A DNA stretch of 64,000 bases from Candidatus Spongiisociaceae bacterium. Its GTDB lineage: Bacteria; Actinomycetota; Acidimicrobiia; Spongiisociales; Spongiisociaceae. The stretch is taken from the NCBI GenBank assembly GCA_965202675.1, contig OZ241842.1, positions 2,001,962 through 2,065,961 of the forward strand, in the 5' to 3' direction. Below are positions 1 to 64,000 of this stretch, piece after piece. Numbering within the stretch: position 1 is the stretch's first letter; the number at the start of each line of letters is the position of its first letter. Position numbers and translations under genes: made by a program. The notes below the pieces were generated by a model. The model worked only from the letters and a program-made list of their open reading frames with translations. It had not been told where the DNA came from and ran no database searches.

Positions 1-850
1 CCCTGGGATCTCCGTACAGGGTCAGGCCGGGGGCGCCGCGGCGGTGGATCCGGCGTTTGCCGCTCTCCGTCGCGGCGGTCACCCCGTGGTCGGCGGTGCC
101 CACCATCACCGCCCCGGACGGCAGGCGGGCGGCGATCCCCTCCCAGAGGAAGGCCGCCGCAGCCAGAGCTTCGGCGTACTCCGGGCTGTTCGTTCCATGC
201 ATGTGGGCGGCCATGTCCACCTCCGGGTAGTAGGCGAACACCAACCGCCCCGGCGCCCCGGCCAGCTCCGCCGCCGCCGTTATGAAATGGTCGAGGGCGG
301 CTGCCCCCTCGAAGCGGCAGCCCCGGTACAGGGCCTTGGTGAGGGGGGTGTCCGCATAGACGGCGGGTTGGACCGCAATCGGCTCCGCCCCCGCCGCCCG
401 CAGCCTCTCCCAGAGGTTGGGGCGGGGCAGGAAGCCCGCCGTGCGGCGGCCCATCTTCCGCCCGGCGGCGTCCACCCAGCGCAGGGAGTTCACCGGAACG
501 GGATGGCCGGACAGCAGGACGAAATGCCCGATCAGCCCGTGCCGGCCGGGGGTCAGGCCCGTGGCAACGGAGGCCAGGCTGACCGTGGTGGTAGTGGGGA
601 AGGGGGCGTCCAGCACCCCGCGCAGGCTGTCCGCAAGCCCCGCCGCCGCCGGATGGTCCAGCTGGTGGACGCCCAAGCCGTCGATCATGAACAATATATA
701 GGAGGGCGCCTCGGGGATCCGGTCGGCCAGGCGGTCGTGCAGCCCGGGGGATGGAGACGACCCGGCCAGCCGCCGTTCCAGCTCCGCCGCCAGGTTGACC
801 AGCGACCCGCCGGCGTAATCCGGCGCCCTCGGATCGGATATCCCGTTCAC
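1..850 (-). CDS. Alkaline-phosphatase-superfamily phosphodiesterase / nucleotide pyrophosphatase-like protein, 3'-truncated at window edge
   Basis: Minus-strand frame, open to the window edge and so absent from the ORF track, reads ...SYILFMIDGLGVHQL...PGRLVFAYYPEVDMAAHMHG...MVGTADHGVTA. The IDGLG and TADHG metal-ligand motifs are typical of the AP superfamily. Possible starts are GTG 850, TTG 694 or ATG 688. It lies antisense to the spurious plus ORF 44-1087. Confidence 0.55.
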   Translation of the reverse strand, partial: MNGISDPRAPDYAGGSLVNLAAELERRLAGSSPSPGLHDRLADRIPEAPSYILFMIDGLGVHQLDHPAAAGLADSLRGVLDAPFPTTTTVSLASVATGLTPGRHGLIGHFVLLSGHPVPVNSLRWVDAAGRKMGRRTAGFLPRPNLWERLRAAGAEPIAVQPAVYADTPLTKALYRGCRFEGAAALDHFITAAAELAGAPGRLVFAYYPEVDMAAHMHGTNSPEYAEALAAAAFLWEGIAARLPSGAVMVGTADHGVTAATESGKRRIHRRGAPGLTLYGDPR

Positions 851-1083
851 GCCCGCCTCACGCCCGGCACGGTAGCGGGGCGGAATTCATGGGGGTGGGC
901 GCGGCACCTATACTCCATCCCGATCCGGGCGGCCGGAGAAAGCGCACCGGCGGCGCCCCGAGGAGCGCCCCGGCCGATGCCCGGGCCCCGCCTGCGCCGC
1001 AAGGCGGGCAAGACGGCGGGAACAACCAGGAACGACCGGAGACAGACAGGCATGCAGCCGGACACACCCCAGGCGGAGCAACC

Positions 1084-1449
1084 GTGAGCGAATACTTCCA
1101 GGACTATCTCGCCGTAGCCGCTTTCTCCGCCTTCGGTCTTGTTCTGGTGGTTCTCACCCTGGGGATCACCTTCCTGGTGCGGCCCTCCAACCCCACCAAG
1201 GAGAAGACGACCACCTACGAGTGCGGCGTCGATCCGGTGGGCGAGGGCTGGAACCAGACCTTCGTGCGCTACTACATCTTCGGCCTGCTGTTCGTATTGT
1301 TCGACGTGGAGGCGGTTTTCATCTTCCCCTGGGCGGTGTCCGCCGAGTCCCTGGGCCTTCCCGGGGTGATCGCCGTGGTCATTTTCATCCTCACCCTGCT
1401 GGAAGGGCTGCTCTATGCGGTGCGCAAGGGGGTGCTCAAGTGGGAATGA
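1084..1449 (+). CDS. nuoA: NADH-quinone oxidoreductase subunit A
   Basis: GTG at residue 66 of ORF 889-1449 gives VSEYFQDYLAVAAFSAFGLVLVVLTLGITFLVRP...ECGVDP. This is the typical 3-TM NuoA, about 121 aa. A GGAG sits upstream. Confidence 0.85.
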   Translation: MSEYFQDYLAVAAFSAFGLVLVVLTLGITFLVRPSNPTKEKTTTYECGVDPVGEGWNQTFVRYYIFGLLFVLFDVEAVFIFPWAVSAESLGLPGVIAVVIFILTLLEGLLYAVRKGVLKWE

Positions 1450-1489
1450 GGGCGGTCGGACGGGGGCCGGATGAGCACCGGGTGAGACC

Positions 1490-1990
1490 GTGGGCGTAGT
1501 CGCCGAGCGCTTCGGCGGCCTCAAGCCGGTGTCGTGGCTGCTCAACTGGTCGCGCCGGTATTCCCTCTGGTTGTTCCAGTTCGGTCTGGCCTGCTGCGCC
1601 ATCGAGATGATGGCCGCCTCCGGTCCCCGCTACGACTTCATGCGGTTCGGCATCATCCCCCTCCCCGCTTCTCCGAGGCAGGCCGACCTGATGGTGGTGG
1701 CCGGGACCGTCACCGACAAGATGGCCCCCGCCGTCAAGCGCCTCTACGAACAGATGCCCGACCCCAAATACGTGATTTCCATGGGGTCCTGCTCCAACTG
1801 CGGCGGCCCCTACTGGGATTCCTACTCGGTAACCAAGGGCGTCGACCAGATCATCCCCGTGGATGTGTATGTGCCGGGATGCCCGCCCCGCCCCGAGGCG
1901 CTGATGGAGGGGGTGGTTCTTCTGCAGGAAAAGATCGGCCGCGAGGACGTGCGCGAGAAATGGAAGCAGCGTGACCGCCGGCCCGTCTGA
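1490..1990 (+). CDS. nuoB: NADH-quinone oxidoreductase subunit B
   Basis: [25 protein letters not shown]...[10 protein letters not shown]...VPGCPPRPE shows the N2 Fe-S cysteine motifs of NuoB/PSST. Confidence 0.9.
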
Positions 1991-2648
1991 CGCCGTTGCT
2001 CCGGACGCCGGCCCTGCGGAGGACGCCGGCCCTGCGGAGGACGCCGGCCCTGCGGAGGCCGTCGATCCTCTGGCCGAGCTGGCCGGGCAGGTGGCCGCGG
2101 CGGTGGGGGGCCGGGCCGAGATATCCCACGGGACCGCCAAGATAAGGGTGGACGCCTCGGCCTGGAAGGAGGCCGTCACCGCCGCCCGCGACCGCTTCGG
2201 CCTGGTGTTCCTTTCCTGGCTTTCGGCCATCGACTGGTTGAACGAGGCGGCAGTGGGCGATCCGCCCGATCCGCCGGTGGAGGAGCGCTTCGAGATGCTG
2301 TGCGCCGTCTCGGATCTCGACCGGGGGCGGCTGGTGCTCATATCCGCCGACATCGACCGGGCCGCCCCGTCCATCGACAGCCTCTGCGGGGTGTACCCCG
2401 GCGCCAACTGGCACGAGCGGGAGGCGGCGGAGATGTTCGGGATCGACTTCGCCGGCCATCCCGACCTCGACAAGCTGTACCTGCCCGACGGATTCGAGGG
2501 GCACCCGCTGCGCAAGAGCTACCCGCTGTTGAGCCGCGAGGTCAAGCCCTGGCCGGGCAAGGTAGACGTGGAAGAGATGCCCGAAGACGACCCCGGCCCC
2601 GCCGCCGGCAACGGCATGGGTCCCTCGACCGTGAATCCGGGGGCGTAG
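1971..2648 (+). CDS. nuoC: NADH-quinone oxidoreductase subunit C
   Basis: 30-kDa subunit motifs are present (DWLNE..., ERE..EMFGI.F.GHPDL..L). It overlaps nuoB by 20 nt. An in-frame 18-bp triple repeat encodes PAEDAG three times. Confidence 0.85.
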
Positions 2649-3832
2649 TGGACCGGACGCTGGCCCACCATCTGTCCGAGGCGGCCGTCTCGGTGGAGAT
2701 CGAAACCGAGGGCATGACCCTGAACATCGGCCCCCAGCACCCCTCCACCCACGGCGTCCTCCGCCTGGTGGCCACCATCGACGGGGAGCGGGCCACCGAC
2801 GTGCGCCCGGTCATCGGATACATGCATCGCGGGTACGAGAAGCTGGCCGAGGTGCGCACCTACCCCCAGATCACCACCATCGTCAACCGGATCGACTGGG
2901 TGTCGGGTTTTGCCAACGAGGTGCCCTTCATCGCGGCCGCCGAGCGCCTGATGGAGGTGGAAGCCCCGCCCCGCGCCCAGTGGATCAGGCTGGTGCTCAC
3001 CGAGATGGCCCGCATCTCCTCCCATCTGGTCTTCATGGCCTCCTACCCGCTGGAGCTGGGCGCCGCCACCCCCCTGTTCTTCGCCCTGCGGGAACGGGAG
3101 CGGGTGTTGGACCTGCTCGAATCGGTTACCGGCGGCCGCTTCCACCCCAACTTCAACCGGATCGGAGGGGTCAAGCCGGTCTACGGCGCCGGGCCGGTCA
3201 CCAAGAAGGCCGGCATGGACATTCCCGCCTCCTTCCTGGCCGAGACCCGCGACGCCATGGACAAGGTGGACGCCACCTGCGGCGAGATCGAGGATCTGGT
3301 GGCCGGCAACGAGGTGTTCCTCGCCCGCACCAAGGGGGTGGGGGTGATACCGGCGGAGGTGGGGGCTTCCTACGGGGTGTCGGGACCCAACCTGCGCGCC
3401 TCCGGCTGCGGCTTCGACCTGCGCAAGGTCTCCGACTACCTGCCCTACGAGGGGTTCGACTTCGACGTCCCCGTCGGGGAGAACGGCGACTGCTGGGACC
3501 GGTGGTGGGTGCGCCTCGAGGAGATACGCCAATCGACCCGCATCATCCGTCAGGCCGTCGAGGGGATACCGTCCGGCCCCCTCCAGGCCAAGGTTCCCCG
3601 CATCATCAAGGTTCCCGCCGGGGAAACCTACGTGCGCGCCGAGAACCCCAAGGGGGAGATGGGCTACCACCTGGTGTCCAACGGCGGCCTCGGCCCCTAC
3701 CGGCTGAAGATCCGCTCGGCCTCTTTCTCCAACCTGTCCATCCTTCCCTGGATACTGCAGGGCGCCCTGGTGCCCGACTTCATCGCCGTCATGGGGTCGC
3801 TCGACTTCGTGCTGGGGGACGTGGACCGATGA
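2648..3832 (+). CDS. nuoD: NADH-quinone oxidoreductase subunit D
   Basis: GTG at residue 117 of ORF 2300-3832 overlaps the nuoC stop (TAGTG). MTLNIGPQHPSTHGVLRL...RIDWVSGFANE...DFVLGDVDR is the 49-kDa subunit signature. Confidence 0.85.
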   Translation: MDRTLAHHLSEAAVSVEIETEGMTLNIGPQHPSTHGVLRLVATIDGERATDVRPVIGYMHRGYEKLAEVRTYPQITTIVNRIDWVSGFANEVPFIAAAERLMEVEAPPRAQWIRLVLTEMARISSHLVFMASYPLELGAATPLFFALRERERVLDLLESVTGGRFHPNFNRIGGVKPVYGAGPVTKKAGMDIPASFLAETRDAMDKVDATCGEIEDLVAGNEVFLARTKGVGVIPAEVGASYGVSGPNLRASGCGFDLRKVSDYLPYEGFDFDVPVGENGDCWDRWWVRLEEIRQSTRIIRQAVEGIPSGPLQAKVPRIIKVPAGETYVRAENPKGEMGYHLVSNGGLGPYRLKIRSASFSNLSILPWILQGALVPDFIAVMGSLDFVLGDVDR

Positions 3833-4851
3833 TCCTCGAAGCGGCGGTCGCGGGGCCGATGACGGCGGGGCTGGTGTTCTGGGCGGAGCTGGGCATCAAG
3901 ATGGCCGTGGCGGCGGCGGCGGTGCCCGCCATCGGGATGGTGATCGGCTACGCCGAGATGAAGCTGTCCGCCCACATGCAGAGCCGGGTGGGCCCCTACT
4001 TCGCGGGCGGCCGCTACGGATGGGCGCAGCTCATCGCCGACGGGGTCAAGTTCATCCAGAAAGAGGACATCATCCCCGCCGAGGCCGACCGGCCGGTCTT
4101 CAAGTGGGCGCCCGCCCTGGTCATGCTGGGGACGATGGCGCTCCTGGTGGTGATCCCCCTCCACCCCTCCCGCTACGGCATGGTGCGCGACCTCGACGTT
4201 GGCATCTTCTACGCCCTGGCCGTCTCCTCGGTGAGCACCATCGGCGTGCTGATGGCCGGATGGTCGTCGGCCAACAAGTACTCGATGATCGGCGGGCTGC
4301 GGGCGGCCGGGCAGCTGATCGCCTACGAGCTGCCGCTGGTGCTGGCCACCGTGGGGGTGGTTATCCAGGCCGGCACCATGTCGATGCAGGGGATCGTCCA
4401 GGCCCAGGTGGCGCAGGGCTGGCCGTTCCTGTTGACCCAGTTCGCGGGGCTGGCCATCTTCATGATTGCCGCCCTGGCCGAGCTGACCCGCCTCCCCTTC
4501 GACATGCCCATCGCCGAGTCGGAGCTGGTGATGGGGTATGTGACCGAATATTCGGGGTTCCGGTTCCTGTTCTTCTTCCTGGCCGAGTTCGCCAACATGT
4601 TCTCGATGTCGGCCATCGCCGTAACCCTCTTCCTGGGCGGATACGGCTTCTGGGGCATCCCGACCGACACCCTCCTCTCGCCGGTGATCGTGTTCGCCAA
4701 GGTGGGCGTACTGGTGTTCATAATGATCTGGCTGCGCTGGACGCTGCCCCGGTTCCGGGAGGACCAGCTCCAGACCCTGGCCTGGAAGTGGCTGATCCCG
4801 ATCTCGATCCTCAACATCATCGCCACGGCGGTGCTGAAGGTGGTGGTATAG
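3829..4851 (+). CDS. nuoH: NADH-quinone oxidoreductase subunit H
   Basis: ATG at residue 284 of ORF 2980-4851 overlaps the nuoD stop (ATGA). YAEMKLSAHMQSRVGPY...ADGVKFIQKED is the ND1/NuoH signature. It follows nuoD directly, with no nuoEFG between them. Confidence 0.9.
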   Translation: MILEAAVAGPMTAGLVFWAELGIKMAVAAAAVPAIGMVIGYAEMKLSAHMQSRVGPYFAGGRYGWAQLIADGVKFIQKEDIIPAEADRPVFKWAPALVMLGTMALLVVIPLHPSRYGMVRDLDVGIFYALAVSSVSTIGVLMAGWSSANKYSMIGGLRAAGQLIAYELPLVLATVGVVIQAGTMSMQGIVQAQVAQGWPFLLTQFAGLAIFMIAALAELTRLPFDMPIAESELVMGYVTEYSGFRFLFFFLAEFANMFSMSAIAVTLFLGGYGFWGIPTDTLLSPVIVFAKVGVLVFIMIWLRWTLPRFREDQLQTLAWKWLIPISILNIIATAVLKVVV

Positions 4852-5370
4852 ATGAAACTCTCCGGATTGCGCAGCCTGCGCCTCCCCAAGCTGGGGATGC
4901 TGTCGGGTCTGCGGGTTACCTTCACGACCATGCTCCGCACCTGGGCCTTCAACATGAGCGGGGGCAGGGCGGGGCTGCGGGCCACGGTCAACTACCCGGT
5001 TATCAAGGAGACGCCCGCGCCCAGGGCCCGGGGCGTCATCGCCCTCGAACAGGAAGCCTGCACGGTGTGCATGCTGTGCGCCCGCTCCTGCCCCGATTGG
5101 TGCATATACATAGAAGGCCACAAGGAGATGAAGCCCCCGTCCCGGCCCGGCGGCCGGCCCAGGGCGCGGGCGGTGCTCGACCGTTTCGACATCGACTACG
5201 CGCTGTGCATGTACTGCGGCATCTGCGTGGAGGTCTGCCCCTTCGACGCGCTGTTCTGGACTCCCGAATACGAGTACTCGGAATACGAGATGGGGCCGAT
5301 GATGCACGACATGGACCGGCTCCAGGACTGGATGAAGACCGTTCCCGAAGGCCTGGGGGCGCAGTCGTGA
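4852..5370 (+). CDS. nuoI: NADH-quinone oxidoreductase subunit I (2x[4Fe-4S])
   Basis: Two CxxCxxCxxxCP ferredoxin motifs are present (CTVCMLCARSCP and CMYCGICVEVCP). The start abuts the nuoH stop. Confidence 0.9.
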   Translation: MKLSGLRSLRLPKLGMLSGLRVTFTTMLRTWAFNMSGGRAGLRATVNYPVIKETPAPRARGVIALEQEACTVCMLCARSCPDWCIYIEGHKEMKPPSRPGGRPRARAVLDRFDIDYALCMYCGICVEVCPFDALFWTPEYEYSEYEMGPMMHDMDRLQDWMKTVPEGLGAQS

Positions 5371-5407
5371 AGGCCGGCAGCGCAGCAAAAAACGGAGGAC
5401 GCCCGGA

Positions 5408-5974
5408 ATGACCTTCTCCGACTGGCTGGCGGAGCCCGTCAACTGGGCCTTCCTGGCCCTGGCGGTCCCCATGACGCTGGCGGCCCTGCGGGTGGTGACC
5501 AGCCGCAACGTGGTGCATTCCGCCCTGTTCCTTGTGCTGACCCTGGCCGCCTCCGCCGGGCTGTTCATCCTGCTGTCCGCCGAGTTCGTAGCCTGGGTGC
5601 TGGTGCTGGTCTACATCGGGGCGGTGGTCGTGCTGTTCCTGTTCGGCATCATGATCACCAGGGCGCCCATCGGCCGGGAGTCCGACCTCAGCCACGCCCG
5701 GCGGTGGCCGGCCGCGTTGGCCTCCCTGGCCGTCCTGGCCCTGACGCTGCGGCTGGTCCTGGCGGTCTCCGGCCAGGTGGAGGGATTCGGCGGTCCGCTC
5801 CCGGCGGTGGGGGCGGCCACCCCGTCGGGCGTCCTGGGGGAGGGTTTCATCAGGAAATACCTGATCCCCTTCGAGGCGGTGGGGTTCGTCCTGCTGGCCG
5901 CCCTGATCGGCGGCATCACCCTGGCGCGCAAGGACCTCACCCCCGCCGAGGAGGAAGAAGGGGGGCGGGTGTGA
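5408..5974 (+). CDS. nuoJ: NADH-quinone oxidoreductase subunit J
   Basis: It is a hydrophobic ND6-like protein sitting in the J position of the operon. Confidence 0.85.
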   Translation: MTFSDWLAEPVNWAFLALAVPMTLAALRVVTSRNVVHSALFLVLTLAASAGLFILLSAEFVAWVLVLVYIGAVVVLFLFGIMITRAPIGRESDLSHARRWPAALASLAVLALTLRLVLAVSGQVEGFGGPLPAVGAATPSGVLGEGFIRKYLIPFEAVGFVLLAALIGGITLARKDLTPAEEEEGGRV

Positions 5975-6276
5975 TCCTCACCCAGTTCCTGGTGCTGGGG
6001 GCGGTGCTGTTCTCCCTGGGCGTCTACGGCCTGCTTTCCCGCCGCAACGCGGTGGCCGTCCTGTTGGCGGTGGAGCTGATGCTGGCCGCGGTCAACATCA
6101 ACCTGGTGGCCTTCGAGGCGTTCTGGAACACCGCCGCCGCCCACGGCCAGATCTTCGCCATCTTCGTCATCACCATCGCCGCCGCCGAGGTGGGCATCGG
6201 CCTGGCCATCATCCTGCTGGTGTTCCGCAACCGGGCGTCGGGCAACGTGGACGAGCTGGACCTGATGAAATGGTGA
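5971..6276 (+). CDS. nuoK: NADH-quinone oxidoreductase subunit K
   Basis: GTG at residue 90 of ORF 5704-6276 overlaps the nuoJ stop (GTGTGA). VILTQFLVLGAVLFSLGVYGLLSRRNAV...LMLAAVNINLVAF is the ND4L signature. Confidence 0.85.
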   Translation: MILTQFLVLGAVLFSLGVYGLLSRRNAVAVLLAVELMLAAVNINLVAFEAFWNTAAAHGQIFAIFVITIAAAEVGIGLAIILLVFRNRASGNVDELDLMKW

Positions 6277-6280
6277 CGCC

Positions 6281-8341
6281 GTGGTGACGCCGTCCGCCGC
6301 CGCTCCTTTGGTCCTGGCCGCCGGGGAGGAAGGCGCCCTCCAGCTGTCGGAGGGGGGGTTCTTCGCCGCCGGCGCCTGGATCCTGCTGGTGCTTCCCTTC
6401 GCCGCCTTCATCGGCATCGTGCTGGCCGGCAAGCGCCTCCCGAAGCAGGGAGCCGAGCTGGCGGTGGGGGCGATGGCGGTCAACCTGCTGTGGTCCTCGG
6501 TGCTGTTCGTCCAGAACATGCTGGAGGGCATCCACCGGGAGGGGGCCTTCACCATCGCCCGCATCGGGCAACTGGGCGGCGCCGACCTGACCTTCGAGCT
6601 GGGCTTCGTGGCGGACGGGCTGTCGATCATGATGTACTGGTTGGTGTCCTTCGTGGGCTTCCTGGTGTTCGTATACGCGGTGGGCTACATGGAGGGGGAC
6701 GTGCGGGTGCCGTGGTTCTTCGCTTCCCTGTCCCTGTTCGCCGGGTCGATGCTGGTGCTGGTGGGGGCGCCCAACCTGATCCAGCTGATAATCGGCTGGG
6801 AGGGGGTGGGCCTGGCCAGCTACCTGCTGATCGGCCACTACTGGGAGCAGAAAGAGAACAGCGACGCCGCCGTCAAGGCCTTCCTGACCAACAAGGTGGC
6901 CGACGTGGGCCTGATCCTGGGCGCCATCCTGCTGGGGGTGTCGCTGGGCGGGTTCCGGTTCTCCGATCTGGCCAGGGCGGCGGTCGAGCACAGCGAGGCG
7001 CTGGGGGCGGTTGCGCTGGCCGGGGGGCTGCTGCTGTTCTTCGGGGCGATGGGCAAGTCGGCCCAGTTCCCCCTGCACGTGTGGCTGCCGGACGCCATGG
7101 CCGGCCCCACCCCCGTCTCGGCCCTGATGCACGCCGCCACCATGGTCACCGCCGGCGTCTACCTGATGGCGCGCACCTTCCCCCTCTACCAGAACATGGC
7201 CGCCGGCGCCCGCCAGTGGATGATCCCCGTCGCGGTCATCACCCTGTTCGTGCTGGGGTTCCTGGCGCTGACCTCCGACGACCTCAAGCGGGTGCTGGCC
7301 TACTCGACCGTCTCCCAGCTGGGCTACATGATGGCGGCGGCGGCGGCGGGCGGTTACACGGCGGGGCTGTTCCACCTGTTCACCCACGCCTTCTTCAAGG
7401 CCCTGCTGTTCCTCGGCGCCGGGTCGGTCATCCACGCCGTCCATTCCAACAACATGAGCGACATGGGGGGCCTGCGGCGCAAGATGCCGGTTACCTTCTG
7501 GACGTTTGTGGTCGGCTCGCTGGCGCTGGCCGGGGTGATCCCGTTGGCCGGCTTCTGGTCGAAGGACGAGATCCTGGCCACCCTCAGCCACGAGGGCTAT
7601 ACGGCCTTCATGTGGGCGGCGGTGGCCGGGGCGTTCGTCACCGCCTTCTACATGACCCGGGCGGTGGCGCTGACCTTCTTCGGAACCTACAAGGGTCACG
7701 GCCATCCCCGCGAGTCGCCCCCGGTGATGACGGCGCCCCTGGTGGTGCTGGCGGTCCCCAGCGCGCTGGCCGGTTTGTTGAACATTCCGGGCGTGAAGTG
7801 GGGCCCCGTCGGCAACTTCACCGAATGGGTGGGGGCGCGGGCGGTGGCGATGGGGGATTACCACCCGTCGAGCATCGAGTGGGATCTGGCCGCCTACGGG
7901 CTGGCTGCGGCGGCGGCCGGCATCGTCCTGGGCTGGTTGATCTTCTCGCCGGAGGCCGAGACGCAGGCCGCCCGCGACCGCTTGGAGATCCCGGTGCTGT
8001 ATCCGCTCCTGCGCCGCAAGTACTACATCGACGACCTGTACATGCGCGGGGTGGTCGGGCCTATCAAGGGACCCCTGGCCCGGGGGGTGGACTGGGTGAA
8101 CGGCCATGTGATCGACGCGGCGGTCAACGGGGCGGGGTTCTTGACCGCCTGGCTGGGCGGCCTGGTCTACGGACGCCTCGACCAGCAGGGCATCGACCTG
8201 ATGTTCAACGCGGCGGCGGGCGGCGTCGGAGGGGCGGGCGGACGGCTCCGGTTCCTGCAGAGCGGCAGGGTGCAGCAGTATGCGGGCGGGTTCGTGCTGG
8301 GGGTGCTGGTGCTGGCCGCCGTGTTCGCGGTCGTCACCTAG
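6281..8341 (+). CDS. nuoL: NADH-quinone oxidoreductase subunit L
   Basis: This 686-aa antiporter-like subunit carries GWEGVGLASYLLIGHYW, which is the ND5 signature. Confidence 0.9.
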   Translation: MVTPSAAAPLVLAAGEEGALQLSEGGFFAAGAWILLVLPFAAFIGIVLAGKRLPKQGAELAVGAMAVNLLWSSVLFVQNMLEGIHREGAFTIARIGQLGGADLTFELGFVADGLSIMMYWLVSFVGFLVFVYAVGYMEGDVRVPWFFASLSLFAGSMLVLVGAPNLIQLIIGWEGVGLASYLLIGHYWEQKENSDAAVKAFLTNKVADVGLILGAILLGVSLGGFRFSDLARAAVEHSEALGAVALAGGLLLFFGAMGKSAQFPLHVWLPDAMAGPTPVSALMHAATMVTAGVYLMARTFPLYQNMAAGARQWMIPVAVITLFVLGFLALTSDDLKRVLAYSTVSQLGYMMAAAAAGGYTAGLFHLFTHAFFKALLFLGAGSVIHAVHSNNMSDMGGLRRKMPVTFWTFVVGSLALAGVIPLAGFWSKDEILATLSHEGYTAFMWAAVAGAFVTAFYMTRAVALTFFGTYKGHGHPRESPPVMTAPLVVLAVPSALAGLLNIPGVKWGPVGNFTEWVGARAVAMGDYHPSSIEWDLAAYGLAAAAAGIVLGWLIFSPEAETQAARDRLEIPVLYPLLRRKYYIDDLYMRGVVGPIKGPLARGVDWVNGHVIDAAVNGAGFLTAWLGGLVYGRLDQQGIDLMFNAAAGGVGGAGGRLRFLQSGRVQQYAGGFVLGVLVLAAVFAVVT

Positions 8342-8369
8342 GTAACGCAAGGCTGGAAACAGGAGACAG

Positions 8370-9959
8370 ATGATGGAGTTCTTCGACAGCGGATGGGGGC
8401 TGAGCCTCATCGTGTTCCTGCCGGCGGTCGGAGCGGCGGCCCTGTTCGCCGTTCCGAAAGCCAACGAGGCGGCCCAGAAGTGGACCGCCCTGGCGGTAAC
8501 CGCCGCCGTTGCCCTGCTGGCCGCGGCCGCGGCCGCCGCCTTCGACTACGGAGCGGCCGAGCGGTTCCAGTTCGAGGTGACGGCCAGCTGGATACCGGCC
8601 ATCGGCGCCAACTACCACATCGGGGTGGACGGCATCAGCCTCCCCCTGCTGGTGCTGTCGGCGGCGGTAACCCTCCTGGCGGTGGTCTACTCGTGGGATC
8701 ACTGGGACGAGCCCCGCAACGTCAGGGGGTTCCTGGCGCTGATACTGCTCCTGGCAACCGGCATGAACGGGACGTTCGTTGCGCTCGACCTGGTGCTGTT
8801 CTTCATCTTCTTCGAGCTGGTGCTCCTCCCGATGTACTTCATGATCGGCATCTGGGGCGACGGCGCCCGCCGGCGCATCCCGGTGCTGGGCCGGACCGTG
8901 ACCATGCGGCTCTACGCGGCCATCAAGTTCTTCCTGTTCACCCTGTTCGGTTCGGCCTTCATGCTGCTGGGCTTCCTGGCCCTCTACTTCCGGTCGGGCG
9001 ACTTCCTGGGCGCCAACACCTTCGACATCCCGGCCCTGGTTTCCCTGGGCGCCGAGAACGCCTTCGGGAGCGGGACCTTCGCCTTCCTGGTGTTCGGGGC
9101 CATGTTCCTGGGGTTCGCGGTGAAGGTTCCCATGTGGCCGTTCCATACCTGGCTGCCGGACGCCCACACCGCCGCCCCCACGGTGGGTTCGGTGCTGCTG
9201 GCCGCCATCCTGCTGAAGCTGGGTTCCTACGCCTTCCTCCGTATTTCCATCCCCATCCTTCCCGACATGGCCAGGCAGTGGGCGCCGTTCATCGGCCTGT
9301 TGGCGGTGATCGGGATCATCTACGGCTCGCTGGCCTGCCTGGCGCAGACCGACGTGAAGCGGCTCATCGCCTTCTCGTCGGTGGGGCACATGGGTTTCGT
9401 GATGCTGGGGATCGCCACCATGACCGACGTGGGCTTCAACGCTTCCCTGATCGGGATGGTGGCCCACGGGCTGATCACCGGGCTGCTGTTCTTCCTGGCC
9501 GGGTCGATGCATCACCGCTACCACACCCGCGAGATCGCCCGCCTGGGGGGCAACCAGAAGCTGATGCCCTGGATGGGCGGCATATTCGCCTTCACCGCCA
9601 TGGCGTCGCTGGGCCTGCCCGGACTGGCCGGGTTCTGGGGCGAGTTCATGTCGCTGGTGGGGGCCTACCGTCCGCTGGCCGGCCTCAGCCTCACCCAGTT
9701 CCAGACCTACATGGTGATCGGAGCCGTCGGCACGGTCCTGACGGCCGGGTACATGCTGTGGATGCTGCAGCGGGTCAACCTGGGCGAACCCAAGGAGGAA
9801 TGGGCCGGGCGCGAGTTCGCCGATGTGGGGCGTTATGAATGGCTGGCCTGGGCGCCGCTGATCATTGCCATTGTGGCCATCGGCGTGTATCCGAGGATCG
9901 TGCTGGGGGCCACCACCGATGCGGTCGTCAACCTGGCGCGCACCGCCTTCGGAGGCTGA
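8370..9959 (+). CDS. nuoM: NADH-quinone oxidoreductase subunit M
   Basis: This 529-aa ND4-like antiporter subunit carries MWPFHTWLPDAHTAAPT. Confidence 0.9.
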   Translation: MMEFFDSGWGLSLIVFLPAVGAAALFAVPKANEAAQKWTALAVTAAVALLAAAAAAAFDYGAAERFQFEVTASWIPAIGANYHIGVDGISLPLLVLSAAVTLLAVVYSWDHWDEPRNVRGFLALILLLATGMNGTFVALDLVLFFIFFELVLLPMYFMIGIWGDGARRRIPVLGRTVTMRLYAAIKFFLFTLFGSAFMLLGFLALYFRSGDFLGANTFDIPALVSLGAENAFGSGTFAFLVFGAMFLGFAVKVPMWPFHTWLPDAHTAAPTVGSVLLAAILLKLGSYAFLRISIPILPDMARQWAPFIGLLAVIGIIYGSLACLAQTDVKRLIAFSSVGHMGFVMLGIATMTDVGFNASLIGMVAHGLITGLLFFLAGSMHHRYHTREIARLGGNQKLMPWMGGIFAFTAMASLGLPGLAGFWGEFMSLVGAYRPLAGLSLTQFQTYMVIGAVGTVLTAGYMLWMLQRVNLGEPKEEWAGREFADVGRYEWLAWAPLIIAIVAIGVYPRIVLGATTDAVVNLARTAFGG

Positions 9960-9962
9960 TCC

Positions 9963-11465
9963 GTGGACCTCGATTACCACGCCCTGGCGCCCGAGATCGT
10001 CGTAGCCGCCGCCATCCTGGCGGTGCTGGGCCTGGACGTGGCCCTGCCCCGCCGGCGCAAGTACTGGACGGCCTTCGCCGGGGTGCTGGGATTGGCCCTG
10101 GCGGCGGTTCCGCTGGCCACCCTGGCGTTCGGCGGCGGACCGGGGGCGAGGTCGATGCTGGGGGGGGCCTACGTGGTGGACGACTTCGCCTTGGTGCTCA
10201 AGGCGGTGTTCATCGTCGGCGGCTACCTGGTGCTGCTGATGTCCGTCTCCTACATCGAGAGCGACCGCTACTACCAGGGCGAGTACTACCTGCTGTTGCT
10301 GACCTCGATCCTGGGTTCGCTGATCATGGCCTCCTCCCGGGATCTGATCACGGTGTTCGTGGGCCTGGAGCTGGTCACCGGGCCGTTGTTCCTGCTGGCG
10401 GGCTGGCGCAAGGGGGACGCCCGCTCCAACGAGGCTTCGCTCAAGTTCTTCATCCTGGGGGTGCTCTCCACCGCCGTTCTTCTGTACGGGATGTCGTTCC
10501 TGTACGGGCTGACCGGTTCGGTCACCTTCGAGGGCATCCGCACCGCTGGGGCCGGGTTGTTGGACAGCGGCGCCTTCCGCATGGCCGTGCTGTTCACCCT
10601 GGTGGGGTTCGGTTTCAAGATCACGGCGGTGCCCTTCCATTTCTGGGCGCCCGACACCTACGAGGGGGCGCCCACCCCCGTAACCGCCTACCTGTCGGTG
10701 GGGTCGAAGGCGGCCGGCTTCGCGGGGCTGCTGCTGCTCTGCTACCAGGCGTTCCCGTCGGTGACCGAGATCTGGGGGCCGGTGCTGTGGGTGATGGCGG
10801 TCCTGTCGATGACCCTCGGAAACCTCACCGCCCTTCGCCAGGACAACATCGTGCGCATGTTGGCCTACTCCTCGATCGCCCAGGGCGGCTTCATCCTGGC
10901 GCCCTTCGCGGCGGCGGCGGCGACCAACGATCCGCGGGTGATCCAGGAGGCGGCGTCGGCCACCATCGTGTACGTGATCATCTACGCCTTCATGAACCTG
11001 GGGGCCTTCGCGGTGGTGATCGAAGGCGTCCGCCGCACCGGGACGGCCATGATCGACGCCTGGGCGGGGATGTGGCGCTACGCCCCCCGGGTGGCGGTGC
11101 TGGGGGCGGTCTTCTTCTTCTCCCTGGCGGGGATTCCCCCGCTGGCCGGATGGTACGCCAAGTTCGCCATGTTCCTGGCCGTCCTGCGCCCCGTCAACCC
11201 CTGGACCGTTGCGCTGGCGGCGGCGGCGGCGGTCAACGCGGTCATCGCCCTCGTCTACTACGCCCGGGTAGCCAAGACCATGTGGATGGACCCCCTGCCC
11301 GAGGGCGCCCCCTCGGACAGCGAAGCCCGCACCCGCCCGATGGGCGGCGCCATGGCCCTGGCCCTGGGGATAACCGCGGTCTTCGTGATCGCGGCGGGGG
11401 TGCTGCCCTTCCAGCTGGCCGCCGTCTTCGCCGAAGCCGCCAAGGTGGTAACCGCCGGCATCTGA
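9963..11465 (+). CDS. nuoN: NADH-quinone oxidoreductase subunit N
   Basis: This 500-aa ND2-like subunit is the last gene of the operon and carries FHFWAPDTYEGAPTPVTAY. Confidence 0.9.
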   Translation: MDLDYHALAPEIVVAAAILAVLGLDVALPRRRKYWTAFAGVLGLALAAVPLATLAFGGGPGARSMLGGAYVVDDFALVLKAVFIVGGYLVLLMSVSYIESDRYYQGEYYLLLLTSILGSLIMASSRDLITVFVGLELVTGPLFLLAGWRKGDARSNEASLKFFILGVLSTAVLLYGMSFLYGLTGSVTFEGIRTAGAGLLDSGAFRMAVLFTLVGFGFKITAVPFHFWAPDTYEGAPTPVTAYLSVGSKAAGFAGLLLLCYQAFPSVTEIWGPVLWVMAVLSMTLGNLTALRQDNIVRMLAYSSIAQGGFILAPFAAAAATNDPRVIQEAASATIVYVIIYAFMNLGAFAVVIEGVRRTGTAMIDAWAGMWRYAPRVAVLGAVFFFSLAGIPPLAGWYAKFAMFLAVLRPVNPWTVALAAAAAVNAVIALVYYARVAKTMWMDPLPEGAPSDSEARTRPMGGAMALALGITAVFVIAAGVLPFQLAAVFAEAAKVVTAGI

Positions 11466-11529
11466 CCCCGGCAGACCCCTGGAGCTTGTTCGAGCCGGCG
11501 CGCACTGGGCCGCCGGTAAGAGGCACAAG

Positions 11530-11575
11530 GGTATTGAAACTTTCCTTAATATTCGATACCTTAGAGTAGATAATG
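11530..11575 (+). promoter_or_regulatory. AT-rich promoter-like region (TTGAAA ... TAGATAAT) upstream of the orphan large gene
   Basis: The sequence reads ggtattgaaactttccttaatattcgataccttagagtagataatgg. It is the only strongly AT-rich stretch in a 70% GC context and contains -35-like and -10-like hexamers. Confidence 0.35.
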
Positions 11576-11796
11576 GTAGATACATTGATTCTGCGCCAAG
11601 AGAGGCCGCCTCCCGGCACCGTGCTCTTGGTCCACTACGGCGCAGGCGCCCGGTCCCTGGACCAACTTGTCAAGAACAGCCTCACGCAGTACCGCGCCTA
11701 TGGTCCTGTGCTGGAGGCACTGGGCAGGGACGCCGTCGATGGCCGGACAAAGACGAGTGGGCCCGCCGGTGTTCCGAGGAGGGTCCGTGGCGAGAG

Positions 11797-14700
11797 GTGC
11801 GGGTGCTCGACGCCGATAACCTCGAAGGCTGGCTCGAATCGAACTATGTCGTCCATGTTCGGGTATCCGAGCAGCTCGGCCGCCGCCCTTTGGAAGCGGA
11901 GTCGTTGGACAGGTGGTGGCCTCGGTGGGCGGACCAGACGGATCCGGTTTTGCCGCCGGCCCTGCTGTTGGCCGGCCGTCGGGCCGAGGCGGAGAAACTT
12001 TGCGCCGCGTTGACCGGGCCCCCGAAGGTCACAGGGGTTCGGGCCGCCTCGCGAGAAGAGGCCTTAGCTTTCGGGGCCGTTGCCCTGAGCACGGTCAAGG
12101 ACGACGTTTCTGCTTCGCCGGCGGCAGTGGTCGTCAAGTCTCTTGCGGTGTGGGATCGGTGTGCGGCGAGTCCCGGCCCGGCCATTCTGATCCCCCCGCG
12201 GGTCGAGGGCATCGACCTGCCGGCCGCGGTCCGGCAGGGTCATCCGGTTCTGATTCCTATGGGAGCAGGTGATGTCGACGGGGGAGGCGAAACGATCCTG
12301 CTTCCCCGGATCGGTCGGTCGGAGGCGCGGGAAGCACTGGAGGCGGCCGGAGCGTCTTCGGACAAGGCGGACGGATACGCGGTCGCGGCCCGCCGGAGCC
12401 TGCTGTCCCTGCGCCGAAGGATTTCCCTGCATCCCGCGACGGCCAGACCTGTGTGGGCGCAAGGCGGGGAAGCCGAGCTGTTGGCGGCCCTCGTATTGGT
12501 CGGGGCGTGGGAACAGAACAACGACTATGACCGCGCCGCAGTGGAGCGGATCGCTGATTGCGGCATCGAGGCGGTGGAGCGCCGGCTGCAGCGCTGGGAG
12601 AACACCGATGATCCTCCCTTCCGACGTTCGGGCGGCGCTTGGCGGTTGTCGTCTCCGGAGGATGCATGGCCGCTCCTTCGCAGCATGATTACCCGGGATT
12701 GCCTGAGGCGGTGGCGCGAGGCAGCGCTCGGAGTGCTGGGCGCTTCCGGTTCGGCGATCGAGCCGCCCGGGGGCCGTTTCTTCGCCCCCTTCCCAGGGGC
12801 GGCGCGGAAATGGTCTGCCGATCTGCGGAGAGGGTTGGCGCAGGGGGCGGTTTTCCTGGCGGCCTTCGATTTGCCGCGGCCCTTGGACGGTCTCAGAGGT
12901 TCCGAACACGCCGAGCGGATGGTGATGGAACTGTTGGATCAGGCAGGCGCCGACTCCGCCGGCGTGTTATGGAGGTCCTTGGCCGATGTACTGCCCTTGC
13001 TGGCAGAGGCGGCGCCGGACATCTTCCTCCGAGCTGTACATCGAGACGCGGCGGGCGGCGCCCCTTTGTTGGCCGGAATGTTCACCGACGCCTGCGGGTT
13101 CACAGGGTCCCCGCATACCGGCCTGCTCTGGGCTTTGGAGGCCTTGTGCTGGTCGGATAGATACCTGCCCTCTGCCCTGGACGCCCTGTTGCGGTTGGCC
13201 GAAATCGATCCGGGAGGCCGGACGGCCAACCGACCCCTGGACAGCGCGCGCCGGGTGCTCCTGCCTTGGCTGCACCAGACAAGCGCCTCGATCGAGCGCC
13301 GTATGGACGTGCTCGACGGTGTTGTGGAGCGTCATGAAAAAAAGGGATGGGAGCTGTTGCTGAGCCTGGTTGCTCTGCGGGGCAGTCATACGCACAATAT
13401 CAACAGACCGCGATTCAGAGATTGGATGACCGAGACGACGGGAATCTCCGGAGAAGAATCACGGCGGGCGGCAGAAGCGATTACTATCCGAGCGCTCAAA
13501 AAGGCTGGCGCCAATCCCTATCTTTGGGCGCAGCTGATCGAACACATACCCCTTCTCTGGGTTGGGCAGAGAGAACAGGTCATCGATGCTCTCGAAAGCT
13601 CAGGCATAGAGGCGCTCGACCATGGTGATCGCTTCGTCATTTGGAAGTCCCTGAACAAGTTGGTCGGGAACCGTCCGGATCGGAAGGCTCTACAGGATAG
13701 ATTGTCTGCCGCCGGCCTTGAGCGTTTGGAGAATATAAGGACCAAAATACGCCCCGATACGCCAGAAGTTCTGATCCAAGAGCATCACGAGTTGTTCGAT
13801 TGGCATCCAGAACGTTCGGATAGAGAGCGTCAGGATGCCGTCACAAGCATCTATCGATCAGCGGGAGTCGGGGGGCTGAGAGACCTGTCGAAGGAAGCTG
13901 TTCGTCCGGAATTGATCGGTGCATCGTCAGCTGACGCCATTATTGATCTGAGGGCAGAAGAGATGCTTCCCCTGTTGAACCAGGAAGGGCCGGATCGCGC
14001 GTTCGTTATGGGATGGATTACTCGAAGGGCAGAGCTCGACGGGGCGGAATGGATAGAAAGAACTGCGGATTCATTGGCAGATTTGTCTCATTCTGGCCAG
14101 GCTCTCTTCTTTCTTTCCTTGAGTCCTGATACTACTGTATGGAAAATCTTGGACCAGATGCCGCCCTCTGTCCAAGATCAATATTGGGAACGGGTCCATT
14201 CTTTTTATATACCACGGAGCGATTTCCTGATGTACTTGGATAAGCTCTTGGAGCACAGGCAACCTTGGTCTGCTGTAGAGTTCCTGTTTAGTCAACTAAG
14301 CAAGGATAAGAAGGAGGGCGGCAGCCTGGTTACAAGCGAGATGGTAGAGCGAACTATACTCAAACTGATAGAATCTGATACGAAGGAGCACCCCAGCGAG
14401 ATGTCTGCCTTTTGTCTGGGTAATTTGCTGGACTATTTGGATAAGCACGAGCCCGACTCGAGCAACCTGGCTGATTTCGAGTTAGCTCTATTTTCGGTAC
14501 TGCGCCGGTCCGACCGCCCGCCGACCGCGATATACCGGCGGCTCCAAGCAGAGCCGGCCGAATTCGTCAAACTGGTCTGCGGCGTCCATCGACTGCCTGA
14601 CGAAGAACCGGAAAATGATTCATTCGAAAGTACTGCTCCGCTTGATAATGCCTGGTCCATTCTGAAGGAATGGCGGACTTTGCCGGGCACCGACCGCGAT

Positions 14701-15126
14701 ACAGGCGATATCGAGCACGAGCGGCTGCGGGCGTGGGTGTTGGAGGCGCGCCGGCTGTTGCGGGAACGGGGCCGGAGCAGCATCGGAGACCAGTACATAG
14801 GAGAGCTCCTGTCCGGCGCCCCATCGGGAAGAGATGGGATATGGCCGGCCGAGCCGGTGAGGGATCTGCTGGAAGAGCTTGCGAGCGAAGGCGTGGAGCA
14901 GGGTGTTCTGGTCGGCCGCTTGAACAGCAGGGGGGTTACCGTCCGTGATCCGTTCGAGGGCGGCGCCCAAGAAAGGGACTCGGCCGGCCGGTACAGCGAT
15001 TGGGCGCAGCAGGTCGAGGCCAAGCGGCCGAGCACCGGCCGGGTGCTGCGGCAGTTGGCCGACTCCTATGAACGGGAAGCCCGCCGGCATGACGAAGAGG
15101 CCGAAGCCCTATCCGACCAGGATTGA
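11797..15126 (+). CDS. Large (1109 aa) hypothetical alpha-helical protein in a partly low-GC insert; no domain recognised
   Basis: The long ORF has sensible codon usage. GC drops to about 55% over roughly 13.3-14.7 kb. The frame stays open upstream of the GTG at 11797. ATG 11573 opens a second frame (146 aa) that overlaps it, so a frameshifted N-terminus is possible. Confidence 0.55.
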   Translation: MRVLDADNLEGWLESNYVVHVRVSEQLGRRPLEAESLDRWWPRWADQTDPVLPPALLLAGRRAEAEKLCAALTGPPKVTGVRAASREEALAFGAVALSTVKDDVSASPAAVVVKSLAVWDRCAASPGPAILIPPRVEGIDLPAAVRQGHPVLIPMGAGDVDGGGETILLPRIGRSEAREALEAAGASSDKADGYAVAARRSLLSLRRRISLHPATARPVWAQGGEAELLAALVLVGAWEQNNDYDRAAVERIADCGIEAVERRLQRWENTDDPPFRRSGGAWRLSSPEDAWPLLRSMITRDCLRRWREAALGVLGASGSAIEPPGGRFFAPFPGAARKWSADLRRGLAQGAVFLAAFDLPRPLDGLRGSEHAERMVMELLDQAGADSAGVLWRSLADVLPLLAEAAPDIFLRAVHRDAAGGAPLLAGMFTDACGFTGSPHTGLLWALEALCWSDRYLPSALDALLRLAEIDPGGRTANRPLDSARRVLLPWLHQTSASIERRMDVLDGVVERHEKKGWELLLSLVALRGSHTHNINRPRFRDWMTETTGISGEESRRAAEAITIRALKKAGANPYLWAQLIEHIPLLWVGQREQVIDALESSGIEALDHGDRFVIWKSLNKLVGNRPDRKALQDRLSAAGLERLENIRTKIRPDTPEVLIQEHHELFDWHPERSDRERQDAVTSIYRSAGVGGLRDLSKEAVRPELIGASSADAIIDLRAEEMLPLLNQEGPDRAFVMGWITRRAELDGAEWIERTADSLADLSHSGQALFFLSLSPDTTVWKILDQMPPSVQDQYWERVHSFYIPRSDFLMYLDKLLEHRQPWSAVEFLFSQLSKDKKEGGSLVTSEMVERTILKLIESDTKEHPSEMSAFCLGNLLDYLDKHEPDSSNLADFELALFSVLRRSDRPPTAIYRRLQAEPAEFVKLVCGVHRLPDEEPENDSFESTAPLDNAWSILKEWRTLPGTDRDTGDIEHERLRAWVLEARRLLRERGRSSIGDQYIGELLSGAPSGRDGIWPAEPVRDLLEELASEGVEQGVLVGRLNSRGVTVRDPFEGGAQERDSAGRYSDWAQQVEAKRPSTGRVLRQLADSYEREARRHDEEAEALSDQD

Positions 15127-15160
15127 GCCGAGCTCTTGCGGTCGATGAGCGCGCCGGGGG

Positions 15161-16228
15161 TTATCCGGCTATGAAGGACTCCACGGCTTGGCGGGCCTCT
15201 TCGTCGCGCATCTGGCGCGGGGGAGACTTCATGAAGTAGGCGCTCGGCTCGTACAGCGGGCCTGCCAGCCCCCGGTCCAGGCCCAGCTTGGCGCAGCGGA
15301 GGGCGTCGATCACCACCCCGGCCGAGTTGGGGCTGTCCCAGACTTCCAGCTTTACCTCGGCGCTCATGGGGGTGTTGCCGAAACCGGTTCCCTCCAGGCG
15401 GATATGCGCCCACTTGCGGTCGGTCAGCCAGGGAACGTGGTCCGAGGGCCCCACGTGGATGTCCTCCACCGGCATATGGGTTTCCAGCTGGCTGGTCACG
15501 GCCGTGGTCTTGGACTCCTTCTTCGACTCCAGGCGGCTGCGTTCCAGCATGTTCAGGAAGTCGGTGTTGCCGCCGAAGTTGAGCTGGTAGGTGCGGTCCA
15601 CCTCGACGCCTCGGTCCTGGAAGAGGTTCACCAGGCTGCGATGCAGGATGGTGGCGCCCACCTGCGATTTGATGTCGTCGCCCACGATGGGCAACCCCGC
15701 CGCCCGGAACCGCTCGGCCCATTTCTCGTTGCGGGCGATGAACACGGGAATGCAGTTTACGAAAGCGCACCCGGCTTCCAGCGCCTGCTCCGCGTAGTAC
15801 TCGGTGGCCTGCTGCGACCCGACCGGCAGGTAGGAGATCACCACGTCCACCCCGGCCTTTCGCAGCTCCTCGGCTACGTCGACCTCCTCCTCCAGGGACT
15901 CCTCCACCAGGTCGGCCACATAGGAACCGATCCCGTCCAGGGTGGGGCCCCGCTTCACGGTGACGTCCAAATGGGGGACCTCGGCGAACTCGATGGTGTT
16001 GTTTTCGCCGGACTTGAGGGCCTTGGAGAGGTCTTGGCCCACCTTGGCTGCGTCTACGTCGAAGGCCGCCGCGAACTCGATGTCCCCGATGTGGTAGCCG
16101 CCCAGCTCGGGATGCATCAGTCCGGGGATGGTCTGGCCGGGATCGGCGTCCCGGTAGAACTCCACTCCCTGCACCAGGGCGGAGGCGCAGTTCCCCGCCC
16201 CCACAATCGCCGCCCTTATCTTGCTCAC
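15161..16228 (-). CDS. ino1: myo-inositol-1-phosphate synthase (inositol-3-phosphate synthase)
   Basis: The protein is near-collinear with actinobacterial Ino1, for example [17 protein letters not shown]...NNTIEF...GPTLDGIG...SYLPVGS...IKSQVGATI...[22 protein letters not shown]...[17 protein letters not shown]. It starts at GTG with a GGAGGAGG RBS. Confidence 0.9.
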
Positions 16229-16382
16229 GATTTCTTCCTCCTCGAATAGAGACCCGCCCAGTTTGCCCGCTTTCGTTAGTTAGGTCTAATAAATAGTTCT
16301 ATACTATAGAGAAGGTATTGCTTATGAATTCAGGGCGCGGTGCGGGCATGGAGACAGGGCGGTAGAGATCAGGAAGGTAAAT

Positions 16383-17321
16383 ATGGAACGAGAAATGGAA
16401 ACGGAGATCCCCCTCATCAACTTCAGGAGCCTGCGCTGCCTGCAGGAAGTGGAGCGGAGCGGCTCGTTCACCGACGCGGCCTATGCGCTGCGGATCAGCC
16501 AGCCCGCTCTCTCCCAGTCCCTGGCCGAGCTGTCCAATCGGCTGGGCGCCCCCCTGTTCCGCAAGGAAGGGCGCCGCCGGGTGCTCACCGAGGGCGGCCG
16601 CCGGACCGTCCGCTACGCCGACCGGGTGATCGGCCAGACCGCCGACCTGCTCCGGTGGCTGGAGAGGTGGGAGAGGGGGGAGGCGGGGCTGCTTCGGGTG
16701 GGGATGATCGACACCGCCTGCCTCTACACCGTTCCCGCCGGGCTTTCCCGCCTGCGCGAGGAGCATTCCGAGATCGAACTCCGGTTGGTGGTCGACGACT
16801 CCGCCGCATTGCTGGCGATGCTGGATGAATATCGGCTGGACCTGGCTTTCACGGTGGGGCCGGCGGGGGAGGGCCGCGGCTCGGCGCCGATAGCCGCCGA
16901 GCCCATGTACATCTACTCGCCGCCCCATTTCCCGCCCCTGGAAGCCGGGGGCGCCGGCGCCGGGGAGGCCGCTCCCGAAGGCTGGGCGCTCTTCCCCTCC
17001 CGATCCCGCACCCGCCGGCTGGTCGACCAGGGCCTGGTCGGGATGGGCATCCAACCCCGGGCGGCCCTGGAGTCCGCCAACCCCACCGTGCTGCGCCAGA
17101 TGGCGGTGTTGGGCTACGCCCGGACGGTGCTCCCCAAACAGGTGGCGGAATCCGGCGCCGCCGCCGTCCTCCTGGAAGAAGGTCCGCTGGTGGCCGAGCG
17201 CTCCATCGAAGGGGTCTGGCGCTCGGGCGAAGCCCTCGACCCGCGCGCCCGGAAACTCATCCGCCTAGTCCAAGGGGCGCAGGAGGGCGAAACGCACCGG
17301 CCCGTACAGCCGGCCGGGTAG
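16383..17321 (+). CDS. LysR-family transcriptional regulator
   Basis: An N-terminal HTH (FTDAAYALRISQPALSQSLAELSNRLGAPLF) is followed by a LysR substrate-binding region. An AGGAAGG RBS is present. The gene is divergent from ino1. Confidence 0.85.
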   Translation: MEREMETEIPLINFRSLRCLQEVERSGSFTDAAYALRISQPALSQSLAELSNRLGAPLFRKEGRRRVLTEGGRRTVRYADRVIGQTADLLRWLERWERGEAGLLRVGMIDTACLYTVPAGLSRLREEHSEIELRLVVDDSAALLAMLDEYRLDLAFTVGPAGEGRGSAPIAAEPMYIYSPPHFPPLEAGGAGAGEAAPEGWALFPSRSRTRRLVDQGLVGMGIQPRAALESANPTVLRQMAVLGYARTVLPKQVAESGAAAVLLEEGPLVAERSIEGVWRSGEALDPRARKLIRLVQGAQEGETHRPVQPAG

Positions 17322-17399
17322 TTGTGCATCTGCTCGATCTGGGGGGCCGGGGGAGCCGCCGCTCCGCGAAGGCCGGCGTTGCGCTACGATACGGGCCGA

Positions 17400-17471
17400 G
17401 GGCGCTTAGCTCAGCGGGAGAGCGCTGCCTTCACACGGCAGAGGTCACTGGTTCGATCCCAGTAGCGCCCA
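17400..17471 (+). tRNA. tRNA-Val (anticodon CAC)
   Basis: GGGCGCU-UA-GCUC-AGCGGGA-GAGC-G-CUGCC-UUCACAC-GGCAG-AGGUC-ACUGG-UUCGAUC-CCAGU-AGCGCCC-A folds as a 72-nt cloverleaf with a GTTCGATCC T-loop. CCA is not encoded. Confidence 0.85.
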
Positions 17472-17533
17472 CCGCCGCCGCTGTTGGCAAGCGGTGCAGG
17501 TCAGGGGGAGTTCTTTGATCCCCTGCGGCAGAT

Positions 17534-18472
17534 CTATACGCCTTCGGCGGGCTCGATTCCCTTCTCTCCGAACCGGCGGGCGGCCCACCGGTCGAAAGCA
17601 ATCAGCCCCGCCGCGCTTGCCGCCGCCAGGAGGAACGGCGCTACCGCATCAGGGCCGGGTGCGCCCAGGACGGCGGCGCCCTCCCCGTTCTCACCGCCCA
17701 GGCCGTTCGGCCACGGCCACAGGATGCGGAACGAGCCCGCCATCAGACCGATCATCACCGCCAGCAGAGGGTCATGCCGGCGGACCAGCAGCCGATGCAG
17801 TATCCGGGCGAAGCCGCCGAGGCCCAGCGCCATCCCGGCCGCCAGCGCCGCCAACGCCGCCGGCTCCGGTCCGGCCGCCGCCCTTATCACCGGCTGGTAC
17901 ATGCCCGCCGCCAGCAACACGAACGACCCGCTCACCCCCGGCAGGATCAAGGCGCACACCCCGGCCGCCCCGGCCAGGAAGAACGCCCACCCGGACGGGT
18001 CGGACACCGATTCCGACCGGAAACCGAACCCCCAGAAGGCGGCCGCCCCCACCGAGGCGGATATCGCCAGGTGCGCGAAGGCCGGACGGCGGAGCATCCG
18101 CACGGCGGCCGCCACCGCCCCGGCCATCAATCCGGCGAACACCGCCGCGGTGCGCACCGGATGCTCGGCCAGCAGGTATTCGATCACCCCCGCCAGGCCC
18201 AGCACCGCCGGAACCGCCCCCGCCGCCAGGGCGGCCGCGAACCAACGGTCGATCGACCGCAGCCGCTGCCCCGCTCTCCGCGCATCCCCCCGCACCAGGG
18301 CGGCCGCCGCCTCCGCCGCCAGCGCCGCCGCCCCCAGCAGGCGGGGGTAGATGCGGGTGACCAGCGCCACCGTACCCCCGCTGACCCCCGGCACCAGGTC
18401 GGCCGCCCCCACCGCCGCTCCCCGCAACCACAGCAGCGCCAGCTCTCCGAAAGAGGGGCGGGTGCGCGTCAT
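17534..18472 (-). CDS. DUF368-family membrane protein (putative polyprenyl-phosphate transporter, PopT-like)
   Basis: It is a polytopic membrane protein with two PGVSGG/PGVSGS motifs, which are characteristic of DUF368. Confidence 0.7.
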   Translation of the reverse strand: MTRTRPSFGELALLWLRGAAVGAADLVPGVSGGTVALVTRIYPRLLGAAALAAEAAAALVRGDARRAGQRLRSIDRWFAAALAAGAVPAVLGLAGVIEYLLAEHPVRTAAVFAGLMAGAVAAAVRMLRRPAFAHLAISASVGAAAFWGFGFRSESVSDPSGWAFFLAGAAGVCALILPGVSGSFVLLAAGMYQPVIRAAAGPEPAALAALAAGMALGLGGFARILHRLLVRRHDPLLAVMIGLMAGSFRILWPWPNGLGGENGEGAAVLGAPGPDAVAPFLLAAASAAGLIAFDRWAARRFGEKGIEPAEGV

Positions 18473-18687
18473 CTGACGATCATAAACAGCGAACAGCCCG
18501 GCGGGTTGTCCGAAGCCCCCTATCTATAGTTCTGCCCGAGGAGACAAACGGCGCTTTGCCGACCAAACACCGGCGGAGGGGCGTTCTGCGCATGAAAGAT
18601 AGGTTCCGACGGAACAACGAGGAAAGCGGCGCAGGATATTTTCTCGGAATCCGCTCATGCTAGAGTTGGAGTCTTGGAGGAATTGTA

Positions 18688-19425
18688 ATGAGGAAGATCG
18701 TCATCTTTTTGGCGGCGGTGCTGGCGCTGTCGGCGTCTGCGTGCAGCAGAGGAGAACCGACCGATACGGCCTCCACCAACTCCGTTTTCGATGACATCCT
18801 GTCGACCTCCGAGCGCTCCCAGCCGGTTACCACCCCCCCCGCCGACACGATTCCTCCTACTGTCCCCACCACGGAACCCGAAAGCCCTACCACCACCCCT
18901 CCCACCCTGCCCGCCGTAGAAACAGAGGTCGAAGACGCAGAAACAGTCTCGCAGCCGGCGGCGCTGACCTCCGCTTCCATAGTCACGCTGCGCGCCCTGG
19001 GGCCGGTGCGGATCGGCATGTCGGTGGCGGAGGCGTCCGAGGCGGCGGGGCTGGAACTCCGCCGGGACCTGGGCAGGTCCTCGACCGACAGCTGCTACCA
19101 CGTGAACGCCGGCCCCACCATGCGGGGGGTGTCCTTCATGGTGGTCAACGACCTGATCAGGCGCATCAACATCGATCCGCCCAGCCCGGTCGCCACCAGG
19201 TCGGGGGTGGGGATAGGCACCACGGCGAGCAACCTGCGGGAGGTCTACTCCGACAACATCCAGCGGGCCGACAGCGCGGCGGCGGGCGGCCAGGGCTGGG
19301 CGTTCGTGCCCAACGACGAATTCGACGACGACTTCCGCATCTACTTCGAGATCGAGGCCGGGTCCGTGGCCCGTTACCGCCTGGGGTCCAGACCGTCGGT
19401 GGACTCCCCCGGCGGCTGCCAATAA
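18688..19425 (+). CDS. Secreted/lipoprotein of unknown function with Pro/Thr-rich linker
   Basis: The signal peptide ends in a lipobox-like LSASAC. A PTT-rich low-complexity linker is followed by a globular C-terminal domain. An RBS is present. Confidence 0.6.
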   Translation: MRKIVIFLAAVLALSASACSRGEPTDTASTNSVFDDILSTSERSQPVTTPPADTIPPTVPTTEPESPTTTPPTLPAVETEVEDAETVSQPAALTSASIVTLRALGPVRIGMSVAEASEAAGLELRRDLGRSSTDSCYHVNAGPTMRGVSFMVVNDLIRRINIDPPSPVATRSGVGIGTTASNLREVYSDNIQRADSAAAGGQGWAFVPNDEFDDDFRIYFEIEAGSVARYRLGSRPSVDSPGGCQ

Positions 19426-20125
19426 CGGCGGTGCGCGGGCAGGGCGCCGGAAGGCGTCCGGCACAAGCTGCTGGACGGCGTTGCCCCGCCGGCGGAACAG
19501 CAAAGCCACCCCCTATCCGTGCCTCCTTCTATACCCGATACCTGACAGAGAAGCGCCGGCCACCGCGTAAGCCCGAACCTCCCTCCGCACCCACCGGTCG
19601 AGACCCTATTCCACCGCGCCGACCCTGGCGACCCGGAGGCGGCTTCCTCCAACTCACCGGTCAAGCCATCATTCCACCGGGAAGGCCTTGCACGAGACGA
19701 CCCGCCGGACAGTTGCATCCTCTGAACCCCTGTTCAACCCCTTCCTGACGCGGCGACCGCGGCGGGCGGCGGGGCGATGCTGGGAGGTATATCCTCCGAA
19801 CCCCTCGGTCAAGCCCCTTTCCCACCCCAAGCCCCTTTCCCACCCCCGGACCCCGGCAAGAACGCGAAAAACGCCGCCCCCGCGCCCCGCTTGGCGGGCC
19901 CAGCCCCCACCGCCACCACCGAATTTCCGGACGCGTTCGGTCAGTACCCGGAGGGTCGCGTTCGGAGGATGATCCCTGTCTCGGTCTGCGGTACCTGCCG
20001 ACCGGAGGTGCTTGCGGCTCTTCCATTGATACAGCATCGGTGCGGCAAGGTCAATACCCTTATGGGCAGATCTGACGGGTTTTTTTTGTCATTCCATGAT
20101 TCAAGGGCGGGGATCGACCCGTTGC

Positions 20126-21475
20126 TCACAGGCGGGAGGGGGGATCGGGCTCGTGTTCCTTGCGGGGCGCCCGCTGCATCGGGTGGCGCATCCGCCTGGC
20201 CATGTGGAGGACGAGGCCGCCCGCCCGGGCCGGCGCCACGACAAAGGCCTGCCGTTCCTCCTCGGGGACGCCCTCATTGGCGACGATCCGCAGGCCGGTG
20301 TAGAGGGTGATGCAGCCGTACACGCCGCCGACGAACCAGAACAGACCCTCGTGGCCGATGACCTCCATGGCCAGGGCCCCGCCGAGCGGACCGAGGATGG
20401 CCCCCACCCCGGTGATGAAGGACATCAGGCTGCTCACGCCCGCCGCCGAACCGGGGGGCAGCCGGTCGTTGATGTGGGTGAGGGCCAGCGGATACAGGGA
20501 GAGGGCGAGGCCCCCGGTTACGAACGAGAGCGCCACCGCCCACCAGCTCAGATGGTCGGTGTACACCATGATCAGGCACGCCCCGACGGCCAGCAGGCCC
20601 ACGCCCAGGATCACCTTGCGCCTTCCCAACCGGTCCGACAGCATCCCCACCGGCGCCTGCAGGGCGATGCTCCCGAAGATCGCCATGCTGGTGAACAGGG
20701 CGATGCGGTTGGTGCTCATCCCCACCCTGGCCCCGAACACCGCCCCCAGGCTCAGCAGGGCGGCCACGCCGACGCCCTGGCACAGCGCCGCCGCCGCCCC
20801 CAGCGGAGCTTCTTCCCAAACCTGCCGGACGGGCAGCTTGCCGGCGGAGACGGCCAGGCGGGGGGCGGTGGAGGCGGACAGCGTGATCGGGATCACCGCG
20901 ACCGACACGAGGATCGAACCGACGATGAACAGGACGATCCCGGCCGGGTCGGCCAGGATCAGGAGCAGCTGGCCGAGGCCCATGCCGCCCATCAGCACCA
21001 CCATGTAGGCGGCCAGTATCCGCCCCCGATTCTGGTTGGTGCTGGCGTCGCCCAGCCAGCTCTCGGCGATGATGAACAGGCCGGACATGGCGAAGCCGGT
21101 CAGCAGCCGGGCCCCGCTCCAGACGATCGGGGCGGCGGCGACGATGTATACAAGGGTGGCGGTCGAGGCCAGCGAGGCCAGCGCCGCGTACACCCGGATG
21201 TGGCCCACATGGAACACCATCCGGCGGGTCAGCATCGCCCCCGCCAGGAAACCGGTGTAGTAGGAGCCCATCATGATCCCGGTGGCGGCGGTCGAGAACC
21301 CTTCGAGTTCGGCCCTGATGCCGAGCAGCGGCAGCATCATCCCGTTGCCCAGCATGACCAGGAGGACGGCGGCGAACAGGGCCCATGATCCCAGCACGGC
21401 TTCCCGCGCGGTTCCGGGCAGGGCCGTGTCTGCTGATACAGCAGCGCCGTCAGAGGATTCGAAGGAATCAATCAT
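20126..21475 (-). CDS. MFS transporter
   Basis: The 12-TM MFS pattern includes the conserved GxLaDRxGrR loop (MLSDRLGRRK). The start is taken at the internal ATG (MIDSFESS); the upstream in-frame start at 21535 is an alternative. Confidence 0.75.
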   Translation of the reverse strand: MIDSFESSDGAAVSADTALPGTAREAVLGSWALFAAVLLVMLGNGMMLPLLGIRAELEGFSTAATGIMMGSYYTGFLAGAMLTRRMVFHVGHIRVYAALASLASTATLVYIVAAAPIVWSGARLLTGFAMSGLFIIAESWLGDASTNQNRGRILAAYMVVLMGGMGLGQLLLILADPAGIVLFIVGSILVSVAVIPITLSASTAPRLAVSAGKLPVRQVWEEAPLGAAAALCQGVGVAALLSLGAVFGARVGMSTNRIALFTSMAIFGSIALQAPVGMLSDRLGRRKVILGVGLLAVGACLIMVYTDHLSWWAVALSFVTGGLALSLYPLALTHINDRLPPGSAAGVSSLMSFITGVGAILGPLGGALAMEVIGHEGLFWFVGGVYGCITLYTGLRIVANEGVPEEERQAFVVAPARAGGLVLHMARRMRHPMQRAPRKEHEPDPPSRL

Positions 21476-21683
21476 GGTTGACCGCTTCGGGAAGAGGGCC
21501 GCCCGAAGGTTTCGGACGGCGGGCCGATGGAACACCGCGGGATGTACCCGACCCTCGGCATGGTAGCAAGGCCCCGTTATTACTTGCGCGGACCCGGGGT
21601 TGCTTGCGGACCCGGCCGGGGCTCCCGGCGGCGGCGGTGCGGCCCCGGGGCCCGCAGTGCGGACGCCCGGATCGGAGCGCCCT

Positions 21684-22466
21684 TCAGCGGCCCTTCCATA
21701 CGGGCGGCCGCTTTTCGGCGAAGGCGCGGGGGCCCTCGACGGCGTCCTCGGAGGACAGCATGCGCCGGTAGGACTCGATGCCGCCCGACCGCATCAGCGC
21801 CAGCGCCTCTGCGGCGGCCATTCCCTCGGTGCGGCGGCGTATGTCGAGGATGGCCGCCACCGCCAGCGGCGCCATCGCGCACACCCGGTCTGCCAGACGC
21901 CGGGCGGCGTCCAGGAGCTCATCGGCCGGCGTCACCCGGTTGACGAGCCCGAACCGGAGCGCCTCTGCCGCGGAGAGGCGGCGGCCGGCGATCAGCACCT
22001 CTGCGGCTACGGGGGCGGGCAGCAGTCTGGGAAGGCGGACCGTTCCCGCGTCGGGGATCACCCCCGCCGCCGCCTCCGGCAGCCAGAACTCCGCATGGTC
22101 CGCCGCCGCCGCCAGGTCGGCCGCCATGGCCAGCTCGAAGCCGCCGCCCACCGCCATTCCGTTGACGGCGGCGATCACCGGCTTGTTCAGCCCCGGAAGC
22201 TCGGGGAAGCCGCCGAACCCGCCCGGCCCGTAGTCGCTCTCGTAGGCCTCTCCGGCGGCGGCCGCCTTGAGGTCCCATCCCGCCGAGAAGAACCGCCCGC
22301 CCGCCCCGGTGAAAACGGCGACCCGCAGCCGGGGGTCGTCCCGGAAGTCGGCGAACACTGCGCCCAGCTCTCGGCTGGCGGCGGCGTCGACGGCGTTGGC
22401 CTTGGGGCGGTCGAGGGTTACCTCGATCGTCTCCCCGCGGCGCACCACCCTGACGGCTTCGGTCAT
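21684..22466 (-). CDS. Enoyl-CoA hydratase/isomerase family, CaiD-like (carnitinyl-CoA dehydratase-like)
   Basis: FSAGWDLKAAAAGE...KPVIAAVNGMAVGGGFELAMAADLAAAAD...SEDAVEGPRAFAEKRPPVWKGR is closely collinear with CaiD. Confidence 0.8.
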   Translation of the reverse strand: MTEAVRVVRRGETIEVTLDRPKANAVDAAASRELGAVFADFRDDPRLRVAVFTGAGGRFFSAGWDLKAAAAGEAYESDYGPGGFGGFPELPGLNKPVIAAVNGMAVGGGFELAMAADLAAAADHAEFWLPEAAAGVIPDAGTVRLPRLLPAPVAAEVLIAGRRLSAAEALRFGLVNRVTPADELLDAARRLADRVCAMAPLAVAAILDIRRRTEGMAAAEALALMRSGGIESYRRMLSSEDAVEGPRAFAEKRPPVWKGR

Positions 22467-24553
22467 CGCCCCGGAATCCTATAGACGGACACGAGGGCGT
22501 CCACCGCCCAGGCCGCGTCCGGAGTGACGATCAGGGGGTTGATCTCCGCCTCGGCCAGATCGGGGCGGTCCGCCGGCAGGGCGGCGAGACGGTCGACCGC
22601 CTCGGCCGCCGCCTCCAGGTCGGCGGGCGGGCGGCCGCGGAAACCGCGGAGCGCCCGCCCGATCCGCAGGCGGTCGAACGCCCGGTCGAGATCGGCGCGG
22701 GAGGCCGGGAGCAGCAGGACGGCTGCGTCTTGGAGCAGCTCGACCAGCTCCCCGCCCGCGCCCAGCGTCAGCACCAACCCGACGGGCGGCGCCCGGCGCA
22801 CCGAGACCAGCAGCTCGGCCACGCCTCCGGTGACCTGTTCTTCCACCAGCACCGGCGCGGCGGGGCCGCCCAGCCGCCGGACTGCTTCTTCCAGCTCGTC
22901 CTCCGTCTCGATTCCGGTGATCACCCCGCCGAGCTCGGTCTTGTGGCCGGGACCCACCATCTTGGCCGCCAGCGGGAAGCGGAGGCCGGCCGCCGCTTCG
23001 GTTCCGACGCCCGCCCCGGACCCGGTTCCTCCCAGCACCGCCCCGGCGGGGACGGCGATCCCGGCCTCGCGGAGCAGCGCCTTGGAAGCCGGTTCGTCGA
23101 GGGTGCGGACAGATTCGGGCGCGCCCCGGCCGGCTGCCGGCGGCGCCGAGGGGGGCAGGTGGAGGGGCGGGGGCGCCCCGGCGAACCACCGTCCGACCGC
23201 GGCGGCCGCCGCCAGCCCGCCCAGGGCCTCGTCGATGGAGCCGGCCGCCGCCAGGCCCCGCCCGGCCAGGTGCTCCCGGATCCGGGGGGGCATGTTCTCC
23301 GCCAGCCCGGCCGCCGCCAGGCCCGGTTTTCCCGCGGCGGCGCAGGCGTCCTCGAAGGCCAGGAGGGTGGGCTGCCAGTCGGAGTCGTCGCAGCCGTCGG
23401 GAGGCCAGTCGAGCACCAGCAGGGCGGCGTCGAACGGTCCGGACAGCGCCTCCGTGAAGCACCGCTCGAGCGCGGGGCGGTCGCCCCAGATGTAGGTGTG
23501 GTAGTCGAGGGGGTTGTTCACCGTTGCCCGCCCGGACAGGGCGGCCGACACCCGGGCGGCGTGGTCGGGGGCGAACGGCTCGAAGCGCACCCGGTAATGG
23601 ACGGCCCGGTCCGCCGCCAGGGCCGCCTCGCCGCCCGAACACGACAGCGACACCAGGCGGTTGCCGGGGAGGGGTCCGATCGTTCCCAGCACGCCGAGGA
23701 CGTTGATCAGCTCCGCCGGGGTGTCCACCGCGATCACCCCGTACCGCTCGAACAGAGCGTCGTAGGCGGCGGCGCCCCCGGCCAGGGCGGCTGTGTGGGA
23801 GGAGGTGATCGCTCCGGCCTTCGCGGTGCGGCCCGACTTGAGCACCGCCACCGGCTTGCGGGCCTCGCGGCAGGCCAGGGCCGCCCGCCCGAAGGCAAGG
23901 GGGTCGGATATCGACTCCAGGTAGAGGCCGGCGGCGGTTACCTCGGGCCGTCCGGCCAGGTAGGCGAGGCATTCCTCGGCGGTGACCGAAGCCTGGTTGC
24001 CGAGGGAGACCACGCAGCTGAAATCCACCCCCCGGCGGTTGAAGGTGAGGTTGAGGGTCAGGTTCCCGGACTGGCTGATCAGCGCCGGGCCGGTTTCCAC
24101 CCGGCGGCAGCCGTGGATGTCCGGCCACAGCACCGCGCCGGTAACCGGGTTGATGACCCCGTAGCAGTTGGGGCCTACGATCGGCATGCGGTGCCCGGCC
24201 ACCAGCCGTTCCTGCAGGGCGGCGCCCTCCGGTCCGGCCTCGGCGAACCCGGAGGCGTGGAGCACCGCCCCCCCGCAGCCGAGGGCGGCCAGCTCGTGCA
24301 CCATCTCCACCGTAAGACGGCGGTTGACCGCCACGAAGGCGGCGTCGGGCGCTCCGGGCAGCTCGTCCAGCGACCGGTACACCCGCCGCCCCGCCATGGT
24401 CCGCCGGGAGGGGTGGACCGGCCAGATCTCGCCTGTGAACCCGAGGAGGTCGGACTGGCGGACGGCCCGCTCGGCGGCGCGGCCCCCGATCACCGCCGCG
24501 GTGCGGGGGTCGAGCAGGCGGCCCAGATCACGGCCGGTCCGGTCCGTTTTCAT
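22463..24553 (-). CDS. Acyl-CoA synthetase (NDP-forming), CoA-binding + ATP-grasp fusion
   Basis: The start is taken at MKTDRT (residue 64 of ORF 22463-24742), which has a GAGAAG RBS. The N-terminal part is a succinyl-CoA-synthetase-alpha-like CoA-binding domain and the C-terminal part an ATP-grasp domain. It overlaps the caiD-like start by 4 nt. Confidence 0.8.
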   Translation of the reverse strand: MKTDRTGRDLGRLLDPRTAAVIGGRAAERAVRQSDLLGFTGEIWPVHPSRRTMAGRRVYRSLDELPGAPDAAFVAVNRRLTVEMVHELAALGCGGAVLHASGFAEAGPEGAALQERLVAGHRMPIVGPNCYGVINPVTGAVLWPDIHGCRRVETGPALISQSGNLTLNLTFNRRGVDFSCVVSLGNQASVTAEECLAYLAGRPEVTAAGLYLESISDPLAFGRAALACREARKPVAVLKSGRTAKAGAITSSHTAALAGGAAAYDALFERYGVIAVDTPAELINVLGVLGTIGPLPGNRLVSLSCSGGEAALAADRAVHYRVRFEPFAPDHAARVSAALSGRATVNNPLDYHTYIWGDRPALERCFTEALSGPFDAALLVLDWPPDGCDDSDWQPTLLAFEDACAAAGKPGLAAAGLAENMPPRIREHLAGRGLAAAGSIDEALGGLAAAAAVGRWFAGAPPPLHLPPSAPPAAGRGAPESVRTLDEPASKALLREAGIAVPAGAVLGGTGSGAGVGTEAAAGLRFPLAAKMVGPGHKTELGGVITGIETEDELEEAVRRLGGPAAPVLVEEQVTGGVAELLVSVRRAPPVGLVLTLGAGGELVELLQDAAVLLLPASRADLDRAFDRLRIGRALRGFRGRPPADLEAAAEAVDRLAALPADRPDLAEAEINPLIVTPDAAWAVDALVSVYRIPGR

Positions 24554-24567
24554 CTTCTCTGGGTTGG

Positions 24568-25728
24568 TCAGCCGCCCAGGGGGCGGAGCATCGACCGGGA
24601 GATGATGTGGCGCTGGATCTCGGAGGTGCCGTCCCATATGCGGTCCACCCTGGTGTCCCGCCACAGCCGTTCCAGGGGCAGCTCGTCCATCAGGCCCATG
24701 CCGCCGAAGATCTGGACGGCCTCGTCGGTAACGAACTGGCACATCTCGCTGGCGTACAGCTTGGCCATGGCCGCATCGGCGTCGGTCATGACGCCCCGCC
24801 CGTCCTTCCAGGCCGCCCGGAGGGTGAGCAGCTCGGCGGCTTCATAGCGGGTCTGCATGTCCGCCAGCTTGAAGGACACCCCCTGGAAGCGCCCGATCTG
24901 CTGTCCGAACTGGCGGCGCTCCACCGCCCATTCGGTTGCCAGGTCGATCGCGCGCCGCGCCCGGCCCAGGCAGACGGCCGCTACCTGGAGCCGGGTCGAC
25001 CCCAGCCATTCGTTGGCGACCTCGAAGCCCCGGTGCTCCTCTCCGAGGACCGCCGATTCGGGCGCCCGGCAGCCGTCGAAGGCCAGGACGAAGTTGTGGT
25101 AGCCCCGGTTGGACACCGCCCGGTAGCCGGGGAGCACCTCGAAACCGGGGGTGTCCATATCCACCAGGAAGGCGGTGATCTTCTTGCGGGGCCCTCTGGG
25201 GCCGGCTTCTTCGCCGGTGGCGGCGAACAGGATCACGTAGTCGGCCAGGTCGGCGTGGCTGATGAAATGCTTCGTCCCGTCGATGACGTAGCCGTTTCCG
25301 TCTCGGACAGCCGCGCATTTCATGCCCCGCAGGTCGGAGCCTGCGTCCGGTTCGCTCATCGCCAGGCATTCCACCCGCTCACCCCGGACGGTGGGCAGCA
25401 GGTAGCGCTCGATCTGCCCCCCCCGGCAGGCCCGCAGGATGTTGGAAGGCCGGGCGACGATGTACTGCAGGGCGTAGGAGGCGGCGCCCAGTTCCCGCTC
25501 CACCAGCGCCAGGGTCAGGGGGTCGAGGCCCGCCCCTCCGTATTCCTCCGGCATGTTGGCGGCGTAGATGCCCGCCTCGATCGACCGGGATTTGATCCGG
25601 TCGACCATCTCCGGCGAGACCCGCCCGGTGCGTTCCACCTCTTCTTCCAGGGGGAACAGCTCCTGTTCGGTGAACCGCCGGGCGGTCTCGACGATCAGCT
25701 CCTGTTCGCCGCTCAGCTCGAAGTCCAT
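24568..25728 (-). CDS. Acyl-CoA dehydrogenase (CaiA-like candidate)
   Basis: ACAD fold motifs are present: MSEPDAGSDL, GTKHFISHA and QIFGGMG..ELPLERLWRD.R..RIWDGTSEIQ. Confidence 0.85.
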   Translation of the reverse strand: MDFELSGEQELIVETARRFTEQELFPLEEEVERTGRVSPEMVDRIKSRSIEAGIYAANMPEEYGGAGLDPLTLALVERELGAASYALQYIVARPSNILRACRGGQIERYLLPTVRGERVECLAMSEPDAGSDLRGMKCAAVRDGNGYVIDGTKHFISHADLADYVILFAATGEEAGPRGPRKKITAFLVDMDTPGFEVLPGYRAVSNRGYHNFVLAFDGCRAPESAVLGEEHRGFEVANEWLGSTRLQVAAVCLGRARRAIDLATEWAVERRQFGQQIGRFQGVSFKLADMQTRYEAAELLTLRAAWKDGRGVMTDADAAMAKLYASEMCQFVTDEAVQIFGGMGLMDELPLERLWRDTRVDRIWDGTSEIQRHIISRSMLRPLGG

Positions 25729-27272
25729 GATTCCGCCCTCTCCTGCGCTCCGGTTTCCGGTACAACCCGGGGTTCTGCTTCGGGTCCGGGGTGCTCCCTG
25801 GTTGCCATCACCCGCCCCAGGTATTCGGGCCGGGGCGCCTCCTTGTGCACCCGCCGGACGGCCGCCAGGGCCAGGGCGGGGGCGTCCTCGATGGGGGCCG
25901 GGCGTCCGGCGTCCGTGTCCATGTGCAGCAGCATCTGCTCGGCGGCGGCCGCCCGCTCACCCGTGCGGCGGTCGAACATCTCGTGGTAGAGGTGGAGCCG
26001 TTTCCGGTCGAGGCCCGCCACCAGGGTGGTAAAGCGCAGCGAGTCGCCGCCCGACACCTCCCGCAGATAGTTGATATGCGTTTCCACCGTGTAGAAGGAA
26101 TGCCCCGCCGCCCGGTACTCCTCGTCGTCGCCGATGTAACGGAACAAGGCGTCGGAGGCCCACCCGAAGGCGGTCAGGTAGGCGGCCTCGGTCATGTGGC
26201 CGTTGTAATCGACCCAGTCGGGTTCCACATCACAGCCGAACAGCTCCAGGGGCGCGGCGATCCGGTCTCCCTCGGACCAGGGCCGGGCGCCCTGCCCGTA
26301 GCGGCGGGCTTCGCGGCGGGCCAGGATGTTCCCGGCGCCCACCCCCGCCGAGCGCAGCGCCCTCATCACGGCCAGCAGGTAGTCGTCCCGCAGCCGTTCC
26401 AGATCCTCGACGCTCCGCCCGGCGGCCTGGGCGGCGGTTCCTTCCACCATGGCGTCGATCAGGCCGTCGGTCAGCTCCGGCGCCTCCAGCCGGGTCCAGG
26501 GGAGCTTCAGGGCGGGGCCGAACTGTTCCAGCATCCGCCGCATTCCCGAGCGCCCCCCCGCCAGATGGAAGGTGAGGTTGACGCCCATGCCCGCCCAGCG
26601 CAGCCCCGGTCCGTAGACGATGGCGTCGTCCAGTTCCCCGGTGGTGGCCAGGCCGTCGTTCACGATGTGGAGGATCTCCCGCCACACCGCCTCCTGGAGC
26701 CGGTCGGACAGGTAGCCGGGAAGCTCGTTGCGCACCACCAGCGGATACATGTCCAGCCAGTCGTACACCTCGGCGGCCTGTTCGACGGTCTCGGGGGAGG
26801 TGCGCCCGCCGGGCACCACCTCGCAGAGGGGCAGCAGGTAGACCGGATTGAAGGGATGGCCGATCACCACCCGTTCGGGATGGGCGCAGCCGGATGCGAT
26901 CCGGGTGGGCAGCAGACCGGAGGAGCTGGAGGCGATGATCACCCCGGGCGGGGCGGCCGCATCCAGGCGGGCGAGCAGGCCGGTTTTCAGAGCCTCGTCC
27001 TCGGGGGCCGACTCCTGGATGAAATCGGCGGCGCCGGCAACCTCCTCGGGTGTGTCCATGAAAGCGATCCGGTCGGGCCGGGCGCCCGGGTAGAGGCCCA
27101 GCCGCTGGACGGACAGCCAGGACCGGTCGACAGCTTCGCGGAGGCGCTGCTCGGCGTTCGGGGCCGGATCCCAGGCCGACACGTCGAGGCCGCGGCTCAG
27201 CGCCCTGACCGCCCATCCGGCGCCGATGACGCCGGTTCCGATCACGCCGAACACCCGGGGAGGCGGGTTCAC
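25713..27272 (-). CDS. lcdH: L-carnitine dehydrogenase fused to C-terminal thioesterase (betainyl-CoA thioesterase-like) domain
   Basis: The N-terminus (VFGVIGTGVIGAGWAVRALSRGLDV) is a 3-hydroxyacyl-CoA-dehydrogenase NAD fold resembling LcdH. The C-terminal roughly 150 aa form a hotdog/4HBT-like domain, as seen in fused carnitine dehydrogenases. Confidence 0.8.
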   Translation of the reverse strand: MNPPPRVFGVIGTGVIGAGWAVRALSRGLDVSAWDPAPNAEQRLREAVDRSWLSVQRLGLYPGARPDRIAFMDTPEEVAGAADFIQESAPEDEALKTGLLARLDAAAPPGVIIASSSSGLLPTRIASGCAHPERVVIGHPFNPVYLLPLCEVVPGGRTSPETVEQAAEVYDWLDMYPLVVRNELPGYLSDRLQEAVWREILHIVNDGLATTGELDDAIVYGPGLRWAGMGVNLTFHLAGGRSGMRRMLEQFGPALKLPWTRLEAPELTDGLIDAMVEGTAAQAAGRSVEDLERLRDDYLLAVMRALRSAGVGAGNILARREARRYGQGARPWSEGDRIAAPLELFGCDVEPDWVDYNGHMTEAAYLTAFGWASDALFRYIGDDEEYRAAGHSFYTVETHINYLREVSGGDSLRFTTLVAGLDRKRLHLYHEMFDRRTGERAAAAEQMLLHMDTDAGRPAPIEDAPALALAAVRRVHKEAPRPEYLGRVMATREHPGPEAEPRVVPETGAQERAESWTSS

Positions 27273-27361
27273 CGCCGGCGGTCCTTCCGGCCCCGGCCGT
27301 CCGGCCGGGGTTGTCCGGTCACACGCGCTCGGCCGTTTGCTCCGGTCATCCGGTCAGCCGG

Positions 27362-28291
27362 TCAGAAGGCGACCGCGCCCAGGCCCTTGAGAGCCAGGCG
27401 TTCCCTGGTCTCGGCCGGGTCGGCCGGCTCGCGGGACAGCTCCCGCAGGATGCGCACGATCTTGGCCACCTGCTCGGCGTTGGACTCGGCCAGCTTGCCC
27501 TTCCGCAGGTAGATGCCGTCCTCCAAGCCGACCCGCACGTTGCCGCCCATGACGGCCCCGGCGGTGACGATGTCGAACTGATGGCGGCCCCCGCCCAGGA
27601 TCGACCACTCCAGGTCATGGCCGAACAGGCGGTTGGCGGCCGTCTTCATCGCCGCTACGTTCTCGATGTCCGGCCCGATGCCGCCGAAGGTGCCCATCAC
27701 GAACTGCATGAAGATCGGGGGCTTGACCAGGCCCCGGTCGGCGAAGTAAGCCAGGGTGTAGAGGTGGCCGACGTCGTAGGCCTCGAACTCGAAGCGGCAG
27801 CCGGTCTTGTCGGCCAGCACGGTGAGCATGTATTCGATGTCGCCGAAGGTGTTGACGAACGGCTCCCACTTGGTGCTCTCCAGGAAGGGCTCCTCCCAGT
27901 CGTACTTCCAGCGGCCCTCGTAGCGGGGGATCATCTGGAAAAGGCCGTAGTTCATGGTGCCCAGGTTGCAGGTGGCCAGCTCGGGTTTCAGTATCTCGAT
28001 GACCCGCAGGCGCTCTTCGATGGTCTGGCCGGTGGCCCCTCCGGTGGTGATCGAGATGACCGCGTCGCACCCTTCCTTGATCCCGGCGCAGTACTCCCGG
28101 AAAATACCGGGGTCCGACACCGGGCGCCCGTCCACGGGGTCCCGGGCGTGGATGTGGATGACGCTGGCCCCCTCGCGGGCGGCGTCGACCGACTGGGTTA
28201 CATGCTCATCGACGGTGACCGGGATGTCGCTGTTCATGGTGGGGGTGTGCGAAGCCCCCGTTACCGCACACGTAACGATCACACCGCTCAT
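27362..28291 (-). CDS. Beta-keto acid cleavage enzyme (BKACE/DUF849; 3-dehydrocarnitine cleavage enzyme-like)
   Basis: Kce/BKACE family signatures are present (VIVTCAVTGA...IHIHARDP...GCRFEFEAYDVGHLY...GGNVRVGLED). It lies immediately upstream of lcdH on the same strand. Confidence 0.85.
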   Translation of the reverse strand: MSGVIVTCAVTGASHTPTMNSDIPVTVDEHVTQSVDAAREGASVIHIHARDPVDGRPVSDPGIFREYCAGIKEGCDAVISITTGGATGQTIEERLRVIEILKPELATCNLGTMNYGLFQMIPRYEGRWKYDWEEPFLESTKWEPFVNTFGDIEYMLTVLADKTGCRFEFEAYDVGHLYTLAYFADRGLVKPPIFMQFVMGTFGGIGPDIENVAAMKTAANRLFGHDLEWSILGGGRHQFDIVTAGAVMGGNVRVGLEDGIYLRKGKLAESNAEQVAKIVRILRELSREPADPAETRERLALKGLGAVAF

Positions 28292-28378
28292 CTGCCCCTC
28301 CTTGTCGAGACCGGCTGCCAGGATAATCGTACTGCCGTTCCGCCCGCCGCGCCGCCGTACCCCTGTCGGCCCCGGAGG

Positions 28379-28945
28379 TCAGAGGTCCAGGCTCTCGAAC
28401 TTGCTGCGGTGCCTGTTCGGCAAGCCGTCGACCACGGCTTTGGCCGCGGCTATGAGCTCCTGAGCGGCTTCCAACTCGGAACGCGTGCTGTCCAACGCCT
28501 GACGCGACTCGGACAGTTCACCGTCGATCCGGGTCTGGATGCCGTTCACCTGCTCGCGGATGGTTTCCTGCCCGCTCGCCAGCTCGCCCAGCTTGTTGTC
28601 CTGCGTCTCCGATTGTTCGGCCAGCCTGCCGATTTTGTCCTTGGCGGTGTCCACCCCGGTGCGGATAGCAGTCAACTCGGCTCCGGTCACCAGATCCTCT
28701 GCACGCTGCAACGATTCCATGGTCTTTCCTATCGCCGACCGCAACAGGTCGCAGAGCTCCGCCATCTTGGTCGAGGTTTCCCGCAGGCTGCTGGATGCAT
28801 CGGATACAGCCGTCGAAGCCTGCTCCTGTCTGCTTGCGGCACCGGCCATCCCTTTGAGCCGCTCCTGCAACTCCTTCAGGGCATCGGTAGCCTCTTCGAA
28901 GCGGCGCTTGACCGCCTCGAACTCAACTGTATTATCTGATGCCAT
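28379..28945 (-). CDS. 188-aa coiled-coil protein of unknown function (low-GC island, translationally coupled to the helicase gene)
   Basis: Heptad-rich, Q/E/A-rich sequence with no TM segments. It starts 2 nt after the helicase stop. GC is about 52%. Confidence 0.5.
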   Translation of the reverse strand: MASDNTVEFEAVKRRFEEATDALKELQERLKGMAGAASRQEQASTAVSDASSSLRETSTKMAELCDLLRSAIGKTMESLQRAEDLVTGAELTAIRTGVDTAKDKIGRLAEQSETQDNKLGELASGQETIREQVNGIQTRIDGELSESRQALDSTRSELEAAQELIAAAKAVVDGLPNRHRSKFESLDL

Positions 28946-30395
28946 GCTTACTCACCTCCGTAGGTTTCCAGTATAGTGATGGCGAAGTCTCGGGCAAATT
29001 CAACACCTTCCGCTAGGGAGAACACAGTGAGTGGCCAGTTATGCTCACTGTATGTCCACATTTCCTCATCGGTCACAGCAGGAGGCGCTTCCGAATAGTG
29101 AGCTACTCCGAATAAACCGGCCGCCCATTTGGTTTCCCATCCTAAGAAATCAATCATCAAAGAGACCGCTTCGCTGATGACATCCTGAGGAACTTGATAC
29201 AAGACTCGCGCCGACTGCAGGGACTCCTTTAGCCCGTTTTCGAACTCACGAGAGTTGCCGTCTGGAATCATGGCCTCGGTTATTGCTCGGGTAGCTAGTA
29301 ACCATGGATAATCGGGGTAAGAACCAAGCAATCGGCCAGCCGCGCCTCGCCACTCGCGTGCGGTGGTCTCGGTTTCTATTATGTTCCATTCTATTATCCA
29401 TTCAAGGAAACGAAGATACGATTCCTGCACTAATCGCAATAATACTTGGGTTGCGAATCCCTCCTGTAGATAATCCAATATTTGTCGCCGCATTTCCATG
29501 TTAGGATCGCTATTTTCGGCGGCGGAGTGTGTAGCCAACCACATTTCTCTCATCGACCGGCGGCGCGCTGTCTCGATTGTACGATATACAAACCTTATCA
29601 ATTCCTGTCCACATCTTTTGATAGATGACATCAGGTCACCCGGATGCCCTATTCTGTTCCTTATCGCTGTTATTTGTCCAGGTTGACTTCGTTCAATAAA
29701 GGCTTCCAAACTCTTAGTAACTGTTTCCATGCTTACACTGCGAACTGTGACTTCGAAGGTTTGTGATCCGCGCTCCTTTAGATAATCTTCTACTACTCCT
29801 AGAACGGCCAGTCTGTGAAGGGCCCGTTCACGAGCATCCTCGCCAGCTCTCGTTTGTCTATCTCTAAAAGGCAGGCTGATCTCTTGTCGTTCTGTCCTCG
29901 GGTTCAATTCGTATGCAACTCTCATGAGGACAGATATCTCATCTTCCATACCAGCGAAGGTATTAAGGTGAAACCATAGGGCAGTAGTAACATCATCTTT
30001 GGCTCTATTACTAATCTCTTCAATCCGTTGTCGTATGTCCTCCAGAGGAGTATCTTCCGACAAAAGATTCTGATTCCGATCCTTGTCGAATTCGCTAAGG
30101 ATCAGCATGCATTCTGCTCGATCTCCGTCGCGTCCTGCTCTGCCTACTTCCTGATAGTAAGCCTCTATGGATCTTGGAAACAGGTAGTGAATACTCCACC
30201 TAATGTTAGGTTTATCTATCCCCATGCCAAAAGCACTGGTGCACACTAGGGCTAATATTTCATTGTTCATGAAGCGATTAACACTATCGTCCTTTATTAT
30301 CTCGAATTCATGGTGGGAGATGGTTCTTGGATTGCTACCCGCGTACACACCTACGCTAGGACAGATTATCGCAACGGCATCTTTAGCATTAATTA

Positions 30396-31209
30396 GGGCG
30401 TGTTAACACTATTTCGTTTTGATATGGTATCATGCGGGGATGGAGATTACAGAAGCTCAGTACGAGCGTATCAAGTCGTATTTACCGACGCAGCGCGGTA
30501 ATGTCCGCGTGTCGAATCTGGATGTGCTCAACGCTTTTTTGTATGTGTTGGAGCACGGATGTAAGTGGCGGGGGTTGCCTGACCGGTTTGGTAATTGGCA
30601 TACCATCTACACGCGGATGAACCGCTGGTCGAAGAATGGCGTGCTGGACAGGGTGTTTAGGGGTTTGCAGGATGAGGGGATCATCCGGATGAATCTGGAG
30701 GTTGTTTCTTTGGACAGCACGATCGTCAGGGTTCATCCCGATGGGATGGGCGCTCTGAAAAAAAGGGGCCCCAGGCGGTCGGCCGGTCCCGGGGGGGTTG
30801 GACGACCAAGATTCATATGGTTGCCGCGGATGCTCGAACGGCGGTGATGTTTTCTCTTTCTGCGGGTCAGGATCATGACGCTGCGCATGGGCGGAGGCTG
30901 TTGGAGCGGATCGGCGTGCAACAGGATCCGTTGTTCCTGGTGATGGACCGGGCGTATGAGGGGGACGAGACGCGGCAGTTGGCTTTGGATCTGGGGTATA
31001 CGCCGGTGGTTCCTCCTACAGTCCGGCGGCGGAACCCTTGGGTCTATGACCAGGAGGTTTACAAGCGGCGCAACGAGGTCGAGCGGTTGTTCCGACGGCT
31101 GAAGGAGTATCGTCGTGTCTTCTCCCGTTACGATAAACTCGACGTGGTTTACCTGGGGTTCATCACCTTTGCGCTGATAACAGAAACCCTACGTAGTGTT
31201 AACAGGCCC
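30396..31209 (+). mobile_element. IS5-family (IS427/IS1031-group) insertion sequence, 814 bp, with imperfect terminal inverted repeats and a TA target duplication
   Basis: IRL is GGGCGTGTTAACACTAT and IRR is ...TAGTGTTAACAGGCCC. TA flanks both ends. GC is about 50%. It encodes an orfA-orfB transposase. Confidence 0.8.
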
Positions 31210-31212
31210 TAG
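30440..31212 (+). CDS. IS5-family transposase (orfA-orfB, programmed -1 frameshift at A7 run ~30758-30764)
   Basis: OrfA reads MEITEAQYERIKSYLP...VSNLDVLNAFLYVLEHGCKWRGLP...WHTIYTRMNRWSKNGVLD. OrfB (30817-31212) reads ...DHDAAHGRRLLE...LVMDRAYEGDETRQLALDLGYTPVVPP...NEVERLFRRLKEYRRV, the DDE_Tnp_1 C-terminus. The two ORFs overlap around the GAAAAAAAG slippery site. Confidence 0.75.
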
Positions 31213-33715
31213 TCCTGGTAATCCTCCAGGGCGTTGATTAACAGTAGGAACGAATACCAAGCCGGAGAAGGTCTGCTCTCCTCTATTAGGCATAAAATAC
31301 CTTGCTTGATTGACATCAAACAGGGCGGGCAAGCGCCTCAAGCAACCTTGGAGAGTAACTGGGTGATCAGGGGAAGTACATCTTACATGATAGTTGAGTT
31401 CTGGTCGATCAAAGGATTCTGGTTGTACGATAGAATTATCATTGTGTTCCATAATACCCAACTGAAATAGTACATCGCTTAGTACTGCTCGAGATGCTGT
31501 TCCAGTTAAGGCAAGCAGTGGGGGAGGTTGTCCGCTTTGATCTTTAGATAATTTACGAATAATGTTGCCCAAATTGAGGTATGCATATCTGAAGTCATGC
31601 CCCCATTCAGAAACGCAATGTGCCTCGTCTACTACGACTAGGTTGACAAGAGTAGCGTTTGCCAACCTAGCTAAAGCCTTTCTAAATTTCTTTGTCTGAA
31701 TACGCTCGGGAGCGACAAACACATAGTAAGGCTCGGCATTTGCTATATGTTCCAAAACTACATCTTGTTCTCTAGTACGACTTGTGATTTCTTGTACACG
31801 GTCGATGCCGTGGCTTCGTAGGCCTTTAACTTGATCATTAATCAAGGCTACCAACGGGTCGATCACTAAGGTTCGTCCGGGCAGGCATAACCCGGCTAGC
31901 TGATAGATCAAGCTCTTGCCCGCCCCCGTCGGGAGAAGCACGGCACAATCCCTCATGGACATGACCTCGACTATGGCTTCATACTGACCATCACGAAAAC
32001 CCTCTTTGGCAAACACAGCGCGGAGTAATACCCTCAGAGGGTCCCTGCCCTCGTCTCCTTCGATATGAACGGTTGCTCGATTGTTGTCGCCTTCTAGGCG
32101 ATCGGACATCAGAACGGGAACACCTGTGGATCGGATAACCACTGTTGGTGTGCCATCGCGATCAGGGAGTGGCTGGCACGAAGTACGATCACACTGCAAC
32201 AGGATACGGGCGCGAGGGTTAGACACCGATTCTTCGGAGGCATCTTGGCGCTCGTATCGGCCTTCCGGGGTGCGGTGGAAGAGTACTCTATCTTCACTGT
32301 CCTCGAATAACACTCGTCCTGGCACAACGGAGCGGGCATCCCACAGGCAACAGAGGGCGTAAAGAACTTCCAGATATGGTACTATCAGTTCGATGGCCAT
32401 ATGCGTAGGATCTTCGACTTCTACTATCCAGGAATCCCCGCTTAGGAATCCGCGGCGGATGGCTTCGCATAGTCCCAAAACCAAGCGATGAACCTGGATA
32501 GAACCCCAGACCAATAATTTATCTTCATCCGAGGGATTTGTGGCTTGACTGACTGTCGCCTCTATAGCGTTGGTAACGGCTTCAAGTTGAGAGCCGTGTC
32601 CCATTCTGATTTCACTTGTAGACACGCGGATAGTTTCTATGCCGATATTTCTAAGCAATTGGTCCCGCTCTTGGTCAGTTAGTTGTTGAGTTTCGTGTTG
32701 CGTACCGTCTATTTCAATTACAAATGGACAGCTACCCGGTGGTGCCCAGAGAAAATCGCAACGGCGGTTCCCGCCTGCTCCATGGCCTGCTGCCTGCAGG
32801 AGGCCGTCTAATGAAGCTTGAGGTATCAGCCAACGAGCAACTCGTGGATGGTGCTCTGCCATCCATTCCATCAGTAGCCGTTCCTCGTCCGATTCAGCCA
32901 GAGATGGTTCGATTTCAACGTGGTAGCCACCGGGTATCACGGTGAGGTCGCGTAAGCTCACTGAATAAGAATCGTGCAGATTGAATGACACATCTCCCGG
33001 TTGCGAGCTAGGTCGGATACGGTCACCTAGACCGACAGACTCAATCAGTATCCGCTCAGAGTCGGGGTGTAGGGGCGGTGTCAATCCTCGGCGGAGAAGT
33101 TTGCCCATTACGTCCAGCACTCTTTGAGTGTTTCTATCAGACTCAAGTTCGTGGAGAGGGGATGTGCTTGCTATCCAGCAGTTGGAGAGAGAGTCCATGT
33201 CCTCAACCTTGACAGACCTAAGAGATGCTCCTACAGTGGCATATTCGACCTGCCAGCCAGCATTTTCGAAGCCAAAGGTACCATCAGACCAGTGAACACG
33301 TTGTTTTCTGAGAACATCCTGCCCGAATACCTTTGCTGGGTTCGGATGATTGGTGATCATCGTGTCGGGCTGAGGTGTATCCGGAGGGTTTATTATTGGC
33401 GGGTTAGCCCTTTTTTCCTCGTTGCTATTGAAAGTTGTGGTTCCTCGGCAACTGGGGAATTGCAGGCATCCCCAGAAACGGTTTCCGGACCTTGCCCCCT
33501 GCTTCGCGGTGCGAAGGGTCATATCACTCCCACATCTTGGGCATCTGGGGCGGTTTCCACTCGTGCTGTTCCTTCGCCACGTTGACCCCCCGCGCTTGCG
33601 GTGGTCTGTCTCGGAGTCTAACCCCGACGAGGGGTCGCGGTTTCTGGACACACAGGCGTTTGGTGATCGACAAAACTGTCAGGCGGCGATCCCGATGAAG
33701 GGTTATGCACCTCGC

Positions 33716-34840
33716 TTAGGCGTTCCGTTCGGCGAAGGGGAGGGGTTCGGTTACCGCGGTAAGCCGCAGGCCCTCCACCGACGCCTCCAGCGCGGTGCCG
33801 GGGGCGGCCGCCGTCCGCTCGACGAGGGCGAAACCGAGGTTGGCGTCGAAGCGGGGGGAATAGGCCGCCGATGTGAGCCGTCCGACCTGTCGGCCTTCCA
33901 GGAAAAGGGGGTAGTGGACCGGGTTGCCCAGGATGGGCTCGCCTCCCATCCGGACCCCGGTCAGCAAACGGGCCGGCCCCTGCTCGGCGATCTTCATCAG
34001 CGCCGCCCGCCCGGCGAAGTCCTCCCCGTCGTAGAAATCGACCAGGCGGCCGAAGCCCAGCTCGAAGGGGTTGACCGTATCGTCCATGTCGGTTCCGTAG
34101 GAGAGGATGCCCCCTTCGATGCGGCGGATATGGTTGGGGGCGGCGGCCCGGACGCCGTAACGGCGACCTGCCTCGAACAGCAGGTCCCACAGCCACGCAC
34201 CCCGGGTGCGGTCGGTCAGGAACACCTCGTAGCCGTACTCGCCCGACCAGCCGGTCCGGGAAACCAGCAGGTTCACTCCGTCCAGGTTCGTCCAGGCGCA
34301 CCGGTAATAGGGCAGATCGGCCACCTCGCCGCCGAACACGTCCGCGACCAGCGGCTTCGACTTGGGACCCTGGATCTGGAGGGGCGAGACATCCGGCTCC
34401 CTGACCGCCGCGTCCAGGCCCCTTTCGTAGGCGATGGCCTGCGCCCAGAGGAGAATGTCGCGGTCGGCCAAAGACAGCCAGAACCGGTCTTTCCCCACCC
34501 GCAGGAGCACCGCATCGTCGAGGATTCCCCCGGCGTGGCTGCAGATGAAGACGTAGCAGGCCCGGCACACTTCCAACCGGGAGGTGTCCCGCGTGCACAG
34601 GTACCGGGTGAGCCGCCCCGCGTCGGGGCCCTCGATCTCGACCTGGCGCTCACCCCCTACATCCCAGATCGTCACGTCCTCCACCAACGCCCGGTATTCA
34701 TCGAGCAGGCCGGAGTACCGGGCCGGCAGGATCATATGGTTGTAGATCGTTACCCCGGTCAGCCCGGCCCGGAGGGTCGCCTCGAAGTAGGGCGAAGGCC
34801 GCAGCCGCGGCGATCGGATCAGCGGCAGGTCATCGGTCAT
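33716..34840 (-). CDS. Aminomethyltransferase-family (GcvT-like) protein, probable THF-dependent demethylase
   Basis: GcvT fold motifs are present (IWDVGGERQVEIEGPDA...GYEVFL...). The start is taken at MTDDLP (residue 26 of ORF 33716-34915), 11 nt inside the upstream MFS stop. Confidence 0.7.
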   Translation of the reverse strand: MTDDLPLIRSPRLRPSPYFEATLRAGLTGVTIYNHMILPARYSGLLDEYRALVEDVTIWDVGGERQVEIEGPDAGRLTRYLCTRDTSRLEVCRACYVFICSHAGGILDDAVLLRVGKDRFWLSLADRDILLWAQAIAYERGLDAAVREPDVSPLQIQGPKSKPLVADVFGGEVADLPYYRCAWTNLDGVNLLVSRTGWSGEYGYEVFLTDRTRGAWLWDLLFEAGRRYGVRAAAPNHIRRIEGGILSYGTDMDDTVNPFELGFGRLVDFYDGEDFAGRAALMKIAEQGPARLLTGVRMGGEPILGNPVHYPLFLEGRQVGRLTSAAYSPRFDANLGFALVERTAAAPGTALEASVEGLRLTAVTEPLPFAERNA

Positions 34841-36134
34841 CTGCGCCTCGGTAATCCGGCTCGGAGGAGGATTCCCCCAGCCACAACGACTCGATGGCCT
34901 CGGCGAGGTCTTCACCCCGGCCGTCCGCCGGGGTTCGATGCCCTGCCCTGAACCACAGCGTGAGCGCCGCCGCCAGCACCGCCAGCACCGCCGTCGGGCC
35001 CCGGAAGCTTCCGGTTCGGTCTATCCACGCGCCCGAGACGGCGATGGAGACCGCCGCCGACAACGACGCCGCCACCAGCCCGCCCGACACGGCCCGCACC
35101 GCCAGAAGGGGAGGGAGGCTGCGGTGGGCGGCCAGGCCGATCAACCCCCAGACCGGGAAGTTCAGGACGCCGTACGCCAGCGCCGCCGCCAACAGGGCGG
35201 GGTGGGACCACCGGAGGGCAAGCAACCCGAGGAGGGCCGCATAGGCTCCGGCCATTGCCGATACCACCCCGACGGGCGAGCCGCGGTCGGCCAGCCAGCC
35301 CAGGGGCAGGGCGGCCGCCGACCCCGCCCCCGCCGCCAGCCACCAGGGGAAAGCGGCCGCCAACGGGCTCAGCGCCAATTCGTGGACGGCGATTTCGGCC
35401 ATGTAGGCGGCGAAGGTCAATCCCGCCAGACCCGACACAACGCTCATCAGGATCACCGCCCGGCCGCCCGGTATCAGCAGGATCTGCCGCCAAGCTCCCT
35501 CGCGCCCGGTCTCCTCCATACGGAACGGCAGCTCTATCGGGCGGCGGAAAACCAGCAGGGTTCCGGCGATTGTTGCCGCCGCGGCGGCGGCAGCGATTAC
35601 GAACGCCCATCTCCACTCCTCCGCTCCGGTCATCGTATGGACGAAGACGCCGTTCAGCCCGTACCCGATGCCGGTGCCCGCGCTGGCCACGGCCAGAACC
35701 CGCCCGTGGTGGCGCGGGTCCACCGCTGCGCCGGCGATGTTGACGGAGGCGGACCAGCTGACGGGCGCGCAAACGCCGATCACCATCACGGAGAGGGCCA
35801 GCATTCCCGGCGAGGACGCCGCCGACGCGGCCAGAAACCCCGACCCGCAGACCGCCAGACAGAGGATCAGCAGCCCGCGTGAGGGGAGGCGGTCGACCGC
35901 CTTGATCCCGAGGGCCGCCCCCAGCCCGTAGGCCGCCAACCCGACGGACAGGGCCAAGCCGAGCACCCCGTACCCGGAACGGAAGGATTGGGTGATCCGG
36001 GGCAGCATGGCCGCAACAAGACCAACTCCGAACCCGTGGGTGATCAGGATCACAGACCCCAAAAGAGCCGCCGCCGCGATCGACCCTACGAACCGTCCGC
36101 CCTCCGGCGCCCCCATCGCCGTTCCTACGGTCAA
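34830..36134 (-). CDS. MFS transporter
   Basis: A 434-aa, 12-TM hydrophobic protein with an MFS pattern. Confidence 0.7.
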   Translation of the reverse strand: MTVGTAMGAPEGGRFVGSIAAAALLGSVILITHGFGVGLVAAMLPRITQSFRSGYGVLGLALSVGLAAYGLGAALGIKAVDRLPSRGLLILCLAVCGSGFLAASAASSPGMLALSVMVIGVCAPVSWSASVNIAGAAVDPRHHGRVLAVASAGTGIGYGLNGVFVHTMTGAEEWRWAFVIAAAAAAATIAGTLLVFRRPIELPFRMEETGREGAWRQILLIPGGRAVILMSVVSGLAGLTFAAYMAEIAVHELALSPLAAAFPWWLAAGAGSAAALPLGWLADRGSPVGVVSAMAGAYAALLGLLALRWSHPALLAAALAYGVLNFPVWGLIGLAAHRSLPPLLAVRAVSGGLVAASLSAAVSIAVSGAWIDRTGSFRGPTAVLAVLAAALTLWFRAGHRTPADGRGEDLAEAIESLWLGESSSEPDYRGADDR

Positions 36135-36353
36135 CCGCGCACACGACGCAATACCGCAAAGGGTTGCGGGGCTCGCCGCGGCGCTCGGAGGACGGCCATG
36201 TCCGCAGTGTAAAAGAAACGGGCGCAGCGGCGGGAAGCGTACTTCCGGGCCGCTGCCGATTACCTGGACGGCTGGAAGCGTCGATAGGAGGCCGGCTCTG
36301 CGCCCCGGCGGTGACCGCGCCCCGCTCTCTTCGCCGAACGGATGGCCTGAGCG

Positions 36354-36914
36354 TCAGGCTGGCCGGGTTCCTTCGGGGCCGGCGGCGCCGCGATTGCGTT
36401 CCTGTATTCGGTACAGCTCAGGGAGGGCGGCCAGGTCCGGTTCCCGGCGGAGAGCCTGCTTTGCTTCGATGATGTCGTCGAGGTGCGCTATCAAGACGGC
36501 GGTTCCATATATACGGACAGTGCGGGCCTTGGGCAGGAGCGCATCGTAATCGGCCAGGTTGCCGGCCCGGGTCGGGGCGCCCGAAACGACATCGAGGTCG
36601 CCGTGGCGGGTGCGCCAGGCAGATACCTCAAAGGACGACAGGGACTGTCCGTCGATGGGGAAGTCGACGACGGCTCGGGAACCAGGGGTGTCTCCTTCCA
36701 CGCGCAACCGGGCGCCCATCGCGACGAGAGCGTCCGCAAGCCGGCCGAGGTTGCCGTCCTGCCATTGCGGGGTTATGTCGAAGCCTCTGGTTACGCGGTG
36801 AGAACCGTGGGCCGCGGCGGCGATGCCTCCTATGACTATGTAGACCACCTTGTGCTCGGCGAGGGTGTCGACCATTTCCCTGGTCGAGAGAGCGGGCGCG
36901 TCAGGGTCGCTCAT
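36354..36914 (-). CDS. Nucleotidyltransferase-fold-like protein (possible toxin/partner of XRE regulator)
   Basis: The start is taken at MSDPDA (residue 104 of ORF 36354-37223), overlapping the XRE stop as ATGA. The IVIGGIAAAAHGSHRVTRGFDI hG[GS]...D motif is suggestive but unconfirmed. Confidence 0.45.
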   Translation of the reverse strand: MSDPDAPALSTREMVDTLAEHKVVYIVIGGIAAAAHGSHRVTRGFDITPQWQDGNLGRLADALVAMGARLRVEGDTPGSRAVVDFPIDGQSLSSFEVSAWRTRHGDLDVVSGAPTRAGNLADYDALLPKARTVRIYGTAVLIAHLDDIIEAKQALRREPDLAALPELYRIQERNRGAAGPEGTRPA

Positions 36915-37261
36915 GGGGAGAGGCCCGAACGGAGCTGGGACACCAGCGATGCGTAGGCGTCGTTGGCGGATAAGCGTTCTTCCACTTTCTGTTCCAGCGC
37001 TGTGGAGGAGAGCAGCTCGTGATCGGGCCGGTCTGCAAGCTTCAGCTCCAGGTGCATGCCGCAGGCTTCGACGATCCGGATGAGGGTTCCGATCTCCGGC
37101 AGGACCAGGGCCCGTTCGTACCGGCTGATCTCGGCCTGCGATGTCCCGGCCCGCTCGGCCAGCTCGGCCTGGGTGTACCCCGCTCTCCGACGCGCCTCGC
37201 GGATAATCGACCACGCCGGCCATCGGGCCGGATCGATCCGTCGTTTGGGCGCCGCAACCAT
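36911..37261 (-). CDS. XRE-family helix-turn-helix transcriptional regulator (antitoxin-like)
   Basis: AGYTQAELAERAGTSQAEISRYERALVLPEIGTLIRIVEACG is a classic Cro/C1 HTH. It is 116 aa. Confidence 0.7.
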   Translation of the reverse strand: MVAAPKRRIDPARWPAWSIIREARRRAGYTQAELAERAGTSQAEISRYERALVLPEIGTLIRIVEACGMHLELKLADRPDHELLSSTALEQKVEERLSANDAYASLVSQLRSGLSP

Positions 37262-37370
37262 CCTGTTATGTGTTATAGCATATATTCAGGAGTCCTCGGA
37301 CCATTACGTTGGGCCCGAGCGTCCAAGCCGACCTCAGGGAAGTACATCCAAAGTTGTGCGGCGCTCGAAA

Positions 37371-37456
37371 TTCTAGGGAAAATACCTATAATCCAGCGCA
37401 AAGTTGGGATTTTTGCTAAGAATTTGCTAGTTTCTAGGGAAAATACCTGTAATTTG
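37371..37456. promoter_or_regulatory. Two 22-25-bp direct repeats (TTCTAGGGAAAATACCT[A/G]TAAT) each embedding a -10-like hexamer, in the divergent XRE/ATPase intergenic region
   Basis: Copies sit at about 37371-37395 (with a perfect TATAAT) and 37432-37456 (TGTAAT), spaced about 61 bp apart in an AT-rich region. Confidence 0.4.
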
Positions 37457-37497
37457 GACAATCCGGGGTTCTGGGGTCGGAATCGGGAGGAGATGGG

Positions 37498-39546
37498 ATG
37501 GCGGGGCGGCCGATGTTCAGGCGGCGGGTGCTCGATAGGGCGCTCGAGGCCATGCGCAGCTTTCCGGTGGTGATGCTGCAGGGGCCGAGGATGGTGGGCA
37601 AGACCACCCTGCTCGAGGAGATGGCCGGGCGTTTGGGCGGGGCTGTCGTCGATCTCGACCACCCGGGCGCCAGGTCGAAGGTCAGGGCCGACCCCGACTC
37701 GGCGGTCACCGGACCCGGCCCTGGGTTCATCGACGAATATCAGAAGATGCCGGAGTTGCTCAACTACATAAAGGCCCGGCTCAACGTCGATGGGTCCCCC
37801 GGCCGGTTTGTGTTAACCGGATCGTCCCGTCACGAGGCTCTGCCCAGGGGCGTCCAGGCGTTGACCGGCCGGTTGCTCAGGCTGCCTGTTCTGCCCCTGT
37901 CGCAGACCGAGATAGCCGGGGCGGGGGGCAACTTCATCGAAAATATGTTCGACAGCCCGGAGGCGTTCGCTTCCTCCGGCGGCGGCGGCCGCGAAGACTA
38001 TGCGGCGAGGGTCGTTGCAGGGGGGTTCCCCATGCAGGTCAACAGCCGCGATGACCGAGAGCGCCGGGGGATGATTGAGCAGTACCTCCGGCTGTCGATC
38101 GAGGTGGACGCCCGCGAGCTGCTGCGGGTGCACCGGCCCGAGGCCCTTTCCTGCTTTCTGCAGCGGCTGGCCGCCCAGACCGGGCAGATCCTCAACATGG
38201 CCAAGGCGGGCGGTGATGTGGGCGTCAAGGCCGGCGCCGCCGAGAACTACACCAGGCTCTTGGAGGCTGTCTTCATCCTGCGGCGGCTGCCGGCGTGGCG
38301 GAAGACCGCCCGCGGTCCGGTCCGCCGCCCCAAGATATACGTCCTCGATTCGGGGGTGGCCGCCCACCTGCTCGGTTTCACGGCGGAGAGGCTGCGCAGC
38401 AACGCCCCTTTTGCCGCCGAGCAGTTCGGTCATCTGCTGGAGACCTTCGCGGTGGGCGAGATTTGGAAGGCGGCCTCGTGGCTGGAAGACGCCCCCATGT
38501 ACAAGGTCGGGTATTGGAAGCACCGGAGCGGCGCCGAGGTCGATCTGGTGATCGAACGTCCGGACGACGGCGCGGTGATCGCCCTCGAGGTCAAGGCCGC
38601 CCAACAGGTCCGGCCCGATGACACCAAGGGGCTCCGCCTGCTGCGGGACGAGCTGGGGGAGCGCTTCAGGGCCGGCGCCGTGCTCTACACCGGTCGTGAA
38701 ATATACCGCCTGCCCGACGGCCTGTACGCGATGCCCATCGAAGCGGTGTGGCAAGGGGAGGCCGTCGAACAGCCCGGCCCCGACCGGCGCCGGCATGGAG
38801 GAGGGAAGGTTCGCGCGCCGGGCGGGCTTCGGGCTGCGGGCGAGGCCGCCGCCGAGGATGCATTGCCGCCGCCGGTCCGCGCCGCCGCCGACCGGATGCT
38901 GGAGATGCTGAATCCGGGGGAGTCGGCTTACTGGGAGATAGCGGTCACGCCGTCAGAGCCGGTGCACTTCGACGACTTCTATTCCTCGGCGGGCGTTCGC
39001 GGCGCCCTGATGGAACTGCAGACCCGTTATCCGGGGCGGCGGGCCTTCGGCCTCGGCCATCAAGGGGCGGTGCAGACCATCGGCGAGTGCGCAGCCCTGC
39101 TTGACGCCGGCCGGGGGATCCTGGTGCATCCGGCGGGAACTGTGGCGGCGGCGGCCTTGGGCATCGATGCAGAGTTCCGGGATTTCCTGGGATGGTCGGA
39201 CGACCTTGAAGACAGGCATCTCATCGCCAGGCACGAAGTACTGAACCAGTGGCCGCTGGAGATCGCCCTCTTCATCCATGAGCAGCTCCGGCCCTGCCTT
39301 CCGGCCGGGGAGTTGATCTTCTGGTCGGCGGGCAGGCGGCTTCTGACCGGACGGCCCGCCCTCCTGCTGGGGGATGAGCAAGGATCGCCGCCCTCGCTGA
39401 CACCCGCGGTGGTCGACAACCCCTACCGCAAGAGAATCCTATCCACGGGCGATCCCGAGGTCGACGCCTACCACCTGAAGGCGTCCTTCTACGAATGGTT
39501 CGGCATTCCCGCCGCCGACCTACCGGAAGCCGGCAGGGCCGTATAG
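37498..39546 (+). CDS. AAA_14/DUF4143-family ATPase with ~280-aa C-terminal extension of unknown function
   Basis: It has a Walker A motif (LQGPRMVGKTTL), a DUF4143-like middle region and a strong GGGAGGAG RBS. The 682-aa length compares with about 400 aa for typical family members. Confidence 0.7.
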   Translation: MAGRPMFRRRVLDRALEAMRSFPVVMLQGPRMVGKTTLLEEMAGRLGGAVVDLDHPGARSKVRADPDSAVTGPGPGFIDEYQKMPELLNYIKARLNVDGSPGRFVLTGSSRHEALPRGVQALTGRLLRLPVLPLSQTEIAGAGGNFIENMFDSPEAFASSGGGGREDYAARVVAGGFPMQVNSRDDRERRGMIEQYLRLSIEVDARELLRVHRPEALSCFLQRLAAQTGQILNMAKAGGDVGVKAGAAENYTRLLEAVFILRRLPAWRKTARGPVRRPKIYVLDSGVAAHLLGFTAERLRSNAPFAAEQFGHLLETFAVGEIWKAASWLEDAPMYKVGYWKHRSGAEVDLVIERPDDGAVIALEVKAAQQVRPDDTKGLRLLRDELGERFRAGAVLYTGREIYRLPDGLYAMPIEAVWQGEAVEQPGPDRRRHGGGKVRAPGGLRAAGEAAAEDALPPPVRAAADRMLEMLNPGESAYWEIAVTPSEPVHFDDFYSSAGVRGALMELQTRYPGRRAFGLGHQGAVQTIGECAALLDAGRGILVHPAGTVAAAALGIDAEFRDFLGWSDDLEDRHLIARHEVLNQWPLEIALFIHEQLRPCLPAGELIFWSAGRRLLTGRPALLLGDEQGSPPSLTPAVVDNPYRKRILSTGDPEVDAYHLKASFYEWFGIPAADLPEAGRAV

Positions 39547-39581
39547 CCTTCTCGCCTCTGCCCGGTCGGGCGGGGGGCGGA

Positions 39582-40966
39582 TCACGCGGAGGCGGGTCCT
39601 TCCCGCAGCCGGGCGGCGAGATCTTCAGGGGCGGTGAAGACCACTTGCCGGCCTTCCTTGTAGTCGTTGAGCCATCCATGGTTCTGTAGGGTGAGTAGAT
39701 CAGTGCGCGCTGTTTGTCGGGATACGTTGTGGCTGCGGGCATGGCTCTGGTATGTGTAGCGGGTCCCCGGTTTTCTCAGGGCGTGGCCGAGCAACGCCCT
39801 TTGCCGGTGGTTCAAACCCGGTAGTTCCCCCGCCGCCTGCTCCGCGGCGCGGGTTCGTTCAATGGTCTTGTCAACGTAATTTGCCAATTCCTCGAATGCC
39901 CGTCCCATGACATCGAGCTGGTGGAGGAGGAAGTACGTCAGGTCATTGTCGTCGGTCTCGGAATGGATGAAGGCGCGTCCGTATTGTGCGGGTGCACCCA
40001 GGATGATCTTCGAGATAGAGACGAATTCGACCAGCCAGTACCCGGCCCGCAGGGCGTCCAGTAGAACAGGGCGCGGGCGGTGCGTCCGTTGCCGTCGACG
40101 AACGGATGCACGTAGGCCAGCCAGAAGTGCAGCATGATCGCCTTGACCAAAGGGTGGGTGAACGGTCCGTGCTCGTCGTTGGCGAACTCGCAGAGCTGAT
40201 CGATGCGCTCCGGGATCTCCTCCGCCGGCGGCGGCTTGTGCACCAGATCTTCATCTCGGTCGTAAACGGCCACCCTGGCCTCGCCCGGTTGTTGAAACCG
40301 CCCGGCGTCCGCCGGTTCTTCCAGGGTTCCATCGGTGAGCTCTGCATGCAGCTCCATCAGCAGGGCCGGGGTCAGATCCTGCGTTGCGGCCTCCCCGATC
40401 CGGCGAATGGCCCGGTAGTTGTTGATGATCATCCGCTCCGATCGGTCGCGGGGTTGCCGTCCTGCCCTCAGCATTTCCTTCGCCACTCGGCGGGTAGTAG
40501 CGGCGCCTTCGAGCAGTGAAGAGGAGATGGCTTCTTCGATCATCCCCCGCACCATGTACCGGTCGCGGGTGGTTCGGTCCACGACCGCGGCGGGCGCGGC
40601 CAGCCGGCCGGCGGCGCGCAGGTCCAGGTGGTGCAACCGCTCCAGAAGCGGGTCGACGAGGCTGTAGGTGAACGGTTCGCCGCGCGTGTCCATCAGATCG
40701 GTCGGTCGGGCGGACAGATGCCGCGTCAGGCGCATTCCCATCCACCATTGCTCCCGGGTGAGCCCCTCGGGGGGTTTCCGCCTGCGTACCTCGTCCCAGT
40801 GCAGGTAGCGGCCGTTTACGGCGGCGCCGATTTCGACCAGCCTGCTCAATATTTGGGGGCCGACGCCCTCCAGCGCAGTGGACATCGGCGGCGGTCGTGC
40901 TATTCGGATGGTCATTTCTGCTCCGAGTGGTGGGGGCTTCCTGCCGGGGACAGCAAGTGCAGGCAA
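39582..40966 (-). pseudogene. Fic-family protein gene (DUF4172-Fic-wHTH architecture) with a frameshift just after the Fic motif
   Basis: ORF 39938-40966 carries HPFVDGNGRTARALFYW and then runs out of frame. The authentic continuation (LLDALRAGYWLVEF...) and the C-terminal wHTH (ORF 39582-39908) lie in the adjacent frame, so a 1-nt indel is implied. Confidence 0.7.
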
Positions 40967-40969
40967 GTG

Positions 40970-41005
40970 TATAATTTAGTGCTAAGAAGTGCTAATTTAG
41001 CACTT
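40970..41005. promoter_or_regulatory. TATAAT hexamer plus 9-1-9 palindrome AAGTGCTAA-T-TTAGCACTT (with an extra AGTGCTAA half-site) upstream of fic
   Basis: A perfect inverted repeat lies in the 70-bp gap between the fic start and the etfA stop. Confidence 0.4.
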
Positions 41006-41037
41006 GGGTGGGTTCCGCTCTCGACAGGGGCGGCGGG

Positions 41038-42033
41038 TTATCCGTCTTCTCGGGCGAGGCCTCGGCGGCGGATTATCTCGGCGGTGATGGCGGGCACCAC
41101 CTCGTGGAGGTCGGCGATCACGGCCCAGTCGGCTTTGGTGACCATCGGGGCGTCGCGGTCGGTGTTGACGGCCAGGACGTGCTTGGCGTTCATCATGCCC
41201 ACCCAATGCTGGATGGCGCCCGAGATGCCGCAGGCGATGTAGAGGTCGGGCGCTACGACCGTTCCGGTCTGGCCCACCTGGAACTTGTGGTTCTTCCAAC
41301 CGTTGTTGGTAACCACCCGCGAGCAGCCCACCGCGCCGCCCAGCAGCTCGGCCAGCTCCTCGATGCCGGCGAAACCCTCGGCGCTGCCCACGCCCCGCCC
41401 CCCGCTCACCACCACCGGCGCGGTGGCCAGGGTGATCCCTTCGGTGAGGGTCACCCGGTCCTGCACCATGGTTGCGGCGGCCGACTCGTCGAGCTCCGGG
41501 GTGAACACCGAGCGCCGCCCGCCGTCCGCAGCCGGGGAGGGGGCGGCCTCGGTGCTGTGCGGAGCGAGCGTTACCAGCTTGGTCGGGGCCGACAGCCGGG
41601 CCTGCTCGTGGAGGCTGCCGCCCCAACGGACCCGGGTCATCGTCCAGTCGGCGCCGTCGGCTTCGATCTCCAGGCAGTTGGCGGCCATCGCCAGGTCCAT
41701 CCTCGCCCCGGCCCCGGCCATGACCTCGTTGCCCCGATCGGTGCCGGTTGCCATGACCGCCGCCGCGTCGAGGGCGCCGGCCAGCTGGACCAGGCTGTCG
41801 GCCCACGCGTCGGGTCCGTAATCGGTGAGCATCGGATGCCGGACCAGATGGGTCTCCTCCGCGCCGTAGGGGTCGATCTCGTCCGCGACCGCGTCCGCCC
41901 CCTCGCCGATCACCGCCGCATGGAGCCGGGCGTCCATGGCCTCGGCCAGCAGGCGGGCCCCGGTGAGGCCGCCGAGCGCCGTCTCTTCGATCCGGCCGCG
42001 GTCGTGCTCGACCAGGTAGAGGAAAACGCTCAC
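41038..42033 (-). CDS. etfA: Electron transfer flavoprotein alpha subunit
   Basis: The C-terminal FAD-binding signature is present (LYIACGISGAIQHWVGMMNAKHVLAVNTDRDAPM). Confidence 0.9.
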   Translation of the reverse strand: MSVFLYLVEHDRGRIEETALGGLTGARLLAEAMDARLHAAVIGEGADAVADEIDPYGAEETHLVRHPMLTDYGPDAWADSLVQLAGALDAAAVMATGTDRGNEVMAGAGARMDLAMAANCLEIEADGADWTMTRVRWGGSLHEQARLSAPTKLVTLAPHSTEAAPSPAADGGRRSVFTPELDESAAATMVQDRVTLTEGITLATAPVVVSGGRGVGSAEGFAGIEELAELLGGAVGCSRVVTNNGWKNHKFQVGQTGTVVAPDLYIACGISGAIQHWVGMMNAKHVLAVNTDRDAPMVTKADWAVIADLHEVVPAITAEIIRRRGLAREDG

Positions 42034-42797
42034 AGCAGGCCCAGCCCCTCCATGATGTCGGCGACGGCCGGGGCCGCATCCGCCCCCTCGCCGAGGATCT
42101 CAACGGCGCCGCCTTCCGCGGGCGGGGTAACCAGCATCACCTTGGACTGCCCGCTCGACCCGGCCGCCGGCTCGATCCGTTCTACCGCAGCCTTGCGGGC
42201 GGCCATCCGGCCCTTCAAGGTCGGGTAGCGGGGCAGGTTGATGCCTTCCTTGACCCCGACCGCCGCCGGGAGCGGCAGCCGGTACACCTCCGAACCAGAG
42301 GGGGTCTCGCGCCGGAGGGTCACCGACCCGTTCTCTACGTCGATGCCCTTCACGCCGTTGACGATGGGCCGGCCCAGCGCTCTGGCGGTCCGGACGCCCA
42401 CCTGGTAGCCGCCGGAGTCGGCCGACTCGTTGCCGAACAGGATCAGGTCGAACGGTTCGCCCGCGGCGCCCTCCAGTCCGGCGGCCGCGGCGGCCAGGGC
42501 CTTGGAGGTGGACACCGGATCCCAGTCGGGGATGCCGGTCGGCAGGAGCACCAAGGAATCCGCCCCCACCGCCGCCGCCGAACGCAGCTGCTCCTCGGCC
42601 TCCGGCGCCCCCAGCGTCATCACCGTCACCGAACCCCCCTCCCGCTCTGCGATCTGCACCGCTTCTTCGACCGCGCACTCCTCATGGGGGCTGACGGTGA
42701 ACCCCAGCAGGGCGGCGTCTATGTCCTGGGCGTCGGGGGTCAGGACGATCCTCGCCCCCGGCGCCGGAACCCGCTTGACGCACACCAGTATCCGCAC
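42030..42797 (-). CDS. etfB: Electron transfer flavoprotein beta subunit
   Basis: MRILVCVKRVPA... is the EtfB N-terminus. The gene overlaps etfA by 4 nt. Confidence 0.9.
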   Translation of the reverse strand: MRILVCVKRVPAPGARIVLTPDAQDIDAALLGFTVSPHEECAVEEAVQIAEREGGSVTVMTLGAPEAEEQLRSAAAVGADSLVLLPTGIPDWDPVSTSKALAAAAAGLEGAAGEPFDLILFGNESADSGGYQVGVRTARALGRPIVNGVKGIDVENGSVTLRRETPSGSEVYRLPLPAAVGVKEGINLPRYPTLKGRMAARKAAVERIEPAAGSSGQSKVMLVTPPAEGGAVEILGEGADAAPAVADIMEGLGLL

Positions 42798-42821
42798 GGG
42801 GTTACCCCGGAGCCCCGTTGT

Positions 42822-45338
42822 TCAGCATTTCATCCGGCTGTCGTCGGGGTCGAACAGAGGCCGCGAACCCACCCTGGCCACCGTCACCGGAAACAGCTCG
42901 TTCTGGTACATGACCTGCAAGGACCGCCCTTCCTCCGCCAGGTCCGGCGGCAGGTAGCCCAGCAGGAGGTAGGCGTCCAGCGAAGGGCCCGCCCCGGCGG
43001 AGGTAACCCGCGCCTCCCGGCCCTCGGCGTCCGTGATCCGACCGCCGTCCGGGGTAAGTATCGGCTCGCTGCCGCCCATCGGGAAGCGGGGAACCCCCGA
43101 ACCGCCGTCCGCCGTGTGGCTGTCCATCGTCAGGGTGCAGCACACCGCCGCCGGGCCTTCCTCCCTCGCCGCCAGGTACGCCTGTTTGCCTATGAAATCG
43201 GCGCTTTTGACCCTGGGGCGGGCCAGGCCGGCTTCGACCGGGTTGTACTCCGACTCCAGCTCCGCCCCCATGAGGCGGTAGCCCTTCTCCAGCCGGGCGG
43301 TGGTCCCGTAGACGCCCGCCCCCACCGCCGCCGCCCCGAACTCCCGGCCCGCCTCCCAGAGCGCATCCCACAGCATCGGGGCGTGTTCCATGCCGGCGGT
43401 GATCTCCCAGCCCAGCTCGCCCACATAGGAGATGCGGAACATGGTTACCGGGATGGAGTCGATGACGGCATGGCGGAACGCCCCGTAGGGGAACCCTTCG
43501 TGGGAGATGTCGTCGGAGGTGATCTTGCCGACCAGCCGGCGGGCGTCCGGCCCCCACACACCGATGGTCGACAGGGCCGAGGTCAGATCGGTGAAGACAA
43601 CCGATCCGTCCGAAGGAAGCCATTTGCGGAACCAGTAGGCGTCCCGCCCGCCGTCGAAGCCCCCGGTTATCACCCGGAAATGGTTCTCGCCCATCCGCAG
43701 CACCGTCAGGTCGGAGCGGAAGCCGCCCTGCTCGGTGAGCAGCGGCGTGTATATCCCGCTTCCCGCCGGGCGGTCCACCGTGTTGACCGTCATGTACTGC
43801 ATGTAGTCGAGGGCGCCGGGGCCCTTTACGTCGAAGACGGCGAAGGCGGTCAGGTCGATCATGCCCGCCCGGTCCCGCAGGGCCAGGTGCTCGGCGTTCT
43901 GGATGGGCGACCACCAGCGGGAGTCCCACTCGTGGGGGCGCTCCGGGATCCGGTCGCGGTACTCCTCCAGCAGGGGGGCGTTCGACTCGTACCAGTGGGG
44001 CCGCTCCCAGCCGCCCGCCTCGAAGTACACGGCGCCCAGGGCCGAGGTGAGGGGGTGGAGGGAGCTGACCCGGCTGCTGCGCCTGGTTTCCCACTGCTCC
44101 CTGGGGTGGACGATGCCGTAGGTCTTGTTGAAGTGCTCGGAGCAACGGGCCAGGATGTGGCGCTCGGTCTTCATGTAGGGGTAGAAGCGGGCGATGTCGG
44201 AGGCGTGGGGGTCGATCTCCGGGTAGCCCTGGGTCATCCATTCGGCCAGGGCCCGCCCGGTGCCGGGGCCTTCCTTGATCCAGATGGCCGCGCACGACCA
44301 GAGGTTGCGCACCTCCGGGGTCTCGCCCACCAGGGGCATGGCGTCGGGGGTCAGCGACAGCAGGCCGTTGATGCCGTACTTGATCTCGGCGTCGCCCAGG
44401 AAGGGCATCAGCTCCACCGCCTGCTCCAGCTGCGGGTCGAAGTCGTCCATGGTGAGGGGCAGCTCGGTGGGGGACAGGCGGGACTCCTCGATGGAGGGAA
44501 TGGTGTCGGGATGGTGGAAGATGGGCCGGTGGGCGTAGGAACCCACCTCCATGGAGCCGCCGGTCTGGCGCTCGTAACAGAAGGTGTCCATGTCCCGGAC
44601 GATCGGATAGCCGATCTCGCTGTTGGTGGCGGAGAGGATGTCGAGAGGCCCTACGTCGATCATCTGATGGACGGCGGGGGTGAGGGGGATGGACGCTCCG
44701 GCCATCCGGGCCAGGCGGGGCGACCACACCCCGCAGGCGATTACTGCGTGCTCGCAGGCGATCCGGCCCTTGTCGGTCACCACCGCCTGCACCCGCCCCC
44801 CGGCGGTTTCGATGTCCGTCACCTCGGTAACCGGATGGACCGACAGCGCGCCGCGCTCCTGCGCGTACTCCCGCATCAGGGTTCCGGCCCTTAGGGAGTC
44901 CACCACCGACACGCTGGGCGTGTACCAGCCCCCCAGGATGACGGACGGGTCAAGGAAGGGCACCAGCTCGGCCGCCTCCGCCGGGCTGACCAGCCAGCTT
45001 TCGATCCCCCAGCACTTGGCGGAGGTCATGCGGCGGTCGAGCTCGTGCATGCGTTCGGGGGTGCGGGCCACCTCCAGTCCGCCCGAGACGGTGTTGACGC
45101 CCATCTCCTCGTACTGGCGCTGGCTGTCGAGGGTGAGATGGGCCATCTCCTTGTTGTGGTCGACCGGGTAGATGAAGTTGGAGGCGTGTCCGGTGGAGCC
45201 GCCCGGGTTGGGAAGGGGGCCCTTGTCGATCTGCACGATGTCCCGCCATCCGTGCTCGGCGAGGTGCCTCACCACCGAGTTGCCGACAATCCCGGCGCCG
45301 ACCACGACGACTTGGGCGTTGGCGGGGAAATCGCTCAT
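42822..45338 (-). CDS. Dimethylglycine/sarcosine dehydrogenase family (FAD DAO domain + GcvT-like folate domain), 838 aa
   Basis: An N-terminal GAGIVG FAD fold is followed by a C-terminal aminomethyltransferase-like domain. The gene sits adjacent to etfAB. Confidence 0.8.
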   Translation of the reverse strand: MSDFPANAQVVVVGAGIVGNSVVRHLAEHGWRDIVQIDKGPLPNPGGSTGHASNFIYPVDHNKEMAHLTLDSQRQYEEMGVNTVSGGLEVARTPERMHELDRRMTSAKCWGIESWLVSPAEAAELVPFLDPSVILGGWYTPSVSVVDSLRAGTLMREYAQERGALSVHPVTEVTDIETAGGRVQAVVTDKGRIACEHAVIACGVWSPRLARMAGASIPLTPAVHQMIDVGPLDILSATNSEIGYPIVRDMDTFCYERQTGGSMEVGSYAHRPIFHHPDTIPSIEESRLSPTELPLTMDDFDPQLEQAVELMPFLGDAEIKYGINGLLSLTPDAMPLVGETPEVRNLWSCAAIWIKEGPGTGRALAEWMTQGYPEIDPHASDIARFYPYMKTERHILARCSEHFNKTYGIVHPREQWETRRSSRVSSLHPLTSALGAVYFEAGGWERPHWYESNAPLLEEYRDRIPERPHEWDSRWWSPIQNAEHLALRDRAGMIDLTAFAVFDVKGPGALDYMQYMTVNTVDRPAGSGIYTPLLTEQGGFRSDLTVLRMGENHFRVITGGFDGGRDAYWFRKWLPSDGSVVFTDLTSALSTIGVWGPDARRLVGKITSDDISHEGFPYGAFRHAVIDSIPVTMFRISYVGELGWEITAGMEHAPMLWDALWEAGREFGAAAVGAGVYGTTARLEKGYRLMGAELESEYNPVEAGLARPRVKSADFIGKQAYLAAREEGPAAVCCTLTMDSHTADGGSGVPRFPMGGSEPILTPDGGRITDAEGREARVTSAGAGPSLDAYLLLGYLPPDLAEEGRSLQVMYQNELFPVTVARVGSRPLFDPDDSRMKC

Positions 45339-45517
45339 TTCCGGCTCCTGTCATCCTCCTCTGGTTCCACGATGCGGAACTTTCTTACTATACGGAACAG
45401 CCTACCCGTCTGCGGAGTAGGCTCTTGCCCACAAAGAGCCGCCGCGGGGTTGAAATGCTGTATCCTGGTTCCACGATATAGAACCATTCCGCATCATGGA
45501 AACACCCCGGCCCGGTT

Positions 45518-46258
45518 GTGGTCATACAAGAGGGGCGGCCGACCTTCCCGGATGACATGAGCGAAGAAGAACTCGATCTCCGAGCACTCCCCGACGGCGA
45601 GCTGGTCGAGCAGATGCACGACGACCTCTACGACGGCCTCGCCGCGGAGATCACAGAGGGGACGAACATCCTGCTGGAGCGGGGATGGAGCGCTCCGGCC
45701 GTGCTCAACGATGCCCTGGTCGAGGGCATGCGCATCGTAGGGATCGACTTCCGGGACGGCATCCTCTTCGTTCCCGAGGTGCTGCTGGCCGCCAACGCCA
45801 TGAAAGCGGGCATGTCGGTGCTGAGGCCCCTCTTGGCCGAGACCGGCGCAGAGACGGTCGGCAAGGTGGTGATCGGAACCGTCAAGGGGGACATCCACGA
45901 CATCGGCAAGAACCTGGTGGCGATGATGATGGAGGGGGCCGGATTCGAGGTCATCGACCTGGGGATCAACACCGACGTTGAGGAGTTCATCGAGGCGCTG
46001 GAAGAGCACCGCCCCGACATCCTGGGTATGTCCGCCCTGCTCACCACCACCATGCCCTATATGAAGGTGGTGGTGGACGACCTGGTGCAGAGGGGCCTCC
46101 GAGAGCGCTACATCGTGATGGTGGGCGGGGCGCCCCTCAACGAGGAGTTCGGACAGGCGGTGGGTGCCGACGCCTACTGCCGGGATGCGGCGGTGGCCGC
46201 CGAGACCGCCAAGACCCTGGTGGAAAAGCACCGCATCCTCATGAGCGAGAACGTCTGA
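45518..46258 (+). CDS. Corrinoid (cobalamin-binding) protein, MtbC/MttC-like
   Basis: The B12-binding DxHxxG motif (GDIHDIGKNLV) is present along with an N-terminal helical cap. An alternative start lies at ATG 45557. Confidence 0.8.
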   Translation: MVIQEGRPTFPDDMSEEELDLRALPDGELVEQMHDDLYDGLAAEITEGTNILLERGWSAPAVLNDALVEGMRIVGIDFRDGILFVPEVLLAANAMKAGMSVLRPLLAETGAETVGKVVIGTVKGDIHDIGKNLVAMMMEGAGFEVIDLGINTDVEEFIEALEEHRPDILGMSALLTTTMPYMKVVVDDLVQRGLRERYIVMVGGAPLNEEFGQAVGADAYCRDAAVAAETAKTLVEKHRILMSENV

Positions 46259-46259
46259 T

Positions 46260-46952
46260 ATGGCCGGCGCTGCGGCCCGGACCCGGGAACCCTCCGCCGG
46301 CGCCGAACCGGATGCGCCCCCGTCCGCGCCTTCGCAAGCCCCCGCCCCGCCCCGTCTTCTGGTGCTGGCCTGCGGGGCGCTGGCGTCGGAAATCCTCTAT
46401 TTGATCAGGATCAACCGTTGGCGCCACATGACGCTGGACTGCCTGCCCGCCCGGTTGCACAACACGCCGGAGATGATTGCGCCGGAGCTGGAGAAGCGCC
46501 TCCGCACCCTGGCCGGCCGCTACGACCGGGTGCTGGTCGGCTACGCCGACTGCGGAACGGGCGGGCGGCTCGACGCCCTCATCGAGCGGTGGGATAACGT
46601 GGAGCGGATCCCCGGCGCCCACTGCTATGAGTTCTACGCCACCCCTCCAGTGTTCGCCGAGCTCCACGAAGCAGAGCACGGGACGTTCTACCTGACCGAT
46701 TTCCTCGCCCGCCACTTCGACCGCCTGGTGTGGAAATCGCTCGGACTCGACCGTCACCCCCAGCTCCGGGACGCCTATTTCGGCAACTACCGGCGGCTCG
46801 TCTACCTTTCTCAGTTCGACGACTCGGGGCTGGTTGCGCGGGCCGAGGAAGCGGCCCGCCGCCTGGGTCTCGAGTTCCATCACCGCCGGGTGGGGCTCGG
46901 GGACCTGGGAGGCGGCCTCCATCGTTTCGCCGCCGCGGCGGCGGACGGCTGA
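46260..46952 (+). CDS. DUF1638-domain protein (accessory protein of corrinoid methyltransferase clusters)
   Basis: LVLACGALASEI...GYADCGTGG matches the DUF1638 pattern. The call rests mainly on position in the cluster. Confidence 0.6.
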   Translation: MAGAAARTREPSAGAEPDAPPSAPSQAPAPPRLLVLACGALASEILYLIRINRWRHMTLDCLPARLHNTPEMIAPELEKRLRTLAGRYDRVLVGYADCGTGGRLDALIERWDNVERIPGAHCYEFYATPPVFAELHEAEHGTFYLTDFLARHFDRLVWKSLGLDRHPQLRDAYFGNYRRLVYLSQFDDSGLVARAEEAARRLGLEFHHRRVGLGDLGGGLHRFAAAAADG

Positions 46953-46958
46953 TTCGCC

Positions 46959-47375
46959 GTGTTGGAGGCGCCCGCTTCGAACGAGGCGGCCGACCATGCC
47001 GGCCGGCGCACCGCCGCCGCCCGCAACCAGAGGGTGCGTTCGGAGCTGGTAACGATCCTGTGGCGCGACATCCCCGCCCAGGTCACCGCCCGTTCGGGCC
47101 GGATCAAGAGCGCGGTGGAGCTGCCGCCCCGCTTCCAGTCGGCCATCGACCGGGCCGCCATGGTGGCGGGCAAGAACACCTACGACGCATATATAGAGGA
47201 GTGGCGGCGGACGTCGGCGCCGTGTGGAGAGGACGTAGAAGCCGAGGCGGCGGCGGCCGCCGCCCGGATCGAGCAGGAGTATCCGCCGGCCCGTTTGGCG
47301 CGGATGGCGGCCGGCGGCGGGTACGAGCCGCCTCCGGGCGGTCCGCCCGCCGGACCCGAAAAGGCGGGCCCGTGA
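46959..47375 (+). CDS. Small hypothetical protein conserved position in MttB-family clusters
   Basis: A 138-aa ORF whose stop overlaps the next start (GTGA). No domain recognised. Confidence 0.45.
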   Translation: MLEAPASNEAADHAGRRTAAARNQRVRSELVTILWRDIPAQVTARSGRIKSAVELPPRFQSAIDRAAMVAGKNTYDAYIEEWRRTSAPCGEDVEAEAAAAAARIEQEYPPARLARMAAGGGYEPPPGGPPAGPEKAGP

Positions 47376-48301
47376 CTGCGCCCCGCACGGTGGTGAGCTC
47401 GGCGGCTCGGGAGGTGGCGATCGGGCCGGATCAGCCCTTTGCGGTGATCGGAGAGCGGATCAACCCGACCGGGCGCAAGCTGCTGGCGGCCGAGATGAAA
47501 GAAGGCGACTACAGCCGGGTGGAGGCTGACGCCCTGGCCCAGGTGGCGGCGGGCGCCCACATGCTGGACGTCAACGCCGGCATCCCGCTGGCCGACGAAC
47601 CGGCCATCCTGGCCGAGGCGGTGCAGCTGGTGCAGTCCTTGGTGGACGTCCCCTTGTCCATCGACTCGTCGATAGTGGAGGCGCTGGAGGCGGGTCTGGC
47701 GGTGTACGAGGGCAAGGCCCTGGTGAACTCGGTGACAGGGGAGGAGGAGCGGTTGGAGCGGGTGCTGCCCCTGGCGGCGGAGTACGGAGCGGCGGTGGTG
47801 GCCATCTCCAACGATGAATCCGGCATCTCCGAGGACCCGGACGTGCGCTTCGAGGTGGCCGCCAAGATCGTGCACCGGGCCGCCGACTACGGCATCCCGC
47901 CCGAGGACGTGGTGGTGGATCCGCTGGTGATGCCGGTGGGGGCGATGCGGTACGCAGGCGCCCAGGTCTTCCATATTCTGCGCCGGCTGCGGGACGAGCT
48001 GGGGGTCAACTCCACCTGCGGCGCATCCAACATCAGCTTCGGCCTCCCCAACCGGCGCGGCATCAACAGCGCCTTCTTGGCCATGGCCATAGCCAACGGC
48101 CTCACCTCGGCCATCACCAACCCGCTGGAGTCCGAGATCGCCCACGCCGTGAAGGCCGCCGATGTGCTCACCGGCAACGACCGGGACTGTACGAACTGGA
48201 TACGCACCTTCCGAGAGCCGGGGGCCGAGGGCGAGGGGCGGGGCCGCCGACGGGGGGGCCGCCGCCGGGCCCGAGGCGAAACGCCGGGGGCGGGCCCATG
48301 A
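47372..48301 (+). CDS. Pterin-binding methyltransferase (methylcorrinoid:tetrahydrofolate methyltransferase, MtrH/MtqA/AcsE-like)
   Basis: The start is taken at GTG at residue 215 of ORF 46730-48301. Pterin-binding TIM-barrel motifs are present (VIGERINPTG, MLDVNAG, LSIDSS, ALVNSV). Confidence 0.8.
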   Translation: MTAPRTVVSSAAREVAIGPDQPFAVIGERINPTGRKLLAAEMKEGDYSRVEADALAQVAAGAHMLDVNAGIPLADEPAILAEAVQLVQSLVDVPLSIDSSIVEALEAGLAVYEGKALVNSVTGEEERLERVLPLAAEYGAAVVAISNDESGISEDPDVRFEVAAKIVHRAADYGIPPEDVVVDPLVMPVGAMRYAGAQVFHILRRLRDELGVNSTCGASNISFGLPNRRGINSAFLAMAIANGLTSAITNPLESEIAHAVKAADVLTGNDRDCTNWIRTFREPGAEGEGRGRRRGGRRRARGETPGAGP

Positions 48302-50379
48302 CCGGCGCGGCGGAGCGGTCGGTGCAGGTGGTGTTCACCCCCTCGGGAAGGCGGGGGCGGGTGAGGGCCGGAACCGCCGTCCTGGACGCGGCCCGCAGCC
48401 TGGGGGTGGACATCGACTCGGTGTGCGGAGGCCGGGGAATATGCGGGCGCTGCCAGATAATGCTGGGCGCGGCGGCGGGAGCGCCCTCCGCCGACGGCGC
48501 CCTTTCACCCCCCGGCCAGACGGAGATGGGCTATCGGAGCCGGCGCCGCCCCCTGCGGGAAGGCCACCGGCTCTCATGCGCCGCCCGGCTGCAGGGCGAC
48601 GCGGTTATCGACGTTCCCCCCTACAGCGCCGTGCACCGCCAAGTGGTGCGAAAACGGCCTGAGGCGGTGGACATTCCCGTGGATCCGGTGGTGCGCCTGC
48701 ACTACGTGGAGGTGGAACCCCCCGACATGCACAAGCAGGCCTCCGATCTGGCCCGGGTGCTCCAGGCGCTGGAAGGGCAGTGGGGGATCTCCGCAGAGGA
48801 GGTGGACCATCACGTGCTGGTCGGTCTGCAGGACGCCCTGCGGGAAGGCGGATGGAAGATAACGCTGGCGGTCCACGACGGGTCGGCGGTGACCGGGGTG
48901 TGGCCGGGCTTCTACGACGGTTCGGTCGGGGTGGCCATAGATGTGGGGTCGACCACCGTGGCCGGGCATCTCTGCGACCTTTCCACGGGTGAGGTGCTGG
49001 CCTCCACCGGGATGATGAACCCCCAGATCCGGTTCGGCGAGGACCTGATGAGCCGGGTTTCCTACGCGATGATGAACGAGGGGGGCGCGGAGGAGCTGAC
49101 CGGCGCGATACGGGAAGCCCTGGACCGGCTGGTGGGAGAGCTGGCGGAAGCGGCCGGGTCGGAGCGCGGCGCGGTGCTGGAGATCGCCTTGGTCGGGAAC
49201 CCCGTCATGCACCATCTGGTGCTGGGGATCGATCCGCGCCGTCTGGGGGTGGCGCCCTTCGCGTTGGCCACCGACGGGGCGGTCCGCATGGAGGCGTCGT
49301 CCGTAGGAATCGAGGCCCACCCCGGCGCCCGCCTCTACGTGCTTCCCTGCGTGGCGGGTCATGTGGGCGCCGACGCGGCCGGCGCCATGCTGTCGGAAGG
49401 CCCCCACCGCGGCCGGGACATCCAGCTGCTGGTGGACGTGGGCACCAACGCCGAGATTGTGTTGGGCAGCGCCGGGCGCCTGCTGGCCGCTTCCAGCCCC
49501 ACCGGTCCGGCCTTCGAAGGGGCCGAGATCGGTTCCGGGCAACGGGCCGCCCCCGGAGCGATCGAGCGGGTGCGCATCGACCGCCGCACCCTGGAACCCC
49601 GCTTCAGGGTGATCGGGGTGGATATGTGGTCGGACGAGGAGGGCTTCGAGGAGGCGGCCGCCGGTGCGGGGGTGACCGGGATATGCGGCTCGGGGATCAT
49701 CGAGGCGGTGGCCGAGCTGGCCCTGTCGGGGGTGGTGTCGGCGGACGGTCTGATCCTGGACACCGGACGGAGCAGGCGGGTGGCCGCGGACGGCCGCACC
49801 GCCTCCTACCTGCTGTACGAGGGGGGCTTGTCCGGCGGCGGGGGCGCCCGGATCGTCATCAGCCAGAACGACGTGAGGGCGATCCAGCTGGCCAAGGCGG
49901 CGCTCTACGCGGGGGTGCGGCTGCTCATGGATCGGCTGGGGGCGGCGGCGGTAGACGAAATCAGGCTGGCCGGCGCCTTCGGCAGCCATATCGATCCCAT
50001 ATATGCAATGGTTCTGGGCATGATCCCCGACTGCGACCCGGACAGGGTGTCGGCGGCGGGCAACGCGGCCGGCGCCGGAGCGATGATGGCCTTGCTGAGC
50101 GGCGCCGCCCGCCGGGAGGTCGAGGAGCTGGTGCGGCGGGTGGAGAAGATCGAGACGGCGGTGGCGTCCGATTTCCAGCAACATTTCGTGGAGGCGATGG
50201 CCATTCCCCATGCCGCCGCCCGCTTCGAGCAGCTGTCCGGCCGGGTGGACCTGTCGGGCATCGCGGCGGGGGACCCGTCTGCCGCCCGCCGCGGCCGCCG
50301 GTCGGGCCGGGCCGGTTCCGGGCGGGGCGGCGCCGGGGGCCGCCGTCCGGCGGCGGCCGCCCGAGAGGCGGCGGTGTGA
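48298..50379 (+). CDS. RamA-like corrinoid reductive activase (N-terminal 2Fe-2S ferredoxin + ASKHA ATPase domain)
   Basis: The N-terminal cysteines CGGRGICGRCQ are followed by a large ASKHA domain (GIAIDVGSTTVAG...LVDVGTNAEIV). Confidence 0.8.
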   Translation: MTGAAERSVQVVFTPSGRRGRVRAGTAVLDAARSLGVDIDSVCGGRGICGRCQIMLGAAAGAPSADGALSPPGQTEMGYRSRRRPLREGHRLSCAARLQGDAVIDVPPYSAVHRQVVRKRPEAVDIPVDPVVRLHYVEVEPPDMHKQASDLARVLQALEGQWGISAEEVDHHVLVGLQDALREGGWKITLAVHDGSAVTGVWPGFYDGSVGVAIDVGSTTVAGHLCDLSTGEVLASTGMMNPQIRFGEDLMSRVSYAMMNEGGAEELTGAIREALDRLVGELAEAAGSERGAVLEIALVGNPVMHHLVLGIDPRRLGVAPFALATDGAVRMEASSVGIEAHPGARLYVLPCVAGHVGADAAGAMLSEGPHRGRDIQLLVDVGTNAEIVLGSAGRLLAASSPTGPAFEGAEIGSGQRAAPGAIERVRIDRRTLEPRFRVIGVDMWSDEEGFEEAAAGAGVTGICGSGIIEAVAELALSGVVSADGLILDTGRSRRVAADGRTASYLLYEGGLSGGGGARIVISQNDVRAIQLAKAALYAGVRLLMDRLGAAAVDEIRLAGAFGSHIDPIYAMVLGMIPDCDPDRVSAAGNAAGAGAMMALLSGAARREVEELVRRVEKIETAVASDFQQHFVEAMAIPHAAARFEQLSGRVDLSGIAAGDPSAARRGRRSGRAGSGRGGAGGRRPAAAAREAAV

Positions 50380-51914
50380 ACGCCCGGCGGGGCCGCAGAG
50401 CCGGCGGCCGGGCGGCGCGCCAGGCGCAGCGGACGGCCCGCGTGATCGAGCAGCAGCCCTTCCTGGTCCGCAGGATCAGCCCCGCAGAGGTGCTGTCGGA
50501 GGAGGGCGTCGAGATCATCGAGCACAACGCCGACACCCTGCTCGAGGAGGCGGGCGTCGAGATCATGGACTATCCGGAGGCGCTGTCCATCTACGCCGGG
50601 GCGGGCGCCGAGGTGGACGGAACCAGGGTTCGTTTTCCCAGGGGCATGTGCCGGGAGCTCATAACCGCTTCGGCGCCGGAGGTGTTCACCCACCACGCCC
50701 GCAACCCGGAACGGTCGGTGTCGATCGGAGACCCGTACACGGTTTTCGCCCCCGCCTACGGACCGCCCTTCGTGCGGGACCTGGAAGGGGGCCGCCGCTA
50801 CGCCACCCTCGGGGACTTCGAGAACTTCGCCAAGCTGACCCACATGTCCCCGGCGCTCCACCACGGCGGAGGGACCCTGTGCGAGCCGGTGGACCGCCCG
50901 GTCAACAAGCGCCACTACGACATGATCTACTCCCATGTCGTCTACCACGACAAGCCGTTCATGTCGTCCGTTACCCAGCCCGAACGAGCCCAGGACTCGG
51001 TGGATATGGCCAAGATCGTGTTCGGCGGGGACTTCGTGCAGAACAACACGGTCCTGATCGGCCTCTGCAACGCCAACTCCCCGATGACCTGGGACCTCGC
51101 CATGCTGGGATCGGCCAAGGTGCTGGCCGAGAACAACCAGTGCGCCCTGATAACCCCGTTCATCGTCGCCGGGGCCATGTCGCCGGTTACGGTGGCGGCT
51201 ACCGCAACCCAGACCCTGGCCGAGGCGATGGCGGGTATGGCCTTCACCCAGATCGTCCGGCCCGGCGCTCCGGTCATATTCGGCTCGTTCGCCGCTTCGA
51301 TGTCGATGCAGAGCGGCGCCCCCACCTTCGGAACCCCGGAGACGGCCTTGGTGCTGGGATCGGTCAAACAGCTGGCGGTGCGGCTGGGGGTGCCGTTCCG
51401 ATCGGGCGGCGCCCTGACCGCCTCCAAGATTCCAGACGCCCAGGCGGCCTATGAAAGCATTATGACCCTTCTGCCCGCGGTCGGGGCCGGCGTCAACTTC
51501 GTTCTGCACTCCGCCGGATGGCTCGAGGGCGGCCTCACGATGGGTTACGAGAAGTTCGTTCTCGACGCAGATCAGGCCTCAATGATGAACCGGCTGACGG
51601 GCGGGGTGGATCTGAGCGAGAACGGCCTGGCGTTGGAGGCCTTGCTGACCAACGGCCCCGGCGGGCATTTCCTGGGCGCCGAACACACCATGGAGAACTT
51701 CGAACAGGCATTCTGGGTGTCGGAGTTGGCCGATGCGGACAGCTTCGAGCAGTGGGAGATCGACGGCGCCCTTGATTCCATCGACCGGGCCAACCGGAAA
51801 TGGAAGCAGATGCTGGCCGAATACCAGCCGCCGCCGCTCGATCAAGCGGTGCACCAGGAGCTGACCGAGTGGATCGCCGCCCGCAAGGCCTCGTTCCCCG
51901 ACTCCGATTACTGA
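50376..51914 (+). CDS. Non-pyrrolysine MttB-superfamily methyltransferase (quaternary amine:corrinoid methyltransferase, MtgB/MtcB-like)
   Basis: This 512-aa TIM-barrel MttB-family protein has no in-frame TAG, so it belongs to the non-Pyl clade. It starts at GTG overlapping the ramA stop. Confidence 0.8.
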   Translation: MNARRGRRAGGRAARQAQRTARVIEQQPFLVRRISPAEVLSEEGVEIIEHNADTLLEEAGVEIMDYPEALSIYAGAGAEVDGTRVRFPRGMCRELITASAPEVFTHHARNPERSVSIGDPYTVFAPAYGPPFVRDLEGGRRYATLGDFENFAKLTHMSPALHHGGGTLCEPVDRPVNKRHYDMIYSHVVYHDKPFMSSVTQPERAQDSVDMAKIVFGGDFVQNNTVLIGLCNANSPMTWDLAMLGSAKVLAENNQCALITPFIVAGAMSPVTVAATATQTLAEAMAGMAFTQIVRPGAPVIFGSFAASMSMQSGAPTFGTPETALVLGSVKQLAVRLGVPFRSGGALTASKIPDAQAAYESIMTLLPAVGAGVNFVLHSAGWLEGGLTMGYEKFVLDADQASMMNRLTGGVDLSENGLALEALLTNGPGGHFLGAEHTMENFEQAFWVSELADADSFEQWEIDGALDSIDRANRKWKQMLAEYQPPPLDQAVHQELTEWIAARKASFPDSDY

Positions 51915-52029
51915 TGGGCTGCTCGAAGGCGTTCGTGCGGTTGCGGCGGAGGGCCTGCTCCTTCTTCCCGGCCCGGATCGGGGGAACCGTCCGCCTCCGC
52001 CCTCTCGGGCCGCCCCTCTAGGGCAGGGC

Positions 52030-52884
52030 GTGGCAGGCCGCCGGCGCCGCCTCGACGGATTCGCCAGAGCCGCCCTCCGGCGGGCTCTGGAAACCCCCAA
52101 ATTCGAGGTGCTTCCCCTCAAAGGAGTGCTGGACCAGGCGGGGATCCTGCCGGAGGGGGCGCAGGTGTCGGTTACCGCCTCTCCTACCAAGACCATGGAA
52201 GACACCATGAACCTGGCCGCCGACCTGCGGCAGCAGGGGTTCGACGTGATACCGCACCTGTCGGCCCGCATGACCCACGACCGGTCGCATCTGGCCTCGC
52301 TCCTGCGGCGGATGGAGGACCTGGAGATATCCCGGGTTTTCGTGGTGGGGGGAGACGCTTCCCAGCGGGGGGATTTCCGGGATTCCTTCTCCTTGCTGCT
52401 GGCCATGGAGGAGATGGGGCACCACCTGACCGAGCTGGGGGTTACGGCCTACCCGGAGGGGCATTCTCTGATATCGGACGACCTGCTGCGGCAGGATCTG
52501 CACAACAAGCAGCCCTACGCCGCCTATATGACCACCCAGATGTGCTTCGACGGGAGGGCCATCGCCGATTTCTTGGCCGGATGCCGGGCCGACGGCGTTT
52601 CCCTGCCGGCGCGGATTGGGATTCCGGGGGTGGGCGACCGGCTGAAGTTGATGAGAATATCTACCCGGATCGGGGTGGGGCAGTCGGTGCGGTTCCTCAC
52701 CAAGCACCGGGGGATGCTGGGGAGGTTCATCCGTCCGGGCGGCTACACACCCGAGGACCTGTTGAGGAGCCTCGCCCCGGTCTTCGCCGCCCCGGAGGCC
52801 GCCGTCATCGGGGTGCATATCTACACTTTCAACCAGTGCGAGACCACCGAGCGGTGGCGGCAGGAGTACCTGGAGAGCCTGTAG
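52030..52884 (+). CDS. metF: 5,10-methylenetetrahydrofolate reductase
   Basis: The MetF fold is present (SVTASP...VIPHLSAR...VFVVGGD...). Length is 284 aa. Confidence 0.8.
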   Translation: MAGRRRRLDGFARAALRRALETPKFEVLPLKGVLDQAGILPEGAQVSVTASPTKTMEDTMNLAADLRQQGFDVIPHLSARMTHDRSHLASLLRRMEDLEISRVFVVGGDASQRGDFRDSFSLLLAMEEMGHHLTELGVTAYPEGHSLISDDLLRQDLHNKQPYAAYMTTQMCFDGRAIADFLAGCRADGVSLPARIGIPGVGDRLKLMRISTRIGVGQSVRFLTKHRGMLGRFIRPGGYTPEDLLRSLAPVFAAPEAAVIGVHIYTFNQCETTERWRQEYLESL

Positions 52885-52936
52885 AGGGCCCCGCCCCGCG
52901 GCCGCAAAAGGGTTGCGGGCCCCAGGACGTCCGGCC

Positions 52937-54691
52937 ATGACCAGCCCCTCATCCCCGGAAGGCCCGGCCGCCCGGTTCGACGACCGGCGCGGCGGCGGCG
53001 CCTTGGAGCTGCGCGATCCCTACCGGGTGCTTGTTGCCTTCCGGTCCGACCAGGCGGCGGATGTGATCGCCGAGGCCGAGGCCGAGGCCCGTTCGGGCGG
53101 CTGGGTGGCCGGGTGCGTCGCCTACGAGGCGGCCCCCGCCTTCGACCGCGCCCTGACGGTCCGCCCGCCCGGCTCCGACCTGCCCCTCGCCTGGTTCGCG
53201 GCCTTCCGGACGGCGGCGCCCGAACCCGCCCGGCGGGGCGGGCCGTACCGTACGGCTCCTTGGCGGCCCGAGATATCCGAGGCCGGGTACATGGAGGACG
53301 CGGCCGCCGTACAGGAACTGATCGCGGCGGGCGACACCTACCAGGCCAACTACACGTTTCGCCTGCGGGGAAGGGTGGAGGGCGACCTGCGGTCCGTCTA
53401 CGCCGATCTGCTCGACGCCCAGGGCGGCGGCCACCACGCCTACCTGGAGACGGGAAACCGCACGGTGGTATCCGCCTCGCCCGAGCTGTTCTTCCGCTGG
53501 GACGGCAGGCGGATAGAGACCAGGCCCATGAAGGGGACCGCCGCCCGCGGACGCTGGGAGCAGGAGGACCGGGCCAACCGGGAGCGGCTGCTGTCGTCCG
53601 GGAAGGACCGGGCCGAGAACGTGATGATCGTCGATCTGTTGCGCAACGACCTGGGAAAGGCCGCCCGGTTCGGAACGGTCGGAGTTGAGCGCCTGTTCGA
53701 GATCGAACGGTTCGAGACGGTCTGGCAGATGACCTCGACGGTGGCCGCCGAAACCCGGCCCGGAGTGGGCCTGTTCGACATCTTCGCCGCCATGTTTCCG
53801 TGCGGTTCGGTCACCGGCGCCCCGAAGGCGAGGACCATGGAGATCATCTCCGATCTGGAGGCTTCCCCGCGGGGCGTCTACTGCGGGGCGATCGGGTTGC
53901 TCGCCCCGCCGGGGTCGGGGCGCCCCCGGGCCGAGTTCTCGGTGGCGATCAGAACCCTGGTCGTCGACGGGCGGGACGGCTCGGCCGAGTACGGGGTGGG
54001 CGGCGGGGTGGTGCACGAGTCCGTGGCGGCCGAGGAATACCGGGAGGCGATGGTCAAGGCAAGGGTGCTGCATCGCCGCAGGAAACCCTTGACGCTGCTG
54101 GAGACGATGCGCTGGGACCCGGAAACGGGGGTATGGCTGCTCGACCGTCATATGGACCGCCTCCGCTCCTCCGCCCGCTACCTGGGCGTCGAGCTTCCCG
54201 AAGCGGAGATCCTCGCCCTGATCGAGGGCGTCGGGGGCGTCCGCCCGTTGCGGATCCGGTTGCTGGTGCCGGAGGCCGGGCCGCCGCGCCTCGAAGCGGC
54301 GCCGCTGGCCGTCCTGCCCCCGGCGGCGGGCCTCGCCCTGGACGACCGTCCGGTCGACCGCTCCGACTTCCTCCGTTACCACAAGACCACCCGCCGGGGC
54401 CCCTACGAGGCGGCGGCGGCCCGGCATCCGGAGGCCGACGACGTGGTGCTGGTCAACGACCTCGGCGAGGTGGTGGAGACCACCGTCGCCAACCTGGCCG
54501 TGCGGCTCGGGGAGGAGTGGTTGACCCCGCCCCTGGAAGCCGGATGCCTTCCCGGCGTCTACCGGGGAGAGCTTCTCGACCGGGGCCTTCTGATCGAACA
54601 GCCGGTGCCGATAGACGCCCTTCTAGCAGCCGACGAAATCGCAGTGCTCAACTCGGTTCAGGGCCGCCGGTCCGCCAAGCTGCTCGGTTAG
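52937..54691 (+). CDS. pabB: Aminodeoxychorismate synthase component I fused to aminodeoxychorismate lyase (PabB-PabC)
   Basis: Chorismate-binding domain motifs are present (PELFF...RPMKGTAARG...NVMIVDLLRNDL...FPCGSVTGAPK). The C-terminal roughly 200 aa form a class-IV aminotransferase-like PabC domain. Confidence 0.8.
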   Translation: MTSPSSPEGPAARFDDRRGGGALELRDPYRVLVAFRSDQAADVIAEAEAEARSGGWVAGCVAYEAAPAFDRALTVRPPGSDLPLAWFAAFRTAAPEPARRGGPYRTAPWRPEISEAGYMEDAAAVQELIAAGDTYQANYTFRLRGRVEGDLRSVYADLLDAQGGGHHAYLETGNRTVVSASPELFFRWDGRRIETRPMKGTAARGRWEQEDRANRERLLSSGKDRAENVMIVDLLRNDLGKAARFGTVGVERLFEIERFETVWQMTSTVAAETRPGVGLFDIFAAMFPCGSVTGAPKARTMEIISDLEASPRGVYCGAIGLLAPPGSGRPRAEFSVAIRTLVVDGRDGSAEYGVGGGVVHESVAAEEYREAMVKARVLHRRRKPLTLLETMRWDPETGVWLLDRHMDRLRSSARYLGVELPEAEILALIEGVGGVRPLRIRLLVPEAGPPRLEAAPLAVLPPAAGLALDDRPVDRSDFLRYHKTTRRGPYEAAAARHPEADDVVLVNDLGEVVETTVANLAVRLGEEWLTPPLEAGCLPGVYRGELLDRGLLIEQPVPIDALLAADEIAVLNSVQGRRSAKLLG

Positions 54692-54837
54692 CTGTGCTTC
54701 CCATGGACGTGGTTGACAGTTTTGGCGGCGGGGTGGCAGGCCGCCCCCGGACGGTCGACCTTCGACCCCGGTCCCCTTGATCACGGGAGGAGCCCTCCGG
54801 GCCGTTGTAGGAGCATATCGTCAGGTGTACGCAACAC

Positions 54838-55608
54838 GTGGAAGGGGAGAGCGGGTCCCTTGCGGAACCGGGCTCTCCCCGGGTAGAATTGTTTGCTCTG
54901 CAACAGTATAGCAGGAAAATGACCGCATTGGAAGCACCGCATCTGGTCATCGGCCGACTGCGCGACTACTTCGCGCGCAGAACCAACTGGCAACGCCGAC
55001 TCTGGAATCCAGGAACCGTCACTGTACTACAGGAGACTTTGGAAGCGGTTCAGCTACTTGAGGGTGAACAAGTCGCTCTAGATGGGTAGCTCCAAGGTTG
55101 CCATGACTAGAAAGGGTATATAATCATAGTTTAGATTGATTACAAAGCATATGATAACCAGGATGATGACGAATGAGCCGCTTAGCTCGGCTCCTCGGCG
55201 ATTGGGCTGTGCCTGTAATCGGCGTGTTTCCGCGGTTGGTCGGCGGAAACAAAACCCTTATCCCTTGGAACTACCCATCTAGGGGCCGTTGAAGCCTTGG
55301 CGAGAACAGCGGAGCGGCGAGCTGGACCGGATTCTGGGATTGGTACTACGGCTAAACGAAAGGCTATCACCGAGACCCTCCGTAAGGTAAGCAAAAGCCA
55401 GATGGTCAGGTATCAGTTTGAGTATCTCCTCCGGGGGGTTGGTGATGGTTACCTGCAACGTTGGTCGGAGAAACTGAGGGACCAGCCAGATAAGATCAAG
55501 ACCGAAGAGGCTTCACGATTAGTGGCGGGGCACCTACTCGGTCTAGGTTTCAGCCCCGATAAGCTCCATCGGTGGTCAACTTGGCTATATAGGCAAAGAC
55601 AGCCCTAA
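54838..55608 (+). pseudogene. Small ORF (~185 aa, unknown function) interrupted in frame by a MITE-like element
   Basis: ORF 54838-55089 stops at the TAG inside the left TIR. ORF 55297-55608 resumes in the same frame. Removing 55078-55278 rejoins them as ...EGEQVAL/GAVEALARTAE.... Confidence 0.45.
55078..55282. mobile_element. MITE-like 205-bp nonautonomous element with 20-bp terminal inverted repeats (CTAGATGGGTAG[C/T]TCCAAGG) and CTAG/TA target duplication
   Basis: The ends are near-perfect inverted repeats (1 mismatch). The interior is AT-rich and non-coding, and the insertion is in frame in the host ORF. Confidence 0.55.
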
Positions 55609-55963
55609 ACGCTAGCAGATCTATTCGAGGAAGCCGAAGCCTTGGCGCGTTCAAGGAAGGCCGAGTGGGTGGTGTTTATCCCGTTCCGAGCCCTTGGGCG
55701 GCATGGCCAAACAATGCCAGACGAGTGGCTTGACCTAGGATAGGCGAGCCGATGGTTGTTAGATCATGTTGGAAGTGTCAAAATACGGTCACTGATCTGG
55801 TTGCTCTTTATGGTATTGGCTGAAACCAACTCTCTCTTCATGCCTTCAAGTACGGGCAGATGCGGTTGCCAATGGGTGGGATGGCTCGTTGCCGAGGGTA
55901 GCCTTGCCCCCGCTGGTGGTTTCATCCTTGAGAAACCTTACGGTTTTAAGGTCCGGTCCCGGT

Positions 55964-57274
55964 TCAACCAAGGGGCAGGGGCGGATGGTCGGGTTGGGGC
56001 AGTCCGGGGCCCCATAGGCCGGCGATCGGGGCGGCTTCTACGCCGCGGTCGAGCTCGTACCGGTGCGGCCCGGTGTGGAATAGCACTCCGCCGTGGAAGC
56101 GGTCTCCGGCTACTTTGTCCCGGAACCAGATCAGGTGGCGGGCATCCGACCGGGTGGGGGCGCGGCCGGCCTTGAACTCGAAGGCGAAGAGCTTCATTCC
56201 GCGCTCGGCCACCAGGTCGATCTCGCGGTCTCCGTTGGCGGTGCGGAGGTGGTACAGCCGCACCCTTCCGTCCGCTTCGGCCTCCACCCGGAGCTGGGCC
56301 GTTATGAAGGTGTCGAGCATCCGGCCCCTCAGATCGGCATCGGAATAGACATCGTCGACGGTCAGATTCAAGGCGGCGCAGGCCAGGCCGGGGTCGGTGA
56401 ACTGGCGCTTGACCCGGTCGACCAGCAGGCGTTTCTGCCGGTTGCCGGTCCAGGGAGGGAGCTCGTCGACAATCCCGAGCGTTGTCAAGGCGTAGAGGTA
56501 GCCGTTGGCGGTGCGTTGGTCGATCCCGACCCGCCCGTGGATGGTCGAGTGCGGTGCCACCCCCGCGGTGTTGAGGGCGTAGGATTCCATGTAGGAGCGG
56601 AAGAGCCGGGCGTCCTTGGGCCGGCCGGTGTCGGCGGCCAGCGAGCGCAGGTCGCGATTGACTATGGCCTCCGAATAGGAACGGAGCCATTGCGCCCGCT
56701 CGCGGCCACCCGGTATTGCGATGGCCTCGGGGAAACCGCTCGCCAGAGCTGTCTCGAGGTACTCGCGCAGTCCGGGCGGGTCGGCGGGTACGCTGAACCG
56801 CCGGTCTCGGTCGTTCCACCGCTCGAACAAGGACGGGGCCGCCGCCGACCCGAAGCGTTCCCGCCCCGTGATGCCCCAGAGGCGTTGACGGACGAGCCTG
56901 CCCGTGCCCGGCCACATATCGGTCAGCAGGTCGTTGCGGGCCGAACCCGTCACGATGAACCTTCCGGGGGCCGGATGGTCGTCGACCTTTCGCTTCACCG
57001 CCCTCAGGACATCGGGGACCAGCTGCCATTCGTCGATCAACAAAGGGGGTTGCCCGGTTGCCGCCGCTATGGGGTCGGCCCGGCACAGGTCCTGATCGTC
57101 GGGGTCGTCGAGGCGCAGCTGCGACGCCGAGAACTCGAGGCCGGTGCGGGTCTTTCCGGCAGCTCGCGGGCCGGTGATGAGCATCCCCGGGAAGTTGTCC
57201 AGGCCCGTTCGGAGGGCGCGGTCGATTATGCGCGGGCGGTACGGCCTCGCACCGGGCGCGTCGTCACCCGGCAT
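55964..57274 (-). CDS. AAA_14/DUF4143-family ATPase (paralog of 37498-39546)
   Basis: It has a Walker A motif (ITGPRAAGKTRT) and a DUF4143-like C-terminal part. Length is 436 aa. Confidence 0.7.
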   Translation of the reverse strand: MPGDDAPGARPYRPRIIDRALRTGLDNFPGMLITGPRAAGKTRTGLEFSASQLRLDDPDDQDLCRADPIAAATGQPPLLIDEWQLVPDVLRAVKRKVDDHPAPGRFIVTGSARNDLLTDMWPGTGRLVRQRLWGITGRERFGSAAAPSLFERWNDRDRRFSVPADPPGLREYLETALASGFPEAIAIPGGRERAQWLRSYSEAIVNRDLRSLAADTGRPKDARLFRSYMESYALNTAGVAPHSTIHGRVGIDQRTANGYLYALTTLGIVDELPPWTGNRQKRLLVDRVKRQFTDPGLACAALNLTVDDVYSDADLRGRMLDTFITAQLRVEAEADGRVRLYHLRTANGDREIDLVAERGMKLFAFEFKAGRAPTRSDARHLIWFRDKVAGDRFHGGVLFHTGPHRYELDRGVEAAPIAGLWGPGLPQPDHPPLPLG

Positions 57275-57299
57275 GAACTCGAACCAAGCAGTTCATGCG

Positions 57300-57560
57300 C
57301 TTCCTGGCCTCATGGTTCATGTATCTCCCGCATGGCGGTTCGTGCGGCTCTGGCATGGTAGTTTATGCTTCTCCCGCATAGTAGTTTATGCATCTGCGGC
57401 ATGGTGGTTCATGTATCTCTCGCATGGCGGTTCGTGCGGCTCTGGCATGGTAGTTTATGCTTCTCCCGCATAGTAGTTTATGCATCTGCGGCATGGTGGT
57501 TCATGTATCTCTCGCATGGCGGTTCGTGCGGCTCTGGCATGGTAGTTTATGCTTCTCCCG
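57300..57560. repeat. Tandem array: ~11 abutting copies of a degenerate 23-bp unit (CATGGNGGTTYRTGYNTCTSNSG), organised as ~2.8 copies of a 92-bp higher-order repeat
   Basis: The 92-bp block recurs at about 57365, 57457 and partly at 57549. It lies between the divergent ATPase (-) and FAH (+) genes. The units abut with no spacers. Confidence 0.8.
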
Positions 57561-57649
57561 CACGTGTGGCCCCGCCCGCCGCCTCCTTCTTTCGACCGGT
57601 GGCCGTTCCTATACAATCACCGCCCGGACGAGCAGGAAGGAAATCAAAG

Positions 57650-58477
57650 ATGAGGATAGGCAGGTACAGGGCCGGGGCGGAGGAGGGTTGGGGTTTCGTG
57701 TCGGCTGACGCAATCCGCCCGGCGGTCGGCGGACCGGACCTGACGGAGGTGCTGGGAGACCCCGCCGCCCTTGCCGGTCTGGCCGGGCAGGCCGGCGCCG
57801 AGATACCGCTCGGCGGAGTCGATCTGCTGGCGCCGCTTCCCAATCCGCCCCAGTTCCTGGGCATCGGCCTCAACTACCGGGGTCATGCCGCCGAGTCGGG
57901 CGCCCCGGTGCCGGAATCGCCGGTGAGCTTCGCGTTCTTCAACTCCTCGATTACCGATCCGGGCGCCGCCGTTCGGTTGCCTCCTTTTACCGACCAGGTG
58001 GACTGGGAGGTCGAGCTGGGGGTGGTGATCGGACGAGAGGCCTGTTGCGTGCCGGTGGAAGAGGCGCTTGATTACGTGGCGGGGTATGTGATCGTGAACG
58101 ACCTTTCGGCGCGGGACATCCAGTTCGCCGAGGCGCAATGGACCCGCGCCAAGTCGTTCGACACCTTCAAGCCGATGGGTCCCTGGATTGTCTCCGCCGA
58201 CGAGCTGGGCGCAGCCGACGACCTCGATGTGAAGCTGTGGGTGAACGACGAGCTGAAGCAGTCGGGCAACACTTCCGATCTGGTCTTTGATGTACCCACC
58301 CTGGTCTCCCACATGTCGCAGCACCTGACGCTGGGGGCGGGGGCGGTGATCTCGACCGGCACCCCGGCCGGAGTGGGAATGGGCCGCAAACCCCCCGAGT
58401 ACCTGGCGCCGGGAGACGTAATGACCCTGGAAATCGAGGGCATCGGCAGGATCACCAACCCAGTAGAGTCCGCCTAG
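57650..58477 (+). CDS. Fumarylacetoacetate hydrolase (FAH)-family protein
   Basis: The start is taken at MRIGRY (residue 96 of ORF 57365-58477), which has an AGGAAGGAAA RBS. FAH-fold motifs are present (GLNYRGHAAE, DWEVELGVVIG, TGTPAGVG). The stop codon lies inside the repeat that begins at 58474. Confidence 0.8.
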   Translation: MRIGRYRAGAEEGWGFVSADAIRPAVGGPDLTEVLGDPAALAGLAGQAGAEIPLGGVDLLAPLPNPPQFLGIGLNYRGHAAESGAPVPESPVSFAFFNSSITDPGAAVRLPPFTDQVDWEVELGVVIGREACCVPVEEALDYVAGYVIVNDLSARDIQFAEAQWTRAKSFDTFKPMGPWIVSADELGAADDLDVKLWVNDELKQSGNTSDLVFDVPTLVSHMSQHLTLGAGAVISTGTPAGVGMGRKPPEYLAPGDVMTLEIEGIGRITNPVESA

Positions 58478-58540
58478 ATGGGTAGTTCCAAGGGATAAGG
58501 GTTTTGTTTCCGCCGACCAACCGCAGAAACACCCAGAACC
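58474..58540. repeat. Third copy of the MITE terminal sequence (52 bp identical to the reverse complement of 55232-55283, ~65 bp similar), inverted relative to the 55232-55283 copy
   Basis: CCTAGATGGGTAGTTCCAAGGGATAAGGGTTTTGTTTCCGCCGACCAACCGC matches the MITE right-end interior. No partner TIR is seen downstream. Confidence 0.5.
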
Positions 58541-58607
58541 GAGTGATTCGTTCCTGCGGGCTCCTTTGTGATTCCCACCAGATCTTTATATATGGTAACT
58601 CAGTTAT

Positions 58608-58853
58608 ATGGATGGGATATATGCTGTTGTGATGGGAGACAGAGGCCGGATCGTGGTGCCCGCCGCGGTGCGCGAACGCGCCGGGCTCTCTGCAGGCACT
58701 CCGTTGGTGGTGGTCGAATCTTCCGAAGGCCTGATTCTGTTGACGCGGGAGCAGCTGCGGGCGCGTATTCGGGATGAGCTGAGCAGCGCTGATCTGGTGG
58801 GGCAACTTCTCGCGGATCGACGGCGGGCGTCCGTACGGGAGGATGCCGGATGA
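58608..58853 (+). CDS. AbrB/MazE/SpoVT-family DNA-binding protein (VapB-like antitoxin), no cognate toxin adjacent
   Basis: VMGDRGRIVVPAAVRERAGLSAGTPLVVV is a swapped-hairpin SpoVT_AbrB motif. The next gene is a dehydrogenase, not a toxin. Confidence 0.55.
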   Translation: MDGIYAVVMGDRGRIVVPAAVRERAGLSAGTPLVVVESSEGLILLTREQLRARIRDELSSADLVGQLLADRRRASVREDAG

Positions 58854-58929
58854 GCATCGCGCATGATGCCGGGTGCGCCGCCGGAAGAGTGGAACAGATC
58901 CGTTGACCGACGCAACCGGCGCAGGGCTT

Positions 58930-59895
58930 ATGAGGGTCGGTTTCATCGGGCTCGGCAACCTGGGCGCAAAGCTGGCGGGGAGCCTGTTGCGCAACGGCTG
59001 CCGGCTGGCGGTCCGCGACCTCGACCGGGCGGCGGCCCGGCCCCTCCTCGAGGCCGGCGCCGAATGGGCCGGCACCGGCCGCGATCTGGCCCGGCGCAGC
59101 GGCCTGGTCGTTACCTGCCTACCGTCGCCGTCCGCGGTGAGGTCGGTCATGGAAGGGGATGAGGGGGTGCTGGCCGGCCTGGGGCCGGGCAAGCTCTGGC
59201 TGGAGATGAGCACCACCGACGAGGCCGAGGTCCGGCGGCTCGGCCGCCTGGCCGCGGAGTCCGGCGCCGGACCGCTGGACGCCCCCGCGTCGGGAGGCTG
59301 CCACCGGGCGGCGACCGGGAACATATCGATCTTTGTCGGCGGCGAGCGGGAGGATTTCGAAAAGGCGCTTCCGGTCCTCGCCGTCATGGGGCGGCGGATA
59401 CTGCACACCGGGCCGCTGGGGTCCGCATCGGTGCTGAAGGTGGTGACCAACTACCTGGCCTCGGTGCATCTGGTCGCGCTGGGGGAGGCGATGATGACCG
59501 CCCGGCGGGCCGGAATCGACCTCGCCGCCGCCTTCGAGGCGATCCGCATCAGCTCCGGCAACTCGTTCGTCCACGAGACCGAATCCCAGGTGATCCTCAA
59601 CGGCAGCTGCGACATCGGCTTCACGATGGACCTGGTGGTGAAGGACATGTCGCTGTTCCAACAGCTCGCCGACCGGCAGGGAACCCCGCTCGAGCTGTCG
59701 CCGCTGGTGCTCGACATCTTCCGCCGGGGCGAGCGGATCTACGGTTCCCGGGCCTGGTCGCCGGGGATCGTGCGCCTTCTCGAGGACGCCTGCGGGGTGG
59801 AGCTGCGGGCGCCGGGCTTCCCGTCGGAGCTCGTCGACGCGGAGCCGGAGGAACCGGGCTGCGAGGTGTTTCCCGCCCCGACGCAGCGGACGTGA
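58930..59895 (+). CDS. NAD(P)-dependent oxidoreductase, 3-hydroxyisobutyrate dehydrogenase (HIBADH) family
   Basis: The start is taken at MRVGFIGLGNLGAKLA, a Rossmann GxGxxG motif. The HIBADH-family C-terminal domain is present. Confidence 0.75.
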   Translation: MRVGFIGLGNLGAKLAGSLLRNGCRLAVRDLDRAAARPLLEAGAEWAGTGRDLARRSGLVVTCLPSPSAVRSVMEGDEGVLAGLGPGKLWLEMSTTDEAEVRRLGRLAAESGAGPLDAPASGGCHRAATGNISIFVGGEREDFEKALPVLAVMGRRILHTGPLGSASVLKVVTNYLASVHLVALGEAMMTARRAGIDLAAAFEAIRISSGNSFVHETESQVILNGSCDIGFTMDLVVKDMSLFQQLADRQGTPLELSPLVLDIFRRGERIYGSRAWSPGIVRLLEDACGVELRAPGFPSELVDAEPEEPGCEVFPAPTQRT

Positions 59896-59897
59896 GG

Positions 59898-60869
59898 TCA
59901 TTCGGCGGGAGCGTCCAGCTGTCCTTCCCAGTGGTAGCCCCAGCAGATTATGCGGCCTTCGCCGTTGATTGCGCAGGTGTGGAAGTAGCCGGCTGACAGG
60001 GCGGTGTATCGGTCTGCCGGGGCGTCGGCCTGCCCGGCTTGGTTTGCCCCCCAGCAGGCGGCGGCGCCATCGGGGCGGAGAGCGCAGGTGTGGGCGCCGC
60101 CCGCCGATACGGCGGCGAAAGGTTCCTCCGGGGCGTCGGCCTGGCCGTCCTCGTTCTTGCCCCAGCAGGTTATGCGGCCTTCGCCGTTGATTGCGCAGGT
60201 GTGGAAGTAGCCGGCTGACAGGGCGGTGTATCGGCCTGCCGGGGCGTCGGCCTGCCCGTGTTGGTTGCTTCCCCAGCAGGCAATGCTTCCGTCCGGACGC
60301 AGGGCGCAGCTGTGTCGGCCTCCGGCGGCCAGGGCGGCGAAGCTTCCCGCCGGCGGCGCCGTCTGGCCGTAGAGGTTGCTTCCCCAGCAGGCGGCCGCCC
60401 CGCTGCCGTCCAGAGCGCAGGTGTGGCCGTCGCCCGCCGATACCGCCCGGTAGGAACCCTCGGGAGGCTCCGACTGTTCGTCCCAGTTGCTTCCCCAGCA
60501 GGCGATTGATCCGTCGGTGCGTATTCCGCAGCTGTGCAGCGTCCCGGCGGCCGCTTCGGTGAAGGTTCCGGCGGGCGGGTCCGACTGGCCGAGGCTGTTG
60601 TTCCCCCAGCAGGCAGCCCCGCGGCCGGTCCGCAGGACGCAGGAATGCAGCCCGCCGGAGGTCAGGGAGCCGAACCCGGCGAACCCGTCCGGCTCGCCGG
60701 ACGGCGCCGGGTCCGAGGCGGTTTGCGCGGGGGCCGAAGCAGGGGCGGGGTCCGGGCCGACGCCGTTTCCGCAGGCCGCCGCCGACAGGGCCAGGGCCGC
60801 GGCCACCAGCGCCGCCGCCGTCCGTCCGGCCGGCGTTGCCGGCGGGAGCGGGGCCGATAAATCAGACAA
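59898..60869 (-). CDS. RCC1-repeat (regulator of chromosome condensation-like beta-propeller) lipoprotein
   Basis: The signal peptide ends in a lipobox (LSAAAC). About six repeats have the form HSC/HTCAL...DGS..CWG.N..GQ. The gene contains a 98-bp near-identical internal duplication. Confidence 0.75.
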   Translation of the reverse strand: MSDLSAPLPPATPAGRTAAALVAAALALSAAACGNGVGPDPAPASAPAQTASDPAPSGEPDGFAGFGSLTSGGLHSCVLRTGRGAACWGNNSLGQSDPPAGTFTEAAAGTLHSCGIRTDGSIACWGSNWDEQSEPPEGSYRAVSAGDGHTCALDGSGAAACWGSNLYGQTAPPAGSFAALAAGGRHSCALRPDGSIACWGSNQHGQADAPAGRYTALSAGYFHTCAINGEGRITCWGKNEDGQADAPEEPFAAVSAGGAHTCALRPDGAAACWGANQAGQADAPADRYTALSAGYFHTCAINGEGRIICWGYHWEGQLDAPAE

Positions 60870-62109
60870 ACGGGAAGGGAGGCGTCCGCAGGGCGTCCAT
60901 ATCCCTTTTCGAGAACCAGGGAGTCAGGGCGGCGTACCACTTCGGCGAGCCTCCCTTATAGCGCCGCTCCACCCGGTTGTTGATGGCGCAGAAAACCTCG
61001 TAGGGGATGGTGTCCGCCCATTCGGCCAGGTCGGAGGCGGTTATCTCGGCCTTCCCCTGCGATCCGATCAGCACCACTTCATCGCCGTTGTAGGCCTCGC
61101 CGTCCGGTCCGATGTCCACCATCATCTGGTCCATGCAGATCCGCCCTACGACCGGCCGTCGGCGCCCCCCGACGAGGACTTCGCCCCGGTCGGACAGGGA
61201 CCGGAAGTAACCGTGCCCGTAGCCGACCGGGACGGTGATCAACCGGGTGTCCCGGTCGGGCGCCCAGGCGCCGCCGTAGCTGACCGGGCTGCCCGCCGGC
61301 TGGACCTTGAAATACACCACCCGGGTCTTCCAGGTCAAGGCCGGGGACACATCAACGGTGCGGGGAACCTGGTCCGGAGCGGCCGGGTACAAACCGTAGA
61401 GCAGGATGCCGGGCCGGACCATATCCAGATAGGAATCCGGATGCTGGAGGATGGCGCCGGAGTTGGCGATGTGGAGCATGGGGGTGGGAATGCCCCGCTC
61501 GGCGTAGAAGGAAACAGCCTCGCGGAACCTTTCCAGCTGGCGGCGGGTCGGCTCCGGATCGGCGCTGTCGGCGGAGGCGAAGTGGCTGTAGACCGCTTCC
61601 ACCTCCACGTGACGGGCCGCATGGGCCGCCTCGAACATGGCGGGGGCGGTGTCGGGGCGCATTCCGATCCGCCCCAGGCCGGTGTCGATCTTGAGGTGGA
61701 CCCGGGCGGTCTTCCCGAGACAGGCGGCGGCGCGGTCGATGTTCCGCAGCTTGTCGACCGAGGAGGCGGTGATGGTCAGGTCGTAGACTATGAAATAGGG
61801 TATCTGGTCCACGTCGATCCCGCCCATGACCAGGATGGGGCAGCGCACCCCGGCCTCCCGGATCAGCGCCCCTTCCTCCACGAACGCCACCGCCAACCCG
61901 GCCGGTTCCAGGGTTTCCAGATGCCGGGCCACCGGAACCAGGCCGTGTCCATAGGCGTTGGCCTTGAGCACCGGAAGCATCCGGGCGCCCCCGACAGCCT
62001 GCTCTACGGCCCGATAGTTGGCGGTGATCCGGTCCAGGTCGATCTCGGCGATGGTCAGAGGGGGGAAGCGGGGGTCTGCAGGAAGGACCAAGGCGGGTTT
62101 TGCCTTCAT
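60862..62109 (-). CDS. alr: Alanine racemase
   Basis: The PLP-binding motif (LPVLKANAYGHG) and overall Alr collinearity (...GRICMDQMMVD...) are present. Confidence 0.85.
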   Translation of the reverse strand: MKAKPALVLPADPRFPPLTIAEIDLDRITANYRAVEQAVGGARMLPVLKANAYGHGLVPVARHLETLEPAGLAVAFVEEGALIREAGVRCPILVMGGIDVDQIPYFIVYDLTITASSVDKLRNIDRAAACLGKTARVHLKIDTGLGRIGMRPDTAPAMFEAAHAARHVEVEAVYSHFASADSADPEPTRRQLERFREAVSFYAERGIPTPMLHIANSGAILQHPDSYLDMVRPGILLYGLYPAAPDQVPRTVDVSPALTWKTRVVYFKVQPAGSPVSYGGAWAPDRDTRLITVPVGYGHGYFRSLSDRGEVLVGGRRRPVVGRICMDQMMVDIGPDGEAYNGDEVVLIGSQGKAEITASDLAEWADTIPYEVFCAINNRVERRYKGGSPKWYAALTPWFSKRDMDALRTPPFPFV

Positions 62110-62157
62110 AGTGTGAGGGTAGCGTTAGCTGGGCAGCCAGACGGGAAACCGCCGGGA

Positions 62158-63285
62158 ATGGAACAAAACGCGCCGCCCCGCTTCTTCGACAGCCGGGCCG
62201 CCTATACGATGTTCGTTACCACCACCACCGAGAAGTCGGAGGTGGCGGCCCGCATCGCCCGGGAGGCCCCGAAGGTGACGCCCGGGCCGGACGCCCTGCG
62301 CCTCTTCGACGCCGGGATGGGCGACGCCACCGTGCTCGTGGAGGCGATGCGCAGGTTCCATGAGGTGTACACCCACGTCCCCTGGCTGGTGGTGGGCAAG
62401 GAGATCAGCATGGAAGACGTGCGGCAGGCGCTCGACAAGCTGCCCGACCGCTTCTACGAACACCCCGAGATGGTCTTCGTGGTTACCAACATGACCTACA
62501 AGGAAGTGTCCTCCGGCCTCCGGCCGCGATCCGGGAAACAGGCGGTGTCTTGGCGCCGGACGGCTCTAGAGGGGTCCACCACCTTCGAGTTCACCCGCCA
62601 GATAAGGGGCATCAGGGACCAGGTGGCCGAGGACTGGCGGGTGATTACCAGCCCCAAGACCGGGAATCCCGTCTACGTCCGCCCGGCCGTCCATGTCATC
62701 TACCGCCAGGACCGGGAGTTCATACTGCGCCGCCTCCTGCCCGAGGAGGACACCTATCGGGGTTCGTACGATCTGATCATCGCCTCCCAGCCCTACCGGG
62801 CGCGCACCACCGCCGAGCACAAGGTCAGGACGGTGATCGGGCCCCTGGCCAGGATGCTGGCGCCGGGGGGGCGCCTGCTGGGGATCCACGCCTACGGCCA
62901 TGATCCGGGCATCGAGATCATCCGCAACCTGTGGCCCGGCGAGAACCCCTTCTGGACCGACCGCCGCGCCCTGCTGTCCGAGGCCGCCCGCCGGCTGTCG
63001 GCGCCGGAGGACCGGGATCTGACAATGGTGGATTCGACCGACGAGGAGTCGCTGTTCCGCTACGAGATGCAGGTCATGCCGGTGGACGTCCAGGAACACA
63101 TCGGCACCTCCTCCATCCTGGCGGCTTGGAACGCGGCGGCCTACGTAGCGCAGATAGACGAGCAGCGGATGGCCGAGGCGGTGGCGTCCGGCGCCTATCT
63201 GGAGGCCGCCCGGTCGGTGATCGAACGCTGCGGCAGGGTGTGGTTCCAGGACGAGAGCTACGTCATCTTCCGGAAACCCCGGTAA
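62158..63285 (+). CDS. Hypothetical protein (375 aa), no domain recognised
   Basis: This is the C-terminal 375 codons of the long ORF 60487-63285, taken from ATG 62158. Its upstream part is antisense to alr and the RCC1 gene. Confidence 0.5.
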   Translation: MEQNAPPRFFDSRAAYTMFVTTTTEKSEVAARIAREAPKVTPGPDALRLFDAGMGDATVLVEAMRRFHEVYTHVPWLVVGKEISMEDVRQALDKLPDRFYEHPEMVFVVTNMTYKEVSSGLRPRSGKQAVSWRRTALEGSTTFEFTRQIRGIRDQVAEDWRVITSPKTGNPVYVRPAVHVIYRQDREFILRRLLPEEDTYRGSYDLIIASQPYRARTTAEHKVRTVIGPLARMLAPGGRLLGIHAYGHDPGIEIIRNLWPGENPFWTDRRALLSEAARRLSAPEDRDLTMVDSTDEESLFRYEMQVMPVDVQEHIGTSSILAAWNAAAYVAQIDEQRMAEAVASGAYLEAARSVIERCGRVWFQDESYVIFRKPR

Positions 63286-63289
63286 TCCC

Positions 63290-64000
63290 ATGGACATGGC
63301 CGCCGCGGACGTGAACGACACCATCACCGCCGTCCAAGGGGTGGAGGTCGGGCACTGGACCTCCGATGAGCACGGTACGGGGGTAACCGTGCTGGTGTTC
63401 CCCGAACCCAACACCGCGGCGGTGGAGGTGCGGGGGGCGGCGCCCGGAAGCCGGGAGACCGCCCTGCTGGGACCGGAGATGCGGGTCGAACAAATACAGG
63501 CCCTGGTCCTGGCGGGCGGGTCGGCCTTCGGGCTGGCCGCCGCCGACGGGGTGGCCGGTGAGCTGGCGGCGGAAGGGCGGGGGCATCCCACCCGGGGAGG
63601 TCCGGTTCCCATCGTCCCGGCCGCGGTCATATACGACCTGGACCGCCCGTCGGGGTTCCGCCCCGGAGCCGGGGAAGGGGCCGAGGCCTACCGGCGGCGC
63701 TCGGCGGCCCCGGCGCCGACGGGGCGGGTGGGGGCGGGGAGGGGGGCGACCACCTCCCAGTGGCGGGGGCGGCGGGCGGTGCAGCCCTCCGGGGTGGGAT
63801 CGGCGGCGGTGGAAGCGGCGGGGGTGCGGGTGGGTGCGCTGGCGGTTGTCAACCCGGTGGGCGACGTGTTCACCCTCGAGGGGGCGCCCCTCACCGGGGG
63901 GAATCCCCTTCCCGGCCCGCCCGCCCCGGGCGTTATCGCCCGCGCCAATACCACCCTGGTGGCGGTGGCCGTCGAGGCGCGCCTCGGGCGGGTCGATCTG
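63290..64000 (+). CDS. P1/S58-family peptidase (DmpA/L-aminopeptidase D-Ala-esterase-like), 3'-partial
   Basis: GVTVLVFPEPNTAAVEVRGAAPGSRETALL...ALVLAGGSAFGLAAADGV matches the DmpA/ArgJ-like fold. The gene runs off the window end. Confidence 0.65.
   Translation, partial: MDMAAADVNDTITAVQGVEVGHWTSDEHGTGVTVLVFPEPNTAAVEVRGAAPGSRETALLGPEMRVEQIQALVLAGGSAFGLAAADGVAGELAAEGRGHPTRGGPVPIVPAAVIYDLDRPSGFRPGAGEGAEAYRRRSAAPAPTGRVGAGRGATTSQWRGRRAVQPSGVGSAAVEAAGVRVGALAVVNPVGDVFTLEGAPLTGGNPLPGPPAPGVIARANTTLVAVAVEARLGRVDL

Follow-up and report, generated by a model that had tools for sequence, protein, structure and literature searches.

Organization of the locus between nuoN and ino1

The window, i.e., the whole 64-kb stretch of DNA analysed here, carries the remnant of a two-gene cassette between the last gene of the nuo operon and ino1. 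The features of this interval and its flanks are:

9963..11465, + strand: nuoN, last gene of the nuo operon (ORF; upstream context)
11534..11562, + strand: promoter-like element of the cassette (-35 TTGAAA at 11534-11539, 17-nt spacer, -10 TACCTT at 11557-11562)
11573..11734, + strand: partner-gene remnant, first 54 codons (MVDTLILRQERPPPG...EALGRDA) of a 174-aa gene
11573..12013, + strand: 146-aa chimeric ORF (54 native partner codons, then out-of-frame read-through of the large gene)
11734..11735, no strand: deletion junction (2-nt CG microhomology; 937 bp missing relative to L001, where they span 2429-3365)
11734..15126, + strand: 3' remnant of a 1323-aa gene, codons 194-1323 plus stop (tblastn, ORF)
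11797..15126, + strand: mechanical 1109-aa ORF with a GTG start
13250..14650, + strand: low-GC segment (0.47-0.58; GC profile), also the fastest-evolving part of the encoded solenoid
15161..16228, - strand: ino1, myo-inositol-1-phosphate synthase (ORF; convergent with the remnant, downstream context)

An earlier reading made from the sequence only had placed here a 3.3-kb gene that follows the nuo operon and converges on ino1, which agrees with the ORF found between nuoN and ino1. Pfam matches in related loci support both neighbours, with Proton_antipo_M (PF00361) on the matching 500-aa nuoN genes of L001, L002 and L087, and PF01658 recorded on the syntenic ino1 genes of L002 and L003. The long frame runs open from 11467 onward, through the AT-rich stretch as had been described, and the first in-frame start of the large-gene remnant is indeed the GTG at 11797, which yields the mechanical ORF. 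We also recovered the overlapping 146-aa frame opened by ATG 11573, and the 1109-aa ORF gave no Pfam, NCBIfam or PADLOC match, in line with the reported lack of a recognisable motif.

A 937-bp deletion removed the start of the large gene

Window positions 9308-11735 align with L001 1-2428, L001 being a contig with the intact cassette, and 11734-15350 with L001 3366-6982, both at 99.1% identity (blastn). At the protein level, residues 194-1323 of the homologue P0001 match window 11734-15123 at 98.3% identity (tblastn), and homology to the large gene begins abruptly at codon 194. The partner remnant is identical to residues 1-54 of the 174-aa gene at L001:2266-2790. Thus, a single 937-bp deletion with 2-nt microhomology made the window remnant of the two-gene cassette, taking codons 55-174 of the upstream 174-aa gene together with codons 1-193 of the 1323-aa gene and joining the two genes out of frame; the deleted DNA is absent from the rest of the 64-kb window. 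The 146-aa ORF is a by-product of this event (937 = 3n+1). The native start at 11573 now yields a 146-aa chimeric peptide, and the 1109-aa ORF is the still-open 3' part, devoid of a native start. The deletion is very recent, to judge from flanks 99.1% identical to the intact allele and from a remnant that has acquired neither a stop codon nor a frameshift nor any other disabling mutation.

The sequence-only reading was correct that something is wrong at the N-terminus, but its proposed causes, a frameshift near 11750-11800 or a leader of ~220 nt, are rejected, and the out-of-frame deletion accounts for the puzzle that prompted them. A small frameshift in a single gene starting at 11573, or a leader preceding a genuine 1109-aa gene, would fit the two overlapping frames across 11573-12013; we give this next to no credence, as residues 1-54 encoded by the 11573 frame come from a separate gene, which in intact relatives has its own stop overlapping the large-gene start, and 937 bp rather than 1-2 bp are missing. 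It is also very unlikely that an error of assembly or sequencing produced the deletion and that the real genome carries an intact cassette. Such an error could be suspected because another data set (L001) contains the intact allele at 99% identity, and because the contig supporting the deletion, L087, has only 2x coverage and other obvious indel errors. Nevertheless, the junction in L087 is identical to that of the window (GGGACGCCG joined to TCGATGGCC), so that two records assembled separately agree exactly at this point; the end points lie in no collapse-prone repeat and share only the 2-nt microhomology, and the junction is clean, with flanks colinear over 18.8 kb. The window and L087 may stem from one population or sample.

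The cassette and its promoter-like element in relatives

The intact cassette consists of the promoter, the 174-aa gene and the 1323-aa gene. The sequence-only reading had suggested testing whether nuoN and ino1 are directly adjacent in relatives; the intact cassette lies between them in L001, L002, L003 and L005, within an Acidimicrobiia-like lineage. The nuoN-cassette-ino1 order is kept in relatives whose identity is 98%, 88% and 58-60%, and the GC dip recurs in each of them; L004 carries the same cassette in an unrelated genomic context. The 174-aa partner gene is confined to the Acidimicrobiia-type clade L001-L006.

The AT-rich stretch at 11530-11575, previously suggested to be a promoter, is present and promoter-like, since the pattern of TTGAAA, 17 nt and a -10 hexamer is kept with the cassette even in a different genomic context. 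In the alignment, AGGGTATTGAAA and a TAnnnT hexamer are conserved in L001, L003 and L005 as well as in L004, whose cassette keeps TTGAAA, 17 nt and TATAAT; the -10 variants conserved along with the cassette are TACCTT, TATATT and TATAAT. A consensus scan picked another, overlapping hexamer pair at this element. The element ends 10 nt before ATG 11573, which suggests that an mRNA from it would be near-leaderless at that codon.

The reported fall in GC across ~13.3-14.7 kb was reproduced (from ~0.68 to 0.47-0.58 over ~13.25-14.65 kb, with GC3 falling too), but its interpretation as a low-GC insert does not hold, because the dip lies inside the gene and at the same codons in the intact relatives L001-L005, down to 55-60% identity. 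The dip, including that of GC3, was found in L001-L005 only. All homologues have their lowest identity in this segment, which against L002 shows a dN of 0.092 and an omega of 0.53, compared with a dN of 0.045 and 0.025 in the flanking segments. The GC dip therefore coincides with the fastest-evolving protein segment and is not an island boundary. For the large gene, omega is 0.33-0.53 and dN 0.025-0.092, versus an omega of 0.04-0.12 and a dN of 0.004-0.008 for nuoM, nuoN and ino1, the large-gene dN being 5-25 times that of the flanking genes. The sequence-only reading had also considered a housekeeping family that is syntenic in relatives and shows no GC anomaly; the gene is syntenic, but the large protein matches no housekeeping family, the GC dip is kept, and the cassette is also found elsewhere (L004) and on plasmids.

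Architecture of the encoded protein

Full-length homologues are ~1250-1330 aa long and comprise, in order, a variable N-terminal module (usually HTH_17), a restriction-endonuclease-like domain, an AAA+/STAND fold and an alpha-solenoid. The first ~80 residues vary among HTH_17, an XRE-type HTH, a beta-rich module or nothing, and probably serve DNA binding or autoregulation. The model of the window protein retains the AAA+/STAND fold and the solenoid:

11959..12500, + strand: AAA+/STAND-fold alpha/beta domain with helical lid (approximate bounds)
12514..12690, + strand: winged-helix-like element (helices at residues 243-268, beta-hairpin at 275-284, helix at 287-297; approximate bounds, from the model)
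12700..15123, + strand: all-alpha solenoid body, a putative sensor, its C-terminal ~150 aa strongly conserved

The winged-helix assignment is a suggestion from the topology of the model. The solenoid spans ~800 residues and gave only generic HEAT/ARM/exportin matches. The P-loop NTPase domain of AAA+/STAND fold is present by fold in the window model; among 196 members checked, none carries Walker A at the P-loop position, which reads VxAx[SW]RxEAxAF, and the Walker B acidic residues are absent, the equivalent strand reading LVVxSxxVWDR.

In the full-length relatives (AF2 model of P0001 residues 1-463, pLDDT 82.7), the alpha-beta-beta-beta-alpha-beta core of the PD-(D/E)xK superfamily is present, with a nearly invariant D136, an invariant E156, a nearly invariant K166 and an invariant R174 on the beta2, beta3 and alpha elements. 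A canonical ExK is missing, as K166 lies 10 residues after E156, in the next helix. In P0219, a single uninterrupted ORF has a PNP_UDP_1 domain (residues 54-372) where P0024 has its residues 1-235; the effector of full-length relatives is either a nuclease fold or, in this one swap example, PNP_UDP_1. The deletion has stripped the window copy of its N-terminal module and almost all of the restriction-endonuclease-like domain, with all four conserved residues.

A large family on chromosomes and plasmids

The protein had been taken for an orphan, which our searches contradict: a word-indexed search returned at least 398 homologues, and 5,778 representatives of 50% identity clusters matched at E<=1e-3, 2,716 of them at E<=1e-30. 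The window ORF is 98% identical to P0001, with E = 0 for the first 12 matches and E<=1e-185 for all 120 listed. phrog_18693 (PHROGs v4, unknown function) is the same family, matching P0001 87-1317 (E 1.6e-134) and P0024 79-1319 (E 6.9e-165). Members share end-to-end homology over a core of ~1240 aa, of which the window keeps only the part corresponding to P0001 residues 194-1323, core residues ~85-193 being deleted; by this alignment, the window copy is a truncated member of the phrog_18693 family, not a complete one. A literature search found no publications on this family. Its members go by the database names 'helix-turn-helix transcriptional regulator' and 'excisionase family DNA binding protein', both derived only from the HTH match of ~50 aa, or are labelled 'hypothetical'.

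Among GTDB species representatives we obtained more than 260 matches, and the phyla hit are Actinomycetota, Chloroflexota, Bacteroidota, Bacillota, Pseudomonadota and Saccharibacteria, plus one archaeal MAG (Methanothrix). The family is rare in deposited phage genomes (one weak match in 50,697 records) and far commoner on chromosomes and plasmids; 24 plasmid records carry members, 11 of them conjugative, in contexts that include a transposon (Tn) with TniB, a recombinase and ParAB. By raw count, tyrosine integrases lie in 9 family loci, HsdM in 6 and relaxases in 6. Among 145 immediate neighbours, PADLOC identified type I/II/III methyltransferases, mad2, LmuB and PDC-M68A, and Pfam N6_Mtase, SLFN_AlbA_2, HEPN, resolvase and integrase. 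Neighbours are thus often restriction-modification, defence or mobile-element genes, yet most are ordinary genes, and no partner gene is conserved across the family in the neighbourhoods surveyed. Split copies occur at 5 of 84 loci, indicating recurrent decay.

Comparison with known defence systems

The family shares with Avs and other bacterial NLR-like proteins the order of N-terminal effector, AAA+/STAND fold, winged-helix-like element and long helical repeat body, and also matches them in being a single gene of ~1250-1330 aa, patchy across phyla and plasmids and fast in evolution. Avs3 and Avs4 are the named Avs with N-terminal nuclease effectors, comparable to the restriction-endonuclease-like fold seen here, and N-terminal PNP domains, a possible counterpart of PNP_UDP_1 in the one relative, have been described as Avs effectors (bioRxiv 10.1101/2023.01.24.525353). 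Most family members differ in adding an HTH ahead of the nuclease, and the window copy in being effectorless. Unlike STAND proteins, the family has neither Walker motif in the 196 members checked; nucleotide-dependent switching is therefore unlikely. Degenerate Walker motifs have been reported in a defence-active Avs, KpAvs8 (bioRxiv 10.64898/2026.01.04.697583), Avs8 being PD-lambda-4. Sequence similarity to the PADLOC models for Avs, bNACHT and PD-lambda-4 was not detectable, and a defence role of the family is putative. More broadly, PADLOC-DB v2.0.0 (including AVAST, bNACHT/NLR, Upx, dsr, PD-lambda-4 and MADS) gave no match for the window ORF or P0001, and P0024 matches only mad1 and MTase_II, via its 50-aa HTH.

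The putative nuclease was compared with the PD-(D/E)xK domains of AF1548/Mrr-like proteins, the FokI cleavage domain, N.BspD6I/R.BspD6I and the type IV enzymes MspJI/AspBHI; the family stands at 9-14% identity to these and has its lysine outside the ExK triplet (E156...K166). DSR1 and DSR2 fuse an N-terminal enzymatic effector to a long alpha-helical HEAT-like sensor and work without ATP hydrolysis; their effector is SIR2 rather than a nuclease, and they lack an AAA+-fold middle domain. The family would resemble them in its putative effector and long helical putative sensor, with no PADLOC dsr match. Upx is a broadly distributed, large single-gene defence protein with a PD-(D/E)xK nuclease and a big sensor (PMC13601566, PMC13099982), and the likeness lies in this same combination of a large single gene, a putative PD-(D/E)xK-type nuclease and a big putative sensor.

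Fate of the window copy and function of the intact family

We consider the window copy most likely a fresh, non-functional pseudogene of a candidate NLR-like defence gene, because its effector, the putative nuclease, is lost. The remnant shows no nonsynonymous excess (6N:4S vs 8N:6S); therefore, pseudogene status rests on the lost domains and the lost start, not on decay. Could the truncated gene still function, as a sensor-only protein of ~1107-1109 aa made from GTG 11797 or 11803 under the retained promoter and acting as a decoy, scaffold or regulator? In favour, promoter and 3.3-kb frame have survived intact, 11777-11782 reads AGGAGG, GAGAGG stands directly before the GTG codons, omega on the window branch is not elevated, and the second contig (L087) has the same deletion allele, which therefore persists in a population. 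Yet an intact frame is uninformative when the deletion is so recent, with ~10 substitutions on the window branch; an internal start must compete with the overlapping 146-aa ORF from the native ATG; and all conserved putative catalytic residues are gone. Moreover, the shorter proteins without the N-terminus among the homologues listed seem to reflect truncated gene calls or contig ends and not a conserved short form (e.g., the 1129-aa P0049 corresponds to a 1333-aa ORF in L008). We thus regard continued function as improbable, and the joint reading, in which a deletion remnant of a two-gene cassette has left a pseudogene of an NLR/Avs-like sensor, as having somewhat better than even chances.

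By analogy with Avs and other bacterial NLR-like proteins, the intact protein may have an immune function. The sequence-only reading had proposed that large helical orphans are frequent carriers of defence functions, and of this the defence part could stand, given the NLR/Avs-like architecture and the defence and mobile-element neighbours, but not the orphan part. In the mechanism that we propose, the alpha-solenoid, fastest-evolving in its low-GC middle, would bind an invader-derived ligand; the STAND-like domain without NTPase motifs and the winged helix would mediate a conformational change or oligomerisation; and this switch would activate the N-terminal PD-(D/E)xK-type nuclease (PNP_UDP_1 in one relative), which would stop the invader or kill the cell. 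Several observations run counter to an NLR-like model: the absence of Walker A and B removes the nucleotide switch that defines STAND proteins, the nuclease has a non-canonical motif, PADLOC matches do not extend beyond the HTH, the neighbourhoods are mostly ordinary and share no family-wide partner, the effector swap is seen in the one example examined, and in this lineage the chromosomal position of the cassette has not changed over ~40% protein divergence, an unusual stability for a defence gene. Accordingly, we put forward only tentatively, at less than even odds, that the family is a very widespread, previously undescribed NLR-like class that does without nucleotide binding, its ATP-independent pseudo-STAND switch linking a rapidly diversifying solenoid to swappable N-terminal effectors; the window would then hold a natural effector-less allele, produced by one microhomology-mediated deletion.

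Alternatively, the family might consist of large DNA-binding regulators of the HTH type, or of factors that serve mobile elements in maintenance or exclusion, the window copy being a decayed passenger. This would suit the HTH_17/MerR-like start of most members, the agreeing database names, the missing NTPase motifs, and the members found on conjugative plasmids beside ParAB, recombinases and transposition genes or near integrases and relaxases. We find this rather unlikely, as the HTH is dispensable and exchanged in many members for a beta-rich module, an XRE-type HTH or nothing, the names go back to the short HTH match, the invariant core is the nuclease fold, AAA+ fold and solenoid, and the PNP_UDP_1 swap and high dN better suit the logic of an effector plus a sensor.

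Implications

In annotation, the ORF at 11797-15126 should be recorded as a 5'-truncated pseudogene that the loss of 937 bp created, and the 146-aa ORF should be labelled an artefact of that deletion. Beyond this locus, a large family is now recognised behind the labels 'HTH regulator', 'excisionase family' and 'hypothetical', with a predicted nuclease, a Walker-less AAA+/STAND-like fold and a solenoid. Should it prove to be a defence system, bacterial NLR-like sensors would gain a branch free of NTPase motifs, with cultured sources that include the Arthrobacter sp. NicSoilB8 plasmid, Shewanella baltica plasmids, Paenibacillus polysaccharolyticus and Chryseobacterium. The intact allele of L001 and the deleted one of the window, 99% identical, are a natural pair for weighing the cost or benefit of carrying the gene.

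The locus between nuoN and ino1

A 1109-aa open reading frame, a drop in GC content, an AT-rich stretch and an overlapping 146-aa frame had been described between nuoN and ino1 by a sequence-only reading, and all of these raw observations are correct. The locus comprises:

9963..11465, + strand: nuoN, the 5' neighbour of the 1109-aa ORF
11530-11575: AT-rich stretch
ATG at 11573: start of the 146-aa frame, which overlaps the long ORF
11797..15126, + strand: 1109-aa ORF, GTG start
15161..16228, - strand: ino1, convergent with the 1109-aa ORF

The long frame is free of stop codons from 11467, and its first start codon is at 11797. Pfam, NCBIfam and PADLOC gave no match to the 1109-aa ORF, a PDB sequence search with it returned only noise, and in an Rfam scan of 11300-15400 no family matched the AT-rich region.

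A recent 937-bp deletion

The closest homologue is a 1323-aa protein (P0001, 98% identity) encoded on L001, a contig of a relative on which nuoN is followed by a 174-aa gene, the 1323-aa gene (4-nt start/stop overlap) and convergent ino1. By blastn, window 9308-11735 corresponds to L001 1-2428 and window 11734-15350 to L001 3366-6982, both at 99.1% identity; L001 2429-3365, i.e., 937 bp, is therefore missing from the window. The junction joins GGGACGCCG to TCGATGGCC with a 2-nt CG microhomology, and tblastn found no copy of the deleted DNA elsewhere in the 64-kb window. The small gene thereby lost codons 55-174 and the large gene codons 1-193, and because 937 = 3n+1 the two genes are now fused out of frame. 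The 146-aa ORF consists of 54 native small-gene codons (MVDTLILRQ...GRDA) followed by out-of-frame read-through, and the 1109-aa ORF is the 3' portion of the large gene, whose frame is still open (residues 194-1323 of P0001 align by tblastn to window 11734-15123). Given this blastn and tblastn evidence for a deletion relative to L001, a simple frameshift or a leader at the N-terminus, the two explanations proposed earlier, can both be discarded.

The same junction, to the nucleotide, occurs in a public long-read assembly of 2x coverage (L087; ENA ERZ26167708 ctg183332_2x) that is 99.5% identical to window 1555-20317, so that an artefact confined to the assembly of the window is unlikely; we regard an artefactual origin of the deletion as very improbable. 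Aligned to the window, L087 has 14 gap openings; these break ino1 and the remnant of the large gene into several called genes and produce P0123, a 233-aa fusion protein that appears to be in frame. These gaps are most likely long-read indel errors, not real additional mutations. A different reading of the window copy is that it still functions as a sensor-only protein, with translation starting at 11797 or 11803. The open frame would permit this; set against it are the losses themselves, and we consider such a function unlikely. Here, we show that the window carries a freshly truncated cassette that retains the promoter-like element and the first 54 partner codons, and that its large gene lacks its start, the N-terminal module and virtually all of the putative nuclease. 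The deletion is recent: 33 sites distinguish the remnant from L001, at an omega of 0.45, as between the intact L001 and L002 alleles. The polarised changes (6N:4S on the window branch vs 8N:6S on the L001 branch) have no power to reveal relaxed selection.

Synteny and promoter-like element of the cassette

Four relatives share the arrangement nuoN, small gene, large gene, ino1: L001 (98% identity; cassette at 2159-6758), L002 (88%), L003 (58%) and L005 (60%; an Acidimicrobiia MAG chromosome). L004 (55% identity) also carries the gene pair, at an unrelated site where a Fic gene precedes it and an ABC transporter follows. The AT-rich stretch can be aligned across L001-L005, and the alignment shows a promoter-like pattern of AGGGTATTGAAA, 17 nt, and then TACCTT, TATATT or TATAAT, which stops about 10 nt 5' of an aligned ATG, TTG or GTG start. 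As the element aligns even in L004, it travels with the cassette. From its position, we infer that it would give rise to a near-leaderless mRNA.

The 174-aa partner protein is confined to the Acidimicrobiia-type clade. In L006, a more distant Acidimicrobiia MAG (OZ246890.1), the partner is interrupted, leaving two ORFs (9470-9712 and 9737-9991) next to an intact large gene, which independently suggests that the partner is decaying or can be dispensed with.

Gene calls place the nuo operon in the order nuoB, C, D, directly followed by H, I, J, K, L, M and N, and no NuoE, NuoF or NuoG was found between the 49-kDa subunit and NADHdh (window about 1555-11465 via L087; gene calls of L002 and L003). 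On the other side, a second local GC minimum (0.56-0.57) at 16100-16550 falls in the intergenic region of the divergent ino1 and LysR-family regulator genes, and is probably a shared promoter region. In a search for cassette-free relatives in which nuoN adjoins ino1, a lysR neighbour was present in only two of 80 metagenome ino1 loci (L088 and L089), neither of which has nuoN beside ino1. tRNA genes often serve as integration sites, and a tRNA-Val(CAC) gene lies at 17400-17473 (+), about 2.3 kb downstream of the cassette, although two host genes, ino1 and a LysR-type regulator gene (16383-17321), separate the two. Elsewhere in the window, the Rfam model PYLIS_3 (mttB pyrrolysine insertion sequence) matches 51414-51513 (+) with 51.5 bits against a gathering score of 38. 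This match lies within ORF 49626..51914, an MttB-family methyltransferase (PF06253, E 1.7e-213). The frame is unbroken across the match, and the gene looks like a non-pyrrolysine MttB homologue resembling the PYLIS region.

The GC dip is a property of a fast-evolving segment

GC falls from about 0.68 to 0.47-0.58 over roughly 13.25-14.65 kb, a dip about 0.16 deep that is intragenic and also affects GC3. It had been taken for a low-GC insert. The dip sits inside the gene, at the same codons in L001-L005; it is weak in L006, absent from the other roughly 70 family members examined, and persists across about 40% protein divergence. When the protein is divided into three segments, the one with the dip shows the greatest divergence from every homologue (82% identity to L002, against 91% and 95% for the flanking segments), and it has the highest dN (0.092) and the highest omega (0.53). 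The large gene (dN 0.025-0.092, omega 0.33-0.53) evolves much faster than nuoM, nuoN and ino1 (dN 0.004-0.008, omega 0.04-0.12). We also considered a chimeric segment acquired from a lower-GC donor, which was rejected given that the segment is most diverged against every homologue and no donor lineage was detected. The dip is thus a clade-conserved property of the variable solenoid middle and not an island boundary.

Protein architecture

The first ~80 residues form a variable module, which is an HTH_17 domain in most members, an XRE-type HTH in Gemmatimonadota and beta-rich in the Acidimicrobiia-type clade, and is absent from many members. The PD-(D/E)xK restriction-endonuclease-like domain further matches Can2, LlaBIII, MspJI, AspBHI and NucS. 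Its conserved residues, in P0001 numbering D136 (GWDG, start of beta2), E156 (WExG, beta3) and K166 and R174 (next helix), fit a putative variant nuclease active site. None of 196 members has a Walker A or B motif in the AAA+-like domain, which shows VxAx[SW]RxEAxAF at the P-loop position and LVVxSxxVWDR on the Walker B strand. Foldseek against the PDB with a model of the 1109-aa ORF returned only generic solenoids (TM <= 0.26).

In one relative, P0219 (L168 525-5021), a PNP_UDP_1 domain (phosphorylase superfamily; residues 54-372) replaces both HTH and nuclease within a single ORF. Other long members carry about 470-780 additional N-terminal residues, with TPR repeats in P0180 (1910 aa) and no Pfam match in the extensions of P0138 (1741 aa) and P0196 (1591 aa).

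A large and mobile family

The protein had been called an orphan, a description that does not survive the hundreds of homologues found for the 1109-aa ORF, nearly all of them about 1250-1330 aa long. An exhaustive phmmer search recovered 5,778 cluster representatives at E<=1e-3 (2,716 of them at E<=1e-30), and phrog_18693 (unknown function) spans the whole family core. The family occurs in more than 260 GTDB species representatives, across Actinomycetota, Chloroflexota, Bacteroidota, Bacillota, Pseudomonadota, Gemmatimonadota, Saccharibacteria and Cloacimonadota, with an archaeal occurrence in a Methanothrix MAG (L032), whose copy has an in-frame stop codon near the N-terminus. It is carried by 24 PLSDB plasmids (11 of them conjugative) and is almost absent from deposited phage genomes (one weak match). 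Intact members include an HTH-type gene on the Arthrobacter sp. NicSoilB8 plasmid NZ_AP024656.1 (226825-230778) and WP_014615232.1 of Shewanella baltica BA175. Of 84 loci, 5 have the large gene broken into two ORFs (L029, L061, L063 from Ktedonobacter racemifer DSM 44963, L074 and L082), indicating that inactivation recurs in the family.

No partner or neighbour gene is conserved family-wide among the loci compared. Some members adjoin transposition, recombinase or ParAB genes; tyrosine integrases lie nearby in nine loci, and HsdM and relaxases in six each. For the 145 genes lying directly next to the family gene in 76 loci, PADLOC gave matches to type I/II/III methyltransferases, mad2, LmuB and PDC-M68A, and Pfam to N6_Mtase, SLFN_AlbA_2, HEPN, resolvase and integrase, suggesting defence or mobile-element neighbourhoods. 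On Rhizobium leguminosarum plasmid pPR4 (L085 4469-13683), the gene is preceded by an 'RHE_PE00001 family protein' and followed by a 1281-aa hypothetical protein on the same strand; this trio adjoins Mu-transposase/TniB genes and a recombinase, and may represent a larger multi-gene module of rhizobial plasmids.

Interpretation

We lean towards reading the intact protein as an NLR/Avs-type sensor in its mode of action. The solenoid would act as the sensor, and together with a pseudo-STAND switch would control the N-terminal nuclease effector, with switching that may proceed without nucleotide hydrolysis. N-terminal PNP domains have been described as Avs effectors (bioRxiv 10.1101/2023.01.24.525353), and KpAvs8 is reported as a defence-active Avs with degenerate Walker motifs by Lee et al., who distinguish 589 STAND clades and 684 sensor clusters (bioRxiv 10.64898/2026.01.04.697583). 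The Walker motifs were tested and are absent, and therefore the family cannot be assigned to the STAND NTPases. Its layout resembles that of Avs, although it matches no known defence model. Identity with Upx was rejected, as the domain order differs and no model matches. The main rival for the role of the family, an HTH-type regulator or a mobile-element maintenance factor, would accommodate the HTH modules and the mobile neighbourhoods; the Avs-like layout speaks for the sensor reading, and we judge the rival unlikely. Searches of the literature and of supplements found no publication on the family.

Overall, the window does not hold a novel orphan on an island. The feature is ordinary gene decay, most likely a pseudogene that a recent deletion made from a member of a large, unnamed, mobile family with NLR-like architecture. 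The family may reasonably be regarded as a candidate new variant of bacterial NLR-like defence, and its intact homologues merit experiment.

Follow-up and report, generated by a model that had tools for sequence, protein, structure and literature searches.

A six-gene Acidimicrobiia operon with a probable role in the conversion of gamma-butyrobetaine and L-carnitine to glycine betaine

Layout of the operon and its surroundings

The window, i.e., the whole 64,000-nucleotide stretch of DNA that was analysed, contains at 20126-28291 an intact six-gene operon on the minus strand, which is probably an actinobacterial version of a known pathway. Its minus-strand order is BKACE, a carnitine dehydrogenase-thioesterase fusion, an acyl-CoA dehydrogenase (ACAD), a fused NDP-forming synthetase, a CaiD-like hydratase and an MFS transporter. 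The six-gene content that an earlier note had claimed for this region was confirmed, all open reading frames being found in their places and each with the domains ascribed to it.

20126..21475, minus strand: MFS transporter, 449 aa (MFS_1, 94 bits)
21684..22466, minus strand: CaiD-like enoyl-CoA hydratase, BcoD-like, 260 aa (ECH_1, 200 bits)
22463..24553 (corrected start), minus strand: fused alpha/beta NDP-forming acyl-CoA synthetase, BcoA/B-like, 696 aa (CoA_binding_2, Succ_CoA_lig and ATP-grasp_5)
24568..25728, minus strand: acyl-CoA dehydrogenase, BcoC-like, 386 aa (all four ACAD Pfam domains)
25713..27272, minus strand: L-carnitine dehydrogenase-hotdog thioesterase fusion, BcoE-like, 519 aa (3HCDH_N, 3HCDH and 4HBT_2)
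27362..28291, minus strand: BKACE (PF05853, 326 bits)
28315..28345, minus strand: candidate promoter/operator, motif GGCGGAACGGC(A)GTACGAT, kept in the window and in the related loci L002 and L001
41038..42797, minus strand: ETF beta and alpha subunits (ETF and ETF_alpha domains)

Two start codons differ from those of the mechanical open reading frames. The mechanical frame of the synthetase (759 aa, 22463-24742) overlaps the ACAD gene by 175 nt, and since its homologues are 696-700 aa long and its Pfam domains start at about residue 74, the true start is assigned to the ATG at 24553, 14 nt past the ACAD stop. Likewise, the ATG at 21475 is the probable start of the MFS gene, whose mechanical frame starts at 21535, because the L001 and L002 homologues measure 436-450 aa. 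Besides the 14-nt gap between ACAD and synthetase, there are overlaps of 16 nt between the dehydrogenase fusion and ACAD and of 4 nt between synthetase and hydratase, and a gap of 89 nt between BKACE and the fusion. These junctions are compatible with the five enzyme genes being transcribed as one unit, and no terminator-like sites were found on the minus strand inside the unit. The MFS gene may lie outside the transcript, given the gap of 148-208 nt that separates it from the hydratase.

The BKACE ATG has a strong Shine-Dalgarno sequence (AAGGAGG) in front of it, and about 25 nt 5' of that sequence the upstream motif holds a TANNNT-type -10-like hexamer. The DNA beyond this motif differs in the window, L002 and L001, all of which have the motif itself, and its 16-mer is found as a single exact copy within the window; it may be the operon's promoter or operator. 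No pathway regulator of the GlxA or IclR type adjoins the window operon, these being the cluster regulators in rhizobia and roseobacters and in other Actinomycetota, respectively. Further upstream, the GC content is 45-58% at 29.0-33.5 kb, compared to 67-79% across the operon. This low-GC island is real and does lie between the operon and the GcvT-like and MFS genes, as had been noted earlier, but the word downstream in that note does not hold, the island being 5' of the operon. It is a separate insertion upstream of the operon's promoter region and bears a RecQ/DpdF-like helicase gene, interrupted by an IS5-family element. The host is an uncultured, marine-type, high-GC Acidimicrobiia bacterium.

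The window also encodes a corrinoid protein resembling the glycine-betaine-specific MtgC, a non-pyrrolysine MttB, RACo, a methyl-THF methyltransferase, and a dimethylglycine-dehydrogenase-like protein together with ETF, while a DmdA-like aminomethyltransferase gene adjoins the operon (NF009133, 362 bits, the cut-off of 410 not being reached). The ETF pair is a possible electron acceptor for the ACAD and, equally perhaps, for the adjacent dimethylglycine-dehydrogenase-like gene product.

The operon proteins and their relatives

The fusion protein scored 425 bits against the NCBIfam L-carnitine dehydrogenase model (NF005471), above the cut-off of 414, and 506 bits against NF005716, under the cut-off of 592; its residues 10-492 are 42% identical to the carnitine 3-dehydrogenase of Sinorhizobium meliloti, and its thioesterase domain matches PDB 2HLJ. 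It would thus be predicted to turn carnitine into 3-dehydrocarnitine and to hydrolyse both L-carnitinyl-CoA and betainyl-CoA. The ACAD shares 61.6% identity with its S. meliloti counterpart and 65% with the cluster ACAD of Rhizobium johnstonii, and has the family motif IW[D/E]GTSEI, the canonical form of which is IYEGT. Its leading NCBIfam matches are generic, such as acryloyl-CoA reductase (288 bits, cut-off 640). In the synthetase, the phosphohistidine motif is SHTA (H253), without variation across the family; the protein is 41-44% identical to the R. johnstonii and S. meliloti cluster synthetases over 98% of its length. In the comparison with the S. meliloti cluster, the alignment fell into two pieces of 44% and 39% identity. 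The hydratase is 49.6% identical to the caiD gene product of the S. meliloti cluster, and its top NCBIfam match is crotonobetainyl-CoA hydratase (NF002936, 350 bits, under the cut-off of 500); the PDB entries nearest to it carry the annotation of carnitinyl-CoA dehydratase. The MFS protein has a generic YcaD-like model as its best NCBIfam match and is without a characterised relative. Only the closest relatives have its gene conserved 3' of the hydratase gene (L001, 82%; L002, 71%; L007, 52%), and its product may serve in the uptake of gamma-butyrobetaine and/or carnitine.

The BKACE requires separate consideration. Its top NCBIfam match is the 3,5-dioxohexanoate enzyme (NF053538, 424.7 bits, cut-off 430), and its nearest PDB entries are 3E49, 3E02, 3LOT and 8RIO. 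The closest characterised or solved relatives, at 50-53% identity, are 3E49/3E02 and BKACE15 of Paracoccus denitrificans (PDB 8RIO/8RIP/9HNF; 51% identity), with which it has the Zn ligands and the catalytic Glu and Arg in common; the Zn His-x-His motif and equivalents of BKACE15 E171, R254 and E258 are all kept. With the BKACE of S. meliloti and that of R. johnstonii it shares 30-35% identity. By these comparisons, it belongs to the 3E49/3E02/BKACE15-like subgroup and not to the rhizobial BcoF type, and it is evidently not orthologous to the BKACE that has been characterised as dehydrocarnitine-cleaving. The reported substrates of BKACE15 are uncharged beta-keto acids, and its gene context suggests aromatic degradation. 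The BKACE family has been described as promiscuous. The clade of the window BKACE has 27 clade-specific substitutions, two of which change Arg/Lys positions to Val (146 and 279) and another of which brings Asp at position 240. Clade members at 70-95% identity are the first gene of the same operon every time, and this is the best-conserved operon protein among the relatives (93-94% identity). In the locus L090, the clade BKACE adjoins a gamma-butyrobetaine-hydroxylase-like gene (GBBH_N and TauD). The BKACE step of this lineage is probably performed by a recruited paralogue, whose subgroup otherwise acts on beta-keto acids without charge.

Comparison with known systems and distribution

The S. 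meliloti bco cluster has the identical order of the five enzyme genes. Four of the five proteins are 42-62% identical to those of the window, the ACAD motif is common to both, and the inferred chemistry would be equal. The two differ in the BKACE, which is a paralogue of about 30% identity (3C6C is the nearest PDB entry for the rhizobial type, 3E49/8RIO for the window type), and in that the alphaproteobacterium has an ABC importer and a divergent GlxA gene, whereas the high-GC Acidimicrobiia operon has the MFS gene and is without GlxA. The S. meliloti BcoA/B, BcoC, BcoD, BcoE and BcoF reportedly convert gamma-butyrobetaine via L-carnitine to glycine betaine in vitro, the route being said to pass through gamma-butyrobetainyl-CoA, crotonobetainyl-CoA, L-carnitinyl-CoA, L-carnitine, 3-dehydrocarnitine and betainyl-CoA. 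S. meliloti BcoAB with ATP, CoA and gamma-butyrobetaine has been described as a preparative route to gamma-butyrobetainyl-CoA, and the dehydrogenase SM2011_c01638 of this organism has been cited as bifunctional, i.e., a dehydrogenase and a betainyl-CoA hydrolase.

With Escherichia coli CaiTABCDE, the window operon has gamma-butyrobetainyl-, crotonobetainyl- and carnitinyl-CoA in common, as well as a CaiD-type hydratase, CaiD being the top NCBIfam model of the window protein, and an ACAD, which in E. coli is of the CaiA type. The E. coli operon runs in the reductive direction, for anaerobic carnitine respiration, and the window ACAD scored only 191 bits against the CaiA model (cut-off 540). By Pfam and NCBIfam domain matches, none of the six window genes has homology to the CaiB CoA-transferase, the AMP-forming CaiC ligase or the CaiT antiporter. 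[quoted passage not shown] We take the Pseudomonas genes to be caiX-cdhCAB/cdhR, with CdhB as the thioesterase-like protein; presumably, the dehydrogenase and thioesterase genes are separate there, and the ACAD/synthetase/hydratase module for gamma-butyrobetaine is missing.

Synteny was counted over 63 evaluable genome loci, which belong to several phyla. In 55 of these the ACAD gene was adjacent, and in 57 the hydratase gene; carnitine dehydrogenase was present in 51 and BKACE in 44, and all five enzyme genes in 36. The gene arrangement is far above chance; the identical five-gene order repeats across phyla. It is found on R. johnstonii pRL10, where the PGAP labels include carnitine 3-dehydrogenase and carnitinyl-CoA dehydratase, and on a Sulfitobacter plasmid. 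A megaplasmid of R. pomeroyi has only the ACAD, synthetase and hydratase genes, behind a GlxA regulator and without BKACE or carnitine dehydrogenase. Rhizobia have an ABC importer where the window has its MFS gene, and the nearest relatives are marine and sponge-associated MAGs.

Proposed pathway and alternative readings

Overall, it is quite likely that the region is the Acidimicrobiia version of the bco pathway, leading from gamma-butyrobetaine and L-carnitine to glycine betaine. All enzyme activities of the operon are assigned by homology and synteny, and the allocation of genes to steps partly follows the S. meliloti chemistry reportedly established in vitro by Bazire et al. 2019. In this scheme, gamma-butyrobetaine and/or carnitine would be brought in by the MFS protein, and the synthetase would form gamma-butyrobetainyl-CoA via the phosphohistidine H253. 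The ACAD would then produce crotonobetainyl-CoA, passing electrons to ETF, and the hydratase would convert this to L-carnitinyl-CoA, from which the thioesterase domain of the fusion would free L-carnitine. The dehydrogenase domain would next form 3-dehydrocarnitine, BKACE would convert this and acetyl-CoA to acetoacetate and betainyl-CoA, and the fusion's thioesterase would release glycine betaine from the latter. Further use of glycine betaine could involve the MttB/corrinoid/RACo methyltransferase system and the dimethylglycine-dehydrogenase-like and ETF genes elsewhere in the window.

The two routes read into this operon by the earlier note are supported by the S. meliloti synteny (proteins 30-62% identical) and by the literature on BcoAB and the bifunctional dehydrogenase. 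The NDP-forming synthetase had been considered unusual, but an enzyme of this kind is what has been described for the aerobic route, and its use there is widespread. The two-route chemistry is thus not new, and the finding is correct and largely ordinary; the recognised differences from the rhizobial system are the BKACE type, the MFS gene in place of the ABC importer and the absence of an adjacent GlxA or IclR gene. What speaks against the bco assignment is the distance of the BKACE from the rhizobial type, along with its 3,5-dioxohexanoate top curated model and the uncharged substrates of BKACE15, and the scores of the hydratase and the fusion under the NF002936 and NF005716 cut-offs. The lack of a characterised relative for the MFS protein, the gap before its gene and the missing regulator next to the operon also count against it.

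An unlikely alternative is that the synthetase is a DddX-like ATP-dependent DMSP lyase (DMSP, ATP and CoA giving DMSP-CoA, and then DMS and acryloyl-CoA), so that the operon, or at a minimum its synthetase, hydratase and ACAD genes, would act in sulfonium catabolism, as the main role or as a second one of physiological relevance. The nearest solved structure to the synthetase is indeed DddX of Psychrobacter (PDB 7CM9), which has the same fused ACD-superfamily architecture with a phosphohistidine and, like the DddX-like enzymes, also has an onium carboxylate as substrate. Moreover, a 2026 paper reported that roseobacter 'DddX-like' enzymes yield DMS and acryloyl-CoA, with H251, T351, W354 and W392 as key residues; these correspond to H253, T353, W356 and W393/394 of the window protein, at a constant +2 offset and in columns that are invariant or nearly so in its family. 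The Sulfitobacter cluster enzyme has equal spacing, while a roseobacter paralogue is without the T-x-x-W motif. As compared by these reported key residues alone, the roseobacter enzyme appears to be in the family of the window synthetase, and roseobacter family members do lie within bco-type clusters. The DmdA-like neighbour and the marine and sponge-associated relatives also agree with a DMSP role. However, DddX is distant (214 bits), its catalytic base Glu432 is not kept (the aligned column varies, with D392 in the window protein), and its gene context of a BCCT transporter (dddT), dddB and dddC is missing here. Furthermore, the carnitine dehydrogenase, thioesterase and BKACE, which have no DMSP role, remain co-linear with the synthetase from one phylum to another, and the S. 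meliloti family member works as a gamma-butyrobetaine ligase. The kinetics of the DddX-like enzyme are modest (Km 1.43 mM, kcat 0.42 s-1) and compatible with a side activity, which could be explained chemically, since DMSP-CoA may readily eliminate DMS.

It is decidedly improbable that the CoA-dependent half holds while the BKACE does not cleave dehydrocarnitine, in which case the pathway would stop at L-carnitine (e.g., as an osmolyte), or the dehydrogenase and BKACE would act on an uncharged beta-hydroxy acid. The subgroup of the window BKACE, its top NCBIfam model and the uncharged substrates confirmed for BKACE15 are in favour of this, as are the Azospirillum and Cereibacter BKACEs of 51-56% identity, whose partners, in contexts unrelated to this one, are generic 3-hydroxyacyl-CoA-dehydrogenase-like genes. 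Nonetheless, the clade of at least 70% identity is strictly linked to the carnitine dehydrogenase-thioesterase fusion, and the window BKACE occupies the exact position of the rhizobial one. Other Acidimicrobiia, with equally related dehydrogenases (62-65% identical), have a rhizobial-type BKACE there, which suggests paralogue displacement inside a single pathway. The promiscuity described for the family also speaks against this reading, and the fused thioesterase would be needed for betainyl-CoA only where BKACE makes it.

Lastly, it is highly improbable, and disfavoured, that these genes form a generic operon for short-chain fatty-acid beta-oxidation that has nothing to do with betaines: although the ACAD (with its generic top NCBIfam matches), crotonase, 3-hydroxyacyl-CoA-dehydrogenase fold and acyl-CoA synthetase are all generic parts, the operon lacks a thiolase and contains a BKACE, its dehydrogenase is above the L-carnitine dehydrogenase equivalog cut-off and fused to a thioesterase, it shows synteny to the cluster characterised in S. 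meliloti, and it has the gamma-butyrobetaine-hydroxylase-like neighbour in L090 and betaine-demethylation genes nearby.

The operon and its correspondence to the bco cluster

The window has a GC content of 67%, and real genes can be recognised in it by a GC3 above 0.85. Six such high-GC3 ORFs span 20126-28291 of the minus strand.

Genes of the operon
27362-28291, minus: BKACE (Pfam PF05853, 326 bits)
25713-27272, minus: 3-hydroxyacyl-CoA-dehydrogenase fold fused to a hotdog thioesterase (3HCDH_N/3HCDH and 4HBT_2 in one ORF)
24568-25728, minus: acyl-CoA dehydrogenase, ACAD (Pfam/NCBIfam)
22463-24742, minus: ORF of the NDP-forming acyl-CoA synthetase (CoA_binding_2, Succ_CoA_lig and ATP-grasp_5, fused)
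21684-22466, minus: crotonase; top model NF002936, crotonobetainyl-CoA hydratase (350 bits, cut-off 500)
20126-21535, minus: ORF of the MFS transporter (Pfam/NCBIfam)

In NCBIfam, the fusion dehydrogenase scored above the cut-off of NF005471, the equivalog of L-carnitine dehydrogenase (425 bits against 414), and reached 506 bits on NF005716, the model of the fused form, which is under the cut-off of 592. The start of the synthetase was corrected to ATG 24553, giving a protein of 696 aa (696-700 aa in homologues), and that of the MFS gene is probably at 21475, judging from homologues of 436-450 aa in L001 and L002. The junctions leading from the dehydrogenase through the ACAD and the synthetase to the hydratase measure -16, +14 and -4 nt, respectively, and 89 nt follow BKACE; together with the strong Shine-Dalgarno sequence ahead of BKACE, this spacing argues for one transcription unit of the five enzyme genes. 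The gap between the hydratase and the MFS gene is 148-208 nt, and the latter may or may not be co-transcribed with the others. Overall, the six ORFs, their Pfam and NCBIfam domain assignments and the junctions confirm the operon that the earlier note had described as a minus-strand set of six genes.

Just upstream of BKACE, a short motif that includes a -10 element of the TANNNT type is kept in the window and in two related loci, L001 and L002, whatever lies beyond it. It is a short conserved direct motif, and no inverted repeat that could be an operator was found upstream of BKACE; likewise, Rfam revealed no riboswitch near the operon. Promoter and terminator scans of the minus strand returned nothing useful, the sigma-70 consensus being of little value at ~70% GC. 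Beside the MFS gene lies a 245-aa ORF without family match (18688-19425, plus), which is kept in L001, L002 and a further related locus, L007 (58-82% identity), and a tRNA-Val (CAC) gene is located at 17400-17473 (plus).

For the bco genes of S. meliloti, Bazire et al. (2019) reportedly carried out an in vitro characterisation, with five enzymes accounting for seven steps. BcoA/B is reportedly the gamma-butyrobetainyl-CoA synthetase, BcoC the dehydrogenase, BcoD the crotonobetainyl-CoA hydratase, BcoE a thioesterase/L-carnitine dehydrogenase, and BcoF the BKACE responsible for the cleavage of dehydrocarnitine.

Window proteins compared with the S. meliloti cluster (identity)
ACAD: 61.6%
Hydratase, against the caiD gene: 49.6%
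Synthetase: 44% and 39%, in two pieces (frameshift in that assembly)
Dehydrogenase-thioesterase: 42.2% over 491 aligned residues (S. meliloti enzyme, 496 aa)
BKACE: 29.9%

The S. meliloti locus compared (CP090106.1, 2520415-2540441) carries the PLSDB label 'S. meliloti Ak57 plasmid pSymB' on a record of chromosomal size (3.72 Mb); its bco synthetase gene is without annotation and aligns in two frames, which points to a frameshift or an assembly error.

As in the bco cluster, a fused NDP-forming synthetase, of a family in which the phosphohistidine motif is invariant, is situated between the ACAD and the crotonase in the window, and the BcoC-type ACAD (65% identical to that of R. johnstonii), the CaiD-like hydratase (BcoD) and the fusion of L-carnitine dehydrogenase with a hotdog thioesterase (BcoE) are also shared. 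The R. johnstonii hydratase likewise scored below the cut-off of 500 on NF002936 (314 bits). However, the BKACE at the same position of the operon is not orthologous to BcoF. Accessory genes differ as well: in R. johnstonii and S. meliloti, a divergent GlxA-family regulator precedes the cluster and an ABC importer follows it, neither of which adjoins the window operon, whereas in the Sulfitobacter plasmid cluster the regulator is again divergent, but the ABC transporter genes lie upstream of it, not downstream. A tblastn search found neither the regulator nor the importer in the Acidimicrobiia loci, and both are typical accessories of bco clusters, though probably not defining ones. The regulator is GlxA in the Proteobacteria clusters and IclR in other Actinomycetota, whereas none adjoins the window operon, in which an MFS transporter, found only in the closest relatives among the matches listed, takes the place of the ABC importer. 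The E. coli cai operon is different again, as it employs the CoA-transferase CaiB, the AMP-forming ligase CaiC and the BCCT antiporter CaiT, and such domains are absent from the six window proteins.

The ACAD deserves a separate comment. All 74 cluster ACADs examined have the motif IW[D/E]GTSEI (D in 45, E in 29) as against the canonical IYEGT, and both the window and the R. johnstonii enzymes have Asp at the position of the catalytic base. The possibility that Asp in place of the canonical catalytic Glu renders the ACAD inactive was rejected, since Trp followed by Asp or Glu is family-wide and includes the rhizobial cluster ACADs; the Asp is thus a family trait and not a defect.

In published work, purified S. 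meliloti BcoAB forms the CoA ester of gamma-butyrobetaine when supplied with ATP, MgCl2 and CoA, and SM2011_c01638 catalyses carnitine oxidation as well as the conversion of betainyl-CoA to glycine betaine. The known cluster of the same gene order and these activities support the two routes that the earlier note assigned to the operon, namely cleavage of 3-dehydrocarnitine to glycine betaine, and an aerobic, CoA-dependent route from gamma-butyrobetaine through crotonobetainyl-CoA to carnitinyl-CoA. Its view that an NDP-forming synthetase replacing CaiB or CaiC is unusual did not hold, since published descriptions of the aerobic route have such a synthetase as the rule. From sequence comparison, the window operon probably has a bco-type function. 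The pathway itself is already known; what differs here is the paralogous BKACE, the different transporter and the missing adjacent regulator. The result, while not surprising, helps the annotation of MAGs and adds uncultured Acidimicrobiia, marine and sponge-associated, to the range of a pathway whose biochemistry has been characterised.

Among the matches listed, the nearest relative is the metagenome contig L001, whose six proteins share 82-94% identity with the window proteins; for the complete MAG OY282370.1 ('uncultured Acidimicrobiia bacterium'), the range is 71-93%. Further relatives are other MAGs of Acidimicrobiia, among them several sponge-associated ones (Candidatus Spongiisociaceae, Poriferisodalis). 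On plasmid pRL10 of R. johnstonii 3841, the order is that of the window: BKACE, 'carnitine 3-dehydrogenase' (944 bits on NF005716), ACAD, 'acetate--CoA ligase family protein' and 'carnitinyl-CoA dehydratase'. A matching cluster is present in S. meliloti and on a Sulfitobacter plasmid, and the Ruegeria pomeroyi megaplasmid has a short version (ACAD-synthetase-hydratase). With the R. johnstonii synthetase as query, only Rhizobium was matched, and S. meliloti was not reached. A pattern scan with one genome per species was performed, in which the best 80 of at least 600 loci were looked at, 63 of the 80 being evaluable, i.e., having enough flanking DNA.

Gene context of the synthetase at evaluable loci (from the best 80 of at least 600)
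ACAD adjacent: 55 of 63
Hydratase adjacent: 57 of 63
Carnitine dehydrogenase nearby: 51 of 63
Dehydrogenase fused to thioesterase: 31 of the 51 dehydrogenase loci
BKACE nearby: 44 of 63
All five genes: 36 of 63

The BKACE paralogue

The PDB entries closest to the window BKACE are 3E49, 3E02, 3LOT and 8RIO (313-333 bits), the last being BKACE15 of Paracoccus denitrificans, which is reported to be active on uncharged beta-keto acids; the rhizobial enzyme has 3C6C as its nearest entry. The window BKACE is 50-56% identical to 8RIO, 3E49, 3E02 and an Azospirillum homologue, and 30-35% identical to the BKACEs of S. meliloti and R. johnstonii. Its closest sequence relationship is to the BKACE15/3E49-like subgroup, with which it also shares the conserved catalytic residues, as it keeps the Zn ligands and has counterparts of E171, R254 and E258. 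Its top curated model is that of a 3,5-dioxohexanoate enzyme (NF053538; 424.7 bits, cut-off 430). An exact look-up of the protein in public assemblies gave no match.

An enzyme of such affinities might act on another substrate, which is the alternative to be weighed against the genomic setting. Members of the subgroup at 51-56% identity occur in unrelated gene contexts. More than 120 protein clusters are at least 70% identical to the window BKACE, labelled, where a label is given, as Acidimicrobiia, Euzebyales or Actinomycetota, and all members of this clade with examined context (four at 71-78% identity, plus closer relatives) head an operon of BKACE, dehydrogenase-thioesterase, ACAD, synthetase and hydratase. 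Other Acidimicrobiia, with equally related dehydrogenases (62-65% identical to that of the window), have a BKACE of the rhizobial type at the same position. Judged by gene context only, the window BKACE would be functionally equivalent to BcoF, and the simplest reading is that one paralogue may have displaced another within an unchanged pathway. The clade-specific loss of two basic residues together with the gain of an Asp are candidate determinants of specificity. The swap would be a natural experiment on the evolution of substrate specificity in a famously promiscuous family. Convergence on the rhizobial type was also considered; only 4 of the 27 clade-specific substitutions coincide with the rhizobial-type residue, which is about the chance level, and these were thus not counted as evidence for it.

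Seven loci of sponge-associated Acidimicrobiia (L011, L013, L018, L024, L028, L031 and L038) have the dehydrogenase-thioesterase, the ACAD and the synthetase, with the hydratase adjoining the synthetase in all except L024; their fetched flanks showed neither type of BKACE. In an actinobacterial relative (L090), a TauD-family dioxygenase resembling gamma-butyrobetaine hydroxylase lies directly upstream of the BKACE operon (6857-7984), and the Sulfitobacter cluster has a TauD/TfdA dioxygenase and a class II aldolase as neighbours (L092, 11888-13743). Some genomes may thus have both an oxygenase route and a CoA route from gamma-butyrobetaine to carnitine.

The synthetase and the DddX-like DMSP lyases

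The solved structure closest to the window synthetase is DddX, an ATP-dependent DMSP lyase (PDB 7CM9). Both are fused enzymes of the ACD superfamily with a phosphohistidine; the alignment to 7CM9 spans residues 17-691, and H292 of DddX is aligned with H253 of the window. However, the catalytic base of DddX, Glu432, is absent, being aligned to D392 in a variable column of the family alignment, and so is the cation-pi residue Trp391, which is aligned to H352/T353.

A second group of enzymes, the roseobacter 'DddX-like' lyases, converts DMSP, ATP and CoA to DMS and acryloyl-CoA, and mutagenesis found H251, T351, W354 and W392 to be important (July 2026, Eng Microbiol, PMC13543886); the article makes no mention of carnitine, betaine or gene context. 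Shifted by +2, these residues correspond to H253, T353, W356 and W393/394 of the window, a match of numbering and motif rather than an alignment, and all four are invariant or nearly so in the family of the window synthetase. The synthetase of the Sulfitobacter cluster has the same residue spacing, and a roseobacter paralogue of the superfamily is without the T-x-x-W motif. Roseobacter members of the BcoA/B-type family (L091, 7989-10001; L092, 8001-10019) are located in carnitine (bco) clusters. On these sequence features, a possible identity of the DddX-like family with BcoA/B is a strong lead.

If this link holds, gamma-butyrobetaine ligases probably act on DMSP in a side reaction; on chemical grounds, DMS should be readily lost from a beta-sulfonium thioester. 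Alternatively, the operons of these ligases may have a genuine second role. That DMSP should be the main function of the window operon is improbable.

In Actinomycetota, a BKACE of the subgroup for uncharged beta-keto acids may have been recruited to the dehydrocarnitine step, and the operon synthetase may belong to the roseobacter 'DddX-like DMSP lyase' family; that both are true is a tentative proposal, which we hold at somewhat under even chance. The former would mean an independent origin of specificity for trimethylammonium substrates in the BKACE family. If the latter is true, DMS release from DMSP may be a side or second activity of bco-type synthetases, that of the window included, and ocean-wide counts of 'dddX-like' genes would largely represent carnitine/gamma-butyrobetaine operons. 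The apparent identity of the two families would then alter the reading of marine sulfur-cycle surveys.

Surroundings of the operon

Upstream of BKACE, the window has an island of low GC content.

Features of the island
28379-33651 (28.4-33.7 kb): low-GC island, GC 45-58%
Within the island: coiled-coil ORF of 188 aa
Within 28948-33651: RecQ-like helicase with zinc ribbon and DUF559 domain; top PADLOC matches DpdF and PsyrT
30394-31211, ORFs on plus: IS5-family element of 818 bp with 18-nt terminal inverted repeats, DUF4096 and DDE transposase, splitting the helicase

The helicase, split in the window, has an intact orthologue of 1236 aa in L002, of which residues 1-753 and 756-1236 align to window positions 33522-31237 and 30402-28954 with the frame unchanged. 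The island is present in L002, a 72%-identical relative (66-5708), and absent in L001, an 85%-identical one (3662-6302), which indicates that it is a separate insertion and not a part of the operon; it is probably defence-related. In L001, the second MFS gene and the GcvT-like (DmdA-like) gene directly adjoin BKACE and are divergent from it, and this unit has opposite orientations in the window and L001. This site, upstream of the operon, is rearrangement-prone.

Neighbouring genes with a possible betaine theme
33716-34915, minus: DmdA-like aminomethyltransferase; top model DMSP demethylase (362 bits, cut-off 410)
33716-36134, minus: the DmdA-like gene and the second MFS gene as a pair adjoining the carnitine operon; pairing kept in L001
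42822-45338, minus: dimethylglycine/sarcosine-dehydrogenase-like protein with DAO, FAO_M and GCV_T domains
41038-45338, minus: the same gene with ETF beta and alpha after it; divergent from the corrinoid genes
45518-52884, plus: corrinoid protein, DUF1638, methyl-THF:corrinoid methyltransferase, RACo, non-pyrrolysine MttB and MTHFR-like protein, in this order

The corrinoid protein is most similar to the glycine-betaine-specific MtgC, and the complete corrinoid methyltransferase set is probably a demethylation system for a quaternary amine (perhaps glycine betaine) in an Acidimicrobiia genome. The DmdA-like, dimethylglycine-dehydrogenase-like/ETF and corrinoid/MttB genes thus offer plausible onward routes, within the same 64 kb, for the glycine betaine from the operon. 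The operon, the MttB/corrinoid genes and the dimethylglycine-dehydrogenase genes together predict the use of gamma-butyrobetaine and carnitine as sources of carbon, nitrogen and methyl groups.

Rfam PYLIS_3, the mttB pyrrolysine insertion sequence, was matched at 51414-51513 (plus; 51.5 bits, gathering score 38), inside the MttB-family ORF; there is no in-frame stop at this location, and the match is probably conserved coding sequence, not a functional PYLIS element. Interspersed with the metabolic genes are two AAA_14/DUF4143 ATPase genes (37498-39546 and 55964-57274), the first of which, the one scanned, matched the PADLOC candidate system PDC-S01 at 423 bits, and a SoFic-like Fic-domain gene (39938-40966).

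Follow-up and report, generated by a model that had tools for sequence, protein, structure and literature searches.

On balance, we favour the reading that a low-GC islet in a Candidatus Spongiisociaceae genome is an operon of two genes from an undescribed helicase-nuclease family dedicated to defence or genetic conflict, inactivated in this particular genome; we hold this assignment with modest confidence. The islet lies within the window, by which we mean the whole 64,000-nt stretch of contig OZ241842.1 that was analysed. Its large gene encodes a zinc ribbon, a Vsr/DUF559-type nuclease, a RecQ-type motor and a distinctive C-terminal domain, and its small gene a coiled-coil protein. A defence role is suggested by this architecture and by the genes found around the family elsewhere. 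In the literature, we found no paper tying RecQ, DUF559 and defence together.

The initial annotation had placed a low-GC segment at 28.3-33.7 kb of a GC-rich locus and, indeed, the GC content of 500-nt windows drops from 0.64-0.74 to 0.44-0.58 at about 28.7-33.5 kb. Without its insertion sequence (IS) the islet has a GC content of 51%, compared with 56% for the IS and 68-71% for the flanks. The helicase gene (GC about 50%, GC3 0.46) is the main source of this low value, GC3 being 0.79 in the partner gene and 0.79-0.93 in the flanks. The neighbours are BKACE, GcvT, MFS and acyl-CoA enzyme genes. The islet and its lesions comprise the following features:

28379-28945, minus strand: 188-aa partner ORF (ORF list)
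28948-30348, minus strand: C-fragment ORF of the helicase (ORF list)
31189-33651, minus strand: N-fragment ORF of the helicase (ORF list)
28948..30395, minus strand: 3' part of the broken helicase-nuclease gene (residues 814-1295 and the stop), with 100% identity to P0089, the intact allele
31212..33564, minus strand: 5' part of the broken helicase-nuclease gene (residues 30-814 of a 1295-codon ORF)
33562..33564, minus strand: start-codon lesion, ATG to ACG (in the intact allele, ATG follows a GAAGGA Shine-Dalgarno)
30396..31209, plus strand: IS5-family insertion sequence of 814 bp (inverted repeats, TA duplication, transposase ORFs)
30419-30847 and 30817-31212: overlapping pair of transposase ORFs, with an A7 run at 30758-30764
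30394..30395 and 31210-31211: left and right copies of the TA target-site duplication (the empty site of locus L088 has a single TA)

The prediction that removal of the IS would restore one reading frame was borne out. Deletion of 30396-31211, i.e. the 814-bp IS and one TA copy, yields a single open ORF of 1295 codons with the predicted junction ...GGLPGLINAKDAV..., and over 1265 residues this reconstruction is 100% identical to P0089, an IS-free allele of 1266 aa from the same locus in another assembly. The open frame runs upstream to a GTG at 33651. The true start is most likely codon 30, the position of the start-codon lesion, and the product is therefore 1266 aa long. The window gene pair is thus inactivated by two lesions, both in the large gene, and these account for all differences from L088 over about 4.9 kb; the partner gene is undamaged and does not differ from its L088 counterpart. 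The window copy being a pseudogene, no full-length helicase protein is expressed here.

The IS itself belongs to the IS5 family, with terminal inverted repeats (GGGCGTGTTAACACTA, 16-18 nt), a short TA-containing target duplication and a DDE transposase encoded in two frames. It shares with the IS427-like group a TTAG-like target, the TA duplication, the two overlapping ORFs and the A7 slippery run. It is the sole copy within the window and has about 70% nucleotide identity with annotated IS5-family transposase elements; no closer named relative was identified.

Domain searches on the reconstructed protein confirmed the proposed four-part architecture, which maps to the window as follows:

33427..33543, minus strand: C4 zinc ribbon of topoisomerase-I type (CPRC...C...C), residues 37-75 (Pfam PF01396)
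32548..32901, minus strand: DUF559/Vsr-like PD-(D/E)xK nuclease, residues 251-368
31213..32046, minus strand: RecQ-type core, RecA1 lobe and first part of RecA2, residues 536-813 (Pfam DEAD)
30064..30393, minus strand: second half of RecA2 with motifs IV-VI (...AFGMGIDKPNIR..., QEVGRAGRDG; Pfam Helicase_C, residues 849-904)
28951..30063, minus strand: C-terminal domain, residues 925-1295, a winged helix and, after it, alpha-helical (TPR-like) repeats

The zinc ribbon scores 30.7 bits against Zn_ribbon_Top1 (PF01396), slightly below the 32-bit cut-off, but the same domain is recorded on many homologues and the ribbon is modelled with strands at pLDDT 84-96. A DUF559 signature, a Vsr-like fold and conserved acidic and histidine residues (D299, E313, D315, H319, D326 and D330) place the nuclease in the VSR/DUF559/DUF2726 clade. 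Within residues 536-813 the motor shows motif 0 and motifs I (PTGAGKS), II (DEAH) and III (TGTAS), and it belongs to the RecQ subfamily, with 264.2 bits against the 219.8 cut-off of recQ_fam (TIGR00614). Its core also matches the structure of Escherichia coli RecQ (1oyw, E 5e-84), a match that stops near residue 358 of the E. coli protein. The catalytic residues of both nuclease and ATPase are invariant among 81 homologues, as are the helicase motif residues. The C-terminal 370 aa had been considered devoid of a recognisable fold; on the contrary, they are confidently modelled (pLDDT 91) as a winged helix plus helical repeats, for which no solved relative was found. This domain is the signature of the helicase-nuclease family.

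The partner, a 188-aa coiled-coil protein, begins 2 nt downstream of the helicase stop in the window and at -61 to +33 nt from it in other loci. Profile searches (PADLOC, Pfam, NCBIfam) returned weak coiled-coil-type matches alone, and its conserved motifs are an N-terminal VEFE.VKRRF and a basic C-terminal LP.RHR.KF. Homologous small ORFs lie directly 3' of the helicase in L001-L006, and a partner occupies this position in all nine loci obtained from genome or assembly look-ups, as it does in metagenome loci that retain the 3' end, in agreement with the early view of the coiled-coil protein as an accessory partner. Within the window's clade the partner has no membrane helix. Outside this clade, 33 of 37 partners are coiled coils ending in a C-terminal membrane-helix-like segment, a feature seen in 8 of 129 neighbouring ORFs. 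To judge from these sequences, the partner was ancestrally membrane-anchored, the window's clade carrying a soluble version. This anchoring, like the start-codon lesion and the fold of the C-terminal region, had escaped the initial annotation.

The gene pair has a history of its own, decoupled from that of its flanks. One tract can be delimited by comparison with L088:

28200..33879, no strand assigned: tract in which only the IS and the start-codon lesion set the window apart from L088 (converted from L088 5686-10549)

Only one point difference separates the two alleles in about 4.9 kb of this tract, while the flanks differ by 6-20 SNPs per kb, and the tract represents the exchanged cassette together with its borders. 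In comparison with another strain, by contrast, dS reaches 0.51 in the helicase gene, five times the flank value (0.09-0.12). Identity within the helicase gene is mosaic, with the extreme C-terminus most variable, and a dN/dS of 0.16-0.25 indicates purifying selection on the intact gene. The module thus behaves like a swappable accessory cassette. The suggestion that it was horizontally acquired holds as far as its accessory and exchanged nature is concerned, given its varied contexts, defence-gene neighbours and decoupled history, but a one-off recent insertion does not agree with the occupation of the same GcvT/BKACE slot by the helicase-partner pair in at least four related genomes.

Searches with the C-terminal domain delineated a family of 776, 509 and 107 clusters (defined at 50% identity) at E 1e-3, 1e-10 and 1e-30, respectively, whose full-length members have 1100-1500 aa. 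The loci inspected all keep the gene pair but differ in their surroundings:

L001-3, L088: GcvT/BKACE slot
L004: adjoins the ribosomal operon; PIN, MTase and GmrSD nearby
L005, L087: within the suf locus, PIN/MazE alongside
L006: DruE immediately upstream
L007: tyrosine recombinase/integrase adjoining the pair
P0081 contig: tyrosine recombinase/integrase, AAA_15/21, PLD
L086: UvrD/PcrA neighbour
L104: McrB/C-like
L110: GmrSD and NB-ARC
L122: GmrSD

Type I S subunits also occur among the neighbours. In this qualitative survey, defence-type genes were found at several independent loci; many neighbours are ordinary metabolic genes, and most contexts contain no mobility genes.

Three other explanations have to be considered. 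The protein could be a lineage-specific helicase-nuclease for repair or recombination: an accessory RecQ paralogue processing damaged or stalled DNA, with the coiled coil as its scaffold. The fixed slot among catabolic genes in at least four related genomes, where neither integrase nor repeats were found, is compatible with such a role, as are the purifying selection, the UvrD/PcrA gene adjoining the pair in L086 and the repair-type nature of all three domains (RecQ core, Vsr/DUF559, Top1-type zinc ribbon). The core also resembles housekeeping RecQ (E. coli, 1oyw) in its two RecA lobes with motifs 0 and I-VI. Nevertheless, the protein remains far under the cut-offs of the housekeeping equivalogs TIGR01389 (268.9 versus 640.2) and NF008279 (221.4 versus 1015), and Pfam detected in it none of the RecQ zinc-binding, RQC and HRDC domains (PF16124, PF09382, PF00570). 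Contexts that change between lineages, with defence, toxin-antitoxin and integrase genes among the neighbours, an allele history decoupled from the flanks, a membrane-anchored partner as the family norm and two independent knock-outs tolerated or selected in the window genome all argue against repair, which we consider unlikely.

[quoted passage not shown] The precedent is RqlH/RqlI (PsyrTA), likewise a two-gene operon, in which a RecQ-like helicase with genotoxic activity is kept in check by a small partner (PMC4670107). The helicase core scores 232 bits against PADLOC PsyrT, the two genes are tightly coupled, and the lesions spare the partner. But the toxic part of RqlH is a C-terminal PRTase domain (PMC4670107), and Pfam found no phosphoribosyltransferase domain in the window protein, which instead has the DUF559 nuclease, the zinc ribbon and, at its C-terminus, the winged helix and helical repeats. 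The partner is not PsyrA/RqlI-like, PADLOC giving it coiled-coil matches alone, and a tail-anchored coiled coil would be an unusual antitoxin. Since PsyrTA too is counted among the defence systems, this explanation overlaps with defence and does not exclude it.

Finally, it is very improbable that the pair serves a mobile element as its cargo or machinery, such as a helicase for the replication or transfer of an integrative element. Points in favour are the atypical composition, the integrase genes next to the pair in L007 and on the P0081 contig, and the match of phrog_33220, a family of phage proteins without known function, to the helicase and winged-helix part (E 1.7e-64). They are outweighed by the window islet, where integrase, flanking repeats and tRNA are all absent and two genes alone move together, by the absence of mobility genes from most contexts and by the lack of relatives of the C-terminal domain in 2.9 million viral contigs.

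We therefore return to a defence or conflict operon, although none of the results points to abortive infection in particular, which the initial annotation had raised. By analogy with other helicase-nuclease immune effectors, the ~1266-aa product of the first gene, with its putatively DNA-binding zinc ribbon, Vsr/DUF559-type endonuclease, RecQ-type 3'-5' motor and winged-helix/helical-repeat domain, may act as a nuclease that translocates at the expense of ATP, loading onto foreign or aberrant DNA and cutting it. The second gene would be translationally coupled to the first, and its small coiled-coil product, predicted to be a tail-anchored membrane protein in most lineages and a soluble one in the window's clade, could hold, position or license the large protein, probably via the variable C-terminal domain. 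Related strains would swap the cassette by recombination across conserved flanks, and in this genome the start-codon mutation and the IS5-family insertion have silenced it. A bolder version, which we put forward only tentatively, is that of a new and widespread immune class in which a tail-anchored partner tethers or licenses the RecQ-motor/Vsr-nuclease at the envelope, where entering DNA would be destroyed; the variable extreme C-terminus would then be a specificity or partner-docking module, and the window's actinobacterial clade would have evolved a soluble partner.

If this is a defence system, it would add several hundred clusters (50% identity) to the known helicase-nuclease immune effectors and would be the first with a RecQ-type motor and a Vsr-type nuclease, the tail-anchored coiled-coil partner suggesting that incoming DNA is surveyed close to the membrane. 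A natural experiment is also available at this locus, with near-identical strains holding intact and doubly inactivated alleles, alleles swapped across conserved flanks and a gene with a GC3 of 0.46 persisting where flanking genes have a GC3 of 0.8-0.9; this makes the cost, turnover and silencing of the cassette testable.

Like the initial annotation, we could not assign the operon to any described defence family. Searches with PADLOC v2 (PADLOC-DB of 2023), NCBIfam and Pfam matched generic helicase and nuclease domains and no specific model; the PADLOC matches to DpdF and PsyrT are confined to the helicase core, and those of the partner are coiled-coil noise. DpdF of the Dpd system is the top PADLOC match of the large protein (295 bits), but NF041063 gives 169.8 against a cut-off of 550 and there are no dpd genes nearby. 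Hhe, reportedly described by Gao and colleagues in 2020 and said to correspond to NCBIfam NF042953, similarly joins a DNA helicase and a Vsr/DUF559-clan endonuclease in one large polypeptide and is found in defence islands. NF042953 is absent among the NCBIfam matches of the large protein, and the motor of Hhe, an SF1 DUF4011 helicase, contrasts with the RecQ-type SF2 motor of the window protein; nor is Hhe known to require a coiled-coil or membrane partner, or to carry a Top1-type zinc ribbon or a counterpart of the C-terminal domain. As for Zorya (ZorAB with ZorC/ZorD), Pfam found no MotA/ExbB domain, and the partner matches the ZorA coiled-coil tail alone, at a noise level of 15-16 bits. 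The likeness to Zorya and other membrane-linked nuclease-helicase systems is one of design, a membrane component with a long coiled-coil tail combined with a cytoplasmic helicase-nuclease effector, which is SNF2 in Zorya and RecQ-type in the two-gene system described here.

The islet differs in composition from its surroundings. GC in 500-nt windows ranges from 0.44 to 0.58 inside 28.3-33.7 kb and from 0.64 to 0.78 outside; with the insertion sequence (IS) left out, the islet has 51% GC versus 68-71% in the flanks, in agreement with the low-GC segment in a GC-rich locus reported in the initial annotation. Flanking direct or inverted repeats were looked for at the borders and none were found, nor was any convincing promoter or terminator signal found there. 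The islet holds a gene pair whose larger member is broken by the IS:

28379-28945, minus strand: partner ORF, 188 codons, starting 2 nt past the stop of the preceding ORF
28948-30348, minus strand: C-fragment ORF of the large gene, 466 codons
30396-31209: IS element, 814 bp, between the two large ORFs, with terminal inverted repeats of 16-18 nt and a TA duplication
30419-30847 and 30817-31212, plus strand: two overlapping ORFs for the IS transposase, the latter in the -1 frame
31189-33651, minus strand: N-fragment ORF of the large gene, 820 codons

The IS, present in one copy only in the window, is ~70% identical to annotated IS5-family transposase elements in Burkholderia and Cupriavidus plasmids, and an A7 run between its two overlapping ORFs (30758-30764) is probably a programmed frameshift site. 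Deletion of 30396-31211 yields a single uninterrupted frame of 1295 codons, with the very junction that had been forecast for the IS-free protein. This reconstruction is not hypothetical: an independent assembly contains P0089, a protein 100% identical to it over 1265 residues, whose gene stands IS-free at the same locus (L088, the corresponding locus of a related strain).

The window copy of the large gene is a pseudogene. In addition to the IS, it carries ACG at 33562-33564, where the intact allele has ATG (L088:6001) preceded by GAAGGA. The homologues, which start 5-7 residues ahead of the first CxxC, support this ATG as the likely real start. These are two independent inactivating lesions with no other change in 4.9 kb, and the partner gene is untouched. 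The chance that a single neutral substitution in a 3.8-kb gene strikes the start codon is about 0.1%, which hints that selection may have favoured loss of the large protein, or at least tolerated it readily, as happens with costly or autotoxic genes.

Pfam matches in the large protein comprise Zn_ribbon_Top1 (residues 37-75; 30.7 bits, slightly under the 32-bit cut-off), DUF559 (residues 310-363, above cut-off), DEAD and Helicase_C, and NCBIfam places the helicase core within the RecQ family subfamily (264 bits versus a cut-off of 219.8). The zinc ribbon, DUF559/Vsr-like nuclease and RecQ-like core read earlier from the sequence are thus recovered. With a profile of 81 homologues, the DUF559 structure 3hrl was matched at E 2e-9 and E. 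coli RecQ (1oyw) at E 5e-84, the latter restricted to the two RecA lobes. Walker A, DEAH and motifs III and VI are invariant or nearly so among these homologues, as are the nuclease residues D299, E313, D315, H319, D326 and D330, which makes it probable that both predicted activities are real. In AlphaFold2 models built on the family alignment, residues 1-540 reach pLDDT 86 and residues 925-1295 pLDDT 91. For the C-terminal region, one of the four parts listed in the initial annotation, the claim that it has no recognisable fold did not hold, since the model contains a winged helix. In a Foldseek search of the N-terminal model against the PDB, the only significant match was I-Bth0305I, and the sub-domains at ~111-250 and ~369-535 received no assignment.

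A homology search returned 81 full-length clusters (1100-1300 aa), and the only name borne by any of them is 'RecQ family ATP-dependent DNA helicase'. A housekeeping RecQ, the identity that the initial annotation had set against its own reading, is not what we find: the large protein scores far under the NCBIfam cut-offs of the housekeeping RecQ and DpdF equivalogs, and neither Pfam nor the profile of 81 homologues shows RQC, HRDC or a RecQ zinc-binding domain. That the pair is a lineage-specific repair enzyme appears unlikely to us. An exhaustive phmmer census with the C-terminal domain alone, in a representative library of 1.84 billion proteins, gave 776 clusters at 50% identity, of which 509 reach E 1e-10 or lower; this domain forms the C-terminus of the full-length members, which measure 1100-1500 aa. 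A genome-contig scan with the full alignment retrieved mostly ordinary RecQ (full-length members were 3/80 among the matches listed) and is uninformative on rarity. Two further matches were observed: phrog_33220, a phage family of unknown function (1558-position profile), matches the helicase and winged-helix part (E 1.7e-64), and the metagenomic protein P0083 (1286 aa) has a RecQ core fused to topoisomerase domains (PF01131, PF01751).

The pairing of helicase and coiled-coil protein recurs in other genomes, as the initial annotation had asked: in all loci examined, a small ORF without Pfam family adjoins the stop of the helicase gene (188, 188, 188, 225, 165, 231, 168, 193, 188, 179 and 192 aa), and the partner HMM retrieves the partners of the homologous loci L001-L006. 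The arrangement also holds in 39 metagenome loci gathered by a pattern specific to the C-terminal domain; nearly all have the two ORFs spaced by -61 to +33 nt. A membrane-helix-like hydrophobic segment follows the coiled coil at the C-terminus of 33/37 complete partners outside the window's clade, versus 8/129 neighbouring ORFs, so that the ancestral partner is a tail-anchored coiled-coil protein. The window's clade, in which the C-terminus bears a conserved basic motif (LP.R.RRKF), has lost this anchor. The L004 partner (9480-10157, 225 aa) contains a triplicated internal repeat (…DDATLATTG…), hence coiled-coil length varies. We attribute the weak partner matches to SMC, Rad50, JetC, ZorA, LmuB and tape-measure proteins to coiled-coil composition and discount them.

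The cassette has a history decoupled from that of the chromosome. In the comparison with L088, SNP density is 6-20 per kb in the flanks, versus a single difference plus the IS in a ~4.9-kb tract over both genes and their borders (window 28200-33879, L088 5686-10549). Compared with L001, dS is 0.09-0.12 in the flanks, 0.20 in the partner and 0.51 in the helicase, five times the flank value. Helicase dN/dS is 0.25 in this comparison (range 0.16-0.25), which with the raised dS points to anciently diverged alleles under purifying selection rather than decay; relaxed selection or pseudogene drift was rejected on the same values, as the raised quantity is dS. Identity to the homologous protein P0005 is 78-87% in the N-terminal domains and falls to 44-57% over RecA2 and the C-terminal domain, and such mosaic identity of close relatives suggests domain-level recombination. 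Family-wide, the last ~100 residues (1191-1295) are the least conserved among folded domains; lower conservation is confined to the N-terminal leader and the linker, which are unstructured. Taken together, these observations indicate that the cassette has been exchanged by recombination across conserved flanks while diversifying at its C-terminus. GC3 also differs between the co-transcribed genes, from a host-like 0.79 in the partner (28379-28945) to 0.46 in the helicase (28948-33564), and varies among relatives (0.62 for the L002 helicase); the contrast could stem from silencing, from selection for AT-richness or from the helicase allele having a separate origin.

The pair occupies the slot between the GcvT and BKACE genes in L001, L002, L003 and L088, and lies in unrelated places in other lineages:

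L004: beside a ribosomal-protein operon, with PIN, N6/N4 methyltransferase and GmrSD nearby
L005 and L087: within the suf locus, adjoining PIN/MazE
L006: full-length Druantia DruE directly upstream
L007: adjoining a tyrosine recombinase
one further locus: adjoining integrase, AAA_15/21 and PLD genes
metagenome loci: adjoining GmrSD, NB-ARC or McrB/C-like genes

Ordinary genes make up many of the other neighbours, and the defence-type neighbours are a qualitative observation. The varied contexts and the decoupled history are consistent with the horizontally acquired accessory module proposed earlier. In the Poriferisodalis-like genomes (L005, L087), the pair and the PIN/MazE module are inserted together in the suf Fe-S cluster locus, with its NifU/acyl-CoA dehydrogenase part on one side and its SufBD part on the other; in the Dehalococcoidia genome (L006), the DruE helicase lies at 1061-6478 (PADLOC, 1556 bits). 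The window holds a second small accessory patch (36357-41000) a few kb from the islet, where GC falls to 0.58 at 37.0-37.7 kb and L001 has a PLD-SNF2 helicase instead:

36914-37261: XRE-type HTH gene, overlapped by a 186-aa ORF of no family
37498-39543: AAA_14/DUF4143 ATPase
39941-40966: Fic/DOC protein

Further GC dips (0.61-0.64 in 2-kb bins) lie at 12000-16000 and 54000-56000.

Hhe, Hna/Nhi-type, ZorD and DdmD-type effectors share the domain logic of the large protein. This likeness, the defence-type neighbours and the cassette-like population behaviour favour reading it as a translocating nuclease powered by ATP, in which the zinc ribbon and winged helix would serve for DNA binding, the RecQ motor would drive translocation and the Vsr-type nuclease would make the cut. 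The coiled-coil partner would control or position this enzyme, in most lineages at the membrane, and foreign DNA would be the target of the system. The initial annotation's observation was confirmed and its interpretation partly supported. Literature searches on RecQ/DUF559/defence and on RecQ-like/transmembrane/phage defence turned up no description of such an architecture and led only to RqlHI/PsyrTA; an RqlHI-like toxin-antitoxin module is improbable, as RqlH and PsyrT are defined by a PRTase domain (PMC4670107) that is absent here. Mobile-element machinery is very unlikely, and an IMG/VR scan found no relatives of the C-terminal domain.

As a putative translocating nuclease with its partner, the pair offers a two-gene family with clear limits and several hundred clusters, an unexpected membrane-anchored coiled-coil partner, a clear signature of allele exchange, and a natural pair of intact and inactivated alleles usable experimentally. 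Among known systems, its best PADLOC v2 match is DpdF (295 bits), followed by PsyrT (232 bits), both over the helicase core only; the partner returned coiled-coil noise only. The equivalog tests for Hhe, DpdF and RecQ fail, and the earlier statement that no described defence family fits stands. The core-only matches, failed equivalogs, missing PRTase domain and lack of a description in the literature searched would place this candidate defence system among the helicase-nuclease conflict systems, outside any named family.
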